Made by a program: the position numbers and the translations under genes | Part shown: one piece after another, positions 1-64,000 of the stretch | How the letters are laid out: the number at the start of each line of letters is the position of its first letter | Position numbering within the stretch: position 1 is the first letter of the stretch | From: Eledone cirrhosa | Taxonomy: Eukaryota | Length of the DNA stretch: 64,000 nucleotides | Direction: 5' to 3' | Assembly (NCBI GenBank): GCA_964016885.1 | Contig: OZ024748.1 | Span: forward strand, 29,884,001 to 29,948,000 | The notes under the pieces: model-generated | Databases searched by the model: none | Told to the model about the DNA's origin: nothing | Seen by the model: only the letters and a program-made list of their open reading frames with translations

Positions 1-444
1 CTTTTCGAAACCCATACAACGCCGGCACGTCATTGTTCCAGGCCTGGAAGTTGTTGGCAGTCCTTTTGTTGGGCTGCATTATATTCGTCCACATCACCAT
101 ATGGGCATTGAGGGCTTTTTCTCTATCCTCATGATCCTGTGGTGTTACCTCTCTTGTGTTAGTGATGTGGGGTTGCATTGCCTGGATGTAGTTTGGCAGG
201 CTGTCAACCGACATTCTTCCAGACTTGTCTGTTGGAAAGCATGCTATCTCTCCATTACGCGAGCGCTGCATGAGTTTACGCAAGCCATTTGCAGATTTTT
301 CTCCCAGTTGCTGGGCCTCCATTCTATTATGCTTCTTGCTATACTGTTCTATAATATTTCTAAGTTCGGATCTAGCTATACTAAATTGTGCTTCTGTTTG
401 TTCATCGACCTGCGACGGCAATTGCGTGCGTTTGTTAAATGGTA
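1..444 (-). mobile_element. Inverted 5' segment of PLE family A copy 1 (runs off the window start)
   Basis: Reverse complement of about 1507-1950; ORF 101..445 duplicates the C-terminal part of ORF 1506..1955 on the opposite strand. Inverted 5' segments are typical of PLE insertions. Confidence 0.9.
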
Positions 445-3400
445 GAGAATTAAGTCATCAAGAAAAACATAAGCGTAACCTAATACAAGAAATAACTAAG
501 ATCACCACACCAAGAGAAAAACTAGTATTTATAAGCCTTATACGTCCCGAAGAACAGTACATTGATCAAGAATGTGATAAGCACTTTAACAAGAAACTAA
601 AGTGGCTTGAGTAGATAAAACTAAATCAGGATACTGTAGAGAATACCAATAGATATCCCGACAAAATTGACGGTATAAATATGGCCGACACCTCATTAAC
701 AGATGAGTTCAACAACAACAACAACAACACAAATATACACGGCAACACGGCAATAGATCCTGATGAATTATCTGTATTACAACTTCCACCTAAGTATGCG
801 ACATTCAAGAAGGTAAATATGATTAGTTGTCTGTCAGAAATAGAAAAATCATTTACAAAATTACGTTGGCGCCTCAAAAACAAAAACAAAAGTAACAACA
901 TACGCACACACATATACAACACACATCCCAACAACAACAGACACACAGACACAAACAACAATAACAACAACACACACACCAACAATAATAACATACTCAG
1001 AAACAACAACAGACACGCAGACACAAACAACAATAACAACACACACAACAACAATAACACACACGGAGACAACAACAACAACACACATCAACAACAGCAC
1101 ACATCAACAACAACACACACACATTCAATGCCTCTCACCACCACCACAATCTTAACAAACACACAGACACAGAAAACAAGTAATGACAGTAGCACAGAAA
1201 TCACAGAAATAAGGGAAAGTAATAGGATTAAAAAGAGAAGGGAGACTATGGACAAAGAAAATAACCAAGACGAACACACAGACACACAAAATAGAGTAGA
1301 TAATAACAATGAGCCAGTGGAAAGAGACAGGAGTAATAATGAGAGACATAGAAACAACCATGAGGCTGTTGGTGGAAATAGAAATAGAAACAACACAACT
1401 AACAATAACAATAGCACTAGTACACATAAAGCAGCAGCCTGGAACTCTACTTTTTATAATCCCTCCGATAAGTCGTTCGACCTACGACGAGTCCACGCCA
1501 CGACTTTACCATTTAACAAACGCACGCAATTGCCGTCGCAGGTCGATGAACAAACAGAAGCACAATTTAGTATAGCTAGATCCGAACTTAGAAATATTAT
1601 AGAACAGTATAGCAAGAAGCATAATAGAATGGAGGCCCAGCAACTGGGAGAAAAATCTGCAAATGGCTTGCGTAAACTCATGCAGCGCTCGCGTAATGGA
1701 GAGATAGCATGCTTTCCAACAGACAAGTCTGGAAGAATGTCGGTTGACAGCCTGCCAAACTACATCCAGGCAATGCAACCCCACATCACTAACACAAGAG
1801 AGGTAACACCACAGGATCATGAGGATAGAGAAAAAGCCCTCAATGCCCATATGGTGATGTGGACGAATATAATGCAGCCCAACAAAAGGACTGCCAACAA
1901 CTTCCAGGCCTGGAACAATGACGTGCCGGCGTTGTATGGGCTTCGAAAAGACCATAAAACGGGCAGTGACCCTGTCACGGGACCACCAACACGGCCAGTC
2001 TGTGGAGCTAACATTGCTAGTAACTACATACGCCCCATCATTGAAATGTCCCCAGATGTATATGACAGCACGGAGGACCTCCTCAGCAGAATCGACGAGA
2101 GTAACCGATCTAGGGACCTAACAAACTGCATAATAGGTAGTATGGATGTTGTGTCCCTGTATCCATCTATTGAGGTGGATTTTGCTGTGGAGAAATGCGT
2201 AGAAATGATCAGTGAGAGCAATGTTGAGTTCCGTGGGATTGATACCAGTGAGCTGGGACTCCTACTTAATACCTATAGTAATAATTACCTAGACACATAT
2301 GACCTTAGCAACCTGTGACCTACAAGACCAGCAAGAGGCAGACCACCTACCATTACCTCAATGGCCAAGAAAACCCACACAGATAGATGGAACGGGTGGA
2401 CCAGAGCCATACGGACACCCGAAAACCACGATGAACTGAAGAAAATGATTGCACATGCGGTAGGGGCCAGCATAAAACTAACCCATAAGGAACATATGTT
2501 CAAATTTAATGGAAAAACATATGCCCAAGAGGAAGGAGCAGCCATTGGTGTTAGCATTGCAGGCGACATAGCTAACTTATTCATGGTATGGTGGGACAGT
2601 AGACTTAAACTTAAACTTAAAAAACAATTAGAAGACCCCTTAACCCTGATAATGTACTCCCGCTACGTTGATGATATAAACATCGTAGTTAAGACACCCC
2701 CACTAGAGAACAGTCAGGAGCTAGAGAAAAACACAATGGAAAGCATCCAGCAAATAGCTAACTCCATCCACCAGAGTATTAGAGTTACTATAGACTACCC
2801 AAGTAAACACCCCAACCATCGATTACCTGTACTAGACACAGAGCTCTGGTTAGATACCATTAATAACAAAAAACAAATCCTCCATTCCCATTATGCCAAA
2901 CCCATGACTTCCAAACATCTGATCCACCGAAACTCGGCCGTTTCGGACCATACCAAAATCAACATACTGATTGCGGATTTGGTACGGGTGATGAGAAACG
3001 TGTCCCGCATGTGCAACCCCGAAGAACTAGAGAGACACATACAACACTTCATTCACCGTATGCAGTTCTCTGGTTACAATCAGAGAGATAGAATCAGAGT
3101 GTATAGAGGAGCCAGAACCAAATGGGAAAAAATGGTAAATAATGACACAAATGGGACCTGCCCCTTGTATAGGAGTAAATTTTGGAATAGAATAGAAAGA
3201 ACTAGGAATAAGGCTAATAGAATAAACTCATGGTATGATAGCAATAAATACCAGATTGTAATGTTTATCGATACAACCCCTAGAGGTGAATTAGCTTACA
3301 GATTTAGAAGGGCCCTAGATAAACATAAACTCAATATTAAGATAGTAGAAAGGCCAGGTACCTCCGTAAAAACACTTATTAGCAAGACATACTCCTTTCA

Positions 3401-3801
3401 AAGACCCCCCCCCCCACCTGTATAGATAAGAAATGTATAACCTGTAAAATAAGCCCCCATATTAACTGTAAAACTAGAAATGTAGTATATAGCATAAGAT
3501 GTACTGAAGGACAATGTAGAGACAAAAATATAGTGTACATAGGTGAGACAGCTCGTAGTGTAGGGGAACGGATAAATGAACACTGGCGAGACCTTCAAGA
3601 TAGTAAAGAATCATCTGTACTCTACCAACATGCTAAAATAGAACATAGGGTAAATTAGAGAACATAGAAATGAAAATAGAATCTACACACAGAAAAGACG
3701 CAATGTTTAGAGAAATCACAGAGGCAATAAACATAAAAGAATTACAACCAAAATTAAATAGAAAATATGAGTGGAACAGCAACATCACAACTTACAATTA
3801 A
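445..3801 (+). pseudogene. Disrupted PLE RT/GIY-YIG polyprotein ORF (pieces 445-614, 681-2318, 2361-3425 and a frameshifted endonuclease to TAA 3799-3801)
   Basis: TAG at 612-614, in-frame deletion after NIASNY versus family B, TGA at 2316-2318 where copy 2 has TGC, poly-C expansion near 3405-3415 and a further frameshift near 3648. Confidence 0.88.
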
Positions 3802-4002
3802 GGACAAAATGAAAACACACACGCACATAGAACAAACAACCAACCGGTAACATGTAAATAAACAAATAAATAAACGAATATAAACTCACACAGACACCCG
3901 GATGTGGCGCATGCGCAGACTGAGCACACAACACACACACAGAAACAAAATGGTGTAGGACAGAACAAAGGAGAGGAACAAAAACAAAGAAAAGAATCCC
4001 CA

Positions 4003-4045
4003 GTCACTGAAGAGGTCACAGAATGTGTGACGAAAGAACTTTGAC
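4003..4045 (+). ncRNA. Minimal type I hammerhead ribozyme (PLE family A)
   Basis: GUCA-CUGAAGA-G-GUCACA(GAAUG)UGUGAC-GAAAG(AA)CUU-UGAC: stem I GUCA/UGAC, 6-bp stem II, 2-bp stem III. Confidence 0.78.
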
Positions 4046-4266
4046 AATATATAAACAACTATCTGGTTGTGGAACCAACCAACCAACCAACCAGAAATTT
4101 ATAAATTCCTAAATTTATAAATTTATTATAATGAATTGAAGTGAAAGCAACTGGTGCGTGTGTTTCTTATTGGCAACATGACCCTCCCAAAGTATAACAA
4201 TATATATATATATATATATATATCAAAATGAAAACCCGAAGGTAAGATAAAATTCCAATCATTTAA

Positions 4267-4340
4267 TCACGACACATGTTTCAATAAGAGATAGATCGAT
4301 TGTGAAGCCATGATCAATTATCACTGATCTCATCAGGTGA
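4267..4340 (-). ncRNA. Type I HHR-like motif (unrelated family, irregular stem II)
   Basis: Minus strand UCAC-CUGAUGA...GAAAC(AUGU)GUC-GUGA; stem I UCAC/GUGA; palindromic ACAUGU in helix III; base of stem II does not close cleanly. Confidence 0.55.
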
Positions 4341-5060
4341 AAATGAATTGTCTTCAAATTCTTGATATGAGGGAGAAAAAATAACGATGTTCTCTCACAT
4401 AATTCATTCCCTCATATGGAGACACACCACTCAGTCAGAGACATGGCGACTGCTATTAGCTTTAGTTGAGGTCATAAAAGTTTTCAGACTTCTATCGCTG
4501 CAAAAGACGCTGGACATCAAACAAAACCGTAGGGATACAGTCAGTCACAGTTAGAAGTGGGTGGGTACACACACACTCCACACCTGCATACATCGGCTCG
4601 AGGTCAAATAAAAATAAAAATAAAATACATATATATATACACATCAACACAGTATTAAACCCGTAGAATTAGCGTGGGTGGGTACACACACACTTTAACA
4701 CACACCGAAGCGATATCCGAGAAAAAGCACATATAAGAATGTACCAACAAAGCAAACACCGAAAAGTTAGTTCGCAAAGCAACAGAAGCTATGTCGGTCA
4801 AATCTCAATTTGACGATGTAAATTGGAAATATTGGGTTAACCAACACTACACACATACACATACACACATGCACGCGCGCGCAAGTAAGTTCAGTTCAAT
4901 GTTCTGCTATATGTGTATAGATCCAATTGTAACATCCATATCTTCAAGTGTGTGTTATGGTAAATGGTATATACACATCCGAATCGTCCAAAAAATGGGG
5001 GGGGGGTCCGGGTTTATACACATCCATGTGAAGAACCAATATTGCACCTTTCTATATAAC

Positions 5061-5161
<101 letters not shown>

Positions 5162-5197
5162 TATATATTATGTAATAAACAACACAATATAATTATT

Positions 5198-5264
5198 CTA
5201 TTACCCAAGGTTTTCCGATGTTAAACGATTCTAACAGAAACGTCTGATATCGCTCATCAGATAA
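5198..5264 (-). ncRNA. Type I HHR-like motif
   Basis: Minus strand UUAU-CUGAUGA-G-CGAUAUCAGACG...CGUUUAACAUCG-GAAAACC(UUG)GGUA-AUAG; long stem II with two mismatches and one extra A in the GAAA segment. Confidence 0.6.
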
Positions 5265-5377
5265 CATCTTTATTATGGGTATCTATATATATATCAACAG
5301 TATATATTGAGTTAAAAACTCATAATAGTCCCCTGTAATTAAAATAGCTCAAGGAAAAAAAATTTTCCGAGCCTTAT

Positions 5378-5809
5378 AATATAGTAAGGAGAGACGAACA
5401 CATATATATATAACTATATGTGTTCAAATCACAAATGACAGAAACAGCCAGGGTGAAGAAAATACTGACTAAAATGGTTCACAGAACCTAATCAAAAGGA
5501 TAAATTGAGATATACGAACCTACGGGTAGATCTGTTTCGCAAAATTCAGTGAAGAGAATTACTGGGGTGGTGCTTTTCAACGGGTATCCACGGCAATATT
5601 CACCTTACTACTATGTTTAATAGAAGACTAAATAACATATGGGTATATGATAGTTATCATGGTAGGTTCGTAATCTCAATTTATCCCTTTGATTAGGTTC
5701 TGTGAACTATACCATTTTATTCAGTATTTTCTTCACCCCGGCTGCTTCTGTTCTTTGTGATTTGAACACATATAGTTATATATCTGTGTTCGTCTCTCCT
5801 TGCTGTATT

Positions 5810-5815
<6 letters not shown>
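5378..5815. repeat. Diverged inverted repeat (arms about 5378-5523 and 5662-5815) next to (TA)n
   Basis: AAGGAGAGACGAACAC...GAACCTAC versus GTAGGTTCG...GTGTTCGTCTCTCCTT; the spacer holds a decayed HHR-like GCA...UGC-GAAACAGAUCU on the minus strand. Confidence 0.75.
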
Positions 5816-5896
<81 letters not shown>

Positions 5897-5899
<3 letters not shown>

Positions 5900-7041
5900 G
5901 AGTGATGAAGAATGTGTCCAGCATGTGCGACCCAACAGAAATGGAAAGACACATCCAACACTTCATCAACCGCATGCAGTTCTCTGGCTACAACCAAAGA
6001 GACAGAGTCAGAGTATACGAAGGAGCCATGGAAAAGTATAAGACCCTCATAGAACTGGACATGAAAGGAATTTGCCCATTATACAGGAGCAAATCATGGA
6101 ATAGCTTAGATAGGGCTAGACATAAGATAGGGAAGGCCACATCATGGTACGACAACCAGAGTGTCATGTTTGTGGACGCCTCCACTGGAGGGAAATTAGC
6201 TAACCAGTGTAGAAAGGCCCTGAGAAAGACCCACTTAAAAATAAAGGTGGTAGAAAAGCCAGGAACCACCATAAAATCCCTGATCAGCAAAACCTACCCT
6301 TTTAAGAAAACCCACTGTACCAATAGGAAATGTATCATATGTAAGGTGAACCCCCGGATAAACTGTAAAACTAGAAACGTAGTCTATAGCATAAGATGTA
6401 CAGAGGGTACTTGCAGAAACATGACAACAACATACATAGGTGAAACAGCTCGTAGCATAGGTGAAAGGATAGACCAACACTGGGGGGAACTAAAAGGACG
6501 AAAAAACGGGTCAGTACTATACGAACATGCTAGACAACAACATGACGGTAACATAGACAACATAGAAATTAGAATAATATCTAAACATAAGAATGACCCA
6601 GCAGATAGGCAAATCAGAGAGGCCAGTGAAATAGAAATTAGAAGACCAAAGCTAAACAGAAAGAATGAGTGGAACAACAACAACACCCAAACAAACAACA
6701 CTGACCTAAGAGAAGTATAAATAAATAAAATAAAATAAAATAAAATAAGATAAATAAATACATACACAAGCACAATAACAACAAGCACATAAACACACAC
6801 TAGTCACCCAGCAGACACAACACTATACACACTAGTCACACAGCACACATAACACTATACACACGCAAACGCATGCGCAAAGAAGACAAAATAAAATAAA
6901 CAAACAAGCAAATAAATAAATAAATATATAGACAGACTGAATAAAAAATGGCGTAGACATACAACACAACAGGAGGAAAAAATATAACACCACTGACGAT
7001 GTTGCAGATGTGCAACGAAAGATTTATGTAAATTATGTAAA
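5897..7041 (+). repeat. 5' pseudo-LTR of PLE family B (copy of 9771-10917)
   Basis: ORF 5800..6720 reproduces the C-terminus of ORF 8123..10594 with only two amino-acid differences (T/P, K/R). Confidence 0.95.
6991..7028 (+). ncRNA. Minimal type I HHR (PLE family B, 5' pseudo-LTR)
   Basis: CA-CUGACGA-U-GUUGCA(GAUG)UGCAAC-GAAAG(AU)UUA-UG; perfect 6-bp stem II, only 2-bp stem I. Confidence 0.62.
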
Positions 7042-7050
7042 TTATGTAAA

Positions 7051-8178
7051 ATTCATCGCCGCTATGGCATTAGCTTGTGCCAAGCTGAAAGGTTATTGAA
7101 AGACACTGTTTTCTGTTATATAAAAACTACAATAACAACAGAACAAATCCGCTTCTTAAAACACTGTGTTTCCTCCAAAACATACACAACAAACATATCA
7201 AAACAAGTAAATAATTTATTATTGAACAAAACACAAGCCGAACGGCTAAAACACACAATAACAGTTAATATGAAAAGAACAACATGCACAAAAGTTAACG
7301 CACTCTACAGACAGAAACGCATCAACGGTAAGGAAATCCGAAATCTCATCACAGCAAACGAGAGAGATGACTTCATGAGCGTCATCCGACGCGAAACGAA
7401 ATACGCTCGAAACGAATGCTATAGGCATTTCAAGAAGAAATTAGAATGGATGAATAAGAAAAAACTACAAGAAAGGAAAATCGAATATTCTCAAAAATAC
7501 CCAGATAACATCAACAATATCCGTATGACTGATGTAAAACTACCGGAAGAATTTACCAATGACCACACAGTAAATATCTATGGGAACACTTTAATCAGTG
7601 AACAAGAACAACAAATCCTACGGTTACCACCAAAATTTGCCATCTACAAAAAGATTAACCCTATGGAATGCAAAACGGAGCTGGAAAAGTGTTTCACAAA
7701 AATACGTTGGAATGCAAAGGTAAACAACAACAACAATAATAACGGTAGTAGTAATATAAACAATAACTCTGGGTATAGAAATAACAGCCATAACCATAAC
7801 AATGGCAGGAAAGTGAGAAATAGTGATAATGGCAATAATACTAGCGATAGACGGAACAACAACAACCACAATAATAATAATAATAGAAACGTTAACCACA
7901 GACACAGCAACAGTGACCACAGTAGTAATAACGGTAACAATACGAACAACAACAACAATAACCACAGTGGTAATAATGGAAATAGTACATGTAGCAACAT
8001 CAACAAAAACAAGAAACATAAGAGTAACAACCACAATGGTAGAAATAACAGTAACAACAACAACAATAACGGTGAAGTAAACAACAATACATCTAGCAAT
8101 CATAACAATAATAATAAGGCTAATGATAGAAACAACAACAACCACCCCGATAACAACAATAGCAACACACAACTATGA
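7051..8178 (+). CDS. PLE family B polyprotein, N-terminal part with long Asn-rich insert (start codon deleted in this copy)
   Basis: Aligns with family A (HFKKKLEW/HFNKKLKW, LPPKFA/LPPKYA, FTKIRW/FTKLRW); ends at TGA in +1 overlap with the RT ORF. Confidence 0.8.
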   Translation: MHRRYGISLCQAERLLKDTVFCYIKTTITTEQIRFLKHCVSSKTYTTNISKQVNNLLLNKTQAERLKHTITVNMKRTTCTKVNALYRQKRINGKEIRNLITANERDDFMSVIRRETKYARNECYRHFKKKLEWMNKKKLQERKIEYSQKYPDNINNIRMTDVKLPEEFTNDHTVNIYGNTLISEQEQQILRLPPKFAIYKKINPMECKTELEKCFTKIRWNAKVNNNNNNNGSSNINNNSGYRNNSHNHNNGRKVRNSDNGNNTSDRRNNNNHNNNNNRNVNHRHSNSDHSSNNGNNTNNNNNNHSGNNGNSTCSNINKNKKHKSNNHNGRNNSNNNNNNGEVNNNTSSNHNNNNKANDRNNNNHPDNNNSNTQL

Positions 8179-10594
8179 CGATAGATATAATGACAACCCC
8201 TTAGAGAAACTATTTTTCAACCCAGCTGACAAAACATATAAGATGGGTAATATCTATCCTACGAGGTTACCCTTTAATAAAAGAGTTTGCATACCACAGA
8301 AAATAGATGATGAGACGGAGGCACAGTTCACCATAGCTAGAAATAAGATTAGACAAGTAGTAGACAGGTATACTAAGAGACAGAGCAGACCAGAGGCCCA
8401 ACAACTTGGGGGGAAACCTGTAGAAGGCTTGGTTAGCCTCAAGCAGCGCACAAGGGATGGTGAGGTAGTGTGTCTACCCACAGATAAGTCTGGTAGGATG
8501 TCAATAGATAGCATGCCGAACTATATCGAGGCTATGCAACCCCACATCACCAACACGAGCGAAGTTGTACAACAAACACACGATGGGAGAGAAAAAATCC
8601 TCAACGCTCACATGATGATGTGGACTGACATCCTAAAGCCAAGCAGATGCACTGCCAACAACTTCCAGGCGTCTAACAATGGCATACCACCCTTGTATGG
8701 GCTCCGCAAAGACTACAAGACAGTCGACGACCCGACAACAGGACCACCAACAAGACCCGTATGCGGAGCTAATATAGCTAGCAACTACAGGATCTCCTAC
8801 TTCCTCTCAATGGTTATACGCCCCATAATCAAGATGTCCCCAGATGTATGTGAAAGTACAGAGGACCTCCTCAGCAGAATCAGTGAGTGCAACAAAAACA
8901 GGAGCCTATCCAACTGCATAATAGGCAGCATGGATGTGGTGTCACTGTACCCATCCATTAACATTGATTTTGCTGTGAAAAGATGTGTGGAGATGATCAT
9001 TGAGAGTGAGGTGGAGTTCTGCGACGTCGACACAGACGAACTGGGCCTCCTACTTAGACTTACCTACGACACTGACTACCTAGACAGCCATGACCTTAGA
9101 TGTTTCTGCCCTAGTAGACCTATAAGAGGTAGACCCCCCACCATAACCTCAATGGCAAAAAAGACTCCCATGGGAAGGTGGATTGGGTGGACCAAAGCTA
9201 TACGGACCCCCCAAAACACTGATCAGGTAAGAAAAATGGTCGCACATGCAATAGGGGCTAGTATCAAAACTACCCTAAAGGGCCACATATTTAAGTTCAA
9301 TGAGAAAATCTACACCCAAAATGAGGGAGCAGCCATCGGCGTCAGCATAGCTGGTGATGTTGCCAACCTTTTCATGGTATGGTGGGAAAGGAGACTTAAA
9401 GATCTCCTTAATGAAAGCTCCATAGACCTCATCATGTACTCTCGTTATGTAGACGATATCAATATAGTTATAAGAACACCCCCACTAGAGAGCACTAACA
9501 AGTTTGATTTAGAACGTAGCACGATGGAAAGCATCCAGCAGATAGCTAATTCCATACACCAGAGTATAACTGTAACTATCGACTTCCCTTCCAAACACCC
9601 TAACAATAGACTACCTGTATTAGACACAGAACTCTGGATTAACACTATAGACGAGAGAGCCCAAATTCTCCACTCACACTATGCTAAACCCATGGCCTCC
9701 AAATACCTGATACTCAAAAACTCAGCAATGTCCAGTAGTGCTAAGTTTAATATTCTGATCGCAGATTTGGTACGAGTGATGAAGAATGTGTCCAGCATGT
9801 GCGACCCAACAGAAATGGAAAGACACATCCAACACTTCATCAACCGCATGCAGTTCTCTGGCTACAACCAAAGAGACAGAGTCAGAGTATACGAAGGAGC
9901 CATGGAAAAGTATAAGACCCTCATAGAACTGGACATGAAAGGAATTTGCCCATTATACAGGAGCAAATCATGGAATAGCTTAGATAGGGCTAGACATAAG
10001 ATAGGGAAGGCCACATCATGGTACGACAACCAGAGTGTCATGTTTGTGGACGCCTCCCCTGGAGGGAAATTAGCTAACCAGTGTAGAAAGGCCCTGAGAA
10101 AGACCCACTTAAAAATAAAGGTGGTAGAAAAGCCAGGAACCACCATAAAATCCCTGATCAGCAAAACCTACCCTTTTAAGAAAACCCACTGTACCAATAG
10201 GAAATGTATCATATGTAAGGTGAACCCCCGGATAAACTGTAAAACTAGAAACGTAGTCTATAGCATAAGATGTACAGAGGGTACTTGCAGAAACATGACA
10301 ACAACATACATAGGTGAGACAGCTCGTAGCATAGGTGAAAGGATAGACCAACACTGGGGGGAACTAAAAGGACGAAAAAACGGGTCAGTACTATACGAAC
10401 ATGCTAGACAACAACATGACGGTAACATAGACAACATAGAAATTAGAATAATATCTAAACATAGGAATGACCCAGCAGATAGGCAAATCAGAGAGGCCAG
10501 TGAAATAGAAATTAGAAGACCAAAGCTAAACAGAAAGAATGAGTGGAACAACAACAACACCCAAACAAACAACACTGACCTAAGAGAAGTATAA
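8123..10594 (+). CDS. PLE reverse transcriptase plus GIY-YIG endonuclease (uninterrupted, 823 codons)
   Basis: PTDKSG, LYGLRKD, RPVCG, GSMDVVSLYPSI, GAAIG, YSRYVDD, LPVLD, CX4CX2C linker, VVY...YIGETARSIGER, C-terminal PKLN. Confidence 0.95.
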   Translation: MIETTTTTPITTIATHNYDDRYNDNPLEKLFFNPADKTYKMGNIYPTRLPFNKRVCIPQKIDDETEAQFTIARNKIRQVVDRYTKRQSRPEAQQLGGKPVEGLVSLKQRTRDGEVVCLPTDKSGRMSIDSMPNYIEAMQPHITNTSEVVQQTHDGREKILNAHMMMWTDILKPSRCTANNFQASNNGIPPLYGLRKDYKTVDDPTTGPPTRPVCGANIASNYRISYFLSMVIRPIIKMSPDVCESTEDLLSRISECNKNRSLSNCIIGSMDVVSLYPSINIDFAVKRCVEMIIESEVEFCDVDTDELGLLLRLTYDTDYLDSHDLRCFCPSRPIRGRPPTITSMAKKTPMGRWIGWTKAIRTPQNTDQVRKMVAHAIGASIKTTLKGHIFKFNEKIYTQNEGAAIGVSIAGDVANLFMVWWERRLKDLLNESSIDLIMYSRYVDDINIVIRTPPLESTNKFDLERSTMESIQQIANSIHQSITVTIDFPSKHPNNRLPVLDTELWINTIDERAQILHSHYAKPMASKYLILKNSAMSSSAKFNILIADLVRVMKNVSSMCDPTEMERHIQHFINRMQFSGYNQRDRVRVYEGAMEKYKTLIELDMKGICPLYRSKSWNSLDRARHKIGKATSWYDNQSVMFVDASPGGKLANQCRKALRKTHLKIKVVEKPGTTIKSLISKTYPFKKTHCTNRKCIICKVNPRINCKTRNVVYSIRCTEGTCRNMTTTYIGETARSIGERIDQHWGELKGRKNGSVLYEHARQQHDGNIDNIEIRIISKHRNDPADRQIREASEIEIRRPKLNRKNEWNNNNTQTNNTDLREV

Positions 10595-10866
10595 ATAAAT
10601 AAAATAAAATAAAATAAAATAAGATAAATAAATACATACACAAGCACAATAACAACAAGCACATAAACACACACTAGTCACCCAGCAGACACAACACTAT
10701 ACACACTAGTCACACAGCACACATAACACTATACACACACGCAAACGCATGCGCAAAGAAGACAAAATAAAATAAACAAACAAGCAAATAAATAAATAAA
10801 TATATAGACAGACTGAATAAAAAATGGCGTAGACATACAACACAACAGGAGGAAAAAATATAACAC

Positions 10867-10904
10867 CACTGACGATGTTGCAGATGTGCAACGAAAGATT
10901 TATG
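10867..10904 (+). ncRNA. Minimal type I HHR (PLE family B, 3' pseudo-LTR)
   Basis: Identical to 6991-7028. Confidence 0.62.
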
Positions 10905-11014
10905 TAAATTATGTAAACTATATATATGTGTTTGTGTCTATATTGTATCTGTATCATTTTTGACCGTCGGTCAGTCAATGGCAACATTGAGGACCGAGTA
11001 AGTTAGATCGCAGA

Positions 11015-11159
11015 TATAAAAGACAGCGAGAAGCGAAAACCAACCAAACAGTGAGTGTGTTCTGTTATTAATTCTGGCAATATTACGCAAATATGACCCT
11101 CCTCAAGTATAACAATATCTGTTTCGACACACGATTTCATATAAAAAACCTCGCTAAAC
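11015..11159 (+). promoter_or_regulatory. Putative PLE family B promoter and true ORF start carried in the 3' tail
   Basis: TATAAAAG at 11015, GTGAGT at 11051, ATG at 11093 reading MTLLKYNNICFDTRFHIKNLAK; the relic at 51306-51385 links this in frame to IHRRYGISLCQAER at 7051. Confidence 0.6.
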
Positions 11160-11309
11160 TATATATATATATATATGTGTGTTTTTGTGTGTGTGTGAGT
11201 TTGTTTATATGCATTTATACACACACACACATCAGAATGGAGGCGGTAAAAACCAGTTAGACTATTACTCCCCAGAGTACTCGATACCTGGCGTAGTAGA
11301 GTGGGTAAT

Positions 11310-11860
11310 ATGAAAAATTCGGGACCCCGATTTTATAAAGCATTTTGGTTGCGTTAGGACCTGTAACTCGAGAAGTACCCAACCCATTTTTAAACTTTGC
11401 ATATGCATTACTTATGTTTCACAAATTTTCTTGACTGAAAAAGATTTCAAATGTTTGCCTCGGGACCGCATTGTTTAGCATTTTGGTTGCGTTAGGGCCT
11501 GTAACCTTAAAAGTATCCAACTAAATTCCTTCATGCTCTCCACCACTGCAGTCCCACATGCTTACTGCTCTGTAACTATTGCTTTCATTGTACCATAGCA
11601 CAACAAATACATGTTCGGTTTGCCGAATGCCTTTTTACTTAACCCTATCGTCTTGGCTTTCGTGGGTTGAACATTTTACTCTCAGGCACCCAACTAAGTT
11701 AAACCCCTGCTAATCTACGACGAATTTTTTTTTATAAGCACAAAATGTAGACACCATCCCCAGGTCGAGGTATTCCGTACTTCTCTGTACTGTTTCAGAA
11801 AGGAGGGATAAACATGCCAATCTATGTTTAGAATCCCGAGCAACGCCGGGTCATTCTACT

Positions 11861-11862
<2 letters not shown>
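11310..11862 (+). mobile_element. Helitron-type non-autonomous fragment (3' end)
   Basis: CCCG-AGCAACGC-CGGG hairpin 8 nt before CTAG|T at 11859-11863; the same terminus occurs on the minus strand at about 17284 and at 28395. 5' boundary approximate. Confidence 0.55.
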
Positions 11863-11959
<97 letters not shown>

Positions 11960-11960
11960 G

Positions 11961-12200
11961 ATGGCTACCTCCTCGTTATCGAGTATGGCCATTGCACGAA
12001 AAAAATCATATATATTAATAATTAACGGTGCGGCTTTTCAACCCAGCCAATAATCTAAAATGTCTTGCACAGAGTTGGCAACCAAAACATTCACTGGCAA
12101 GAACCGACTGTGGTTGGACTTCATGTACTTTTGCATGTCGTTTGAGCCCTCCTGCTGATCTACACTCTCTTCCACATGCTTGACAGGTATGATGAGCAGC
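11961..12200 (-). mobile_element. RTE-type LINE 3' fragment with C2H2-like fingers
   Basis: CQACGRECRSAGGLKRHAKVH and CQLCARHFRLLAGLKS motifs, typical of RTE C-termini; embedded in microsatellites. Confidence 0.55.
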
Positions 12201-12689
12201 ATATAAACATATATACACACCGACCTATTTTGGATAAGGTAATCCAGAAAAAAAGGAAAAACATTAAAAAGCGATTGGCTGGTCACGACTAGAATGTCTT
12301 TAATGTCTGCTCTATCAGGGCTGATATGTGCTTAAACAACAATCACAACATCAATAGTAACATGCTGCTACTCGGCCCAAAGGGATAGTATAGACTTTAT
12401 AATTACATCTACTTACAGCAACATCCTGTTTTAAAACAATGTTGCTATTGTTCTTGTTTTTATTGTGGTTATTGTCATTGGTGTTGAAGTTGCTGTTATG
12501 TTGATGTTGTTTTTGTTGTTACTGTTGCTGTTATTTTTATCCAGTCCATTCACCTTTAAAACATTGTTAAAGCCACACGTGTCTGTGTATCAGCCGCAGG
12601 CGCGTTAATATCTCCAACAAGATGTTGTTCAAACAACTGGAACACTCATCGTCGGAAACGACGGAGGTCCAACTAGAAGAGCCAGAACA

Positions 12690-14718
12690 TCAACCACAAC
12701 AACAATAACCGGAACATCAACCACAACAACAACTACAACCTCCACACACTTAACTTCAATCACAACTGCAAAAACAACCACTACAATCACAACACTAACA
12801 ATACCAGAGAAGCAACAACAACAAACACAACAACAACAAAAACACTATCACCAGAACACAACCGCAACAACAACCACAGCATCAACAACAACAACAACAA
12901 ACACAACAACCACCACAACCACACCAGGAACAACAGCAACCACAACAACCACCACAACCACAACATCAAGAACAACAACAACCACAACAACGACCAAAAC
13001 AACAACAACAACCACAACAACCAGAACAACCACAACAACAACAACAACAACCACAACAACGACAAAAACAACAACAACAACCACACCAACGACCAAAACA
13101 ACACCAACAACAACAACCACACCAACGACCAAAACAACAACAACAACAACCACACCAACGACCAAAGCAACACCAACAACAACAACAACCACACCAACGA
13201 CCAAAACAACAACAACAAAAACAACAATCACACCAACGACCAAAACAACACCAACAACAACAACAACCACACCAACGACCAAAACAACAATAACAACACC
13301 CACACCAACGACCAAAACAACAACAACAACAACCACACCAACTACCAAAACAACACCAACAACAACAACCACACCAACGACCAAAACAACACCAACAACA
13401 ACAACCACACCAACGACCAAAACAACGCCAACAACAACAACCACACCAACGACCAAAACAACACCAACAACAACAACCACACCAACGACCAAAACTACAA
13501 CAACAACAACAACCACATCAACGACCAAAACAACACCAACAACAACAACCACACCAACGACCAAAACAACACCAACAACAACAACCACACCAACGACCAA
13601 AACAACACCAACAACAACAACCACACCAACGACCAAAACTACAACAACAACAACAACCACACCAACGACCAAAACAACACCAACAACAACAACCACACCA
13701 ACGACCAAAACAACACCAACTACAACAACAACCACACCGACGACCAAAACAACAACAACAACAACCACACCGACGACCAAAACAACACCAACTACAACAA
13801 CAACCACACCAACGACCAAAACAACAACAACAACCACACCAACGACCAAAACAACGCCAACAACAACAACCACACCAACGACCAAAACAACACCAACAAC
13901 AACAACCACACCAACGACCAAAACTACAACAACAACAACAACAACCACACCAACGACCAAAACAACACCAACAACCACACCAACGACCAAAACAACACCA
14001 ACTACAACAACAACCACACCGACGACCAAAACAACACCAACTACAACAACAACCACACCAACGACCAAAACAACAACAACAACAACAACCACACCGACGA
14101 CCAAAACAACACCAACTACAACAACAACCACACCAACGACCAAAACAACACCAACAATAACAACAACCACACCGACGACCAAAACAACAACAACAACAAC
14201 AACCACACCGACGACCAAAACAACAACAACAACAACCCCACCAACGACTATAACAAACACAACAGCCACAACAACAGCAATCACCTCAACAACTAGAACA
14301 ACAATAACAATAACAAAAACCACCTGAACACTAGCAATAAACGACAACCAATGTAACCAGAATCACACATACAACATCAACTACAACCAAATCATAAACA
14401 CCGACAACCACAACCACAACCACAACCAAAACAACGACAACAACCACAACCACAACAACAACAACCACAACAACCACAACATCTACAAAAACCACAACAA
14501 CAAAGGCATTCATAATAACAACCATAACCACAACAACAACAACCAAAACAATCAAACCCATAACAACAATCCCAACACCACAACAACCACAGCGACAACT
14601 GCAACAACAGCAACAACAAAAATCCCGACGACCACAACCACAACAACCACAAGAACAAGAACAACAACTATAACTACAACAATCACAACAACCACAACAA
14701 CAACCACAACAACAACCT
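12690..14718. repeat. (ACA/ACC)n-derived minisatellite, core ACCACACCAACGACCAAAACAACACCAACAACAACA
   Basis: About 27-39 bp units in the core (about 13070-14250) grading into degenerate trinucleotide flanks. Confidence 0.9.
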
Positions 14719-14777
14719 TCTGATTGACCTGTGAGACATTTTAAAATTTTACAATTTTAAAATGTAATGGTTTATAA

Positions 14778-15140
14778 TTTAGACATATGGCCAGCAGTTT
14801 ATGTGGAGGAAAGTCGATTATATCGATCCCAGTGCGTTACTGGTACTGTATTTTATCGACTCTAAAAATATGATAGGCAAAGCGGGATTTAAACTCAGAA
14901 CGCAAAGGCCCATAACTCTATACCACAAAGCATTCTTTCTGCCACCCTATAATAGTGGTTTCTGATTTAGACACAATTTTGGGGGCGAGAAAAGTCGATT
15001 AAATCGATATCAGTACGTTACTGGTACTTTATTTTATTAACACCACAAGGATGAAAGGCAGGATTTGAATACAAAACGTAACTAAATGCTGCAAAGAAAT
15101 GTTATTTTCGCCACGGTCTAATGGCTCTGCCAATCCACCA
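14778..15140 (-). mobile_element. Two adjacent degenerate tRNA-SINE copies
   Basis: CAGTGCGTTACTGGTACT...TTTATCGAC...GATGAAAGGCA...GATTTGAA motifs present twice. Confidence 0.7.
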
Positions 15141-15418
15141 CATAATGCCAGTTGAGTCAAATATCAACAAATCATTGCACTTTTCGCTGATACAGCAATG
15201 GAAGTTGGCCAAAACAAATGTAATTGAAGAATGCTGAAAAGAACCGGTTTCGAAAATCTTGATATCACAGAATCACCTGTGATGTAAAGATTAGCGAAAC
15301 TCTTGACTAACAAGACTCACTATTCAGCCTTAATAAAATATTAAAACTCTACTTCGGTATTGAATATTCCTTTCTCTCAGCTGTCAACAACCATATACAT
15401 CCCCCCCCCCCATACACA

Positions 15419-15471
<53 letters not shown>

Positions 15472-15739
15472 CATACATATAACCAGGAATAAATCATATT
15501 AAACTATTTAATTGATTGATGAATGTTTCAAACAATAAAACAAAAATATTCATTTCTGCTGTATTGATCTCTTCAGAATTTATTAAATAACACAAATAAC
15601 ATAAATATTTACCAAACACATGTCCAAATACATGCCTTTAAAGTACCCATTTTTATCTAAAAAAAAAAAAAGAACTACACCATATGGTAACGAAAATTGA
15701 TTGCATATTTTTTTTCTGGGGCACTTACAATTAATAATA

Positions 15740-15960
15740 TTTATGTCATTTTTACGTTCGACGAACGTCACTTGTTGGCGTAATTGTTTTGCTGTGAAAT
15801 GATTTAGCACTGGGTGTATTTCGTCCCAGTGTAGCTTCATTCTGTTCATATAGCGAACAGAGGGATTTTTGTTGCCATTTTATAACAGTTAAATAAATCA
15901 TCATTAAGTTCGTACCTCCAAGAGCACTGCGATTTATAATTTCGGTTTCTTCTACAACTA
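15740..15960 (-). mobile_element. N-terminal fragment of an R4/Dong-type (RLE) non-LTR ORF
   Basis: W..ELNDDLFNCYKMA then MNRMKLHWDEIHP...TAKQLRQQVTFV in adjacent frames, matching the N-terminal pattern of these elements from recall. Confidence 0.5.
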
Positions 15961-17151
15961 AATAAATTTTGTTTATCTTTCTCATTGCCTTTCTTCGGTA
16001 AATTGTTCTCGTTGCTTGTGTTCGGCAAATTGTTGTTGTTAATGTTGTGTCCACAATGCTGTTTGTAGAAAATCCTTGTAAGATGAATTATGTATTTAGT
16101 CGAATATCTCTACGAATTCGAATAAAAGGTTTCTTCAGTGGACATAGTTAGAAGAATATCCAGTTTATTGTTCATAGTTTTACGATTATTTAAGATATAT
16201 CGACCAGAGTGGAAGTAGTTACATGGTAGCGGTTACATATATACTTACATAACATATGTATATATACATATATGTATGTATATATACATATATATGTGTG
16301 TGTGTGTTTTTATTTCTGCATATTTGTATGCGGGATCCAAAAAGGGGTCCTGATAGTTTTTAAATGAATACGAGGATGTTGGCAAATATAAGGATATTTG
16401 CAGCCATTGTTGTCTAAATGTACAGAACAATGGATTCCGTTTCATAACACACGCACACACTTACTCACACACATTCACACACATTCTTTCACACACATTC
16501 ACACACACACAATAACACACAGAGCTACACAGACATACACTCTCACACACCCACAAACACACTTGTAACCAGTCTGACACACTCAGACACATACATACAT
16601 GTATATATATATTTGAGTATTTCATAAGTAAACTGTTTATTTCGTCTTTTGAGCCAACGCCATCTTTAATATTTGCCATTGTTTCGCACACACATACTTG
16701 TAGACCAGCTTGCAGCTTTACATTGTTCGTGTCGCTGTGTAGTCTTTGAGGAATGTTCGTAATTTCCTGGTACGGGGTGGATGCGAGATAGTGTGGGTTG
16801 TGGTGGGGTTGTTTGAAGCAGCTTTCAGTTCATCTAGATCTATGTCTTGCATTAACGAACGTTTTCTCTTTGAAGTGTCCTCACTAAGAGAAAGGTCAGG
16901 CGATCGAGCAAGCGATGACATGTTATCTCGTTTAGGAAATGACATTGTCGGAAAACATTTGTTTAAGCCTTCCATTAACATATTTCTAATATCATTCAAT
17001 TGCATATGGTTTTCAGATCATTTTGAAAATAATCAAGTGTTTGGAGGGATTTAATTATATAACTAACTTTCTCGTTACTAAGCTGATGCTTTGAGTATAA
17101 CTTAACAAAGCCTTTGCATAAAACAATGGTGTTTAGACAAATATGAATACT

Positions 17152-17540
17152 TTAACCCTTTCGTTACCATATGGTGTAGTTCTTTTTTTTTTTTTTTTTT
17201 AGATAAAAATGGGTACTTTAAAGGCATAATGATTTTAAATTAATTTCAAGATAATCAAGAATGTAGAGGGATTTAGTAATATACTAGCAGAATGGCCCGG
17301 CGTTGCTCGGGATTTGCTCTAGGGTTCTTATATATTTGATATATATTTATTCTTATCGAGCCTTAATCAAGAATGTAGAGGGATTTAGTAATATATAATA
17401 ATTTTCTTATTAAGCTAGTGTTCGGAACATAGCTTAACAAAGGTTCTTACATAAAATTATCATGGAGGGTTTTTAGATAAATGAAAACACTTTAAAATAA
17501 GCATTTTGTATCTAAGAACCAAGGGTGGCGTCAGTTGGTT
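17152..17540 (+). mobile_element. piggyBac-type MITE fragment
   Basis: Begins TTAA-CCCTTTCGTTACC; an inverted partial copy lies at about 15630-15695; interrupted by a Helitron end near 17284. Confidence 0.4.
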
Positions 17541-17811
17541 TGGGCAATTGTCTCACCTTTTTCAAATAAAGAAATATAGGCAAATCCCACCCAAGTTTAC
17601 CACACAACACCACACTCGGGCACATTTTGGCCATGCTCCAGTATTTCATCAAATTAGCAATATATATTTGATCATATTTCAAAATAGTTGACGAATAAAA
17701 TCAAATCTCTGTGTTTTCTCCTGAAATTAGATGCAGCGTGAATTACTAAAGCAGTTTACTTAATAAGGTTTTTGCATTGAACTGCTTTTGTGCTAGTGGT
17801 GTGTCTGTGTT

Positions 17812-17850
<39 letters not shown>

Positions 17851-18071
17851 TATTAATGATAGTTGTGGTAGCTATAGTAGTTATAGTAGTTATTGTCAAA
17901 TTGGTAATAATGTGTGTAAAGGTGGCGATCGGCGGAGCCGTTAGGGCCGTCGGGTTAATAATGCTTCGGTATTTGTTCTGGCTCATTACGCTCTGAGTTC
18001 AAATCCGTTTCGCGGCCGATAACTAAAGCACCAGTCCAATATTGGGGTCGACTCTTCACCTTTATTCCTCA

Positions 18072-18104
<33 letters not shown>

Positions 18105-18424
18105 CGCCATGTTTTAATGCCCAAGACACGCCACATGTCAGGATAACGCCCCCTATAACCCCATTCAGGAGTTAAATGCCCTTTTCTTTCCTTGATAGTG
18201 TTTGGATGTTATTGCGGTATAAGTTTTGGCATTAATGGGAAACATTTAGCTTCAGGCCAACCCTGATCAAGCACGTCTATGATAAAAGGTATTCCAGCTA
18301 TGACCATCATGAGGCTTTTTTTCCAGGCACCGTGTACTTCTTTTCTAAAACGGTATATATATAGAATATGGAAGCTATATGTCTGATAAATCGAGCGACC
18401 GCGTAGTGATACCCTCGTTGGTGT

Positions 18425-19090
18425 TAAGGCGTGTGGTTTAGTATGTAGGGTGTTTAGCTCGTAGTCGTAAGTGTATGAGTTCGATTCCCAGACCAGACAG
18501 AGCCTTGTGATCTTGAATAAAACACTTTACTTCACCTTTGTTCCATTCCACTCAACAGCCAAAACATGACATGTACTTGTAATTCAAAGGACCAGCCTTG
18601 TGATATACAGTGTCACGCTGAATCTCCTTGAGAATTATGTTAAAAATACACGTGTCTGGAATGGTCAACCACTTACATATATATTGGTTTCTGATATAGG
18701 CGCAAGGCCAGTCACTTTGTGGGAGGAGAAAGTCGATTAAATCGACCCCAGTGCGTTACTGGTACTTTATTTTATCGACCCCGTAAGGATGAAAGGCAAA
18801 GCTCACCTCGGCAGGATTTGAACTCAGAAAGTAAAGGGACGTAACTCTGTGCTGAAAAGCATGGTGTCCGACGCTCTACTGATACTACGAATTCATTCTA
18901 TGGATGGACGGTACCTGTAATTCCAATGGTCAGCCTTGTCACACTGTGTCACGCTGATAATTACGTTAAGTTCACGTGTTCACGTGTCTATAGAATGCTC
19001 AGCCACTTGCACGTTAATTTCATGAGCAGACTGCTCCATTATTCGAACAACTGAAACATTGGTCATGAGAACCGGTGAAAGTCCAACACA
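18425..19090 (+). mobile_element. CORE-type tRNA-SINE interrupted by another SINE
   Basis: A/B boxes (TGGTTTAGT...GAGTTCGATTCCC), CORE-like TGTGATCTTGAATAAAACACTTTACTTCAC; tail also seen at about 12575-12672. Confidence 0.55.
18686..18890 (-). mobile_element. tRNA-SINE with Nin/Deu-like domain
   Basis: Reverse complement of the family consensus TTTGCCTTTCATCCTTACGGGGTCGATAAAATAAAGTACCAGT. Confidence 0.8.
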
Positions 19091-19610
19091 CACTACATTG
19101 CTGGTGTTAGTTACACAGCTGTTGGAAATACTGTTGTAAATGACAGTGTTGTTGTTAATGGGTTGTGAAGGGACTGGTTTGGGAGGAAACGGATGTTAAT
19201 AGAGTCAATGATAAAGCATAGTTGCGGTAAGGGGTGGAAGGAGAAAAGAGGGGGTATATTGATGGTGATGACGTGAGTGCCAGTGGTTACGCTGTCTTGA
19301 GCGTGTTGGTGTAGTAATAGATGATAATGATGTTAATGATCATCATTATTATCATTATCAACATCATCATGAATATGACAATGATGTTCAGCGACTCCAG
19401 TTCATCCTCCGTATTCTTTCCTAATGTTATTCCCACTGAACCGCCCCCCTCCCACCTTCGGCAACATTTGCATAAAGCTGTTTATTCCGTGAATGACATA
19501 TTTTGTAAATTGGGATCGACCAAAGGTCAAAATAAACTTTTAAGCTTTGCCTGGGAAAATATTCATTTACAATTTTTTTCTATTCAAACATGGCGTCATT
19601 ATTAAACAAA

Positions 19611-19799
19611 GGTCGGTGAATTGGCAGTATCGGTAGAGGGTCGGACATGCTTTCCAGCATAGTTACGTCCCTTTACGATCTGAGTTCAAATCCCGCCGAG
19701 GTTAACTTTGCCTTTCATCCATACGGGGTCGATAAAATAAAGTACCAGTAATGTACTGGGTAATTGCTGGCCTTGTGCCAAAAGTAGAAACAATTATTA
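19611..19799 (+). mobile_element. tRNA-SINE with Nin/Deu-like domain, full length
   Basis: B box GAGTTCAAATCCC, central GCCTTTCATCC..CGGGGTCGATAAAATAAAGTACCAG, target duplication ATTAAACAAA at 19601 and 19796. Confidence 0.88.
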
Positions 19800-20139
19800 A
19801 ACAAACTATCGTCTGCTTCTGACATTCTGCCTTCCCTATGCCTTTCTCACGTTACCCTTTCTCTCTGACACACAATATACAATTTTTTTGTCCCTCTCTG
19901 TCTCACACACACAATATCTCTTTCTTTCATACCCTCTCCTTCTTACTATCTCTCTCTCTCAGTTTCACACACAATGTACAGTATCTCTCTCCCTTTCTCT
20001 CTCTCTCTTCCCGTCTCTTTCTCTCATATTTCTCACCCCTCAGCTTTCTCTGTCTTTATTCTTGTATTTATCTCATATTCTCTCCCTCCTGTTTCACCCT
20101 CGTAATACTTTGTTTGTTTGGTTACCTTTCTCTTATGTA

Positions 20140-20370
20140 TCTTCCCCATCTCTTTCATCTGTCAGTCTTGCGAAAGGCCGATTACAGCGGGCAAAATAGA
20201 AGACGGCCTAGACCGCTGTGGGAAACACAAATCACCCGGTTCAGATGGTCTACCCTATGAGTTTTACATATGTATGTCAGACTTGTTCTCTGGCGTCCTC
20301 GAAGCGGTCTACTGCAACTGGCAGCAGAACGGGAGAATTCCCAGTTCTGTAGGCTGAGGCGTAGTAAAAG
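20140..20370 (+). mobile_element. Tx1/L1-type LINE RT fragment
   Basis: KSPGSDGLPYEFY motif (RT domain 0) in ORF 20118..20357. Confidence 0.75.
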
Positions 20371-20818
20371 GATGGGCAACGAGTGACATTGAGTGGTGAA
20401 GTGACGAGTGAGATGAGAGTGCTTGAGTGGAAGTGACATTGAGTGGAGGTGGTATTGAATGGAGGTGATACTGAGTGGAGATAGCATTGAATGGAGGTAA
20501 CACTGACAGGCGGTGAGAAAGGAATGCTTGAGGGGAAGTAGAATTGATAGGAAATGAGAAAGGAGTACTTGAATGGAGGTGGCATTGAGTTCAGCTACCT
20601 CCAAGGACGAGAGACTAAGCCTTTTTGGGAAGAAAACAAAAAATATTTCTAGTCTGTTCGGAGACACACAATACTTGACAGTGGTCAATTTGTTGTAACG
20701 TGAGGCGCTTGTTTAGCAGAAAACTAGACCAACAGGCGCTATGTTAATAGTTCGTGAGGCGGCGGCGGCGGCGGCTGCTGCTGCTGCTACTACTACTACC
20801 ACCACCACCACCACCACC

Positions 20819-20893
<75 letters not shown>

Positions 20894-21569
20894 GTTGTAG
20901 TTGTTGTTTTTGTTGCTGATGTTGCTGTTGCTGTTGGTTTTGTTGCTGTTGTTTATGTTACTGCTCCTACCGCTGATGTTGGCATTGCCGTCGTGGTGCT
21001 GACCTTAGTCGCCATTGCAGCTGTTACTTTAATCTTAGAGATGCGGTAAATATTGATGCAGCTGAGGCTGCTGTTATTGTTCTTATTCAACCCTCCACAG
21101 GCCAGACCTATCTATGATGAAAGGCGTTCTAGTCGTGACTATTCCGTGACTACTGTATTATGACATAGGGTAGCTTCTATCTGCTATTAGTACCCTATAA
21201 CCCAGTACAACGTCCCTCATGGTCGAGCGGTCGTCGACCAAATCTGCCCCCCCCCCCCCCCCCCCTCCCCCTCCCCCCATCAAACCCGCCCCTGGTTTGG
21301 TCTGGTGAGAAGGGTAAGTGGAACACCAGCAGCACAAAAAACAAGAGCTGTTAGAAGGGCGGATGAACTTTTCAGAATCAACGGCCATCCACCCCAACTA
21401 TGGGTTAAATAGCTCCACCAACCTGCAATTGGCCAAGCGAGGTGGGTACGGCTACACCTCTGACATAACCAAAATCAAACAGAAAGCGGTGGAGGTCAAC
21501 CAGGAAGGGGTTCCTCCAACAGGAGTTCATTGGATTGGACTGTATACAAGATTGTATTATTAGCTACTG

Positions 21570-22135
21570 GGTTGGTAGAATGAGAGAGTCGGACAAAATG
21601 CTTTGCAGCATATAGCTACACCCCATTACAATCGGAGTTAAATCCCACCGATGTAGCTTTACCTTTCATCCTTCCAGGGTCGTTAAAATAGAGTACAAAT
21701 CACTTATTGGGATAGATGCTATCGACTTTCCCCTCCCCACAAATTATTGGCCTTGTGCCTAAATTAGAAATCATTTGGCAGTATCGGTAGATGGTCGGAC
21801 ACCAAGCATAGAGTTACGGCCCTTGTCATTCTGTGTTCAAATCCCACCGAGGTTAACTTTGCCTTTCATCCTTACGGGGTCGATAAAATAAAGTACCAGT
21901 AATACACTGGGATAGTTGCTGGCCTTGTGCCAAAGGTAGAAACAATTATTAGATACTAGCTGACAATAATAACGGCAATATTGTTGAATGTATATAATTG
22001 TTTCTACTTTAGGCACAAGGCCAGCAAATACCCAGTGCATTACTGGTACTTTATTTTATCGACCCCGTAAGGATGAAAGGCAAAGTCAACCTCGGCGGGA
22101 TTTGAACTCAGATAGTAAAGGGACGTAACTATGCT
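21570..22135. mobile_element. Cluster of three tRNA-SINE copies (+ 21570-21775, + 21776-21951, - 21996-22135)
   Basis: Same consensus as 19611-19799. Confidence 0.82.
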
Positions 22136-22283
22136 GGATGTTTGGAGTTCAGGATATATATGTGCAATCATTACAAACTGGGGAATTTGCGTTTTGATAA
22201 GAGAGAAGAGAGAAGGAGAGAGAGAGAGGGGAGGGGGTGAAGTAGAAGGAAATAGAGGCAGAGAGAGAAGGGGGAAGTAGAAG

Positions 22284-22322
<39 letters not shown>

Positions 22323-22733
22323 AGAGAGCGGTAGATGGAGAGAGAAAGGAGTAGAGGGAGAGATAAACATAGAGATAAGAAAAATATTGTGACAGAAAGT
22401 GAGAGAAATAGCAAGGCAGAGAAGAAAGGGGAGGATAAAAGAAGGAATGTTTGTGGGGGAGGGGGTGATTTTTAAAACTTCAATTGTCTGTTTACACCCC
22501 CTCCTATTGCCACTTTATTTGTTCGTCAATTCGTTCTCCATGTCTTACTCTATTTCCCTTTCTTTCAGTTCCTCGTCTCTCTCACACACTTTCTGTCTGC
22601 CACACAATATTTCTCACAAGATCTGATATATAGAGGACTAACAACACACCCTGGATCTGAACATATCAATGGATTAACAAGGTAAAATCCATTACAACTT
22701 TATGTTTTCCTGTATTTTATGTTCAAGTTCTTA

Positions 22734-22790
22734 CTGCTTGATGAGGTCATAGCTGTTGAATAATGGCTATCACTGAAATATATATAGCAG
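22734..22790 (+). ncRNA. Type I HHR (C3U variant)
   Basis: CUGC-UUGAUGA-GGUCAUAGCUGUU(GAAU)AAUGGCUAUCACU-GAAAUAUAUAUA-GCAG; stem I CUGC/GCAG, long stem II, palindromic helix III. Confidence 0.62.
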
Positions 22791-22841
22791 CGAATATGAG
22801 TGAACAGAACTAATTTCATCCTGATGACTTACACTTCTTGT

Positions 22842-22923
<82 letters not shown>

Positions 22924-23141
22924 ATTCTTATATATATGGATTCTTATATATATATATATATGGATTCTTTTTAGCTTCCTGTCTCCACGTAAAATTTGTA
23001 AATCAGTGGCTAGTTGAGAGATAGAGTCCTATCGCGTGCCAGTTGCTAATAGCTTTACCATGTCAGTCGTCACAAACAGTCATGGCCGGCATAGACTGGT
23101 CTTAGGATTCTGTTGATCGATTGGTTATTGATTAGGCGATA

Positions 23142-23251
23142 CCCGCTGACGAAGCCGCATAAGCCGATTGTGCATTGTTGCATAATATATGCAGACAGAT
23201 GGTGCAGTGCACCTTACTGCTGCATTAGTGCGGCAGAAACTCAAGTCTGGG
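23142..23251 (+). ncRNA. Type I HHR with large branched insertion in stem II
   Basis: CCCG-CUGACGA-A-GCCGCA...UGCGGC-A-GAAAC(UCAA)GUC-UGGG; inner helices GUGCAUUG/CAGUGCAC and UGCAUA/UAUGCA. Confidence 0.72.
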
Positions 23252-23391
23252 ACCTTACAGGCAGGTTTTACGTGTGTTGTGTTGAAGCAAATAACTTTGT
23301 GTATACTCTGGGAATGTATCTTACATTGCCCATGGAGTGCGCTGAGATACAACCGGTACTAGCATTGCTAAATATGCTGGGTCCGTCAACC

Positions 23392-23543
<152 letters not shown>

Positions 23544-23571
23544 TATCAGTGTTCTGAAATAGCGATGTATG

Positions 23572-23886
23572 TATGAATGAATGTATAGTGTATTTGATAA
23601 TATACTGTATGTTTATTTAAAAACATTTTGAAGACCATTCGCTATGAGTTTTAAAGTAGTGACTTGTCACTTACTTAGTCTTGGCAAAATAAAGGGAAGC
23701 AATCGACAGCTGTTTCTCGTTTGTTAACGGTTAACAAACGAGAAACAGCTGTCGATTGCTTCCCTTTATTTTGCCAAGACTAAGTAAGTGACAAGTCACT
23801 ACTTTAAAACTCATAGCGAATGGTCTTCAAAATGTTTTTAAATAAACATACAATATATTATCAAATACACTATACATTCATTCATA
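23572..23886. repeat. Near-perfect palindrome, 157-bp arms, 1-nt centre at 23729
   Basis: Arms checked base by base at the ends and centre, one mismatch seen; contains the HHR 3' half GAAAC-AGCU-GUC at 23742-23753. Confidence 0.95.
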
Positions 23887-23995
23887 TATATATATATATA
23901 TGTTGGAAAAGTAAATAACAACAACAAGAAGTACAGTTACGAAAGGTGTTAGGTATTAGGTTCACGCTTGAGAGTGGGGGGTGGGGTGGGGCCCA

Positions 23996-24590
<595 letters not shown>

Positions 24591-24606
24591 ATATATATAT
24601 ATATAT

Positions 24607-25738
24607 ATATGAGAGACGTAAAATAAGAAAATTATAAAATTAACTTACTTACTAAAATATCACTTCCAACTAATTAGTTTCTGGAATGGAGTAAATATAT
24701 TTTCCGAAGAAGATATAGAGAAACATTCCGCCGTCAGGGAAGTCTATTCTCAGCTAAGTTTCCAGGCAAAGCGAGGACTCTGGAAACTTATTAAAAAATA
24801 ATTCAGTGGATAGGAAATAGCAAAGCGTGGACTGAATTCCTAGCCATTGAGAAAATCACTGCCTCTGCGTCTGTGGCAAATTCAAAAAGAATCAATCACG
24901 TGACATCGAGGTCAATCAGTGGAAAGTGGTTTGTTAAGAAGACGGCGGCCTGCCTGCTACCATAGCAGCAGTCATGGCCAATATTGCTCGACAAATAATT
25001 TGGAGATAATTATAAAGAATTAATATCTAGTAACATTTATATACATACAGATGCATATCAATGCTAGCAAATATATAGGTTTTGTCTTAGTAACATTGTG
25101 GTTCAATGTATGGGGTTGCAGAACAATAATATGTTACTAAGACAAAACCTATATATTTGCTAGCATTGATATGCATCTGTATGTATATATATGTTACTAG
25201 ATATTAATTCTTTATAATTATCTCCAAATTATTTGTCGAGCAATATTGGCCATGACTGCTGCTATGGTAGTAGGCAGGCCGCTGTCTTATTAGCAAACCA
25301 CTTTCCACTGATTGACCTCGATGTCACGTGATTGATTCTTTTTGAATTTGTCACAGACGCAGAGGCAGTGATTTTCTCAATGGCTAGGAATTCAGTCCAC
25401 GCTTTGCTATTTCCTATCCACTGAATTATTTTTTAATAAGTTTCCAGAGTCCTCGCTTTGCCTGGAAACTTAGCTGAGAATAGATTTCCCTGACGGCGGA
25501 ATGTTTCTCTATATCTTCTTCGGAAAATATATTTACTCCATTCCAGAAACTAATTAGTTGGAAGTGATATTTTAGTAAGTAAGTTAATTTTATAATTTTC
25601 TTATTTTACGTCTCTCATATTATTGTTCTGCAACCCCATGCATTGAACCACAATGTTACTAAGACAAAACCTATATATTTGCTAGCATTGATATGCATCT
25701 GTATGTATATATATGTTACTAGATATTAATTCTTTATA
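24607..25738. mobile_element. Non-autonomous 522-bp HHR-bearing unit: one full inverted copy plus about 1.16 tandem copies
   Basis: TGTTACTAAGAC recurs at 25132 and 25654 (period 522); 24609-25133 is one complete permuted unit on the minus strand; both outer ends run into (TA)n. Confidence 0.85.
25484..25565 (+). ncRNA. Type I HHR (A9G variant); mirror copy at 24662-24743 minus
   Basis: A(U/C)UUCC-CUGACGG-C-GGAAUG...CAUUCC-A-GAAAC(UAAUUA)GUU-GGAAGU; 6-bp stems I and II, palindromic loop III. Confidence 0.7.
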
Positions 25739-25746
25739 TATATATG

Positions 25747-25778
<32 letters not shown>

Positions 25779-25779
<1 letters not shown>

Positions 25780-26125
25780 TGTTATACTTGGGGAGGGTCA
25801 TCTTGTTGTAATAATTGTTTCTACTTTTGGCACAAGGCCAGCAATTATCCAGTGCATTACTGGTACTTTATTTTATCGACCCCGTAAGGATGAAAGGCAA
25901 AGTTAACCTCGGCGGGATTTGAACTCAAACCATAAAGGGGCGTAACTCTTTGCTGCAAAGCATAGCGTCAGACCCTCTACCGATACTGCCAATCCACCTG
26001 TAATAATATTGCCAGAAATAATAGCAGGACACACTCACTGTTTGGTTGGTTTTCACTTTTGTATCTTTCATATCTCCATAGTTAATTTATTTGGCAATCA
26101 ATGTTAAAAAATACAAATATAAATA
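25779..26125 (-). mobile_element. PLE family B tail relic interrupted by a SINE (about 25811-25999)
   Basis: Reverse complement of the 10930-11117 region; SINE flanked by TGTAATAAT duplication at 25807 and 25999. Confidence 0.8.
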
Positions 26126-26225
26126 TATATATATATATATAGTCTATCAAATATATATATATATATATAACATTTATATATATAACATTGAAAAACTGAC
26201 CAAGACTTTTAATTAGATTATATTT

Positions 26226-26317
26226 TAGTTAACGCACGTTTCTTCCTCATCGTAAAACATATGATTAATTATTAGTTAATTAATTATATGAACAAATGAT
26301 TGGATTCATCAGAATTA
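26226..26317 (-). ncRNA. Type I HHR-like motif with an inverted half-copy at 26346-26389
   Basis: Minus strand UAAUU-CUGAUGA-AUCC...GGAA-GAAAC(GUGC)GUU-AACUA. Confidence 0.55.
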
Positions 26318-26389
26318 ATAAAAAATAATGTATATATTTTTTTAAAATTAATTCTGATGAATCCAATCATATAATTAATTAACTAATAA

Positions 26390-27597
26390 CACTTGGTCAA
26401 CAAAATTTTGCTTTTTTTCTGCTGATCTAAGTTTGAGACCTGTTCTCGTGTAATTTGGAGCTGCTGAGTTTAAAAATGACAATACTTTTTTTTTTAATCG
26501 ATGGGCTGATCCATATTAACCCCACCCATACCTACAATAGATATCATAGGTAATAATTTATGTTGATATTTTATTTTTTCTATTTATTCAGATATCTTTT
26601 TATCTATCTAGATACATCTAGATATATAAATATATTATATCTAATAATTATTTTCCCTCTTTTCAGATTGATTTTAAAAAATAACACAGGTGTTCAGTAG
26701 CATGGCTTCATGATGAAGAAAATGTTTGCATTCCTCTGGCTCTTTTTGCTATATATGCAGTAGTTTTACGGTACCAAGTCAAAGAATGAATATTAGTGAA
26801 TTTGTGAAAAGAGCATACTTGGCTTACTTTAAGCTTAAACTGGTTGATCAGGATAAATCGTGGGCCTCGCACAATGTATGTAAATCATGAGTCGAAAATC
26901 TACGCAAATGGACAAAAGGCACAAGGAAACAACTAGCAGCAGACATTCCTATGATATGGCGGGAGCCAAATAACCATGCAGATGGTTGCTGCTCTTGTCC
27001 CACTTAGACTTCTGGTTATAGCAACAAAACTCAACAGAAAATAAGTTACCCAAATCTGGATTCAGTAATTCGTCCCATGCTTCACTCAGATGAAGTTCCA
27101 GTACCCATTTTCACAGAATTGCCTTCACTGGAAGATGATAGTGAAATGTGTGTATCAGATGAACATCATGAACATAATAGTGATACAGACTTTGTAACTA
27201 CAGCATCCAAGGAACGTGAAAAGTTCAACCAAGCAGAACTGAATGATTTAGTTAGAGACTTAGACCTTTCAAAAGATTTATCAGAACTGTTTGCTTCTAG
27301 ACTGCAGAATAGAAACAAATGCTGCAGAAAGAAACAAATGTAACTTTTTATCAGAACAGGGAAAAAGATTTCTTGGCATTCTTTAAAATTGAAAATGATT
27401 TTGTTTACGTTGTGACGTGGCAGGACTGTTAAAAGTGATGGATGCTCTACAGTATGATCTTCATGAATGGAGCCTCTTTATAGATATTTCAAAATGTGTT
27501 TATTCCATAATGGAAACTTGTTAGATGTAATTCCTATTGGTCACTCTGTGCACTTAAAAGAGAAGCATGAAAACATAAAAACTGCATTAGATTTACT
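26390..27597 (+). mobile_element. Chapaev3-type (CMC) DNA transposon relic, 5' half with decayed transposase
   Basis: Starts CAC; from ATG 26702: FCYIC...DQDKSWASHNVCKS*...PMIWREPNNHADGCCSC (Chapa-like Zn finger), ELNDLVRDLDLSK, EWSLFID; many stops and frameshifts. Confidence 0.72.
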
Positions 27598-28394
27598 CGT
27601 GCAACGCCAGGTAATTTAACTAGTTAAAATATAATATAATTAACAGTCTTTGATCTTCTTTTCAATGTAATATTTGCTCTACGGGTGTACTTAAACATCT
27701 AAAATAAAGATTTCATACAAATAGAATATTATGTAGCCTTCCGAGTAGTTTACTGTAATAAATCTCATATTTTGAGCTGTAATAACTTCTTCGCCTACCC
27801 TCATTTGTTTTCTTATTCGAAAACGTTTTATTCGAAATTATATATGTATATAAGTATGCATACGTACACTAGGGCGAGAAATAAAATTCTAATTATATAT
27901 ACAAGACTTAGTCATGCGTGATATTTTTTAATTATCATATAACAAACATTTCTCCGCCCGGCCTGTTTTCTCCTATTCTCCCTTCTTCCCCTTTTTACGC
28001 TTCAGTGTCTTTTTCTATATATTTTCTCCTGTGGCACTCTATTTTTGTGAAATTTGCCTAAAAGCATAAATTGTCTCTACCTGCTTTGTTATGTCCCAAT
28101 GTGCACTGGAATGAACGGTATCGACATTAAAAATATCAAAACCGGAGTGATTTCTAGAGGTTGATTGAGGTGATGGGACTGTCCGGAGCTCAGCCGTCGG
28201 GGTCATGACTCTTTTCCTATATATATATATATATATTCCTATATATATATATATATATATAGCTGAGCTGTAAAAGAGATGTAAAAGTGCCCTCCTGCTG
28301 GTTCCATTTCAATAAATGACCTTTGATGAATATAATGGCAGGATGTTTTATTCTTATCTTATAGCTGAATCAACTATCTTAATTTTATAAAGAA

Positions 28395-29310
28395 CTAGCA
28401 GTAAAGCCCGGCGTTGCTCGGGGTCGCTCAGTAGCAGTGTTAAAGTTACAATGTTAAGTTTCTTTCTTGGCTTAAAAACTATAGTGTCTACTGTGCAGAC
28501 TTGCATGTGGTATTTTTGATTAATATTCCCTCAACCAACAATATGCCTTATGAAGTTAAGAAAACATAACGATAACCCGAATGTTATAACAAAAGAGGAT
28601 GCTGGGGATAGAAACTGCACTGGTTAACAAAGATCGAAAATGTAAACACTGCAACGCAGAGAAAAACATTAGCGTAACCAAATTATCAGTTATGTCTGTC
28701 TGCACGCCTATATCACCTCTCTGCACGACTGTCTGTCTGCACGCCTATATCACCTCTCTGCACGACTGTCAGTCTGCACGCCTATATCACCTCTCTGCAC
28801 GACTGTCTGTCTGCACGCCTATATCACCTCTCTGCACGACTATCTGTCTGCACGCGTATATCACCTCTCTGCACGACTGTCTGTCTGCACGCCTAACGAC
28901 GAAATATTTGCTTGTTTTACGTAGTCTTTAAATAGACTTGTTTTCAAGTAAAAATATTGTTTTAAAATGCTTTTAAATGGAAATGAAGCAAAACGGAAGC
29001 TTAGTGTTCGAACGTGTATTGTGTTAATGTAATTTTAAACGCTGAGAAAGCCAGCGTAATTTTTTACGTAAGACGCTCAATGTAAACAGAACAAAGGGAA
29101 ATAACTGATAACTTACGCTCAAAAATCGATACATTATATTCGATTTCGTCACATAGGGTGGGTCAATTTGAAATTTTTTTTTCCGATGTCTTCGCTAGGG
29201 CTCAATGTACAAGTATAGCAATTTCGGTGCAATTCCGTGAGAGATTCTAAGAGGAGATGTGTGCCAAAAATCGATAGACAGACAGACAACCACAGTTTTA
29301 TATATATAGA
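28395..29310 (-). mobile_element. Complete non-autonomous Helitron
   Basis: Minus strand begins A|TC at 29310 and ends hairpin CCCG-AGCAACGC-CGGG then CTAG|T at 28395; no target duplication seen. Confidence 0.8.
28693..28895. repeat. 37-bp minisatellite, about 5.5 copies, inside the Helitron
   Basis: TGTCTGTCTGCACGCCTATATCACCTCTCTGCACGAC repeated. Confidence 0.95.
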
Positions 29311-29640
29311 TAACTTCAACAATTTTCTACATTAAAGATGAATTTAGGTGTGCGTCTGGTGGTGGTGGTGGGGTTAATGAGGTGTAAAATACGCCTTTTG
29401 ATAAAAATGAGATGACAGCAAAGAGAAAAATAAGGATAGTTTTTGAATATTTGTTGATAGAAATTTATGTTGTTGATATTGGTTTGGGAGGGGAGACAGG
29501 GGGTGGGATTATGCTAGCTAACATATTTACTTCCCTACATGTAAACATACATACAGCCCATATACACACACACGCACACACATATATATATATACACACA
29601 CATATACACATACACACATACATACACTTATCCACACATA

Positions 29641-29672
<32 letters not shown>

Positions 29673-29828
29673 ACGAAGGGAATGTGGTAAGGAACCAGGT
29701 GGACCATAACGCACCAAAGTACTCAATACTTAGGGTAGTAGAGTGGGTAATAGGAACAAGTAAGACCCCGACGGCTGAGCTCAAGCCGTTTCGACGGCTT
29801 GAGCTCAGCCGTCGGGGTCTTACTTGTT

Positions 29829-29833
<5 letters not shown>
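29673..29833 (-). mobile_element. Short HHR-fragment element with fold-back (40-bp arms 29750-29789 and 29794-29833)
   Basis: Carries GAAAC-GGCU-UGAGCUC-AGCC-GUC-GGGG; family copies at about 28186, 37799-37990 and 51425-51484, with a variant at 58021-58193. Confidence 0.75.
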
Positions 29834-29861
<28 letters not shown>

Positions 29862-30014
29862 TAGCCGAATTACCCGCGCCTTGCTGCGTTTCACATTTTT
29901 TTTTTGTAAGAAAATGATGATTGATTTTTAATCAGTGATATAATTTGGGGAGAAAAACTTTGCATTTCAATATTACTCAATGTAAAATGTAATGCATGAA
30001 AAATTGGAAAACAT

Positions 30015-30197
30015 TGGCAGTATCGGTAAAGGGTCTGACGCCAAGCTTTTGCAGTAGAGAGTTACGGCCCTTTATGGTCTGAGTTCAAATCCCGCCGAGG
30101 TTAACTTTGCCTTTCATCCTTACGGAGTCGATAAAATAAAGTACCAGTAATACACTGGATTAATTGCTGGCCTTGCGCCAAAAGTAGAAACAATTAT
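30015..30197 (+). mobile_element. tRNA-SINE with Nin/Deu-like domain
   Basis: Same consensus as 19611-19799. Confidence 0.85.
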
Positions 30198-30959
30198 TTT
30201 TTGCAATATATCAAATCAAAATTAAATTATTAAATCTTATTCTTATTTTGTTTCTTGTAAAACCTTTGTGAATAGGCATCATATCTTGTTATTTACCTAT
30301 GGTTTTAATTTCCTTGCGTATGTTAACAATTTTAAAACAAATATTTGAGTATAAAAATTATGACAATTTTTATATATACTTTTTATACATAGTTTTTTAA
30401 AACACTATTTGTATAATTTTTATCAGTTTTTTAAACGTTTCTTAAACGTTTAAGGGAGACTACTCTCAAATTATTTTCCCTTTGTTTATTTCATTTTGTA
30501 TTACGTCCCTAGCTCCTGCAATTCGTGCACTTATTTATATTTAGAGTTAAACATTAAAAAAAAGTTCATTAGTAACTTTAAAGGACACAACTCCAAAATT
30601 ATTTTAAAGAGTTCTTTCCCTTTATATTTTTATATTTTTTTCAAGTACATTTTCTTTAATTCGTTTTGTTAAGCTGACCCCAAATCCTGGAATTCTTGAA
30701 TTTCCTTCCTTGAAATTTTCAATGTTTCTAAAGCAGATTATATAAACACTGTGATAATTTTTTTAAAGTTTAAGGGAGACAACACAAAAAGTCTTATATC
30801 TTAAATGTTTTACTGAACTGGATATATTTTAACGATCCTTTTCTTTTAAAGGGGCAACAACACTAAAAATATTGGAAAGAGTTAACTCCCTTGGTTTTCT
30901 TTCCGCATTCTTTTTTTTAAACGTAGTTCTCAATATTTTCATATGTGATTTTTTCTTAT

Positions 30960-31235
30960 TCCTGAGAGGGTCGTGGGAGCAAGGTCCTCAAACACTCCTT
31001 GCAGTGGGTCTTGCAGGAAGCTACCGTCTCCAACTGATCCGGTTTGATCCCAAAGCGAGACCAATCAAGCTCGTGGATGTTATCCAACCATCTTGTCGGG
31101 GTTTAACCCTGGGTCCTCTGTCGTTTGGTTTTGCCTGTAAAACCTGTCCAGCGATTCTCTCCTGAGACATTCTAGCCACATGCCCATAGTATCGGACCTG
31201 TGGTCTCTCAATTCGGAAAAATAGCGGCTCTAACT
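30960..31235 (-). mobile_element. RTE-type LINE 3' fragment
   Basis: Minus strand reads GHVARMSQERIAGQVLQAKP..RGPRVKPR, an RTE C-terminal signature. Confidence 0.6.
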
Positions 31236-31289
31236 CGAGTTAAATCCAAATATAAATATATAAATATATGTATATATATATATATATAT

Positions 31290-31896
31290 ATGGTGGCTGC
31301 CAACTCCTTTTCGAGTACGGCCACTACTTTATATCCATGTAGGAGAACCCCTACTGATGCGCTGAACGAGTGTGACTTTTTAGTCCAGCCAGCGACTTGA
31401 AAACTCTGGTACAAACACTACACTTGTGACAATTATTGACACATAGTGCTGGGCCCATGGTACCAAGTGACGACAAGTGCAGAGAGATCTCCAGATATAA
31501 AGCAATGCCTGTGCCGTGAAGCTTTTATAGTGAACAAAGGCACTGCACAAAGCCAGTCCCACTCTCTTAACCAAGATGATATTTACCAAAAAGAAGAACA
31601 AGTCAACATCATTGGATACCATGAGGGTTGCAGGTGTTATATCAGAGTTTTCATTCTCCTAGAATTCTGCCTTGACAAAGGCTAAGGGGTCATCTCTCCC
31701 GGTGATTTTGGATGACCATTGACTCTTAAGAGCTCCTTTGCCCTTTGACAGGTTTTGTTTTTAGTCCTGCAGGATGTCCAAAGTCACCCTCCTCACCAAG
31801 AAACCTTGGTGGGGTTGCCAGTTTAGTCGCCAACGACCCGACTATAAGACAGGTTGTACTGGGATACACGTTACCAGTAGCACCAACTGGTCACCT

Positions 31897-31900
<4 letters not shown>
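31290..31900 (+). repeat. Interspersed repeat; related segments at 49550-49720 (+) and 21200-21370 (-)
   Basis: Shared CCCTCCTCACCAAG...GTTTAGTCGCC.ACGACCC...GTACTGGG block; class not determined. Confidence 0.55.
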
Positions 31901-31946
<46 letters not shown>

Positions 31947-31991
31947 CAGTATGTATATATATATGTATATACACACACACACGCACACACA

Positions 31992-32042
<51 letters not shown>

Positions 32043-32247
32043 CGTTTCTGAATTTATTTAGCAAGATTCTTTATCTGAAATCGTGTGTTGAAACCGATAT
32101 TGTTATACTTTGGGAGGGACATGTTGCCAATAAGAAACACACGCACCAGTTGCTTTCACTTCAATTTATTATATATTTATAAATTTATAAATTTATAAAT
32201 TTCTGGTTGGTTGGTTGGTTCCACAACCAGATAGTTGTTTATATATA

Positions 32248-32290
32248 CTCATAGTTCTTTCGTCACACACTGTGTGACCTCTTCAGTGAC
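32248..32290 (-). ncRNA. Minimal type I HHR (PLE family A)
   Basis: Mirror of 35670-35714 with a shorter stem I. Confidence 0.72.
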
Positions 32291-32562
32291 TGGGGATTCC
32301 TTTCTTTGTTTCTGTGCTTCTCCTTTGTTCTGTCCTACGCCATTTTGTTTCTGTGTGTGTGTTGTGTGCTCAGTCTGCGCATGCGCCACATCCGAGTGTC
32401 TGTGTGAGTTTATATTCGTTTATTTATTTGTTTATTTACATGTTACCGGTTGGTTGTTTGTTCTATGTGCGTGTGTGTTTTCATTTTGTCCTTAATTGTA
32501 AGTTGTGATGTTGCTGTTCCACTCATATTTTCTATTTAATTTTGGTTGTAATTCATTTATGT

Positions 32563-33654
32563 TTATTGCCTCTGTGATTTGTGTGTAGATTCTATTTTTA
32601 TTTCTATGTTCTCTAATTTACCCTTGTGTTCTATCTTAGCATGTTGGTAGAGTACAGATGATTCTTTACTATCTTGAAGGTCTCGCCACTGTTCATTTAT
32701 CCGTTCCCCTACACTACGAGCTGTCTCACCTATGTACACTATATTTTTGTCTCTACATTGTCCTTCAGTACATCTTATGCTATACACTACATTTCTAGTT
32801 TTACAGTTAATATGGGGGCTTATTTTACAGGTTATACATTTCTTATCTATACATGAGGGTCTTTGAAAAGGGTATGTCTTGCTAATAAGTGTTTTTACGG
32901 AGGTACCTGGTCTTTCTACTATCTTAATATTGAGTTTATGTTTATTTAGGGCCCTTCTAAATTTGTAAGCTAATTCACCTCTAGGGGTTGTATTGATGAA
33001 CATTACACTCTGATATTTATTGCTATCATACCATGAGTTTATTCTATTAGCCTTGTTCCTAGTTCTTTCTATTCCATTCCAAAATTTGCTCCTATACAAG
33101 GGGCAGGTCCCATTTATGTCATTATTTACCATTTTTTCCCATTTGGTTCTGGCTCCTCTATACACTCTGATTTTATCTCTCTGATTGTAGCCAAAGAACT
33201 GCATACGGTGGATGAAGTGTTGTATGTGTCTCTCTAGTTCTTCGAGGTTGCACATGCGGGACACATTTCTCATCACCCGTACCAAATCCGCAATCAGTAT
33301 GTTGATTTTGGTATGGTCCGAAATGGCCGAGTTTCGGTGGATCAGATGTTTGGAAGTCATGGGTTTGGCATAATGGGAATGGAGGATTTGTTTTTTGTTG
33401 TTAATGGTATCTAACCAGAGCTCTGTGTCTAGTACAGGTAATCGATGGTTGGGGTGTTTACTTGGGTAGTCTATAGTAACTCTAATGCTCTGGTGGATGG
33501 AGTTTGCTATTTGCTGGATGCTTTCCATTGTGTTTTTCTCTAGTTCCTGACTGTTTTCTAGTGGGGGTGTCTTAACTATGATGTTTATATCATCTACGTA
33601 GCGGGAGTACATTATCAGGGTTAAGGGGTCTTCTAATTGTTCTTTAAGTTTAAG
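32563..33654 (-). pseudogene. Inverted partial PLE RT C-terminus plus GIY-YIG
   Basis: Near-identical to 34285-35469 with a short frameshifting deletion near 32580. Confidence 0.88.
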
Positions 33655-33655
33655 A

Positions 33656-35469
33656 CTGTCCTACTTCCTCTCCCTGATCATACGCCCCATCATTGAAATG
33701 TCCCCAGATGTATGTGACAGCACGGAGGACCTCCTCAGCAGAATCGGCGTGAGTAACCGATCCGGGGACCTAACAAACTGCATAATAGGCAGTATGGATG
33801 TTGTGTCCCTGTATCCATCTATTGACGTGGATTTTGCTGTGGAGAAATGCGTAGAAATGATCAGTGAGAGCAAGGTTGAGTTCCGTGGGATTGATACCAG
33901 TGAGCTGGGACTCCTACTTAAGCTTACCTATAGTAATAGTTACCTAGACACATATGACCTTAGCAACCTGTGCCCTACAAGACCAGCAAGAGGCAGACCA
34001 CCTACCATTACCTCAATGGCCAAGAAAACCCACACAGATAGATGGAACGGGTGGACCAGAGCCATACGGACACCCGAAAACCACGACGAACTGAAGAAAA
34101 TGATTGCACATGCGGTAGGGGCCAGCATAAAACTAACCCTTAAGGAACATATGTTCAAATTTAATGGAAAAACATATGCCCAAGAGGGTTAGTATTGCAG
34201 GCGACATAGCTAACAGCCATTGGTGTTAGTATTGCAGGCGACATAGCTAACTTATTCATGGTATGGTGGGATAGTAGACTTAAACTTAAACTTAAAGAAC
34301 AATTAGAAGACCCCTTAACCCTGATAATGTACTCCCGCTACGTAGATGATATAAACATCATAGTTAAGACACCCCCACTAGAAAACAGTCAGGAACTAGA
34401 GAAAAACACAATGGAAAGCATCCAGCAAATAGCAAACTCCATCCACCAGAGCATTAGAGTTACTATAGACTACCCAAGTAAACACCCCAACCATCGATTA
34501 CCTGTACTAGACACAGAGCTCTGGTTAGATACCATTAACAACAAAAAACAAATCCTCCATTCCCATTATGCCAAACCCATGACTTCCAAACATCTGATCC
34601 ACCGAAACTCGGCCATTTCGGACCATACCAAAATCAACATACTGATTGCGGATTTGGTACGGGTGATGAGAAATGTGTCCCGCATGTGCAACCTCGAAGA
34701 ACTAGAGAGACACATACAACACTTCATCCACCGTATGCAGTTCTTTGGCTACAATCAGAGAGATAAAATCAGAGTGTATAGAGGAGCCAGAACCAAATGG
34801 GAAAAAATGGTAAATAATGACATAAATGGGACCTGCCCCTTGTATAGGAGCAAATTTTGGAATGGAATAGAAAGAACTAGGAACAAGGCTAATAGAATAA
34901 ACTCATGGTATGATAGCAATAAATATCAGAGTGTAATGTTCATCAATACAACCCCTAGAGGTGAATTAGCTTACAAATTTAGAAGGGCCCTAAATAAACA
35001 TAAACTCAATATTAAGATAGTAGAAAGACCAGGTACCTCCGTAAAAACACTTATTAGCAAGACATACCCTTTTCAAAGACCCTCATGTATAGATAAGAAA
35101 TGTATAACCTGTAAAATAAGCCCCCATATTAACTGTAAAACTAGAAATGTAGTGTATAGCATAAGATGTACTGAAGGACAATGTAGAGACAAAAATATAG
35201 TGTACATAGGTGAGACAGCTCGTAGTGTAGGGGAACGGATAAATGAACACTGGCGAGACCTTCAAGATAATAAAGAATCATCTGTACTCTACCAACATGC
35301 TAAGATAGAACACAAGGGTAAATTAGAGAACATAGAAATAAAAATAGAATCTACACACAGAAAAGACGCAATGTTTAGACAAATTACAGAGGCAATAAAC
35401 ATAAAAGAATTACAACCAAAATTAAATAGAAAATATGAGTGGAACAGCAACATCACAACTTACAATTAA
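33656..35469 (+). pseudogene. 5'-truncated PLE RT/GIY-YIG ORF broken by a short internal duplication near 34188-34215
   Basis: GSMDVVSLYPSI, YSRYVDD, CIDKKCITC, YIGET; GTTAGTATTGCAGGCGACATAGCTAAC occurs twice. Confidence 0.88.
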
Positions 35470-35669
35470 GGACAAAATGAAAACACACACACACATAGAA
35501 CAAACAACCAACCAGTAACATGTAAATAAACAAATAAATAAATGAACATAAACACACACAGACACCCGGATGTGGCGCATGCGCAGACTGAGCACACAAC
35601 ACACACACAGAAACAAAATGGCGTAGGACAGAACAAAGGAGATGCACAGAAACAAAGAAAGGAATCCCC

Positions 35670-35714
35670 AGTCACTGAAGAGGTCACAGAGTGTGTGACG
35701 AAAGAACTATGACT
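35670..35714 (+). ncRNA. Minimal type I HHR (PLE family A)
   Basis: AGUCA-CUGAAGA-G-GUCACA(GAGUG)UGUGAC-GAAAG(AA)CUA-UGACU; 5-bp stem I. Confidence 0.8.
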
Positions 35715-36039
35715 ATATATAAACAACTATCTGGTTGTGGAACCAACCAACCAACCAGAAATTTATAAATTTATAAATTTATAAATATATAATAAATTGA
35801 AGTGAAAGCAACTGCTGCGTGTGTTTTTCCTATTGGCAACATGACCCTCCCAAAGTATAACAATATATATATATATTATAGGGTAAAATGACAGGAGGCC
35901 CAACCACCAGCACTATTCAACATCAAAGAGTTGCATAACGTCGAGTGCTTTCATAATATTACATCATGATTTACTTGGAGGAAAGACCAATTCTACCCAG
36001 TGGTGAACCACCAACTTACCAGAGCGAAAATGAAACAAT

Positions 36040-36285
36040 GCAAGGTAAAGAATGCGGGGACTCTCAATGCGAAACTTGTGAATACATTGAAGAGGGTGGG
36101 AAAATCTCTTTTAAAAACTATCAGATTTTCAAAGTTAATGCAAACATGAATTGCAAAACAAAAAAACTTAATTTTCTGTGCAACCTGCCCATAATGTAAA
36201 GAATACTACATTGGTGAAACCGGAACGGGTCTACATGAGAGAGTTCGTGTACATAAACAACAAATTAGAGACCCCTCTGTCAGAA
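36040..36285 (+). pseudogene. GIY-YIG fragment of a Neptune-type PLE
   Basis: CGDSQCETC...MNCKTK then frameshifted CKEYYIGETGTGLHERVRVHKQQI. Confidence 0.75.
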
Positions 36286-36906
36286 ACACCATTAAAAATG
36301 GATGCAGCGATCCCGTGAGTGGTGTCACCCATACCAAGCGGTTCCACGGGGTGCTTGAGACGAATGGATACCCAGCATCATTTACAAGCAGAGTAAAGGA
36401 CACCAGACGCAAGAGGCAGAGAAACACCCAAGACAAGTGCTTCCTTAAAATCCCGCATCTGAGCGAGAAAACCACCAACGCTTTGAGGGAGGGCCTCGAC
36501 ATCCACTTGGCCCACTCGGGGCCCTCCCTACGGAGATGCCTCTCCAGGAAACCCGAGAAATTGGTTGACGCGTGTTCCCTCAGCAACTCTCCGATGCGCC
36601 AAACAATCTCTTGCTTACGCACGTACGTTGTATACAAGGTAGAATGTGGCAAGTAACGACTTCGACATTGGTAGCACTATCTGGCCACTACATGTCCGGA
36701 TCAAGGAGCACATCAACACTAGGGCCTCGTCTTTCGGGAAACACATAATCAAATGCGGAAACAAAGACGGAAGGCCCATTGTCACAGTGTTAGCGACGGA
36801 ACGCAACGTCGGCACTTTAAGAATCAAGGAAGCACTCTGGATCAAACGTTTCGGACCACAAATAAATAACCGATCCGAGAGAAGTGAGATGAGATGGCTG
36901 GTGTAA
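36286..36906 (+). pseudogene. RT thumb plus GIY-YIG fragment of a different PLE lineage
   Basis: LETNGYP...LKIPHL...VVYKVEC, frameshift, IGSTIWPLHVRIKEH...IKEALWIKRFGPQIN. Confidence 0.78.
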
Positions 36907-36962
36907 ACAAATGAAACCACAACACACATACACAGTGTCAATCGAGCGATTATTATTGTGTA

Positions 36963-37112
36963 TTTGCAGCAAAGAGTTGTGGCCCTTTATGATCTGAGTT
37001 CAAATCCCGCCGAGGTTAATTTTGCCTTTCATCCTTACGGGGTCGATAAAATAAAGTGCCAGTAATACACTGCGATAATTGCTGACCTTATCCCAAAAGT
37101 AGAAACAATTAT
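36963..37112 (+). mobile_element. tRNA-SINE with Nin/Deu-like domain (5' truncated)
   Basis: Same consensus as 19611-19799. Confidence 0.82.
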
Positions 37113-37661
37113 TGTGTATATATCGTGTCCACCATCCACCGACTGATAGACAACAAGCAGGCAGACTCACCATGCCTGCCAGTATCAAAGACCGAATATA
37201 AGAAATTGACAGCGAAGATGCGTACGCATTGACATATCACCACCCCACTACTCTAGTATAGAAGAACTGCCTCGACCTTTGTCTGACCGCAGCTATTCCA
37301 CGCGCACACGCGCCCTACAGATTAGATCAGTTGTACGCACATGATAAACAATAGAGGCCACTAGTTGTCTCTCTTCGACAAAAAACTTTTCCCCTCGGAA
37401 AACCCCCAGTTGATGGATGCGAAATCCGAAATATAGGGACAATTAAATCACTTCCGAGGTAACTCTATCTCGGGTTATTATTTTTACACTTTTTCCTAAG
37501 TTCATCTACACCCTCTACGTCTCATTCTACATTTCCTCTTACACCCCCCACCCCCGCACTCCCCCTCTCTCTCATTACCACCTGATTCTGTTACCCGGAG
37601 ATTTACCCATCTGCATTGTTGAGGCTTCCAAAACGACCAATTATATGTATATATATGTATA

Positions 37662-37763
<102 letters not shown>

Positions 37764-37798
37764 CAAGATGTATGGTAGGTCGTATGTATATATATATA

Positions 37799-37990
37799 TA
37801 ATAGGAACGAGTAGGACCCCAACGGCTGAGCTCAAGCCGTTTCGACGGCTAATTCTGAATTAGCCGTCAAAACGGCTTGAGCTCAGCCGTCGGGGTCCTA
37901 CTCGTTCCTATTACCCACTCTACTACCCTAAGTATTGAGTACTTTGGTGCGTTATGGTCCACCTGGTTCCTTACCACATTTCCTTCGTTA
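37799..37990 (+). mobile_element. Short HHR-fragment element with fold-back centred at 37856
   Basis: 57-bp arms around GACGGCTAATTC-T-GAATTAGCCGTC; same family as 29673-29833; (TA)n on both sides. Confidence 0.78.
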
Positions 37991-38303
37991 TATATATATA
38001 TATATATATTGTAAGAAAATCAAGGATAAGCTATTAATACTTATTCATACATCTCTACGAACGTTTCAATACGGCTACAATATCACATCCATTTGCAGAG
38101 CAACTGGAGATTATTAGTCAATATTTATCTCCTTTATAGGTGCTTTATCCCAACTATATCTCTTCAGGAAATATTTAGTACAAAAATAATGAATACCGTA
38201 ATCAAGATAGCGATAAGAAACAAAATGCATACAGCTTTCAGAAGTTTTTATAGGTTTTTTCACAAAATCATGCTAGGTTATATAATTTTTTCCAGGAATG
38301 TTG

Positions 38304-38571
38304 GTTAGATAGCTAGGAATTGGTTAATGTAGAAGGTGCTGAATGTTAGTTAGATAGCTAGGAATTGGTTAATGTCGAAGGTGGTTAAAGTTAGTTAGAT
38401 AGCTAGGAATTGGTTAATGTAGAAGGTGGTCAAAGTTAGTTAGATAGCTAGGAATTGGTTAATGTAGAAGGTGGTCAAAGTTAGTTAGATAGCTAGGAAT
38501 TGGTTAATATAGAAGGTGGTCAAAGTTAGTTAGATAGCTAGGAATTGGTTAATATAGAAGGTGGTTAAAGT
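38304..38571. repeat. 45-bp minisatellite, about 6 copies
   Basis: GTTAGATAGCTAGGAATTGGTTAATGTAGAAGGTGGTCAAAGTTA at 38304, 38349, 38394 and onward. Confidence 0.95.
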
Positions 38572-39004
38572 TTTTCTTTATAAAGTTAGAATAGTTTTTT
38601 TATTTAGTTATAAGAGAAAAATCTAAAAATCAATCGGCAGTTATTTTCGTTAGTTAGCGTTTTACGTATGTATAGGAAAAATATCTTATATATAGAAATA
38701 GAAATATTCTCATATATAGTAGAGGTATACAATTACCAAGTATATTTGCTAATCTGGTTCTAAAATTGAAGTGGAATCGTTTCATTCTTTATAATGGTGA
38801 GGTATTTTGATTATTGTGCAATTTAATTTTCTTATGTTTATCGTAGCTTTAAACGTAGAGATATATACGATATATTTTCTATACATGCGTGCCTAAAACG
38901 CTAACTAATGAAAATAACTACGAAGTGGCTTTCATAAATATATATATATATATATAAATGATAAGTATAGAAATTGTTGTAGCGAGAAGCAAACAGTATT
39001 CCAT

Positions 39005-39040
<36 letters not shown>

Positions 39041-39930
39041 GGTCCTCTGGAGGATTTTCGTCCTCAGTCGACTGGACTATTGTGGTTCTCCCACAGTGTC
39101 AAACTGACTGCAGAAGTTGAAGCAATTTAACGGAGCTACACCAAGAGGTCTATGTTTTTTCTGTTGTTTGTGGTTAAGTGGTTGTTTGTTTTTGTGTGTT
39201 TGCTTGTTTTGTGTGTTGTTGTGGTGGTGGTGGTGGTTTTGATGTTGGTGTTCGTAAGAGTAATTTTTTTTTTTTGAAAAGTTTGTCTGTAAAGAGCAGG
39301 AGGCCTTTAAATGCGATGTGCTGGAACATCGAAAGCAGTGCAGCCATCTACCTTCAGTAGAAATGTTGATGTGGCTGTTGTTGTCCACTAGTACCCTCTC
39401 CGGATTCTTGGAGATTCTCTCCGACCTCTACTGTACTAGAAGTTCCAAATTTGTACCAGCCCACATGTGTCTGGTTGATTTTTTGATGGAGAGGATGGTG
39501 TCCTCTTCCTCCTCTAAAAATCCTGCCAAAATCCACCAAATATTGATATTTGGTGGTATATTGGAGATTTTTATTTTCTGAGTTCTTTTTCCGAGGTAAT
39601 TAGGGAAAAGGGTATAGTTGGCAGATGTGATCGGAGTCACCGAATATTTTTGTGCGAGGGCCTCGCTTTTGAGAAGCACCGAAATGCTTCCATACTGTCT
39701 GGCAATCTGCATGAAATCTATATCCGGCAACGCCTCTTTCAATACCGCTTCTATTTCCCCTTGACTGTTGAATGCCGGCTTTCTTGTATCATTTGCGACA
39801 GTTCTGAAAGTAATAGTCCTTCGGAGAGTTTCAAAGCGGATTTCGGGGAGGGGGGGGGGGGGTAAACACACCCTTTTCTTCGAAAATCACAAATTTTTTC
39901 CCTCACTCAGCATCTCGCTAGCATGGGAGA
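39041..39930 (-). mobile_element. Tx1-type ORF1 (gag-like) relic
   Basis: ORFs 39428..39871 (YLGKRTQKIKISNIPP) and 39077..39388 with knuckle CFRCSSTSHLKASC. Confidence 0.65.
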
Positions 39931-39975
39931 TATCTAAATTTTTTTAATCTTGTTTTTTTTGTTAGTTTCAGCGAA

Positions 39976-40013
<38 letters not shown>

Positions 40014-40958
40014 TATTGTTGTTGTTGTGGTTGTCACTTTTTTGGTTTATGGTTGTGGAAATTGTCTCATTATCTATGGTTTTTGTTGTGTGTTCTGTGC
40101 TGTGTAGTTCATTCAGTGAGTCACTTGTTTCGCCTTCTTGGCGAAAAGCTATGTTGTGACTATTTGTAACTATGCAGGCAGACGGCTTGGAAACGTTAAC
40201 TGTTACCTTCCTCTCTCCACTAGCTTCAGCATCGGACACTAGCGTTCGTTCTTCGCTAGCCACTGTTGATCGTAAAATAATTTTTTTTTCTTTCAAAAGT
40301 TTATCAAATAAAATTTCCGACCCTGTGGGGCGAAAAATGAGGTTACCCACCGGTTACTGGTGGTCGAATTGTTTGATCTCCATGTTGGTGGTGGTGTGGA
40401 TGTTTGGTGGCGTGGGAAAACATTTCAGGAGTATACGGTTGAGGGGTTTTGGCCACAGGGGTCCAACGTCATGGGGAAAGTTTTCTTTAATAAAACTGTA
40501 AGTTTGTGTTGGAACTCGTATCAGTTTTAGGTGTGGTGTTGTGCTGGTGTTGGTATTTGTTTTGCTGGTAGGGGCTTTTGGTTGTGGTGGTGTCTGTGTT
40601 GTTGGTGTGGTTGTCGTTTGTGGTGGTGGTTGTGTGCATGTGTTGGTGGTTGGTGCTTTTATGTTTTTGCAGTGTCTCTTTTTTGTTTTTTGTTTTATTT
40701 TGGGGGCTCCTCTTCATCCTCGCTCGGCGAAAAGGTGGTTGCCGTGTATGTGGAAGGGGTTTGTTGTGTGGTGGTGGAGTGTTAAACAGAGGGGGAAGGG
40801 GTAAGATAGAGTCATTCAGTGGAATCTTTGGTGTGGATAGATAGATTGAGAGGTGGACAGTTAGACAGATAGATAGATAAAGAGAGAGAGGGGGAGAGAG
40901 AGAGGCAGATAGATTAATTGATAGATAGATAGATATATAGATAGACAGAGAGACGGGC

Positions 40959-40993
<35 letters not shown>

Positions 40994-41672
40994 TATATTT
41001 CTTTATTAGCCACAAGGGCGCACAAGAAAAGGAGACAAAACAAAGACACATGCCGGGGAATTTATATACAATCGTGTAAAAATATGAAACAAACAAATAT
41101 ATAGATAGATGATAGATAGATAAATTGACAGGCTGACGGACACTATATATATATATATATAGAGAGAGAGAGGGGGGGAGATACATTGATAGATAGATAG
41201 ACATCGATATGTGGACCAAATAAAGGAGGGGTAGGAGTGAATAGAGATCTAGGTCAGAGAAGACATTAGACGAGGCATGTTACATCCATTGATGATATGT
41301 GTGGACGCATTCCAAACATTACATGCGTGCCGCAATTGTGTGCAGCGTGGAGCCATGCTGTTACACATTTTGTTAATATTCCTTTCTGCTATTCTTTTAT
41401 TCTTTTACTGCTTTCACTCCTTTGACTGCGGCCATGCTGGGGCACCGCCATGAAAGTTATAGCCGTTCATATTGACTTCAAAACTATTCTTTTTTTCCAA
41501 ATCTGGAAGTCTGGTAATTTATTTTAGACAACACACATATACAAACACACAAACACGCACACACTATATATATATATATAATAGAAAAAATGAGAAAGTT
41601 TCGTTTACATATGAAAAATATGTGACAAAAAATATATTTTTGAACAAAAATATATTTTTTGTGACATCACCA

Positions 41673-41756
41673 GTCTGACGAGCAGATTGATACTGGGGTC
41701 GGGTCCATAACTTCCATGGGTCACCTTGAGCCAATCCTCTGCGAAACGTGCGTAAC
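41673..41756 (+). ncRNA. Type I HHR with long stem II, between short inverted repeats (41574-41621 and 41774-41822)
   Basis: GU-CUGACGA-GCAGA-UUG...CAA-UCC-UCUGC-GAAAC(GUGC)GUA-AC; stem I only 2 bp. Confidence 0.62.
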
Positions 41757-41904
41757 ATATCGATACGCATTAAATATTTTTCATATGTAAACGAAACTTC
41801 CTCGTTTTTTCTATTATATATACTTTGCCTGTGCATAGAGTGCTTGATTTGGTACCTACACCAGTATTTCACTGTACAACCCACACTATAAATATATATA
41901 TGTA

Positions 41905-43076
41905 TATAGTTTGTTCTCCAAATTTAGGGTCACGTCCAAGATAGCACAGATATGGGACGTTTGTAAGGAAACCCTGAAACCTAATTCACGAACGAACTTG
42001 ATGAGGTGTTTACGGACTCGGTCCATACTACTACTGGGGCTGTATCCAGTAAGAGTAACGAGCCCGTCGTCTCTAATCAAACTCCCTCAGCACGCAGGAG
42101 ACCTTTCAATAAGCTTTTGGTGTATGTTCTGGCCTATTAGGTGTCGTGACCTTGGCCGAGTCGGTGGCTCCCGTACTAACATCAGAGGGTGAGTCTGGGG
42201 CACGTTTTATCCTGGTCGAATCTTCGAAAAGTAATACAGTCTTCCTAGCGTGGGAAATAGTATCAATTTTCGTCGTCACTCATAGGTGTAATAGTTTTGG
42301 CATATTCAATAGCGTCCTTTAGAAGAGGTTGGGTAATAGAGGCGTAGTAATTGTCGATGTCGAACTGGATAAATGTAGTATTCTCCTTTCCAACGATACT
42401 GTGAAACCAGGAGATGACTTCCTGAGTACTATTTCATAGTCTGAGCCTTGCTTTTACTTATTTTCCCTATGCCAGACATCGTCAGGTTTATGAGCCTGAT
42501 GGTAGGTTTGCGATCGAAGTTTAGTTTGTGGTCCTCGAGGGTGAAAAATGGAACATGGGGGTTGATTAGTTCAGTTCGATCGGAAAGCAGGAGGTGATCT
42601 TTTGTCCCTTTGTATTTATATTCTAGATCATGGAAGGATTGAATTTTCTATACGTGGAGGTCAAGCTGTTCTTAATTAGGGAGTGATAGCTGCCTGTGTT
42701 GACAAAATATAAATTGCCGGTTTTATCTGAGTGCCCGAGGATGGCGTTGGTGCTTCTGTACTCCGATATCTTGTTACGGAGTTGTTGCTGGAATCGATTT
42801 TTTTCGGTGCTTGAATTTAACACCTTTGACCAGGTTGAATAGGTCGGTCTCAAACGGCAAGAGCAGCGGGTTCTGCTGAGGAGTCCTGTAAGTATTAAAT
42901 CCGTATGTATCTTTTTGGTCAAGCTCCTGAGAGTCGTTGCGTCTATCGTAGAAGAACGCTCTCCATCTCAAATGTTTCACGAACGTGTCGATTTTTTGAG
43001 TGAAAATTGCTAAGTAGATTATTTTCGGAGGAATTGAAATATTCTTCGTCGAAAGGTCGATGAGGTGTCGTCGCAT
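41905..43076 (-). pseudogene. Decayed RT of a third PLE lineage
   Basis: KNISIP...HLRWRAFF, FETDL, SDKTGNLY, FIQFDIDNYYASI, RDDGL, LDVTLNL across frameshifts. Confidence 0.78.
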
Positions 43077-43459
43077 GATGGGTACAGTAACCAGACTGGG
43101 AACAAAAACGTGTTTATAAGAGCCGGGATATTTTTTTCAGTTCAAGTTTTTACTCGAATGTAAATAATATAACAACGATATTAATCCAATTGTAAATAAA
43201 AGTGTATATAACGATTCGAATGTAAATAAAAGCATATGTAATTTTATATATATATTCTCATTCTCGCAGTGGTGGTGGTAGGAATGGTGTGGTGATGGTA
43301 TTGGTTGTGTGTTGGTGGTGGTGTGGTAGTGATGTTGGTAATGGTGGTCATGCGGTGGTGTTGGTGGTGTGGTGGTGATGGTGTTGTTGGTGGTGTGGTA
43401 GTGGTGTTGATGTGGTGGTAATGGTGGCCGTGTGCTAGTATATATATATATATATGTGT

Positions 43460-43490
<31 letters not shown>

Positions 43491-43749
43491 AACCCACCTA
43501 AGCACCTTCTCCTCTCAGTAGGGTGAGTTAAGTTACACGAGAAGGCCAGGAGTTGGGCTTGGGCGCATGTCGTGAGGAGCGTTTTTTAAGCAGTGCGAGC
43601 CCATCCTTACTGCCACCATATATGAAGGTCGTCTGCTCCATACAAAGCTTGACGATTTCTTGCACTTTATGTCTGTTCCTTCCTGGCATGAGATCTTAAA
43701 TGGATTTAGAGTCCTGAAAGCCTGCGAAAGACCCGTCCACAAATAATAT

Positions 43750-44347
43750 AATGATGTCTCATTTCATTCTTATTCTCACTTTGGGTTTGTTTATTGTGTA
43801 TGTTCAGATGTCATTCAATCCACCACCTGATTTGCAAATTTTCTGACAAACATGGCACTGGAACTGATTCTCTACAACGAAGTTTGAATAGTTAACTTTG
43901 AATTAACCATCATGTGTTCACTGGTGTGACTTTCAAAAGCTCTAATTCCATTCCAAATGACATTTCTCCATGCCACTCTATCTACTACACATGATTCAAG
44001 AGTTTTGTAGGATATGTTAAATTAAGAGTTTTGTAGGATATGTTAAATTCGCCTTTAAAAGTCTCTGTATATCCTCCTTAGTTTATTATTTAACCTATTA
44101 ATCCAGCTTAAGTTCGCCATAAAACATTTTCTCCAGGATGCGTCCGTCACCCATACAAATCATGTTACTTGTCCATCTTAATTGATTCCTAATAAGCATA
44201 GCTTGAGTATATGTAACTTTTGTCCCAGCAAAAATCTCAGTGTCTGGAACAATGTCTGGAACGAATGCCGGAGGCATTTTAGGGAAAACTGCTTCAACAT
44301 TTTAACATGCCGTGTATACAACACCCATGTCTCAGATGAATACAATA

Positions 44348-44348
<1 letters not shown>
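43750..44348 (-). mobile_element. RTE-type LINE 3' fragment
   Basis: LYSSETWVLYTRHVKML...CLRH and RILEKMFYGEL motifs. Confidence 0.62.
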
Positions 44349-44431
<83 letters not shown>

Positions 44432-44437
<6 letters not shown>

Positions 44438-44566
44438 TTAGAAATTATAAGCTTTCACCGTATTTTAGACTAAAGAAATTTCTAGCCTGATAGTGGGGTT
44501 TATAAACCCCACTATCAGGCTAGAAATTTCTTTAGTCTAAAATACGGTGAAAGCTTATAATTTCTA

Positions 44567-44573
<7 letters not shown>
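44432..44573. repeat. Perfect palindrome, 71-bp arms, no loop, flanked by (TA)n on both sides
   Basis: Centre GTGGGGTTTA|TAAACCCCAC preceded by CTGATA. Confidence 0.95.
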
Positions 44574-44644
<71 letters not shown>

Positions 44645-44774
44645 GATAGTGGTGATGGTAGTGATGGTGGTGATGGTGGTGATGGAGGTGATGGTAACGA
44701 TGGTAGATTACACAAAACATTTTAGCTGACATAAACCACAAGCCTATATATCAGTTATTGGATACTTTTCTACA

Positions 44775-45329
44775 TAATATCATATCTCCTATATTCCTAC
44801 ATGATATCATAGTTCCTATATTCCTACATGATATCATAGTTCCTATATTGCTACATGATAACATCATAGTTCCTATATTGCTACATGATAACATCATAGT
44901 TCCTATATTGCTACATGATATCATAGTTCCTATATTCCTACATGATATCATAGTTCCTATATTCCTACATGATATCATAGTTTCTATATTCCTACATGAT
45001 ATTATAGTTCCTATATTGCTACATGATAACATCATAGTTCCTATATTGCTACATGATATCATAGTTCCTATATTCCTACATGATATCATAGTTCCTATAT
45101 TGCTACATATCATAGTTCCTATATTCCTACATGATATCATAGTTCCTATATTGCTACATGATATCATCATAGTTCCTATATTGCTACATGATATCATAGT
45201 TCCTATATTCCTACATGATATCATAGTTCCTATATTGCTACATGATATCATAGTTCCTATATTCCTACATGATATCATAGTTCCTATATTGCTACATGAT
45301 ATCATCATAGTTTCTATATTGCTACATGA
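44775..45329. repeat. 24-30 bp minisatellite
   Basis: ATATCATAGTTCCTATATT(C/G)CTACATG repeated. Confidence 0.95.
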
Positions 45330-45689
45330 TGTAAAGATAGAATTTGTTATGTGGCTGTTCCGTTTATATAGCAGACGAATAGTTAATGTTGAGGAACATA
45401 CAGGTAATAACTGTGGTGGTGGTGGGGATGATGCATGGAGGGGGTGATTGCAGGTGGTGCAGCTAATGATGAAGTAGAGATGGTGGTGGTGGTGGTGGTG
45501 ATAGTGTGTGGGGGTGATTATGGTGGGGTTTGTGGAGGTGGTTGAGCTGGTTGTGATGTTGATGATACTGATGATGGTAGTTGTGTTGATGGTGATGCTG
45601 ATGGTATTGATGATTGTGGCTGTTGTGTTTGTGGTGTGATAGTGGTGATGGTGGTGATGGTGGCAACTGTGGCGATGAGGGTAGTGATA

Positions 45690-46385
45690 ATGGTGATGGT
45701 GGTGATTGTAGGGATGATGGTGAAGGCGGTGGTGATGGTGGTGATTGTAGGGATGATGGTGAAGGCGGTGGTGATGGTGGTGATTGTAGGGATGATGGTG
45801 AAGGCGGTGGTGATGGTGGTGATGGTGGTGATTGTAGGGATGATGGTGAAGGCGGTGGTGATGGTGGTGATGGTGGTGATTGTAGGGATGATGGTGAAGG
45901 CGGTGGTGATGGTGGTGATTGTAGGGATGATGGTGAAGGCGGTGGTGATGGTGGTGATTGTAGGGATGATGGTGAAGGCGGTGGTGATGGTGGTGATTGT
46001 AGGGATGATGGTGAAGGCGGTGGTGATGGTGGTGATGGTGGTGATTGTAGGGATGATGGTGAAGGCGGTGGTGATGGTGGTGATGGTGGTGATTGTAGGG
46101 ATGATGGTGAAGGCGGTGGTGATGGTGGTGATTGTAGGGATGATGGTGAAGGCGGTGGTGATGGTGGTGATTGGAGCGATGAGGGTGAAGGCGGTGGTGA
46201 TGGTGGTGATTGTAGGGATGATGGTGAAGGCGGTGGTGATGGTGGTGATGGTGGTGATTGGAGCGATGATGGTGAAGGCGGTGGTGATGGTGGTGATGGT
46301 GGTGATTGTAGGGATGATGGTGAAGGCGGTGGTGATGGTGGTGATTGTAGGGATGATGGTGAAGGCGGTGGTGATGGTGGTGGCG
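45690..46385. repeat. 39/48-bp minisatellite within (GGT/GAT)n
   Basis: GGTGGTGATTGTAGGGATGATGGTGAAGGCGGTGGTGAT repeated. Confidence 0.95.
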
Positions 46386-46719
46386 ATAGTTTTGAAAATG
46401 TTGATAGTGATGACGATGATGTTTGATGGTGGTAATGATGTTGATGGTGGCGATGATGTTGATGGAAGTAATGGTGGTAGCGACGGTGGTGTTGGTGTTG
46501 GTGGTGAAGAAGTTGATTGTGTTGATGTAGGTAATGAAAATAATATCATTAAAAAAAAAAACGCGCCAAAAACTATCACGCTACGCACAACGTGACACTT
46601 TGTTTACAACAATAGTGAAGGCGGGAATTTTTGATGGAGGAGATGGAAGTAGGTTTAAGTTAGGTGTATTTTGGCAGAGAGAAATATTTTTACACACATA
46701 CATATACACGTATATACAT

Positions 46720-46768
<49 letters not shown>

Positions 46769-47539
46769 AATGCCTGGGTAGTTAGCACCTGAGGTTAACT
46801 CTACATGTGTACCTGGGTATTTAGTGCCCTGGGTTAACCCTGCAATATACGCCCCATTTAATAATTTAAACATAGAGTTTGGCAAGCTGACAAACCTAGT
46901 TTTTGACATTTCTGGCTCTGACTGACTACACTAAGAAAAGGATTCAGCTAGCATTTTCTACTACGCCGTCCACACTCACCCACACCAAATCATGTTGGAA
47001 GTCATAACAACATATAACCCTCTCTGTCGCATTGGTTGTTTACACAGCGCTGCTATATGGCAAACGTATATAGGAATTATTACATATCTATATACATTAA
47101 ATATACTATATTAGCTGACCTGTGCCTTCAAAAATGAGGGCTAATTGTAATATCTATACATAATATAAAAAAGAGATGTTTGTTTGTTGGCTGGTTGGCT
47201 GCTTCCTTCGCGCTCACACACACAAGTGATACAAACATGTATATAGGACACTATTGTAAGGTGCTGCCTGTGTTTTCACCGGTATACAGATAATTAATTT
47301 AGGGTACTGTCTCATCTATATATAAAATAATTACTGGGCTCGATTCTTGGACCGGGTGGTGCGTTGATGTATTCAGCAAAACACTTCATTTCACCTGGCT
47401 CCAGTATTTTTAGCTGAATAATAGCTGAGAGTTAACCTTGCGATGTACTGTCTTTTACTTTTACTTTCAGTTACTTAACGCTGATGAAACCGGGCTCCCG
47501 TCTGATGAGTATCCGGGATTGGGATAGATCTTAACGTAT

Positions 47540-49260
47540 ATGTTCACGTCTTTATCAATTGGGATTTTAATGGACAATTTTCTATTCAAGACAACCCGAA
47601 CCTTCATATTTCTGTGCAGTCAGACAAACATATCAAAAACGTTGGTGGGCACCCTATTTTCCCTATTATTTTCCACGGCGCACCTCTGTTCACCGTATCA
47701 AAAGCCTTTGTCAGATCAACAAAAACCTGATACAGAGGAAAACCCGATGCACAATACATTTCTCCTGAATCTGCATTGCAGAAAAGAGCATATGAATCGT
47801 CCCTCTGCCACATCTAAATCCACTTTGTAATTCAGGGATAAATGTAGGATAAATATCAACCTGTTCACGAATAATCTAGCAAGAACTTTGTCCACAAATT
47901 TCAACAGGGTGATGCCACAGTAGTGATCGCAAAATCCATTATCCATTTTACCTTTAAAGAAGGTCACCAAGATACCATCTATCCAATCTTGTGGTATAGG
48001 AGCACCAGCCCAGCATTCTGTGATGAGATGGAGTATTGTTTGTATTTTGTTCCACAGGGAGTTCATCTGATTCAGGTACCTCATCCGTGTTTAACCGGTT
48101 GATGGCCATTTAAACCTCATTATGATCTCGTAATCGATCCATTTTAATATTTACAACACATTGGGGGATGCCATCTAACACATGCTATGTTCTTATCATC
48201 GCTTAAGGATTCCTTGATGATGGCAATGTCATCTTTGGACCTTTTGGGAAGACGAAGTTGGACCATATACTGCACGCAAAAGATTATAAAACAGTTTTGA
48301 ATCCTTTGTGCTATAAGCACTTTGAATATCTTCAGAGATCTTCAGCCACCATTTATTTTTAAACCTTCTAAGTTCGTGTTGTAAGGTGGCTTTATATTCT
48401 TTGTATGTCTTTTTAATAGCAGTTAGATTCGTAGGGCACTCTCCCAAAAACTTTTCATATAGCGCATTTTTTTTTTTAATAACCTGATTATTATCAAAAA
48501 AACACAAAGAATGGTTTCATTCTTTGTGTTTTCTTTTTCGCCCGGAATTCATGTCCTGCTCTTGCTGTATACAATTGATCCCTGAAGTTTATTTACGTTC
48601 CATCAAAGTCAATATTATCCACACGTACTCCTTGCTGTTTTAACTTTCCAACATCAATACGCTTCAGTGTTTTGATCCTACACATACGACTTTTCATAAT
48701 TGTTTTACTATGTCCTTCACTTTTTCTTTTTCTGCTTGAATGAACCACCGTTAGCCGCAGTAAACTCCCAACGTTGATGTGACAGGTAATTTTCAATGCA
48801 CATTCCCAAGAATTTGGGTGAGCAGTGCTCTCCCTAATAGGGCTGCTCAGACACAGGAATCCCCACTGGAGTTAGCCCCTGTCACTGGAAGACACAACAA
48901 CAAAGACCCTTTCCACCTATGTGTAGATTTGCAACTATATGCTTCCAACTGGTCAGGTCTGCACAGGTCACCACTCCTCCATCGCCATAGGACTTTCAGC
49001 TGTAAAAATGACAGATGAGAAGATCACGAAAGAGACATCTGTACCTCATTGGATTATAGTGGCAGATGCTTGTACTACAGGAACACCACTCTCTAAGTTT
49101 CAGTGATTATTGTCTGGTGACAGGCCTAAGCCAGATGACCTGTAATCATATCAACCACAGGTTTTATTTCACAGTTTTCCCTCTTTTAGAAAGATACTGT
49201 AACAACAACTCGGGGTCCTTCACTCTCAGTGGATTTTCTTTTTACCCATCTGCAGGCCAC
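47540..49260 (-). mobile_element. Decayed RTE-clade LINE (upstream linker to RT)
   Basis: IPQDWIDGILVTFFKGK...GITLL..KVLARL, VFVDLTKAFDTVNR...KIGCP, LRAVYGP; 5' boundary approximate. Confidence 0.78.
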
Positions 49261-49761
49261 CACACCTGTAAATGAGTTACAATGATTCGCTGACTTTTTC
49301 ATAAACGTAGACCAGGGACTCGATCCTATTTGATAGTTAAAATGTTAAAAAAAAAATTATTTTTAAGTTTTATAAGATCTTTTAAGGTTGTAAAGGGTTT
49401 TGAAAGGTTTTAGAAGTTTTTTTTAAAGATTTTAAAAAAAGATTTTTTATCAAATATATATATGCACACATATACATGCTTACAATCAACCCCCCCCCCC
49501 CCCACCACCATACACACACTCAGTATATACATATTTACACACTATTGATGGCCGTTGACTCTTATGGGTTAATCCGCCCTTTGTCAGGTTTTGTTTTTCG
49601 TCTCGCAGGATGCCCAAAATTACCCTCCTCACCAAGCAAGCTTGATAGAGCTGCCGGTTTAGTCGCCGACGACCCAACCATGCGACAATTTGTACTGGGT
49701 TACATGTTTTCCTGTAGCACTCAAGAGCAACCTGAGCATACATACATACATGCAAGATAAA

Positions 49762-50790
49762 AAAAAATGGACCAATGTGCATGGGTACGTGAGACGAAAA
49801 ACACAGACCATAGAGGGGATAAATCATTCAAAAAGCCTCGCAGGGAGTTCCGACAAGTTTATGACATCCCACGTTGAAGGATATCTCTATGCAATACAGG
49901 AACAAGAAATCCCTACCAAATATCTGCTACACAAAAGAGGAGGGCCATCAGTCGATAATAAATGTAGGCTTTGTAAAACAAGGATCGAAGATGTTAGCCA
50001 CATTGTTGCCAACTGCGAAAGAATGTCGTCTCGTTACTACCTCCCTATGAGGCACGATGGGATAGCTAGAACCATCTGGAACGCACTTAGGAAAACAAAA
50101 TTAAAAACAAATGAGGAGGAATATGTTGAGATAGATGGTACTAAGGAATACTGGTGGATCTTGAAAATAAAAATTGCCACCAAATTAAAGCACAACCGGC
50201 CTGATATTGTTGTTTGGGACCACACAGTGAAAACGTGCTCTGCTGTAGAGATCAGGTGCTCACTTGATGTCAACGTTGTAAGACAAATATAAGAGAAGGA
50301 GGACATCTACGGACCATTGATGAAGAGTTTGCAGATCCTGTATCCAAGATACACGTTCAGCTTCATACCCATCCTTCCCGCTTGGACCAAAGTATAATTG
50401 AATTTGGATTTGTGGACAAAGAGCGCAGCTCCTTAATTCATAGACTACAAATGGCTGTGATAGCTGGCACCTTCAAAATTTGCGAAACATTCTTGCGATT
50501 CAAGGGATGACAATTTCTTTTCTTTTACAACCTTGCCACCAAGAAGGTGGCCTTTCACAAATGTACTCGAAATTAAGAGAAAGAGAAACATACATACATT
50601 TACTAATGAGAAATCTGCAGATACTCCACCCTGACTATACCTTCAGATTTATACCTGTGATTATTGGGGTACTTGGATATGTTAGTAACTGCCTCAGTAT
50701 AAATCTTGAGAAGCTGGGCTTCACAGAAACAGAAAGAACACAACTAGTTAGGAAATGACAAGTACAATCCATTAATGTAACAGTAAAAAT
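49762..50790 (+). mobile_element. R4/Dong-type non-LTR 3' fragments (CCHC plus restriction-like endonuclease), C-terminus duplicated
   Basis: AIQEQ, CRLC...HIVANC, RHD, HNRPDIVV, VEI; the LQILYP/LQILHP block occurs twice. Confidence 0.82.
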
Positions 50791-50800
50791 TATACACACA

Positions 50801-50892
<92 letters not shown>

Positions 50893-50901
50893 CATATATA
50901 C

Positions 50902-50980
<79 letters not shown>

Positions 50981-50985
<5 letters not shown>

Positions 50986-51385
50986 ATACTTGGGGAGGGT
51001 CATATTGTAATAATATTGCCAGAAATAATAACAGAACACACTCACTGTTTGGTTGGTTTTCGATTCTGTATCTTTTATAACTCCAGAGTTAATTTATTTG
51101 GCAATCAATGTTTATCATTGACTGACCAACGGTTAAAAATACAAATATAAATATATATATATAGTCTCTCAAAGTTCTTTCGTTGCACACCTGAAACATC
51201 ATCAGTAGTACTATTATTATGTTCCATCCTATTGTATTGTAATGTCTACACCATTTTATCTGTGAGTGTGTTCTGTTATTATTTCTGGCAATATTATTAC
51301 AACAATATACCCTCCCCAAGTATAACAATATTTGTTTCGATACACGATTTCATATAAAAAACCTTGCAAACCAATTCATCGCCAT
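50981..51385. mobile_element. PLE family B tail relic, two outward-facing arms
   Basis: Minus arm 50981-51160 and plus arm 51262-51385, each ending in (TA)n; the plus arm extends to CAATTCATCGCC. Confidence 0.8.
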
Positions 51386-51502
51386 ATATATATATATATA
51401 TATATATATTTTCTTTTTTTTTTTTAGTCCAGAATTAGCCGTCGAAACGGCTTGAGCTCAGCCGTCGGGGTCCTACTCGTTCCTATATATGTATATATAT
51501 AT

Positions 51503-52312
51503 AAAGAATAGGATTGGCTGTGTAGTTGGTATTTAAGGTAGCTTAAGATGGAGTGACAATAAGAAGAAAGCAAGAACGGAGGGGGGGGGGGGGGTCCTCA
51601 TCAGTTGTCTACTGGGGGTCTCGGATATTTCCACGCTTTAAAGACAAGATATCTACCGACCAGAACGTTCAATAACTGGATAAGTTATTGGGAAAACGTA
51701 CGAGGGAGGGAAGGAAAATAGAAGGGAAAAGGGGAAGAAAAGAGAAAACAGCGAAAAAAAAAACAACAACAAACCGAGCAATGTGCGAGCAACTTAAGGT
51801 AAGAAAATCCAAGACCACAGCGGTAAGAGAACTTAAGTTCAAGAGCGTGTGGGCGAGCGAAAAGACACGTCTAACCCTAGCGAATGTAAGTGAGAAAAGG
51901 AATGCTAGAGGGTCAGGCGAGGGAAACAATGAGGTGGCTGGCAGAGAGAGGATGAGTGAAAGTGAGAGGGAGAAAGGGAGAGGAAGAAAGAGGGGTAAGA
52001 GTAGATAGTAACGAAGTGGGTAGGTAGAAGGAGAGAGAAGACTGATCACAGCGAAACAGGATAAAATTAATGAAGAATAGGATTGGCTGTGCAGTTGCTA
52101 TTTAAGGTAGCTTAAAATGGAGTGACAATAAGAAGAAAGCAAGAACGGGGGGAGGGAGGCCTCATCGGTTGTCTACTGGGGCTCTCGGATATTTCCACGC
52201 TTTAAAGACAATATATCTATCGCCCAGATCGTTCAATAACTGGGTAAGTTATTGGGAAAACGAAGGAGGGAGGGAAGGAAAATAGAAGGGAAAAGGGGAA
52301 GAAAAGAGAAAA
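51503..52312. repeat. About 240-bp direct repeat pair (51503-51750 and 52073-52312), probable pseudo-LTR relic
   Basis: AAGAATAGGATTGGCTGTG...GGGAAAACG repeated; the minus strand has CTGATGAGG but no complete HHR. Confidence 0.7.
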
Positions 52313-52654
52313 CACACAGATAGAACAAACAACCAACTAATGATAAGTAAATAAGCCAATGAATAAATAAATAGAAACACACACATCCGGGTGTAACACA
52401 TGCGCAAACTAAGCACACAACACACAACACACAAAAACAAGATGGTGTAGGATAGAACAAAGAAGAGACACAAAATAAAAAAACCTAATCACAGAGGAGG
52501 TCACAGAATGTGTGACGAAAAAGCTTTGACAATATATAAACAACATTTCGGTTATCAAACCAATCAACCGGAAATTTATAATAAATTGAAGTGAAAACTA
52601 AAAGGTGAGTGTGTTTTTATTGGCAGCATAACCCTCCCAAAGTATAACAATATA
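52313..52654 (+). mobile_element. PLE family A terminal relic with decayed HHR (52488-52530)
   Basis: Homologous to about 3815-4203; core CAGAGGA; ends AGTATAACAA(TA)n. Confidence 0.85.
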
Positions 52655-52672
52655 TATAAATATATATATATA

Positions 52673-53495
<823 letters not shown>

Positions 53496-53730
53496 TCTCT
53501 CGTCCATGATTTCACCAAGCTTAAGCTATCATGTACTTGTCTCTTCCTATCTTTCCGTTGCAATACCATCTTTGTTTGTTTACATGTCTCGCTCGCTTCA
53601 CCCTATTTTACTTGTCCCAATAACTTTATTTAGTCATTGCTCGCACCAACCAGGGGTATATGATTTTTAAAGCGATGAAATACCAATGAAGGTTGGAGGA
53701 TCACTGATGAAGGACTAATTTTATTCATAT

Positions 53731-54244
53731 TGTAGTGACCTACATTCCGCGGGCTCACATACATTCTCTGTGCGTGATTTGGCTCAGCCCAGCCAATCAA
53801 CGCCAGTAGATGAGGATGTATCCCTACGCGTCCTGAGGGAGAAATTTCCCCGCGAAGATTTGAAGAATCTTCCTCTCGCACCAGGAACTTCGAACCAGCA
53901 ACACGTACATGTGACGGTGAGATTTAGCACCTTAGCCTGCCGGCTTTCCGGCGCAATGGCACATTCTCTATTGTAACCTCATTTTTATGTGTAACTTCAA
54001 CCATAATAGTTAACCAACATTATTTGTGCTACAACAAAAATAAACATACATTTCATCTCTAATTTCTGCTGTTGACATCATTATTATGTTACTCGTGTCT
54101 CAATAACATTTATAATCCATGCTGCTAAAATTGGTGACCTGACGTGAGGAATATTGTAAATACAAAAATGGTAAATAGACGAGGGACCTTCCCTCACGTC
54201 TATGTCGATAAACAATCCAACTAGGATACAATCATTTTACCACA
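53731..54244 (+). repeat. 5' LTR
   Basis: TGTAGT...ACCACA; four substitutions seen versus the 3' LTR. Confidence 0.95.
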
Positions 54245-54450
54245 CTGGTGACCGACGTAAGAATTTTACGCAGCCTTTTTATTCAGTTGAACTTCACTGT
54301 TATTACCACGTTGCCAACCTTTTCGCAACTTACGAAAATACAAAATATTCCTTTTAAAATTTTTAAAAAATTAGCAGTATTTCAAAAACATTTCGCCACG
54401 AGGAAATTTCAAAATGGCTACCGACAAGTTCTGTCTACAATCAACAACAA

Positions 54451-54485
<35 letters not shown>

Positions 54486-55768
54486 ACTTTGTTTAACCAC
54501 TAACCAACAACAGGGAATAGTGATATGGCAGCTTCATAGCCTTACCGACGCAACCACCACACATCATGTTGTTTACTTCTATGCTTTCACATGTATTTTC
54601 AAAATTATAGCCCGGAGACATTTTTTTTTTCTTTCGATACGGCTTCCTGCAATACAAACAAGCAACACAACCTTATGTCACACAAGGTGGCAGGACGGTA
54701 AAATGGCCACGAAAACTCTCAAAAACAATATACATCTAACCCCTAGGGGCATTAACAAACTTCTTTTTCAGTTTCAGATAGAACTAGTGTCAGAAAGTCT
54801 GTACACTGGTGATGTGTGAACTATTTGACTTTGAAAAACTTTGAACTTATCATTGAGCATTAATTTCTGAATTATCAGTTTGTTACATTCACACATATTT
54901 CTTTGTAAAATGCATTTACTTGTTTTGTGCTCTTTTGCTATTTGCTTGCTCATGGTTTTTATTCATTCGCATTCTTTGCTGTTTTACATGCCTGCATATG
55001 CACACATTACTTTGTCACCTACCACATGTTCTTAGTATATGTTCTTCAAACGTAATATTCTGCGAGATCCCTTTTCACCTGGTTGAGGTGCTGTCACATG
55101 CTAGCGACTCATAGAGCTTAATTCACCTGGATTCAAACAGGCACCGCAACACGAGAATGCTAATTGCAGCTGAACTCAAACAGTTTCGCATCTCGTTGCA
55201 CACTCATCGTCCATAACAACATCTATCTTATCTTACCCGACTCACTGGGAAAACAACAAATAGAACTGGACTTGTCAGCATTTCCACCACTTCTGTGGAT
55301 TCGCCCGAATTATGGAATTTACACTGCAACCCACCTACAGATTCAGCTTGCTTTTTTTTCTTTTCAAAGCAACCAGCCATTTTTTCCTGACTCCCTAGCA
55401 CATTCGGCAATACATCTGGGAGGCCAACATTTTCTCGCCTACCCATCATCTTCTTGCCAGCACTGGTAAACTACCATAATAGCTTCATCCACAGCTACTG
55501 GTACAACACTTACCATTAACATTTAATGCAAGAACAGCAACTTCGCCCATGTCAGACTTTATTCGTTTTCTGTTAGACCTTTGGTGGTCACGTATAAACT
55601 ACAAAACAGCTAGTCATTTGACACAGCGGCTCAACACGGCCCTTAGCGCCTCATTTTTTTTCTTGCATGCATCCTTCTGCTCAATTATTTTTTCACTGAT
55701 GTGCTCTTTCAGCATTTGTTCTTGCCGATTCAATAATCTATATCGACTTCCGTCAAGGAGGGGAGTAT

Positions 55769-56282
55769 TGTAGTGACCTACATTCTGCGGACTCACATAC
55801 ATTCTCTGTGCGTGATTTGGCTCAGCCCAGCCAATCAACGCCAGTAGATGAGGATGTATCACTACGCGTCCTGAGGGAGAAATTTCCCCGCGAAGATTTG
55901 AAGAATCTTCCTCTCGCACCAGGAACTTCGAACCAGCAACACGTACATGTGACGGTGAGATTTAGCACCTTAGCCTGCCGGCTTTCCGGCGCAATGGCAC
56001 ATTCTCTATTGTAACCTCATTTTTATGTGTAACTTCAACCATAATAGTTAACCAACATTATTTGTGCTACAACAAAAATAAACATACATTTCATCTCTAA
56101 TTTCTGCTGTTGACATCATTATTATGTTACTCGTGTCTCAATAACATTTATAATCCATGCTGCTAAAATTGGTGACCTGACGTGAGGAATATTGTAAATA
56201 CAAAAATGGTAAATAGACGAGGGACCTTCCCTCACGTCTATGTCGATAAACAATCCAACTAGGATACAGTCATTTTACCACA
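55769..56282 (+). repeat. 3' LTR
   Basis: Direct repeat of 53731-54244, preceded by the PPT. Confidence 0.95.
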
Positions 56283-56321
56283 ATATGTAACCCATGTGCA
56301 ACTACGCAGCACTCCATTTTT

Positions 56322-56372
<51 letters not shown>

Positions 56373-56378
<6 letters not shown>

Positions 56379-56739
56379 GATATTAATAAATGGAAACTAT
56401 ATTTATAAAACCATATTTATTTCATTATATATATTTCAAGGATACCAAGTTACATTATGGTATGCCTTCATCAGACAAAATACAATATATAACAGTTTTA
56501 TAATAGACATATAGTCTTAACACTATAACTTACTAAAGTAAACAAATCACTATCCTGATGGCCTCCAAAAACAACGGTCAATTTTTAAAGGGGTACGTCA
56601 ATGTCTATTTATAAAACTGTTATATATTGTATTTTGTCTGATGAAGGCATACCATAATGTAACTTGGTATCCTTGAAATATATATAATGAAATAAATATG
56701 GTTTTATAAATATAGTTTCCATTTATTAATATCGTATAT
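56373..56739. repeat. Inverted repeat (56373-56510 and 56601-56739), each arm with an HHR
   Basis: Arms near-identical; about 90-bp spacer. Confidence 0.9.
56631..56693 (+). ncRNA. Type I HHR; mirror copy at 56419-56481 minus
   Basis: AUUUUGU-CUGAUGA-AGG(C)AUACCA...UGGUAU-CCU-U-GAAAUAUAUAUA-AUGAAAU. Confidence 0.75.
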
Positions 56740-58020
56740 CTACTCCAAATATTTGTCGAGTGCTTTATATCAGTTATAAAAATATTTGCTTGTTGTATCC
56801 CAACAATTTAAATAAAACTTTTGCATATATATATATATATATATTTATAAATATATATACACATATGCGTGTCTGTGTATGTGTGTACGCGCGTGGGAGT
56901 ACGTGTGTGTGTGTATCTATGTATCTGTATACTTATTTGACTTCCAAAGTCCCCCTCCTCCATATACCTCTTTCTTTCTCACTTCTCCCCCCCCCCCCCC
57001 CTCCTCCCAATGCTCTTCTAACACAATCCAACTTTTCTCTCCACTTTCGTCTTCCTTATCAGTTTCTTTTCCTTCTCCGTTTATTCTTCTTCCACCATCT
57101 GTTTCACACTGCTAAACGTCACACGCACACACACACATCGGTTATATATCACCGACCCCTACACCACCACCACCGCCAGCACTGACACCACCATTACCAC
57201 CACCACCAACACCAACACTACCACCACCACCAGCAACACTGCCACGACCACCACCATCACCACCACCACCAACACTACGACGACCATCACTACCAACACT
57301 ACCACCACCATCAACACCACCACCACCATCACCACTACCACCGCCATCACCATCACCACCACCCACCACCACCACCACCACCACCCACCCATCACCACCA
57401 ACAGCAGCAGCACTAACCAAAATCAGAAACTTCTGTTATCGTCTGCTTCTACCGTTCAAGGCCGTTCTTTCTTCCAGCCTCAAGGCCAACACTGTTCCTC
57501 ATCGCTTTGCCTATTAACTATATAAGTGTTTGTTGTTGTTGTTGCTGTTGATGGTAGTGTTTGTGTTGGTGGTGTTATTGTTGCTGTTGTTGGTGGCGGT
57601 GGTGTTGGTAGTTGTTGTTGTTGGCGCTGGTGTTGGTAGTGTTGTTGTTGCTGCTGTTATTACGTCTATCCTTGTTGTTATTGTTGCTGCTGTTGTTATT
57701 GTTGCCTCTGTCCTTGTTTACCCCCTCCCCCTCCCTGTTTGCTTAACACGATGTAGATCGTAAGGTTGGAATAACACACAGGAACTTTCAATTAAATACA
57801 CTTGAAATATTGGCCAATATAACTTATTCTAGAAGTGTCAGCAGTTTGAGGCTTTACTTGGCTTGGTTTCCTTTTACTATCAAACTGTTTCACCTGTATA
57901 CTCCATTTACATCTCCAGGAAAGTGATACACATCACAACTTCAAACTCACGAAATTTTCAAAGAGTGACATTGAGAGTTACCAGTTTAAATAAGTAAGAT
58001 TATGTCCAGCTAAGTACTCG

Positions 58021-58193
58021 ATACTCGGGAAAGTAGAATGTAGGTATAATGAAAAGTTAATACACGGTAGCTGAGCTCACGCCTTTGAAACGTTAGTGCC
58101 CGACAGCTGAGCTCGCGCCGTTTCAAAGGCGTGAGCTCAGCCACTGTGTATTAACTTTTCATTATACCTACATTCTACTACTTTCCCGAGTAT
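58021..58193. repeat. Fold-back copy of the GAGCTC HHR-fragment family
   Basis: Arms 58021-58092 and 58119-58193; minus strand GAAACGGCGCGAGCUCAGCUGUC-GGG. Confidence 0.75.
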
Positions 58194-58231
58194 ATATATA
58201 TATATATACCCGAGGATATATATATATATAT

Positions 58232-58567
58232 ATAAACGGAAAAAATGAAACGAAATTTCATTTCCCACTCTTAGTACGGCTGTTACTTAAATATAAGTAT
58301 GTACACGTACATACATATATGTATACAGACGTACAATAGTATGTATATATATATATACATACATGCACACATATATATATGTACGTATGGATTCACCGAA
58401 CATTTATTATAATGCTCGGTGTGTTTGTAAACAAACATCCCGTATTAAGCCGTAGTGTCTAGCAACCATCGTTGCTCGTTTGTTCAACACTGATGTGTGC
58501 ATGTATGTATATATATATATACATACTATTGTACGTCTGTATACATATATGTATGTACGTGTACATA

Positions 58568-58575
<8 letters not shown>
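58232..58575 (-). mobile_element. Second, differently permuted copy of the 52673-53356 unit
   Basis: Minus 58232-58490 reads 53158-53356-like sequence straight into 52928-52986-like sequence; inverted piece at 58494-58575. Confidence 0.8.
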
Positions 58576-58650
<75 letters not shown>

Positions 58651-58745
58651 TCCGAAGAGATTGTTTTGGTAAAAACAGGAGCAAGCAGTAGAAAGCTCTC
58701 AACATTCGTAGTTTTTAGTTGGAGATTTTTATAAAAATAACAAAA

Positions 58746-58867
58746 GCTGATGTTACATAAATCATTTAATCATTATAATTATTTCCATGCAATCAAGAAG
58801 TCCTTCGAAGGACTTCTTGATTGCATGGAAATAATTATAATGATTAAATGATTTATGTAACATCAGC
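58746..58867. repeat. Perfect palindrome, 61-bp arms
   Basis: Centre AAGAAGTCCTTC|GAAGGACTTCTT. Confidence 0.95.
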
Positions 58868-58878
58868 ATTATTATTTT

Positions 58879-59060
58879 TGGCAGTATTGGTAGAGGTTCG
58901 GACGCCATGCGTTCCACCATAGCTACGTCCCTTTACGGTCTGAGTTCAAATCCCATCGAGGTTAACTTTGCCTTTCATCCTTATGAGGTCGATAAAATAA
59001 AGTACCAGTAATATACTGGTTAATTGCTGGCCTTGTGCCAAAAAGTAGAAACAATTATTA
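58879..59060 (+). mobile_element. tRNA-SINE with Nin/Deu-like domain
   Basis: Same consensus as 19611-19799. Confidence 0.85.
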
Positions 59061-59069
59061 TTTTTGTTA

Positions 59070-59206
<137 letters not shown>

Positions 59207-59363
59207 AAAAACCACAGACCCTCCATCTCAACTCTACTTTTGAAAAGCAGAAGAACTGCGAAACCGGTAAAGGAACCAAATAAATATATATATTTTTTTA
59301 AACAAAGACTCCAGTTGCATTTTTGATTTCATCTTTTTTCCTTATATATATTATTATTAGTAT

Positions 59364-59760
59364 ATATATTAGTTTGATTAAAATGACAGGAGGCCGGACT
59401 GGTGAAAATCCTTTAAAGTTTTATTGTTGCAAAAACACAATATATATTTCAATGGCCTGGTTACGTAAGATCCTGGCGGCATCATCAGGTTCGTATTACA
59501 TAATTAGTTACTCAATAAAGGAATTATGGCAAACACAGACAGAGTAAATATAAACAAAGCATATTCGATGAGGAGAAACCTGCGAAATAGGTGTTATTGA
59601 TGCTAGAAACCATCTCCTTTATTGATTAACCAATTGTGCAATACACACCTGATGATGTCACAAGGATCTTACGTAACCAGGCCATTGAAATATATATAGC
59701 CTTTTTGCAACAAGAAGATCACCAGTCCAGCCTCCTGTTATTTTAATCAAGCTAATATAT
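59364..59760. repeat. Diverged inverted repeat (59364-59490 and 59648-59760) with decayed HHR cores
   Basis: CCTGATGATG...GGCCATTGAAATATATAT in both arms; AAAATGACAGGAGGCC also at 35885. Confidence 0.7.
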
Positions 59761-60378
59761 TTTCTGGAATCAGGTTAGTCAGGGATTGATATTGTAGATA
59801 TATTGCTGATATAATTCTATTCTATTTCTTAGCGTATTCTATATCTCTGTACCACTATCAATTTTGTGAGATATTATACATTGACAGAGTCTAATCTTAG
59901 GACTTTCCGCACACCCCACATTTTTGTTCTTCAGTTTGTTTTTCTTATTTTTTTTGTTCTTCAAGTGTTTTTCTTCTCTGCCCTTTGTTTCTACTTCTGT
60001 ACAAGGAATACGCTACATCACATGTAGCGTATTCCTTGTTTACTTAATGGTCATCTATCTTCAACCACATTCTTACTTTACCTTTGTTTCGTTCATATAT
60101 GTCAACACTAACTCAGGACTAATTCTACACTCGTCATTATACTATATTATTATCACTACTGACACTACTACTACCATGGTCAGTGAAGCTCCTCAACTGT
60201 CACTCCTAACATCGATAATTGTTGCTACTGAAAACAATTCCAACTGATATAGCAACAAAAAACCCCAATAACTTCCTCGAAAAAGATTTTCGAGGAAGTT
60301 ATTGTTTATTTTTGTTTTTCAAATTTAAAGGAGTTTTTTTTAGGAACTTCCAATGTTTTCTAATTTTTATAGGTTTTG

Positions 60379-60436
60379 CCGTCTGAAGAGCTCAGGCTAT
60401 CATAACTGATACTCCCCAGTGAAATATGTATAACGG
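60379..60436 (+). ncRNA. Type I HHR, partly decayed stem II
   Basis: CCGU-CUGAAGA-GCU...UAUCA(UAAC)UGAUA...AGU-GAAAUAUGUAUA-ACGG. Confidence 0.65.
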
Positions 60437-60469
60437 AGTTTTAAATAAACCTGAATCAACTAATTATGG

Positions 60470-61030
60470 CCTCCGATCATTTAATAATATACAATCTTCC
60501 GGCTTGCACAATTTATACAGATCGTTGAGCACACTAGTTAACGAGGGGGTCGAAGGACGGGACAGCTTGGCACTATTACAGCACTGATTTTCATCTAGCC
60601 AAGCAGCACTCAGCATCAAATCTATCAATTGCAAGTTAAAGGTCATCTTCTGTCGAGTTGACTAACACCATGTCGTCTGCTGGTACCATCTATCTTCCTT
60701 TACTAGTTCCTGCTCCTTATCTGTAAGGGTTGTGATGTTCCAGGTTCCAATTCTAAAAGTTTGGTCCCTTCAGAACTCTCTTTGCGGTCTCGGGATTCGC
60801 AACCTTTGTACGTCCACCCCACACCTCCCAGGACAGGTCGCAGGCCCATTGCCAGTTTTTGCGGCATGAAATGGAAACTGCAATATATTTTTTGAACAGG
60901 CCTCTCTACTTAAGGCCTAGACGCGTCCCTTGTTAACCTGCGCAAAGGACGGTGCGGTATGGTTTTTCTTTCTTTTCCTCACCATATTGCAGTTTCAGTG
61001 GTCTTATTTGCGCTCGTCACCAATCTGGTA
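60470..61030 (-). mobile_element. Possible decayed LTR-element internal region
   Basis: PBS-like TGGTGACGAG on the minus strand at 61014-61023 followed by an ATG; no clear protein motif. Confidence 0.3.
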
Positions 61031-61329
61031 CTTTCTCAAACCCGCCAAGACTAGATTTATTTAGAGGCGGCCTTTACTCGTCTCGCCATAGCTACGCCAC
61101 TGGGTTGTGAGAGTTTTTTTAGGAGTCGCAGGTGTCACTCATTGCTCTATCTCCCCTAGTAGTTTACCGCTATTGGTCCGGGGTTGCTTATTCATCCGGC
61201 ACCTACCCACTGGGGAATTTAATGTAGATATAACAACAATTTCAGAAATAAAAGTTTAGCTGTCTATATGATAGTGCACATACTTAAATATGGAATGTTA
61301 CGCGACCCCCTCCCCCCCACACACACTCG

Positions 61330-61482
<153 letters not shown>

Positions 61483-61974
61483 GCACACACACACACACAG
61501 CCCCGGCGGACAGAATGGAGAAGGCGTTCCCTCTGAAGACAGCAAGGGAGACGCGTTGGAAAAGCTGTGGGTATGATGTGGTGTGCGGTGACCGGAAGCT
61601 GGGGAGTGCTCGACCGGAAGAGTGCTTGACCGGAAGGGTGCTTAGCCGGAAGGGTGCTCGACCGGAAGGGCCAGCAGGTCGGCCTCTCTCTAGGGTGATC
61701 AGGAACGTGGTGGACGTCAGTTTTGCAGCTCCCGGTTAACAAGTTGGATTGTACGTACGTGGGAGAGGAGAAACCAGCCATGGGATTTAGTTGTGCTAAG
61801 TGAGGTAGCTTTTTCTAACCACAAGCTATTTCGGCACTGGAAACTGAGATCTGATTGATAAAAACAAAAAAAAGAACTTTCTCGAAAACAAAGCTACTGG
61901 AAAAACAGAGAGGAGTCTGTTGTTTTTTATTACTTATCGCAAGACAAAATTAGGATATGGCGACGAGACTATGA

Positions 61975-62793
61975 ATGAGCGAAGCGATTAGGGCATTTAC
62001 CGGTGAAGGCGATGTTGTCGCTTGGCTGCGAAAAGTCCGGTTGGTCGCAAGCTTACAGAAGATAGAAGATGTGACTGGCCTCATGGCACTGTACCTGGAT
62101 GAACAGAGCCAAAGGGATGCGCAAAAGATTGAGAGGCGCATGATGGAAGCGTTCGCGGAGGGACCGTTAGCCGCTTTAGCTAAGCTGGCAAGAATTAGAT
62201 GGAACGGTGAACGCGTTGACATTTTCGCAGCGGAAATACGGCGATTGGCCATGTTGGCTGGATATCAGGTGGAATGCGAACGCACGGTGCAGTTGGCGTT
62301 CATAAATGGATTTCCAGACGACATAGCGGTGAAACTGCAGCAAGTCCCGGGTTACAAAGAAATGGAGATGCGTGCACAGGTGGAGCAAGCCCGCATCATA
62401 GCGGAAGATGCCAAGAAGAGTGTCGCGGCGATAGCAATTACAGAGGCCCAATGCAGCTGGCAGCGAAATGGTGAAAGGGAGGCAACCACAGCACGCGGTC
62501 GCCCGCGAACGTTTAGAGGTCGCTGTTTTAGGTGCCAGGGCCCGCACATGGCGAGAGACTGTAGAGAGTCAAGGCTGGAAAAAATATGCTACCGGTGTAA
62601 GCGACCAGGCCACATCGCTACTAGCTGCGACCAGGGAAACGATCCAAGGGGAACTACTGCGCCGGTAGTTGCCCCTTACGAAAGTCTTCGTGAGGGGAAA
62701 GCCACAGCGAGCCCTCGTGGACACGGGCTGAACGACGGCGGGGGTGGCGCAGAGGTGGAGAGGGAAGAGCAGCGTAAGGGCAGTCGACGGTAG
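61975..62793 (+). CDS. gag: Gag (C-terminus probably extended by an indel)
   Basis: CFRCQGPHMARDC and CYRCKRPGHIATSC knuckles followed by QGN. Confidence 0.88.
   Translation: MSEAIRAFTGEGDVVAWLRKVRLVASLQKIEDVTGLMALYLDEQSQRDAQKIERRMMEAFAEGPLAALAKLARIRWNGERVDIFAAEIRRLAMLAGYQVECERTVQLAFINGFPDDIAVKLQQVPGYKEMEMRAQVEQARIIAEDAKKSVAAIAITEAQCSWQRNGEREATTARGRPRTFRGRCFRCQGPHMARDCRESRLEKICYRCKRPGHIATSCDQGNDPRGTTAPVVAPYESLREGKATASPRGHGLNDGGGGAEVEREEQRKGSRR
62634..62677 (+). promoter_or_regulatory. Candidate -1 ribosomal frameshift signal
   Basis: G GGA AAC in gag phase, 5-nt spacer, hairpin AAGGGG-AACTACTG(CGC)CGGTAGTT-G-CCCCTT. Confidence 0.65.
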
Positions 62794-64000
62794 GAAAATT
62801 GAATGCCGAGGTCGTAGCGATGTGGCGATGGCGGTACGGGGAAGGAAAATAAGGCTTTCTGCCTTCGTAGTCGACAACGTGGTGGATGGGATCGGCGTGG
62901 TTATGGGCATCGACGCAATTGGCCATCTAGGAGGCGTCACAGTGAACAACGTCGGTGTGTCGTTTGGCGGCGCCGCATCGGTATGCGCTGTGAGTACGCG
63001 ACAGAAGGCCCACGAGGAGAAATACCCCGCTTACACTGTGCAGGACACAGACTTCGAGGCCGTGTTCGATGGGCAGCGATGGGTTGTTGAGTGGAACTGG
63101 AAGGGAGAACCACCAACACTGAAGACCAAAGTGGGCTGCTATCAACACACATTGAAGGGAGACATTAGGAGCGAGTTCGAGCGAGAGGTAGAGAGATGGA
63201 TTGAGGAGGGCATACTGCTTCCCTGGAAAGAGGAGGTGAAGTGCGGAGTATTATCGTTAATGGCGGTGGCGCAACCCACGAAGAACAAGGTGAGGCCGGT
63301 ACTGGACTTTCGGGAGCTGAACGAGCACGTATCATGCCACACGGGTGGTGAGGTCACGGATGTCTGTGGGGAAACCCTGCGTGAGTGGAGACGCATGACG
63401 GGGGGTTCCGCAATCGTAGATCTAAAGTCGGCATACTTGCAATTGCATATAGATGAGAAGCTCTGGCAGTATCAGCTGGTCAGGTATAAGGGCCGGACAT
63501 ATTGCCTGACCAGGCTCGGTTTCGGGCTGAGCTCCGCACCGAAGATCATGGCGGCGGTCCTCAAGAACATTCTGGGAAAGGCCGACAAGATGAAGATGGC
63601 CACTAATTCCTACATTGACGACATCCTAGTGGACGAGTCTGTGGTGTCGGCGGCGGAGGTCACGAGCCATTTACAGGGGTATGGACTGGCTGCGAAGCCG
63701 TCAGAAGCGTTGGAGGGAGGAGTCGCGCTGGGACTTAGGCTACGGCGAGACAGGACGGGCGTGTTAGTATTCCAGAGGGGAAATGAAGTTCCAGAACTGG
63801 GCCCAAGTATGAGTAGGCGGGAGCTTTTCTCGGCGTGTGGAAAGTTGATGGGTCACTACCCGATTGCTGGGTGGCTCCGGACGGCATGCAGCTATGTCAA
63901 GAGACGAGCGGGAGGGGTGTCTTGGAGTGACAGAGTGGGAGAGAGGACGGTGGTCATGATGCAGGAGATCGTGGAGAGGGTGAAGGTCGACGACCCAGTG
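62681..64000 (+). pseudogene. pol: Pol: protease and RT, partial; TGA right after the protease DTG
   Basis: Frame 2: RALVDTG*, VMGID, KVRPVLDFRELN, IVDLKSAYLQL, LGFGLSSAP, SYIDDILV (YIDD at 63611); open from 62732 to the window end. Confidence 0.9.

What the first reader, a model, noticed from the sequence alone, without database searches (positions are those of the whole stretch)
23572..23886. Long palindromes whose symmetry axis lies in a hammerhead helix
Seen: this 157-bp-arm palindrome has GAAAC-AGCU-GUC 13 nt from its centre; the palindrome centred at 37856 is centred on the stem directly before GAAAC-GGCU...AGCC-GUC, and the one at 29750-29833 folds at the same junction. Each retains only the 3' half of the ribozyme, duplicated outward. 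Inference: RT copying from the 3' end stalls in the ribozyme hairpin, and the cDNA snaps back and self-primes second-strand synthesis. This gives the HHR helices a second role as fold-back primers and implies the template was uncleaved or religated at the GUC site.
Basis: partly seen in the sequence, partly recalled or inferred. Interest (0 to 1): 0.7.

Follow-up and report, generated by a model that had tools for sequence, protein, structure and literature searches.

The report
Penelope stubs from two opposing cDNAs
The palindromes are real back-to-back stubs of Penelope-like jumping genes, but they were likely made by two separate DNA copies started from opposite strands of the target and joined head to head, most often where the element's RNA is predicted to begin inside the ribozyme, rather than by the ribozyme's helices folding back as primers.

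Summary
All three palindromes are real but belong to two families. 37856 and 29750 are stubs of a Hydra-like Penelope element (family B: 3,531-bp unit, 717-aa ORF, at least 22,312 tail ends). 9,210 palindromes are centred in its hammerhead helix II region, so the enrichment is real there. Fold-back self-priming fails, however. The tail-less arm reaches at least 10 nt further than the tailed arm in 12 of 57 stubs against 1, and further in 14 of 26 long insertions against 5. The stop coincides with a TATA/Inr-like start, and an extra G precedes it 3,045 times against 599 for A. Two target-primed cDNAs likely ran off the capped RNA end and were joined. The featured 23572-23886 palindrome belongs to a roughly 315-bp retrozyme-like repeat (family A) with no helix II hotspot: 0 of 35 other junctions are symmetric. 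The layout is known (Arkhipova 2013), and this scan reached the same reading earlier on other DNA of this genome. No RNA evidence yet.

The parts
23449..23540 (.). (TA)n target, left flank (approximate start)
23541..23729 (-). Family A tailed arm (roughly 315-bp retrozyme-like repeat, 3' part); 23541-23571 is the roughly 30-nt tail outside the palindrome
   Evidence: matches monomer positions ~124-315 to the family's canonical 3' end
23705..23716 (-). 3' half of hammerhead core (GAAAC-AGCT-GTC), mirror copy
23726..23729 (.). Junction: 4-nt overlap shared by both arms at the 5' strand of helix II, leaving a 1-nt centre
   Evidence: read against full copies L003-L030
23730..23886 (+). Family A tail-less arm, ending at the family's second terminus (monomer ~288)
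23742..23753 (+). 3' half of hammerhead core (GAAAC-AGCT-GTC); helix I 3' strand follows
23887..23901 (.). (TA)n target, right flank
29673..29799 (-). Family B tailed arm (127 nt of the predicted RNA front end; tail 29673-29749)
29794..29833 (+). Family B tail-less arm; 6-nt overlap with the tailed arm at 29794-29799, centre on the GAAA loop of an alternative hairpin
   Evidence: same junction class as L214
37799..37856 (-). Family B tail-less arm with intact GAAAC-helix III-GTC
   Evidence: tail-less end joined to (TA)n in raw reads of three other samples
37857..37988 (+). Family B tailed arm (132 nt; tail 37914-37988), starting 6 nt downstream of the predicted transcription start

Best explanation
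These palindromes are head-to-head insertions of Penelope-like elements in (TA)n, likely made when both strands of the cut target each prime their own cDNA (one at the tailed, one at the tail-less start site) and the two cDNA ends are then joined. Shown: arm layout, two fixed outer ends, arm-length asymmetry, junction diversity. In family B (37856, 29750) the predicted capped RNA start lies in the loop region of helix II, 138 nt upstream of the tail end and 231 nt upstream of the ORF's ATG. Both cDNAs would run off this end, often gaining a cap-templated base or untemplated A's, lose 0-7 nt, and be joined bluntly, through 1-6-nt microhomology or with short inserts (inferred). The centre therefore falls in the ribozyme because the RNA likely begins there, and that front end holds only the 3' half of the ribozyme, so it could not cut itself in cis. 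In family A (23572) the template is likely multimeric or circular with no fixed 5' end, so junctions scatter; this copy's two cDNAs likely happened to end together and anneal through 4 nt at helix II.
For: Family B, 90 copies taken in genome order from the tail-end pattern (90 of 22,312): 57 scored inverted, 25 non-inverted, 8 set aside. Both arms end 128-143 nt from the tail end in 41 of 57; stop rate 0.092-0.104 per nt there against 0.003-0.008 downstream. Tail-less arm further by >=10 nt in 12, tailed arm in 1 (p=0.003); 7 copies have non-overlapping arms; only 10 of 57 have the >=3-nt offset that fold-back without untemplated bases needs; zero-loop centres occur. Long insertions: tail-less arm longer in 14, tailed in 5, symmetric in 4, unclassifiable 3 of 26 pairs (my reading; strict subset 7 of 9), e.g. 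2,545 versus 80 nt. Family A: tail-less further in 12 of 18. Stop site is an Inr-like A with a TATA-like 8-mer at -29 to -22 (consensus recalled). G before it in 3,045 copies versus A in 599, native base T or C; about 16-17 of 30 G's not explained by the other arm (my reading). In vitro, a Penelope protein cuts and extends both target strands from two RNA start sites that delimit the tail (PMC11167929, passages).
Against: No RNA data: the start site and cap are inferred from DNA. Among 79 truncated arms reaching the predicted start, the preceding base is T 43, C 17, G 14, A 5, so G is not dominant, and 27 arm ends lie 1-5 nt beyond the predicted start (attributed to A-tailing or start heterogeneity, not shown). 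Arms share subfamily alleles in 46 of 48 palindromes, as fold-back also predicts; two different RNAs are not shown. 4 of 26 long insertions are near-symmetric, and the 29750 junction keeps a native loop with a 6-nt stem, both compatible with fold-back. Later deletions across a palindrome centre could create some asymmetry. The A-run/T-run test was uninformative (2 of 5). The featured locus was not spanned by reads.
Confidence: 0.65

Rival explanations
1. One reading: one cDNA stalls in a ribozyme hairpin, folds back on a hammerhead helix and primes its own second strand.
For: Family B centres cluster in the helix II region; arms share alleles 46 of 48; 29750 and L214 keep a native loop with a 6-nt stem; 11 of 17 helix-II-centred palindromes of a third family keep the exact native loop; 4 of 26 long insertions are near-symmetric; proposed in PMC3846280 (passages).
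Against: The second arm often contains sequence that the first never copied (12 versus 1; 14 versus 5; 12 of 18); its outer end is fixed; family B centres rarely keep the native helix II loop; helix II joins are 17 against 16,406 in the third family and not enriched in family A (5 of 93 arm ends). It can account for a minority only.
Confidence: 0.1
2. Two target-primed cDNAs, but both stop at a structural or protein-bound barrier in the distal part of the long helix II of a longer RNA, not at a 5' end.
For: The stop zone overlaps the 3' strand of the predicted distal helix (fold); stops spread over 131-143; family A shows a milder excess at the foot of extended helix I (22 of 93, p=0.0045, zone chosen after looking).
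Against: Arms cross helices I, III and the more strongly paired proximal helix II (pairing 0.77 versus 0.60) at low hazard; excess G and TATA/Inr-like spacing; none of 5 tailed arms that pass the zone stops in the next 256 nt.
Confidence: 0.15
3. Longer fold-back palindromes, or a palindromic master copy, later trimmed by centre deletions.
For: Long palindromes are unstable (general knowledge, recalled); centres are diverse.
Against: Deletion would not favour the tail-less arm, give a sharp upper bound at 143 or add G; the same centre occurs in both orientations relative to the tail, which a single master would not give.
Confidence: 0.07
4. Assembly fold-back artefacts.
For: No read or contig spans the 23572 palindrome.
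Against: Arms differ (1 and 2 mismatches), end at two family-defined termini, flanks are not mirrored; raw reads of three other samples show the family B tail-less end joined to (TA)n (1,730-2,112 reads each) and a non-overlapping junction.
Confidence: 0.03

Closest known systems
Insertion units of endonuclease-bearing Penelope-like elements with inverted pLTR, tail and junction palindrome (PMC3846280, PMC8557442; passages)
   Same: Head-to-head inverted 5'-truncated copy, tail on one arm only, palindrome at the junction, microsatellite target.
   Different: Family B tail is 78 nt, not 30-40; arm lengths argue against the self-priming proposed in PMC3846280; a sharp junction hotspot is quantified here.
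Hydra clade of Penelope-like elements (PMC8557442, passages)
   Same: Family B parent ORF shows RWR, DKT, CxCX5C, no CCHH, CxxC and CxH near the end, hammerhead, (TA)n target.
   Different: Unit is 3,531 bp (Hydra generally under 3 kb); no tree was built; Pfam gave no hit.
Anolis Poseidon in vitro system (PMC11167929, abstract and passages)
   Same: Both target strands cut and extended; two RT start sites delimit the tail; uncleaved RNA is the main template.
   Different: The passages I read do not address how inverted arms are joined or a run-off at the RNA 5' end; different clade.
Animal non-LTR retrozymes (PMC7229834, search listing only; bioRxiv 10.64898/2026.07.22.740005, listing and passages)
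   Same: Family A is a tandem, ORF-less, roughly 315-bp hammerhead repeat.
   Different: Here it also shows the Penelope tail and inverted-arm signature; in the preprint the word 'inverted' occurs only in a reference title and 'tail' not at all. No circular RNA was seen here.
Minimal hammerheads of Penelope pLTRs (PMC4209133, passages)
   Same: U3-A8 core variant, palindromic helix III, pairs of ribozymes on opposite strands.
   Different: Family B has a long helix II and a 6-7-bp helix III.
L1 twin priming (recalled, no call)
   Same: Second target strand primes a second cDNA; 7 of 57 stubs have non-overlapping arms.
   Different: The second start is fixed and the arms usually overlap fully.

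Membership tests
EN+ Penelope-like element (family B) | Single ORF with RT and C-terminal GIY-YIG endonuclease | tested here: met
   717-aa ORF in L277 with YRDD, VIY..YIG and LN..EL motifs read by eye; Pfam gave 0 families, so this rests on motifs.
EN+ Penelope-like element (family B) | pLTR with hammerhead; partial tandem arrangement | tested here: met
   3,531-bp tandem units, each with a full hammerhead; folds as a hammerhead in L109.
EN+ Penelope-like element (families A and B) | Inverted 5'-truncated copy with tail on one arm | tested here: met
   B: 57 of 90 scored inverted, tail 78 nt. A: 35 head-to-head junctions in 60 loci, tail about 30 nt.
EN+ Penelope-like element | Target-site duplication | tested here: inconclusive
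   Both flanks are (TA)n, so a duplication cannot be discerned.
Hydra clade (family B parent) | RWK-like, DKT, CxCX5C linker, no CCHH, CxxC and CxH near conserved E/N, (TA)n target | tested here: met
   All read in the protein against the description (RWR for RWK).
Hydra clade (family B parent) | Generally short (<3 kb) | tested here: not met
   Unit 3,531 bp; the paper says 'generally', so not exclusionary.
Hydra clade (family B parent) | Phylogenetic placement of RT/EN | not tested
   No reference proteins fetched, no tree built.
Type I hammerhead ribozyme | Core CUGANGA or U3-A8 variant, GAAA, NUH, three helices | tested here: met
   Full motifs in non-palindromic copies: A, B (4,682 matches). 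A's minimum-energy fold shows helix I and part of helix II only; one B subfamily has a C3/A8 mismatch.
Type I hammerhead ribozyme | Self-cleavage at GUC | not testable with these tools
   Needs an in vitro assay.
Non-LTR retrozyme (family A) | Tandem non-coding monomer of a few hundred bp with one hammerhead | tested here: met
   315-nt monomer in L007, arms up to 507 nt, 1.6 monomers; typical size range recalled. Flanks were read in 9 loci only; no ORF search was run on family A loci.
Non-LTR retrozyme (family A) | Circular RNA intermediate | not testable with these tools
   No RNA holder listed.

The most novel reading that the evidence does not exclude
The Penelope promoter sits inside its own ribozyme. 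The mRNA front end carries the only uncut RT start sites, while the complete ribozyme at the 3' repeat cuts them off, so a dimeric RT copying from both target strands mostly deposits 60+138-nt palindromic stubs and only uncut read-through RNA yields full copies: the hammerhead works as a brake on full-length transposition.
Probability: 0.25. Interest if true: 0.65.

Novelty: new member of a known kind. Interest (0 to 1): 0.42.

Why it matters
How Penelope-like elements build their inverted ends is called undefined in PMC8557442, and the standing proposal is self-priming, possibly on an antisense template (PMC3846280). Thousands of young copies here give a genomic test that favours two target-primed cDNAs on a sense template and yields a precise prediction (a capped start 138 nt upstream of the tail end). 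The proposed second role of hammerhead helices as primers is at most minor. At least 9,210 short perfect palindromes from one family may also matter for genome stability and double-stranded RNA in this animal (not tested).

Tried and rejected
Rfam scan of the window gave no hammerhead family at E<=1, only hairpin look-alikes below their gathering scores. A search for a short-helix-II ribozyme in family B (309 matches) returned mostly palindrome centres; the real helix II is longer. An apparent fixed G/A difference between arms, which suggested an inherited palindromic master, was ascertainment by my query. A splice acceptor at the stop site was considered and rejected: no constant upstream exon appears at the junctions. 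A Neptune assignment (note) was dropped after reading the Hydra definition. One search's family A hazards were unreliable (the extension stopped at an indel in the reference) and were replaced. One search folded the wrong stretch. One search crashed after printing; six short-arm values were read from its output. A-run/T-run test uninformative. No RNA holder listed. Reads on the featured locus were inconclusive, and RAD reads end at the centre of family B, probably at a restriction site. Literature searches listed no paper stating the two-cDNA/cap run-off model; the library lacks most subscription journals, and supplements were not read.

Full report
Observation. The window lies at G000:C8:29884001-29948000 in a 3.0-Gb genome rich in (TA)n. 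A palindrome scan confirmed 23572-23886 (157-bp arms, 1 mismatch), 37799-37913 (57 bp, 2 mismatches) and 29750-29833 (40 bp, none), each with the 3' half of a hammerhead facing outward. They belong to two families. The 29750 centre is the GAAA itself, 10-15 nt from the 37856 centre, in a hairpin that is not a hammerhead helix.

Family B (37856, 29750). An exact pattern for the tail end has 22,312 matches. Non-palindromic copies show the whole ribozyme: helix I, a UUGA(G/U)AA core, a long helix II, GAAAC, helix III, GUC; L109 folds this way. A pattern through the core has 4,682 matches. The parent is a 3,531-bp unit found in tandem, with a 717-aa ORF whose ATG lies 231 nt after the start of the palindromic segment. 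The protein has the motifs listed for the Hydra clade in PMC8557442 (passages); Pfam gave nothing and no tree was built. The stubs are thus copies of the front of the element.

Hotspot. 9,210 palindromes are centred within 17 nt between two helix II 3' strands. I took 90 copies in genome order: 57 scored inverted, 25 non-inverted (5 read through the ribozyme), 8 set aside (internal deletions, diverged, both arms tailed, or a long inverted arm). Counting back from the tail end, 42 of 57 tailed arms and 50 of 57 tail-less arms end at 128-143, both in 41. The stop rate is 0.092-0.104 per nt there and 0.003-0.008 downstream; at the GUC site it is 0.0078 (2 arms).

Fold-back test. If the tailed cDNA folded back, the tail-less arm could never reach further upstream than it. 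It does: by at least 10 nt in 12 of 57, against 1 the other way (p=0.003); 7 copies have arms that do not overlap at all; only 10 of 57 have the offset of 3 nt or more that a loop needs without untemplated bases. Zero-loop centres on self-complementary 2-4-mers occur. In 26 long head-to-head pairs taken from the first 100 listed matches, the tail-less arm is longer in 14, the tailed in 5, 4 are near-symmetric and 3 unclassifiable (my reading; 7 of 9 where both ends were called strictly). Against my reading: arms share subfamily alleles in 46 of 48 palindromes, the 4 symmetric long copies and the 29750-type junction fit fold-back, and later deletions could add asymmetry. In vitro, a Penelope protein cuts and extends both target strands from two start sites that delimit the tail (PMC11167929, passages), which supplies the chemistry for two cDNAs.

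Why the stop is there. My first reading was a stall in helix II; earlier scan notes pointed to a capped RNA start, which I then tested. The peak includes an Inr-like A at 138 with a TATA-like 8-mer at -29 to -22 (consensus recalled). The native base before it is T or C (21 of 21 read-through arms); truncated arms have T 43, C 17, G 14, A 5. Genome-wide, G precedes it 3,045 times and A 599 times although this window is about 38% G+C. In 30 G copies, 10 are explained by the opposite arm by script and 3-4 more by eye, leaving 16-17. An extra G is the expected trace of a copied cap (recalled). Arms cross the more strongly paired proximal helix at low hazard. The case is circumstantial: 27 arm ends lie 1-5 nt beyond 138, and no RNA run was available.

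Family A (23572). Copies show a tandem monomer of about 315 bp with a full U3-A8 hammerhead, a tail of about 30 nt and (TA)n flanks, like a non-LTR retrozyme inserted in Penelope style. From the 71 matches of a tail-end pattern, 68 were fetched or returned as loci and 60 kept after removing duplicates. Of 93 arm ends, 5 fall in the core/helix II zone (rate 0.0036 versus 0.0059 overall), 4 near GUC, and 22 at the foot of extended helix I (p=0.0045, zone chosen after looking); 0 of 35 junctions are near-symmetric; the tail-less arm reaches further in 12 of 18. Arms up to 507 nt pass the GUC site, so the template was uncut, multimeric or circular. The featured palindrome is an outlier: its arms share 4 nt around a 1-nt centre, easier as annealing of two ends than as a hairpin, though a 3-bp fold-back is not excluded.

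Generality. A third hammerhead family in the window has 16,406 intact ribozymes but 17 helix-II-centred palindromes, 11 with the exact native loop. Helix II can join arms, in about 0.1% of copies.

Artefact check. Raw RAD reads of three other samples show the family B tail-less end joined to (TA)n (2,112, 1,730 and 1,872 reads) and a non-overlapping junction (54-163 reads, 1-2 starts). The featured locus was not spanned; unequal arm ends, mismatches and unmirrored flanks argue against an assembly artefact.

Known work. PMC3846280 (passages) describes inverted pLTRs, the tail and junction palindromes and proposes self-priming. PMC8557442 (passages) calls the origin of these structures undefined. 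PMC4209133 (passages) reports U3-A8 cores and opposite-strand ribozyme pairs. Five searches listed no paper stating the two-cDNA, cap run-off model; no supplements were read. This scan noted the same reading several times in this genome; those notes are leads, not support.

Verdict. Interest 0.42, for the testable account of Penelope inverted ends.

Noticed in passing
window 24607-25620 and on to about 25760: Inverted repeat with 490-bp arms, 34-nt centre and a partial third copy in tandem, bounded by (TA)n; my two motif scans found no hammerhead in it.
   Followed up: no
window 4007, 24131, 32286, 35675 (variants at 6993, 10869, 51205): Third hammerhead family (CUGA(A/G)GA core, 6-bp helix II); 16,406 exact copies genome-wide, often in head-to-head pairs; 24131-24597 has a tail-to-tail pair around (TA)/(CA)n.
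   Followed up: partly
window 56370-56742 and 59421-59716: Head-to-head pairs with CUGAUGA...GAAAUAUA hammerhead-like motifs on both strands and about 100 nt between the arms.
   Followed up: no
window 58032-58179: 61-bp-arm palindrome resembling a diverged relative of family B, with a 26-nt centre that looks templated from a related ribozyme sequence.
   Followed up: no
window 44432-44573 and 58746-58867: Perfect zero-loop palindromes (71 and 61 bp arms) of unidentified families; the first is bounded by (TA)n on both sides with symmetric ends.
   Followed up: no
G000:C1:437202031-437213184 (L277): Four tandem family B units, period 3,531 bp, each with an open 784-codon frame; many near-identical copies genome-wide suggest recent activity.
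   Followed up: partly
L088, L157 and matches: A family B subfamily has a C3/A8 mismatch in the ribozyme core yet has spread, suggesting that cleavage is dispensable.
   Followed up: no
L031, L034, L045, L047, L049, L057: Runs of up to 17 A and/or T at family B centres, beginning at the predicted RNA start: possible terminal-transferase or slippage activity of this RT.
   Followed up: partly
L126, L166, L185, L196: A few family A tailed arms end within 2 nt of the GUC site (monomer 148-152), a possible minority of cut templates; not significant.
   Followed up: partly
window 53112: Isolated compact hammerhead-like motif (CUGACGA, short helix II, GAAAC-UA-GUA) of another family.
   Followed up: no

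What the first reader, a model, noticed from the sequence alone, without database searches (positions are those of the whole stretch)
24607..25738. 522-bp ribozyme-carrying non-coding unit integrated like a miniature Penelope element
Seen: an exact 522-bp period, one complete permuted unit on the minus strand joined through an ATG microhomology to about 1.16 units on the plus strand, both outer ends fused to (TA)n, no ORF in the track, and one type I HHR per unit (6-bp stems I and II, palindromic loop III, core CUGACGG). Known: metazoan non-LTR retrozymes are short HHR-bearing tandem units proposed to move via circular RNA and PLE enzymes. Inference: a non-autonomous retrozyme-like parasite copied from a circular or multimeric RNA by the resident PLE RT/GIY-YIG, since it shares their target and two-headed geometry.
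Basis: partly seen in the sequence, partly recalled or inferred. Interest (0 to 1): 0.75.

Follow-up and report, generated by a model that had tools for sequence, protein, structure and literature searches.

The report
Hammerhead repeat riding Penelope retrotransposons
This is one of thousands of copies of a 522-base non-coding repeat with a predicted self-cutting RNA motif; its back-to-back insertions almost always end at one of each of two fixed sites, as do the genome's coding Penelope-type retrotransposons, so it likely borrows their enzymes: a new example of a known kind (animal retrozymes).

Summary
In detail: 522-bp period, a 527-nt minus arm joined through ATG to a 608-nt plus arm, TA runs outside, no ORF, one type I hammerhead per unit. 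A 28-mer of the unit has 2,919 exact genome matches; hammerhead stem II and two tail hairpins are conserved by compensatory change or stem conservation across subfamilies. Ends are not freely permuted: outer ends sit at unit positions 490 and 86, and 28 of 31 position-sampled two-headed insertions have one of each, as do 7 of 7 classifiable copies of a coding Penelope-like element (PLE). No copy serves as a pLTR. A circle is not shown: 66 of 75 arms cross a cut site without pile-up, and this locus's arms differ at family-polymorphic sites; some insertions pair two different RNAs. The G9 core is private to this locus (family: A9). The helper PLE is unresolved (two chimeras, two families). Verdict: new member of the non-LTR retrozymes, likely PLE-mobilised. 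The scan has noted this kind at least 20 times, probably this family too.

The parts
24607..25133 (-). Minus arm, one unit plus 5 nt (unit 486 to 490); outer end at priming site 1 (unit 490)
25131..25738 (+). Plus arm, 608 nt (unit 1-522 then 1-86); outer end at priming site 2 (unit 86)
25131..25133 (.). Head-to-head junction, 3-nt ATG microhomology (19 of 34 junctions in the sample overlap by 1-9 nt)
25484..25565 (+). Type I hammerhead, core 25490-25496 with private G9, predicted cut after 25559; U-G wobble in stem I
24662..24743 (-). Type I hammerhead of the minus arm, same private G9 (24731), predicted cut between 24668 and 24667
25621..25738 (+). 118-nt 'tail' between site 1 and site 2; folds better than shuffles (z -2.4; -3.4 and -3.3 in older subfamilies)
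25625..25648 (+). Small hairpin just after site 1: stems fixed, 6-nt loop and 2-nt bulge variable; 10,313 genome matches to the motif
25675..25726 (+). Long hairpin just before site 2, with compensatory changes (241 of 252 copies 6/6 paired at the top)
24587..24606 (.). Left (TA)n run, about 20 nt
25739..25778 (.). Right imperfect (TA)n run, about 40 nt
24442..24597 (.). Left flank: mirror duplicate of 24286-24441 (a PLE tail plus microsatellite); context, not part of the unit
25779..25805 (-). Right flank: short site-1 end of a PLE-type repeat whose TA run is the likely target; context

Best explanation
The unit is a multicopy non-coding repeat with a conserved hammerhead fold and two fixed outer ends, and it is likely a non-autonomous passenger (non-LTR retrozyme) that a TA-targeting Penelope-like RT/GIY-YIG protein copies into the genome. 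Shown from sequence: copy number, no ORF, covarying hammerhead and tail hairpins, ends at 490 and 86 joined to TA, one of each in two-headed copies, variable inner ends joined by microhomology. Inferred: the endonuclease cuts both strands in TA-rich DNA; one DNA end primes reverse transcription at site 1, the other at site 2, positioned by the tail hairpins; both cDNAs run through mostly uncut hammerheads for a fraction of a unit to over ten units and are joined at their 5' ends. Template: most likely uncut multimeric transcript(s), with the two ends able to use different molecules (my odds 55%), against a monomer circle for most insertions (35%). The hammerhead would act on the RNA pool (dimer-dependent, slow), not define insertion ends; this copy's G9 is likely a damaging private change (effect of A9 recalled, not tested).
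For: 2,070 first-look candidates, best 40 at 94-100% identity; 2,919 exact 28-mers. Position-sampled insertions on C1 (58 of 63 blocks held the 28-mer; one long array left out): 31 two-headed, 28 with 490+86, none 490+490 although the sampling favours it; 27 single, 17 at 490, 9 at 86. 86 of 93 such ends run into TA. An older 571-nt subfamily keeps both ends; 6 of 6 resolved two-headed copies have one of each. Coding PLE family B (44,127 candidates, best 100 at 96-100% aa identity) has two ends about 60 nt apart, both at ATAT, and 7 of 7 classifiable two-headed copies have one of each. Stem II: five fully paired variants, 150 of 171 motifs 6/6 paired; 97.5% of cells paired, 36 double changes, 0 of 500 shuffles (related sequences, so not a probability). 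Sense fusions to coding PLEs: family B through a 5-nt microhomology at site 2 (L101) and family E (L179). Published mechanism: two internal RT start sites bounding the tail, both strands cut and extended, uncut RNA as substrate (PMC11167929).
Against: No sequence homology to pLTRs or tails of PLE families A, B or E, so no parent or helper is identified. Only two chimeras with coding PLEs among roughly 130 lineage insertions looked at, each explainable by nested insertion plus deletion. No RNA run of this organism on record; expression and cleavage untested. 3 of 31 two-headed copies break the rule. 28 of 35 two-headed loci have arms of one haplotype, and the 12-unit C5 array is 0.4-0.5% divergent inside versus 1.1-1.3% to its nearest other locus, which fits a circle as well. 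Family B's tail is not more structured than shuffles (z 0.06).
Confidence: 0.85

Rival explanations
1. Same helper enzymes, but the template is a single self-cleaved, ligated 522-nt circle copied round and round from both DNA ends.
For: 66 of 75 arms cross a cut site and arrays reach 11-16 units; arms and passes usually share a haplotype (28 of 35); both arms here share private G9; the minus arm stops one turn from its start; circles are shown for coral, mussel and axolotl retrozymes (PMC7229834).
Against: 5 of 35 two-headed loci have 3 or more family-shared differences between arms (this locus 5, L019 9), and 8 of 65 adjacent passes do; two insertions have heads from different repeat families (L101, L104); no excess of arms of exactly one unit. 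Gene conversion could mimic some of these differences. This rival differs from the best reading only in the template; its confidence is conditional on PLE mobilisation.
Confidence: 0.35
2. The unit is the pseudo-LTR of a coding PLE, and the copies are 5'-truncated remnants.
For: Same two-ended, TA-joined geometry as coding PLEs; vertebrate retrozymes are often homologous to pLTRs (24 of 57 Xenopus families, 10.64898/2026.07.22.740005).
Against: Upstream of the hammerhead the sequence always continues as the previous unit; downstream of site 2 it continues as unit 87-353. No ORF runs into or out of it in pLTR fashion in 58 position-sampled insertions, the best-hit loci, 20 old-subfamily loci or 20 further lineage sites; nearby PLE ORFs have their own hammerheads. 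Flanks were 1.5-3.5 kb and the sample is a few percent of copies.
Confidence: 0.05
3. A satellite or fold-back DNA repeat spread by recombination and repair, with the hammerhead incidental.
For: Some long tandem arrays with higher-order patterns (L099); 5 perfect fold-back junctions among 23 simple pairs; a mirror duplication in the left flank.
Against: Dispersed short copies with fixed 3' and variable 5' ends in one polarity, the one-of-each rule, and covariation in RNA stems are not expected from DNA recombination.
Confidence: 0.05
4. Self-cleaved linear monomers or short multimers are the template, so 5' ends are set by the hammerhead cut.
For: Several best-hit copies start at unit 426-463; 5' ends are mildly enriched across the hammerhead region (345-462: 34 observed, 23.2 expected, p 0.006, window chosen after looking).
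Against: At 430-465 only 11 observed versus 7.9 expected (p 0.16); 66 of 75 arms read through. The broad excess fits RT stalling at structure.
Confidence: 0.1

Closest known systems
Metazoan non-LTR retrozymes (Cervera and de la Pena 2020, PMC7229834; Li, Clavereau and Pollet 2026, 10.64898/2026.07.22.740005)
   Same: Non-coding, low-GC tandem unit with one type I hammerhead each, monomers to long arrays, co-occurring with PLEs; 522 nt lies within the 51-972 bp range of the preprint.
   Different: Hammerhead has a 35-nt structured loop II and a 10-nt palindromic stem III; most copies are short two-headed insertions with two fixed ends; no pLTR parent found; circular RNA not tested.
EN+ Penelope-like elements, insertion structure and mechanism (Craig et al. 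2021, PMC8557442; Frangieh et al. 2024, PMC11167929)
   Same: Partial tandems, inverted 5'-truncated head, tail at one end only, two internal start sites, TA/AT-rich targets, hammerhead upstream of the start sites.
   Different: No RT or endonuclease; tail 118 nt rather than 30-40; start sites contain ATAT matching the target, whereas the anole PLE primes without homology.
Non-autonomous Chlamys PLEs such as MRC1 (PMC8557442, passage)
   Same: Non-coding PLE passengers with pLTRs and head-to-tail multicopy insertions.
   Different: Those resemble their autonomous families at the 3' end and mostly lack hammerheads; this unit has a hammerhead and no detected homology to a coding family.
PLE hammerheads (Cervera and de la Pena 2014, PMC4209133)
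   Same: Type I, 6-bp helix II with an extra base after position 9, palindromic helix III suited to dimer formation (-11.4 kcal/mol).
   Different: Much larger loop II with its own covarying helix; sits in a protein-free unit.

Membership tests
Non-LTR retrozyme | Type I hammerhead in each repeat unit | tested here: met
   Motif in both arms; covariation; A9 in 165 of 167 cores (overlapping array loci partly counted twice). Rfam gives no hit.
Non-LTR retrozyme | Tandem units, at least two consecutive with complete hammerheads | tested here: met
   Family: arrays of about 7, 11 and 16 units. This locus alone has one hammerhead per arm, so it is not an 'active' dimer by the preprint's rule.
Non-LTR retrozyme | No coding capacity; no LTR-type layout | tested here: met
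   Longest Met-ORF 27 codons; tandem layout. PBS and PPT were not searched for separately.
Non-LTR retrozyme | Multicopy and dispersed | tested here: met
   2,919 exact 28-mers; 10,313 lineage hairpin motifs.
Non-LTR retrozyme | Self-cleavage in vitro | not testable with these tools
   Needs bench work; 8 of 9 Xenopus elements did not cleave in the preprint.
Non-LTR retrozyme | Expressed as monomeric linear and circular RNA | tested here: inconclusive
   No RNA-labelled run of this organism; X5 (kind unknown) holds a contig that wraps by 522, which tandem DNA also gives.
Non-LTR retrozyme | Homology to the pLTR of a resident PLE (preprint; 24 of 57 families) | tested here: not met
   No significant match to families A, B, E; other PLE families not screened. 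Not a universal feature of the family.
Autonomous EN+ PLE or its pLTR | RT plus GIY-YIG ORF contiguous with the repeat | tested here: not met
   two sense fusions are one-off chimeras with 5'-truncated coding copies (L101, L179).
PLE-type insertion | Two fixed 3' ends bounding a tail, variable 5' ends, inverted head | tested here: met
   parallel in coding family B.
PLE-type insertion | TA/AT-rich target | tested here: met
   86 of 93 outer ends. Target duplications unreadable in TA.
   By eye, window PLEs A and B have a CX4CX2C linker and CCHH residues, Neptune/Nematis-type by PMC8557442, though with an RW motif and DKS; no tree built; true Hydra elements were not searched for.

The most novel reading that the evidence does not exclude
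In PLE integration the two cut DNA ends are hard-wired to different start sites and can load different RNAs: the one-of-each rule holds in the passenger (28 of 31), its older subfamily (6 of 6), a coding PLE (7 of 7) and even when the two heads come from different families (2 of 2). This retrozyme lineage would then be a helper-promiscuous RNA parasite that is recognised by its own tail hairpins rather than by pLTR homology, and a minimal 118-nt substrate for dissecting a dimeric, asymmetric PLE reverse transcriptase.
Probability: 0.4. Interest if true: 0.7.

Novelty: new member of a known kind. Interest (0 to 1): 0.45.

Why it matters
How animal retrozymes move is proposed but, by the 2026 preprint's own words, unresolved. 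This family gives genomic footprints that tie a retrozyme to PLE-type two-site priming, a short structured RNA (tail plus two hairpins) to test with purified PLE protein, and natural cases that separate 'one circle' from 'two templates'. The class itself is known, so the value is mechanistic testability rather than a new kind of element.

Tried and rejected
(1) '(TA)n is made during insertion at a bare ATAT site': paralogs suggested an empty site with only ATA (9 of 9; 1,177 exact copies; 0 with a TA run up to about 40 nt). Rejected: the left flank is a 98% mirror copy of the neighbouring tail and the right flank is a different short PLE end, so they are not one split copy. One other locus (L041) shows long TA runs where paralogs have a short one; too little to claim. 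(2) 5' ends at the hammerhead cut: not significant. (3) Rfam at gathering and E up to 10: no hammerhead; only hairpin and microsatellite noise. (4) Parent or helper PLE by homology: none for A, B, E. (5) Reads: TA repeats were skipped, so no empty allele could be seen; three RNA runs of other or unclear origin held nothing useful (0, 1 and 0 contigs); small-share runs are no evidence. (6) PDB search of PLE protein P0001: only E 0.05-0.17 RT matches. (7) RNAalifold on alignment A1 missed stems I and II because of gaps and one fold-back row; one search used a structure off by one column, corrected. (8) Sequence look-up in earlier findings returned nothing. Literature searches listed no paper on cephalopod retrozymes or on the one-of-each rule as a count; the library is partial, and the preprint's supplements were not seen and may list related families.

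Full report
Scope and coordinates. The window is G000:C8:29884001-29948000 of a 3.0-Gb animal genome; that it is octopus-like is my recollection from a SINE and the wording of earlier notes, not a test. Unit position 1 = window 25131. 'Site 1' = unit 490, 'site 2' = unit 86.

Observation. The 522-bp period, the two arms (24607-25133 minus, 25131-25738 plus), the ATG overlap, the TA runs and the lack of an ORF are all as described. Each arm holds a type I hammerhead with 6-bp stems I and II, a C.A mismatch after the core, a 35-nt loop II and a palindromic stem III. Rfam does not detect it and its folding energy is not unusual; the evidence is the motif plus covariation: five fully paired stem II variants, 150 of 171 motifs 6/6 paired, and in an 18-row alignment 97.5% of cells paired with 36 double changes, including a helix inside loop II. 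The core is CUGACGA or CUGAUGA in 141 of 167 copies; G9 occurs only in this locus's two arms and in at most 5 of 362 reads of another individual.

Family. The unit gave 2,070 candidates, the best 40 at 94-100%; a 28-mer has 2,919 exact matches; a lineage-wide hairpin motif has 10,313. Subfamilies range from about 1-2% to about 30% divergent, with an older 571-nt unit. I fetched the first 100 positional matches on C1 as a sample unbiased for length: 58 of 63 blocks held the 28-mer, and one array of about 16 units was left out of the end counts.

Ends. Outer ends are fixed. Of 31 two-headed insertions 28 have one end at 490 and one at 86; the exceptions are 86+86, 490+104 and 509+135; none is 490+490, which the sampling would favour. 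Of 27 single arms 17 end at 490, 9 at 86, 1 elsewhere. 86 of 93 such ends run into TA. Inner ends are scattered; 19 of 34 junctions overlap by 1-9 nt, 7 are blunt, 8 have extra bases. The older subfamily has the same two ends, 6 of 6 resolved pairs one of each (loci chosen by similarity). The 118-nt tail between the sites folds better than shuffles in three subfamilies, with a small hairpin after site 1 whose loop varies while its stems do not and a long hairpin before site 2 with compensatory changes, 241 of 252 copies fully paired at the top.

Coding PLEs. The window holds two RT plus GIY-YIG families, A (6997-10594) and B (e.g. 33958-35880), with their own hammerheads. B is young and abundant (44,127 candidates; open frames to 1,261 aa), has two ends about 60 nt apart at ATAT, and 7 of 7 classifiable two-headed copies have one of each, an eighth having one unclassed end. 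This matches the two internal start sites that bound the tail of the anole PLE, which cuts and extends both strands and uses uncut RNA (PMC11167929, parts 1-2 of 4 read), and the 'tail at one end only' of PMC8557442 (passages and the Hydra section read). The unit has no significant homology to A, B or a third TA-ending family E, and never stood in pLTR position. Two sense fusions exist: the unit's site 2 joined to a truncated B ORF through a 5-nt microhomology (L101) and an older-subfamily arm joined to a truncated pLTR of E (L179). They suggest template switching but do not single out a helper.

Template. 66 of 75 simple arms cross at least one predicted cut site; 5' ends show no significant step there (11 versus 7.9 expected, p 0.16) and a mild excess over the whole hammerhead (34 versus 23.2, p 0.006, window chosen afterwards). 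That excludes cut monomers as the main template and leaves uncut multimers or circles. For a circle: 28 of 35 two-headed loci have arms with 0-1 family-shared differences, long arrays are homogeneous, and both arms here share G9. Against one circle per insertion: 5 of 35 loci have 3 or more such differences (this locus 5 of its 8; L019 9), 8 of 65 adjacent passes do (chance per change about 0.09), and in L101 and L104 one head is a different 413-nt hammerhead repeat (family C) ending at its site 2 while the other outer end is a site 1 of B or of this unit. Gene conversion or nested insertion with deletion could explain single cases. I therefore favour uncut multimeric RNA with independent loading at the two ends, modestly.

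A lead that failed. The flanks first looked like one PLE pLTR split at a bare ATAT, implying TA runs made during insertion. The left flank proved to be a mirror copy of its neighbour and the right flank a different element, so the target was likely an existing TA run.

Expression. No RNA-labelled run of this organism was available; results were uninformative.

Comparison and novelty. The family meets the sequence-level definition of non-LTR retrozymes (PMC7229834, passages; preprint 10.64898/2026.07.22.740005, parts 1-3 of 5, supplements not seen); cleavage and circles are untested. Its hammerhead resembles PLE hammerheads (PMC4209133, passages). A recent octopus repeat annotation does not contain the word ribozyme (PMC13282606, term search and passages). 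Six searches listed no paper describing this family or counting the one-of-each rule; coverage is partial. The scan has at least 20 notes on this kind in at least 4 genomes, one probably on this family; I had the two-end reading before looking. Verdict: new member of a known kind, interest 0.45; the cross-family end rule is the part worth a bench test.

Noticed in passing
window 6997-10918 and 2303-4200, 32101-35862: Coding PLE families A and B (RT plus GIY-YIG, CX4CX2C linker, asparagine-rich insert), with partial tandems and a two-headed B insertion; both start their ORF with MTLPKY across priming site 1.
   Followed up: partly
window 52680-53360; L104 1996-2722: Family C: a second non-coding hammerhead repeat, period 413 nt, ends at two sites about 57 nt apart; forms mixed two-headed insertions with the unit (L104) and with PLE B (L101).
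   Followed up: partly
window 23541-23893: 164-bp perfect fold-back of a third TA-flanked element, cut inside a hammerhead-like half (GAAA, 6-nt palindrome, GUC).
   Followed up: no
window 24286-24597: 156-bp mirror duplication of a PLE tail and compound microsatellite beside the insertion; such mirrors started at the TA run in 3 of 165 flanks tested.
   Followed up: partly
L179 1095-6431 (C1:49.26 Mb): Family E: C-rich coding PLE of another type with its own hammerhead; 20 of 20 fetched copies end at one fixed site into TA; this copy is fused behind a unit arm.
   Followed up: partly
L099-L100 (C1:94.67 Mb), L103 (C5:11.37 Mb): Long arrays: about 16 older units with recurring unit types suggesting later tandem duplication, and a very homogeneous 11-unit young arm.
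   Followed up: partly
L051, L064, window: Unit ends often abut PLE pLTR or tail sequence; in L064 the end at unit 104 is fused straight into a PLE tail without TA.
   Followed up: no
L041: TA runs of 120 and 192 nt flank the insertion where 6 paralogous empty sites have only a short imperfect TA stretch; possible TA growth at or after insertion.
   Followed up: partly
window 12687-14717, 44770-46382: Long CAA/CAC-rich and 27/39-bp minisatellite arrays.
   Followed up: no
window 61975-62793, 49663-50292: ORFs with a zinc knuckle and a zf-RVT domain, likely LINE or LTR remnants.
   Followed up: no
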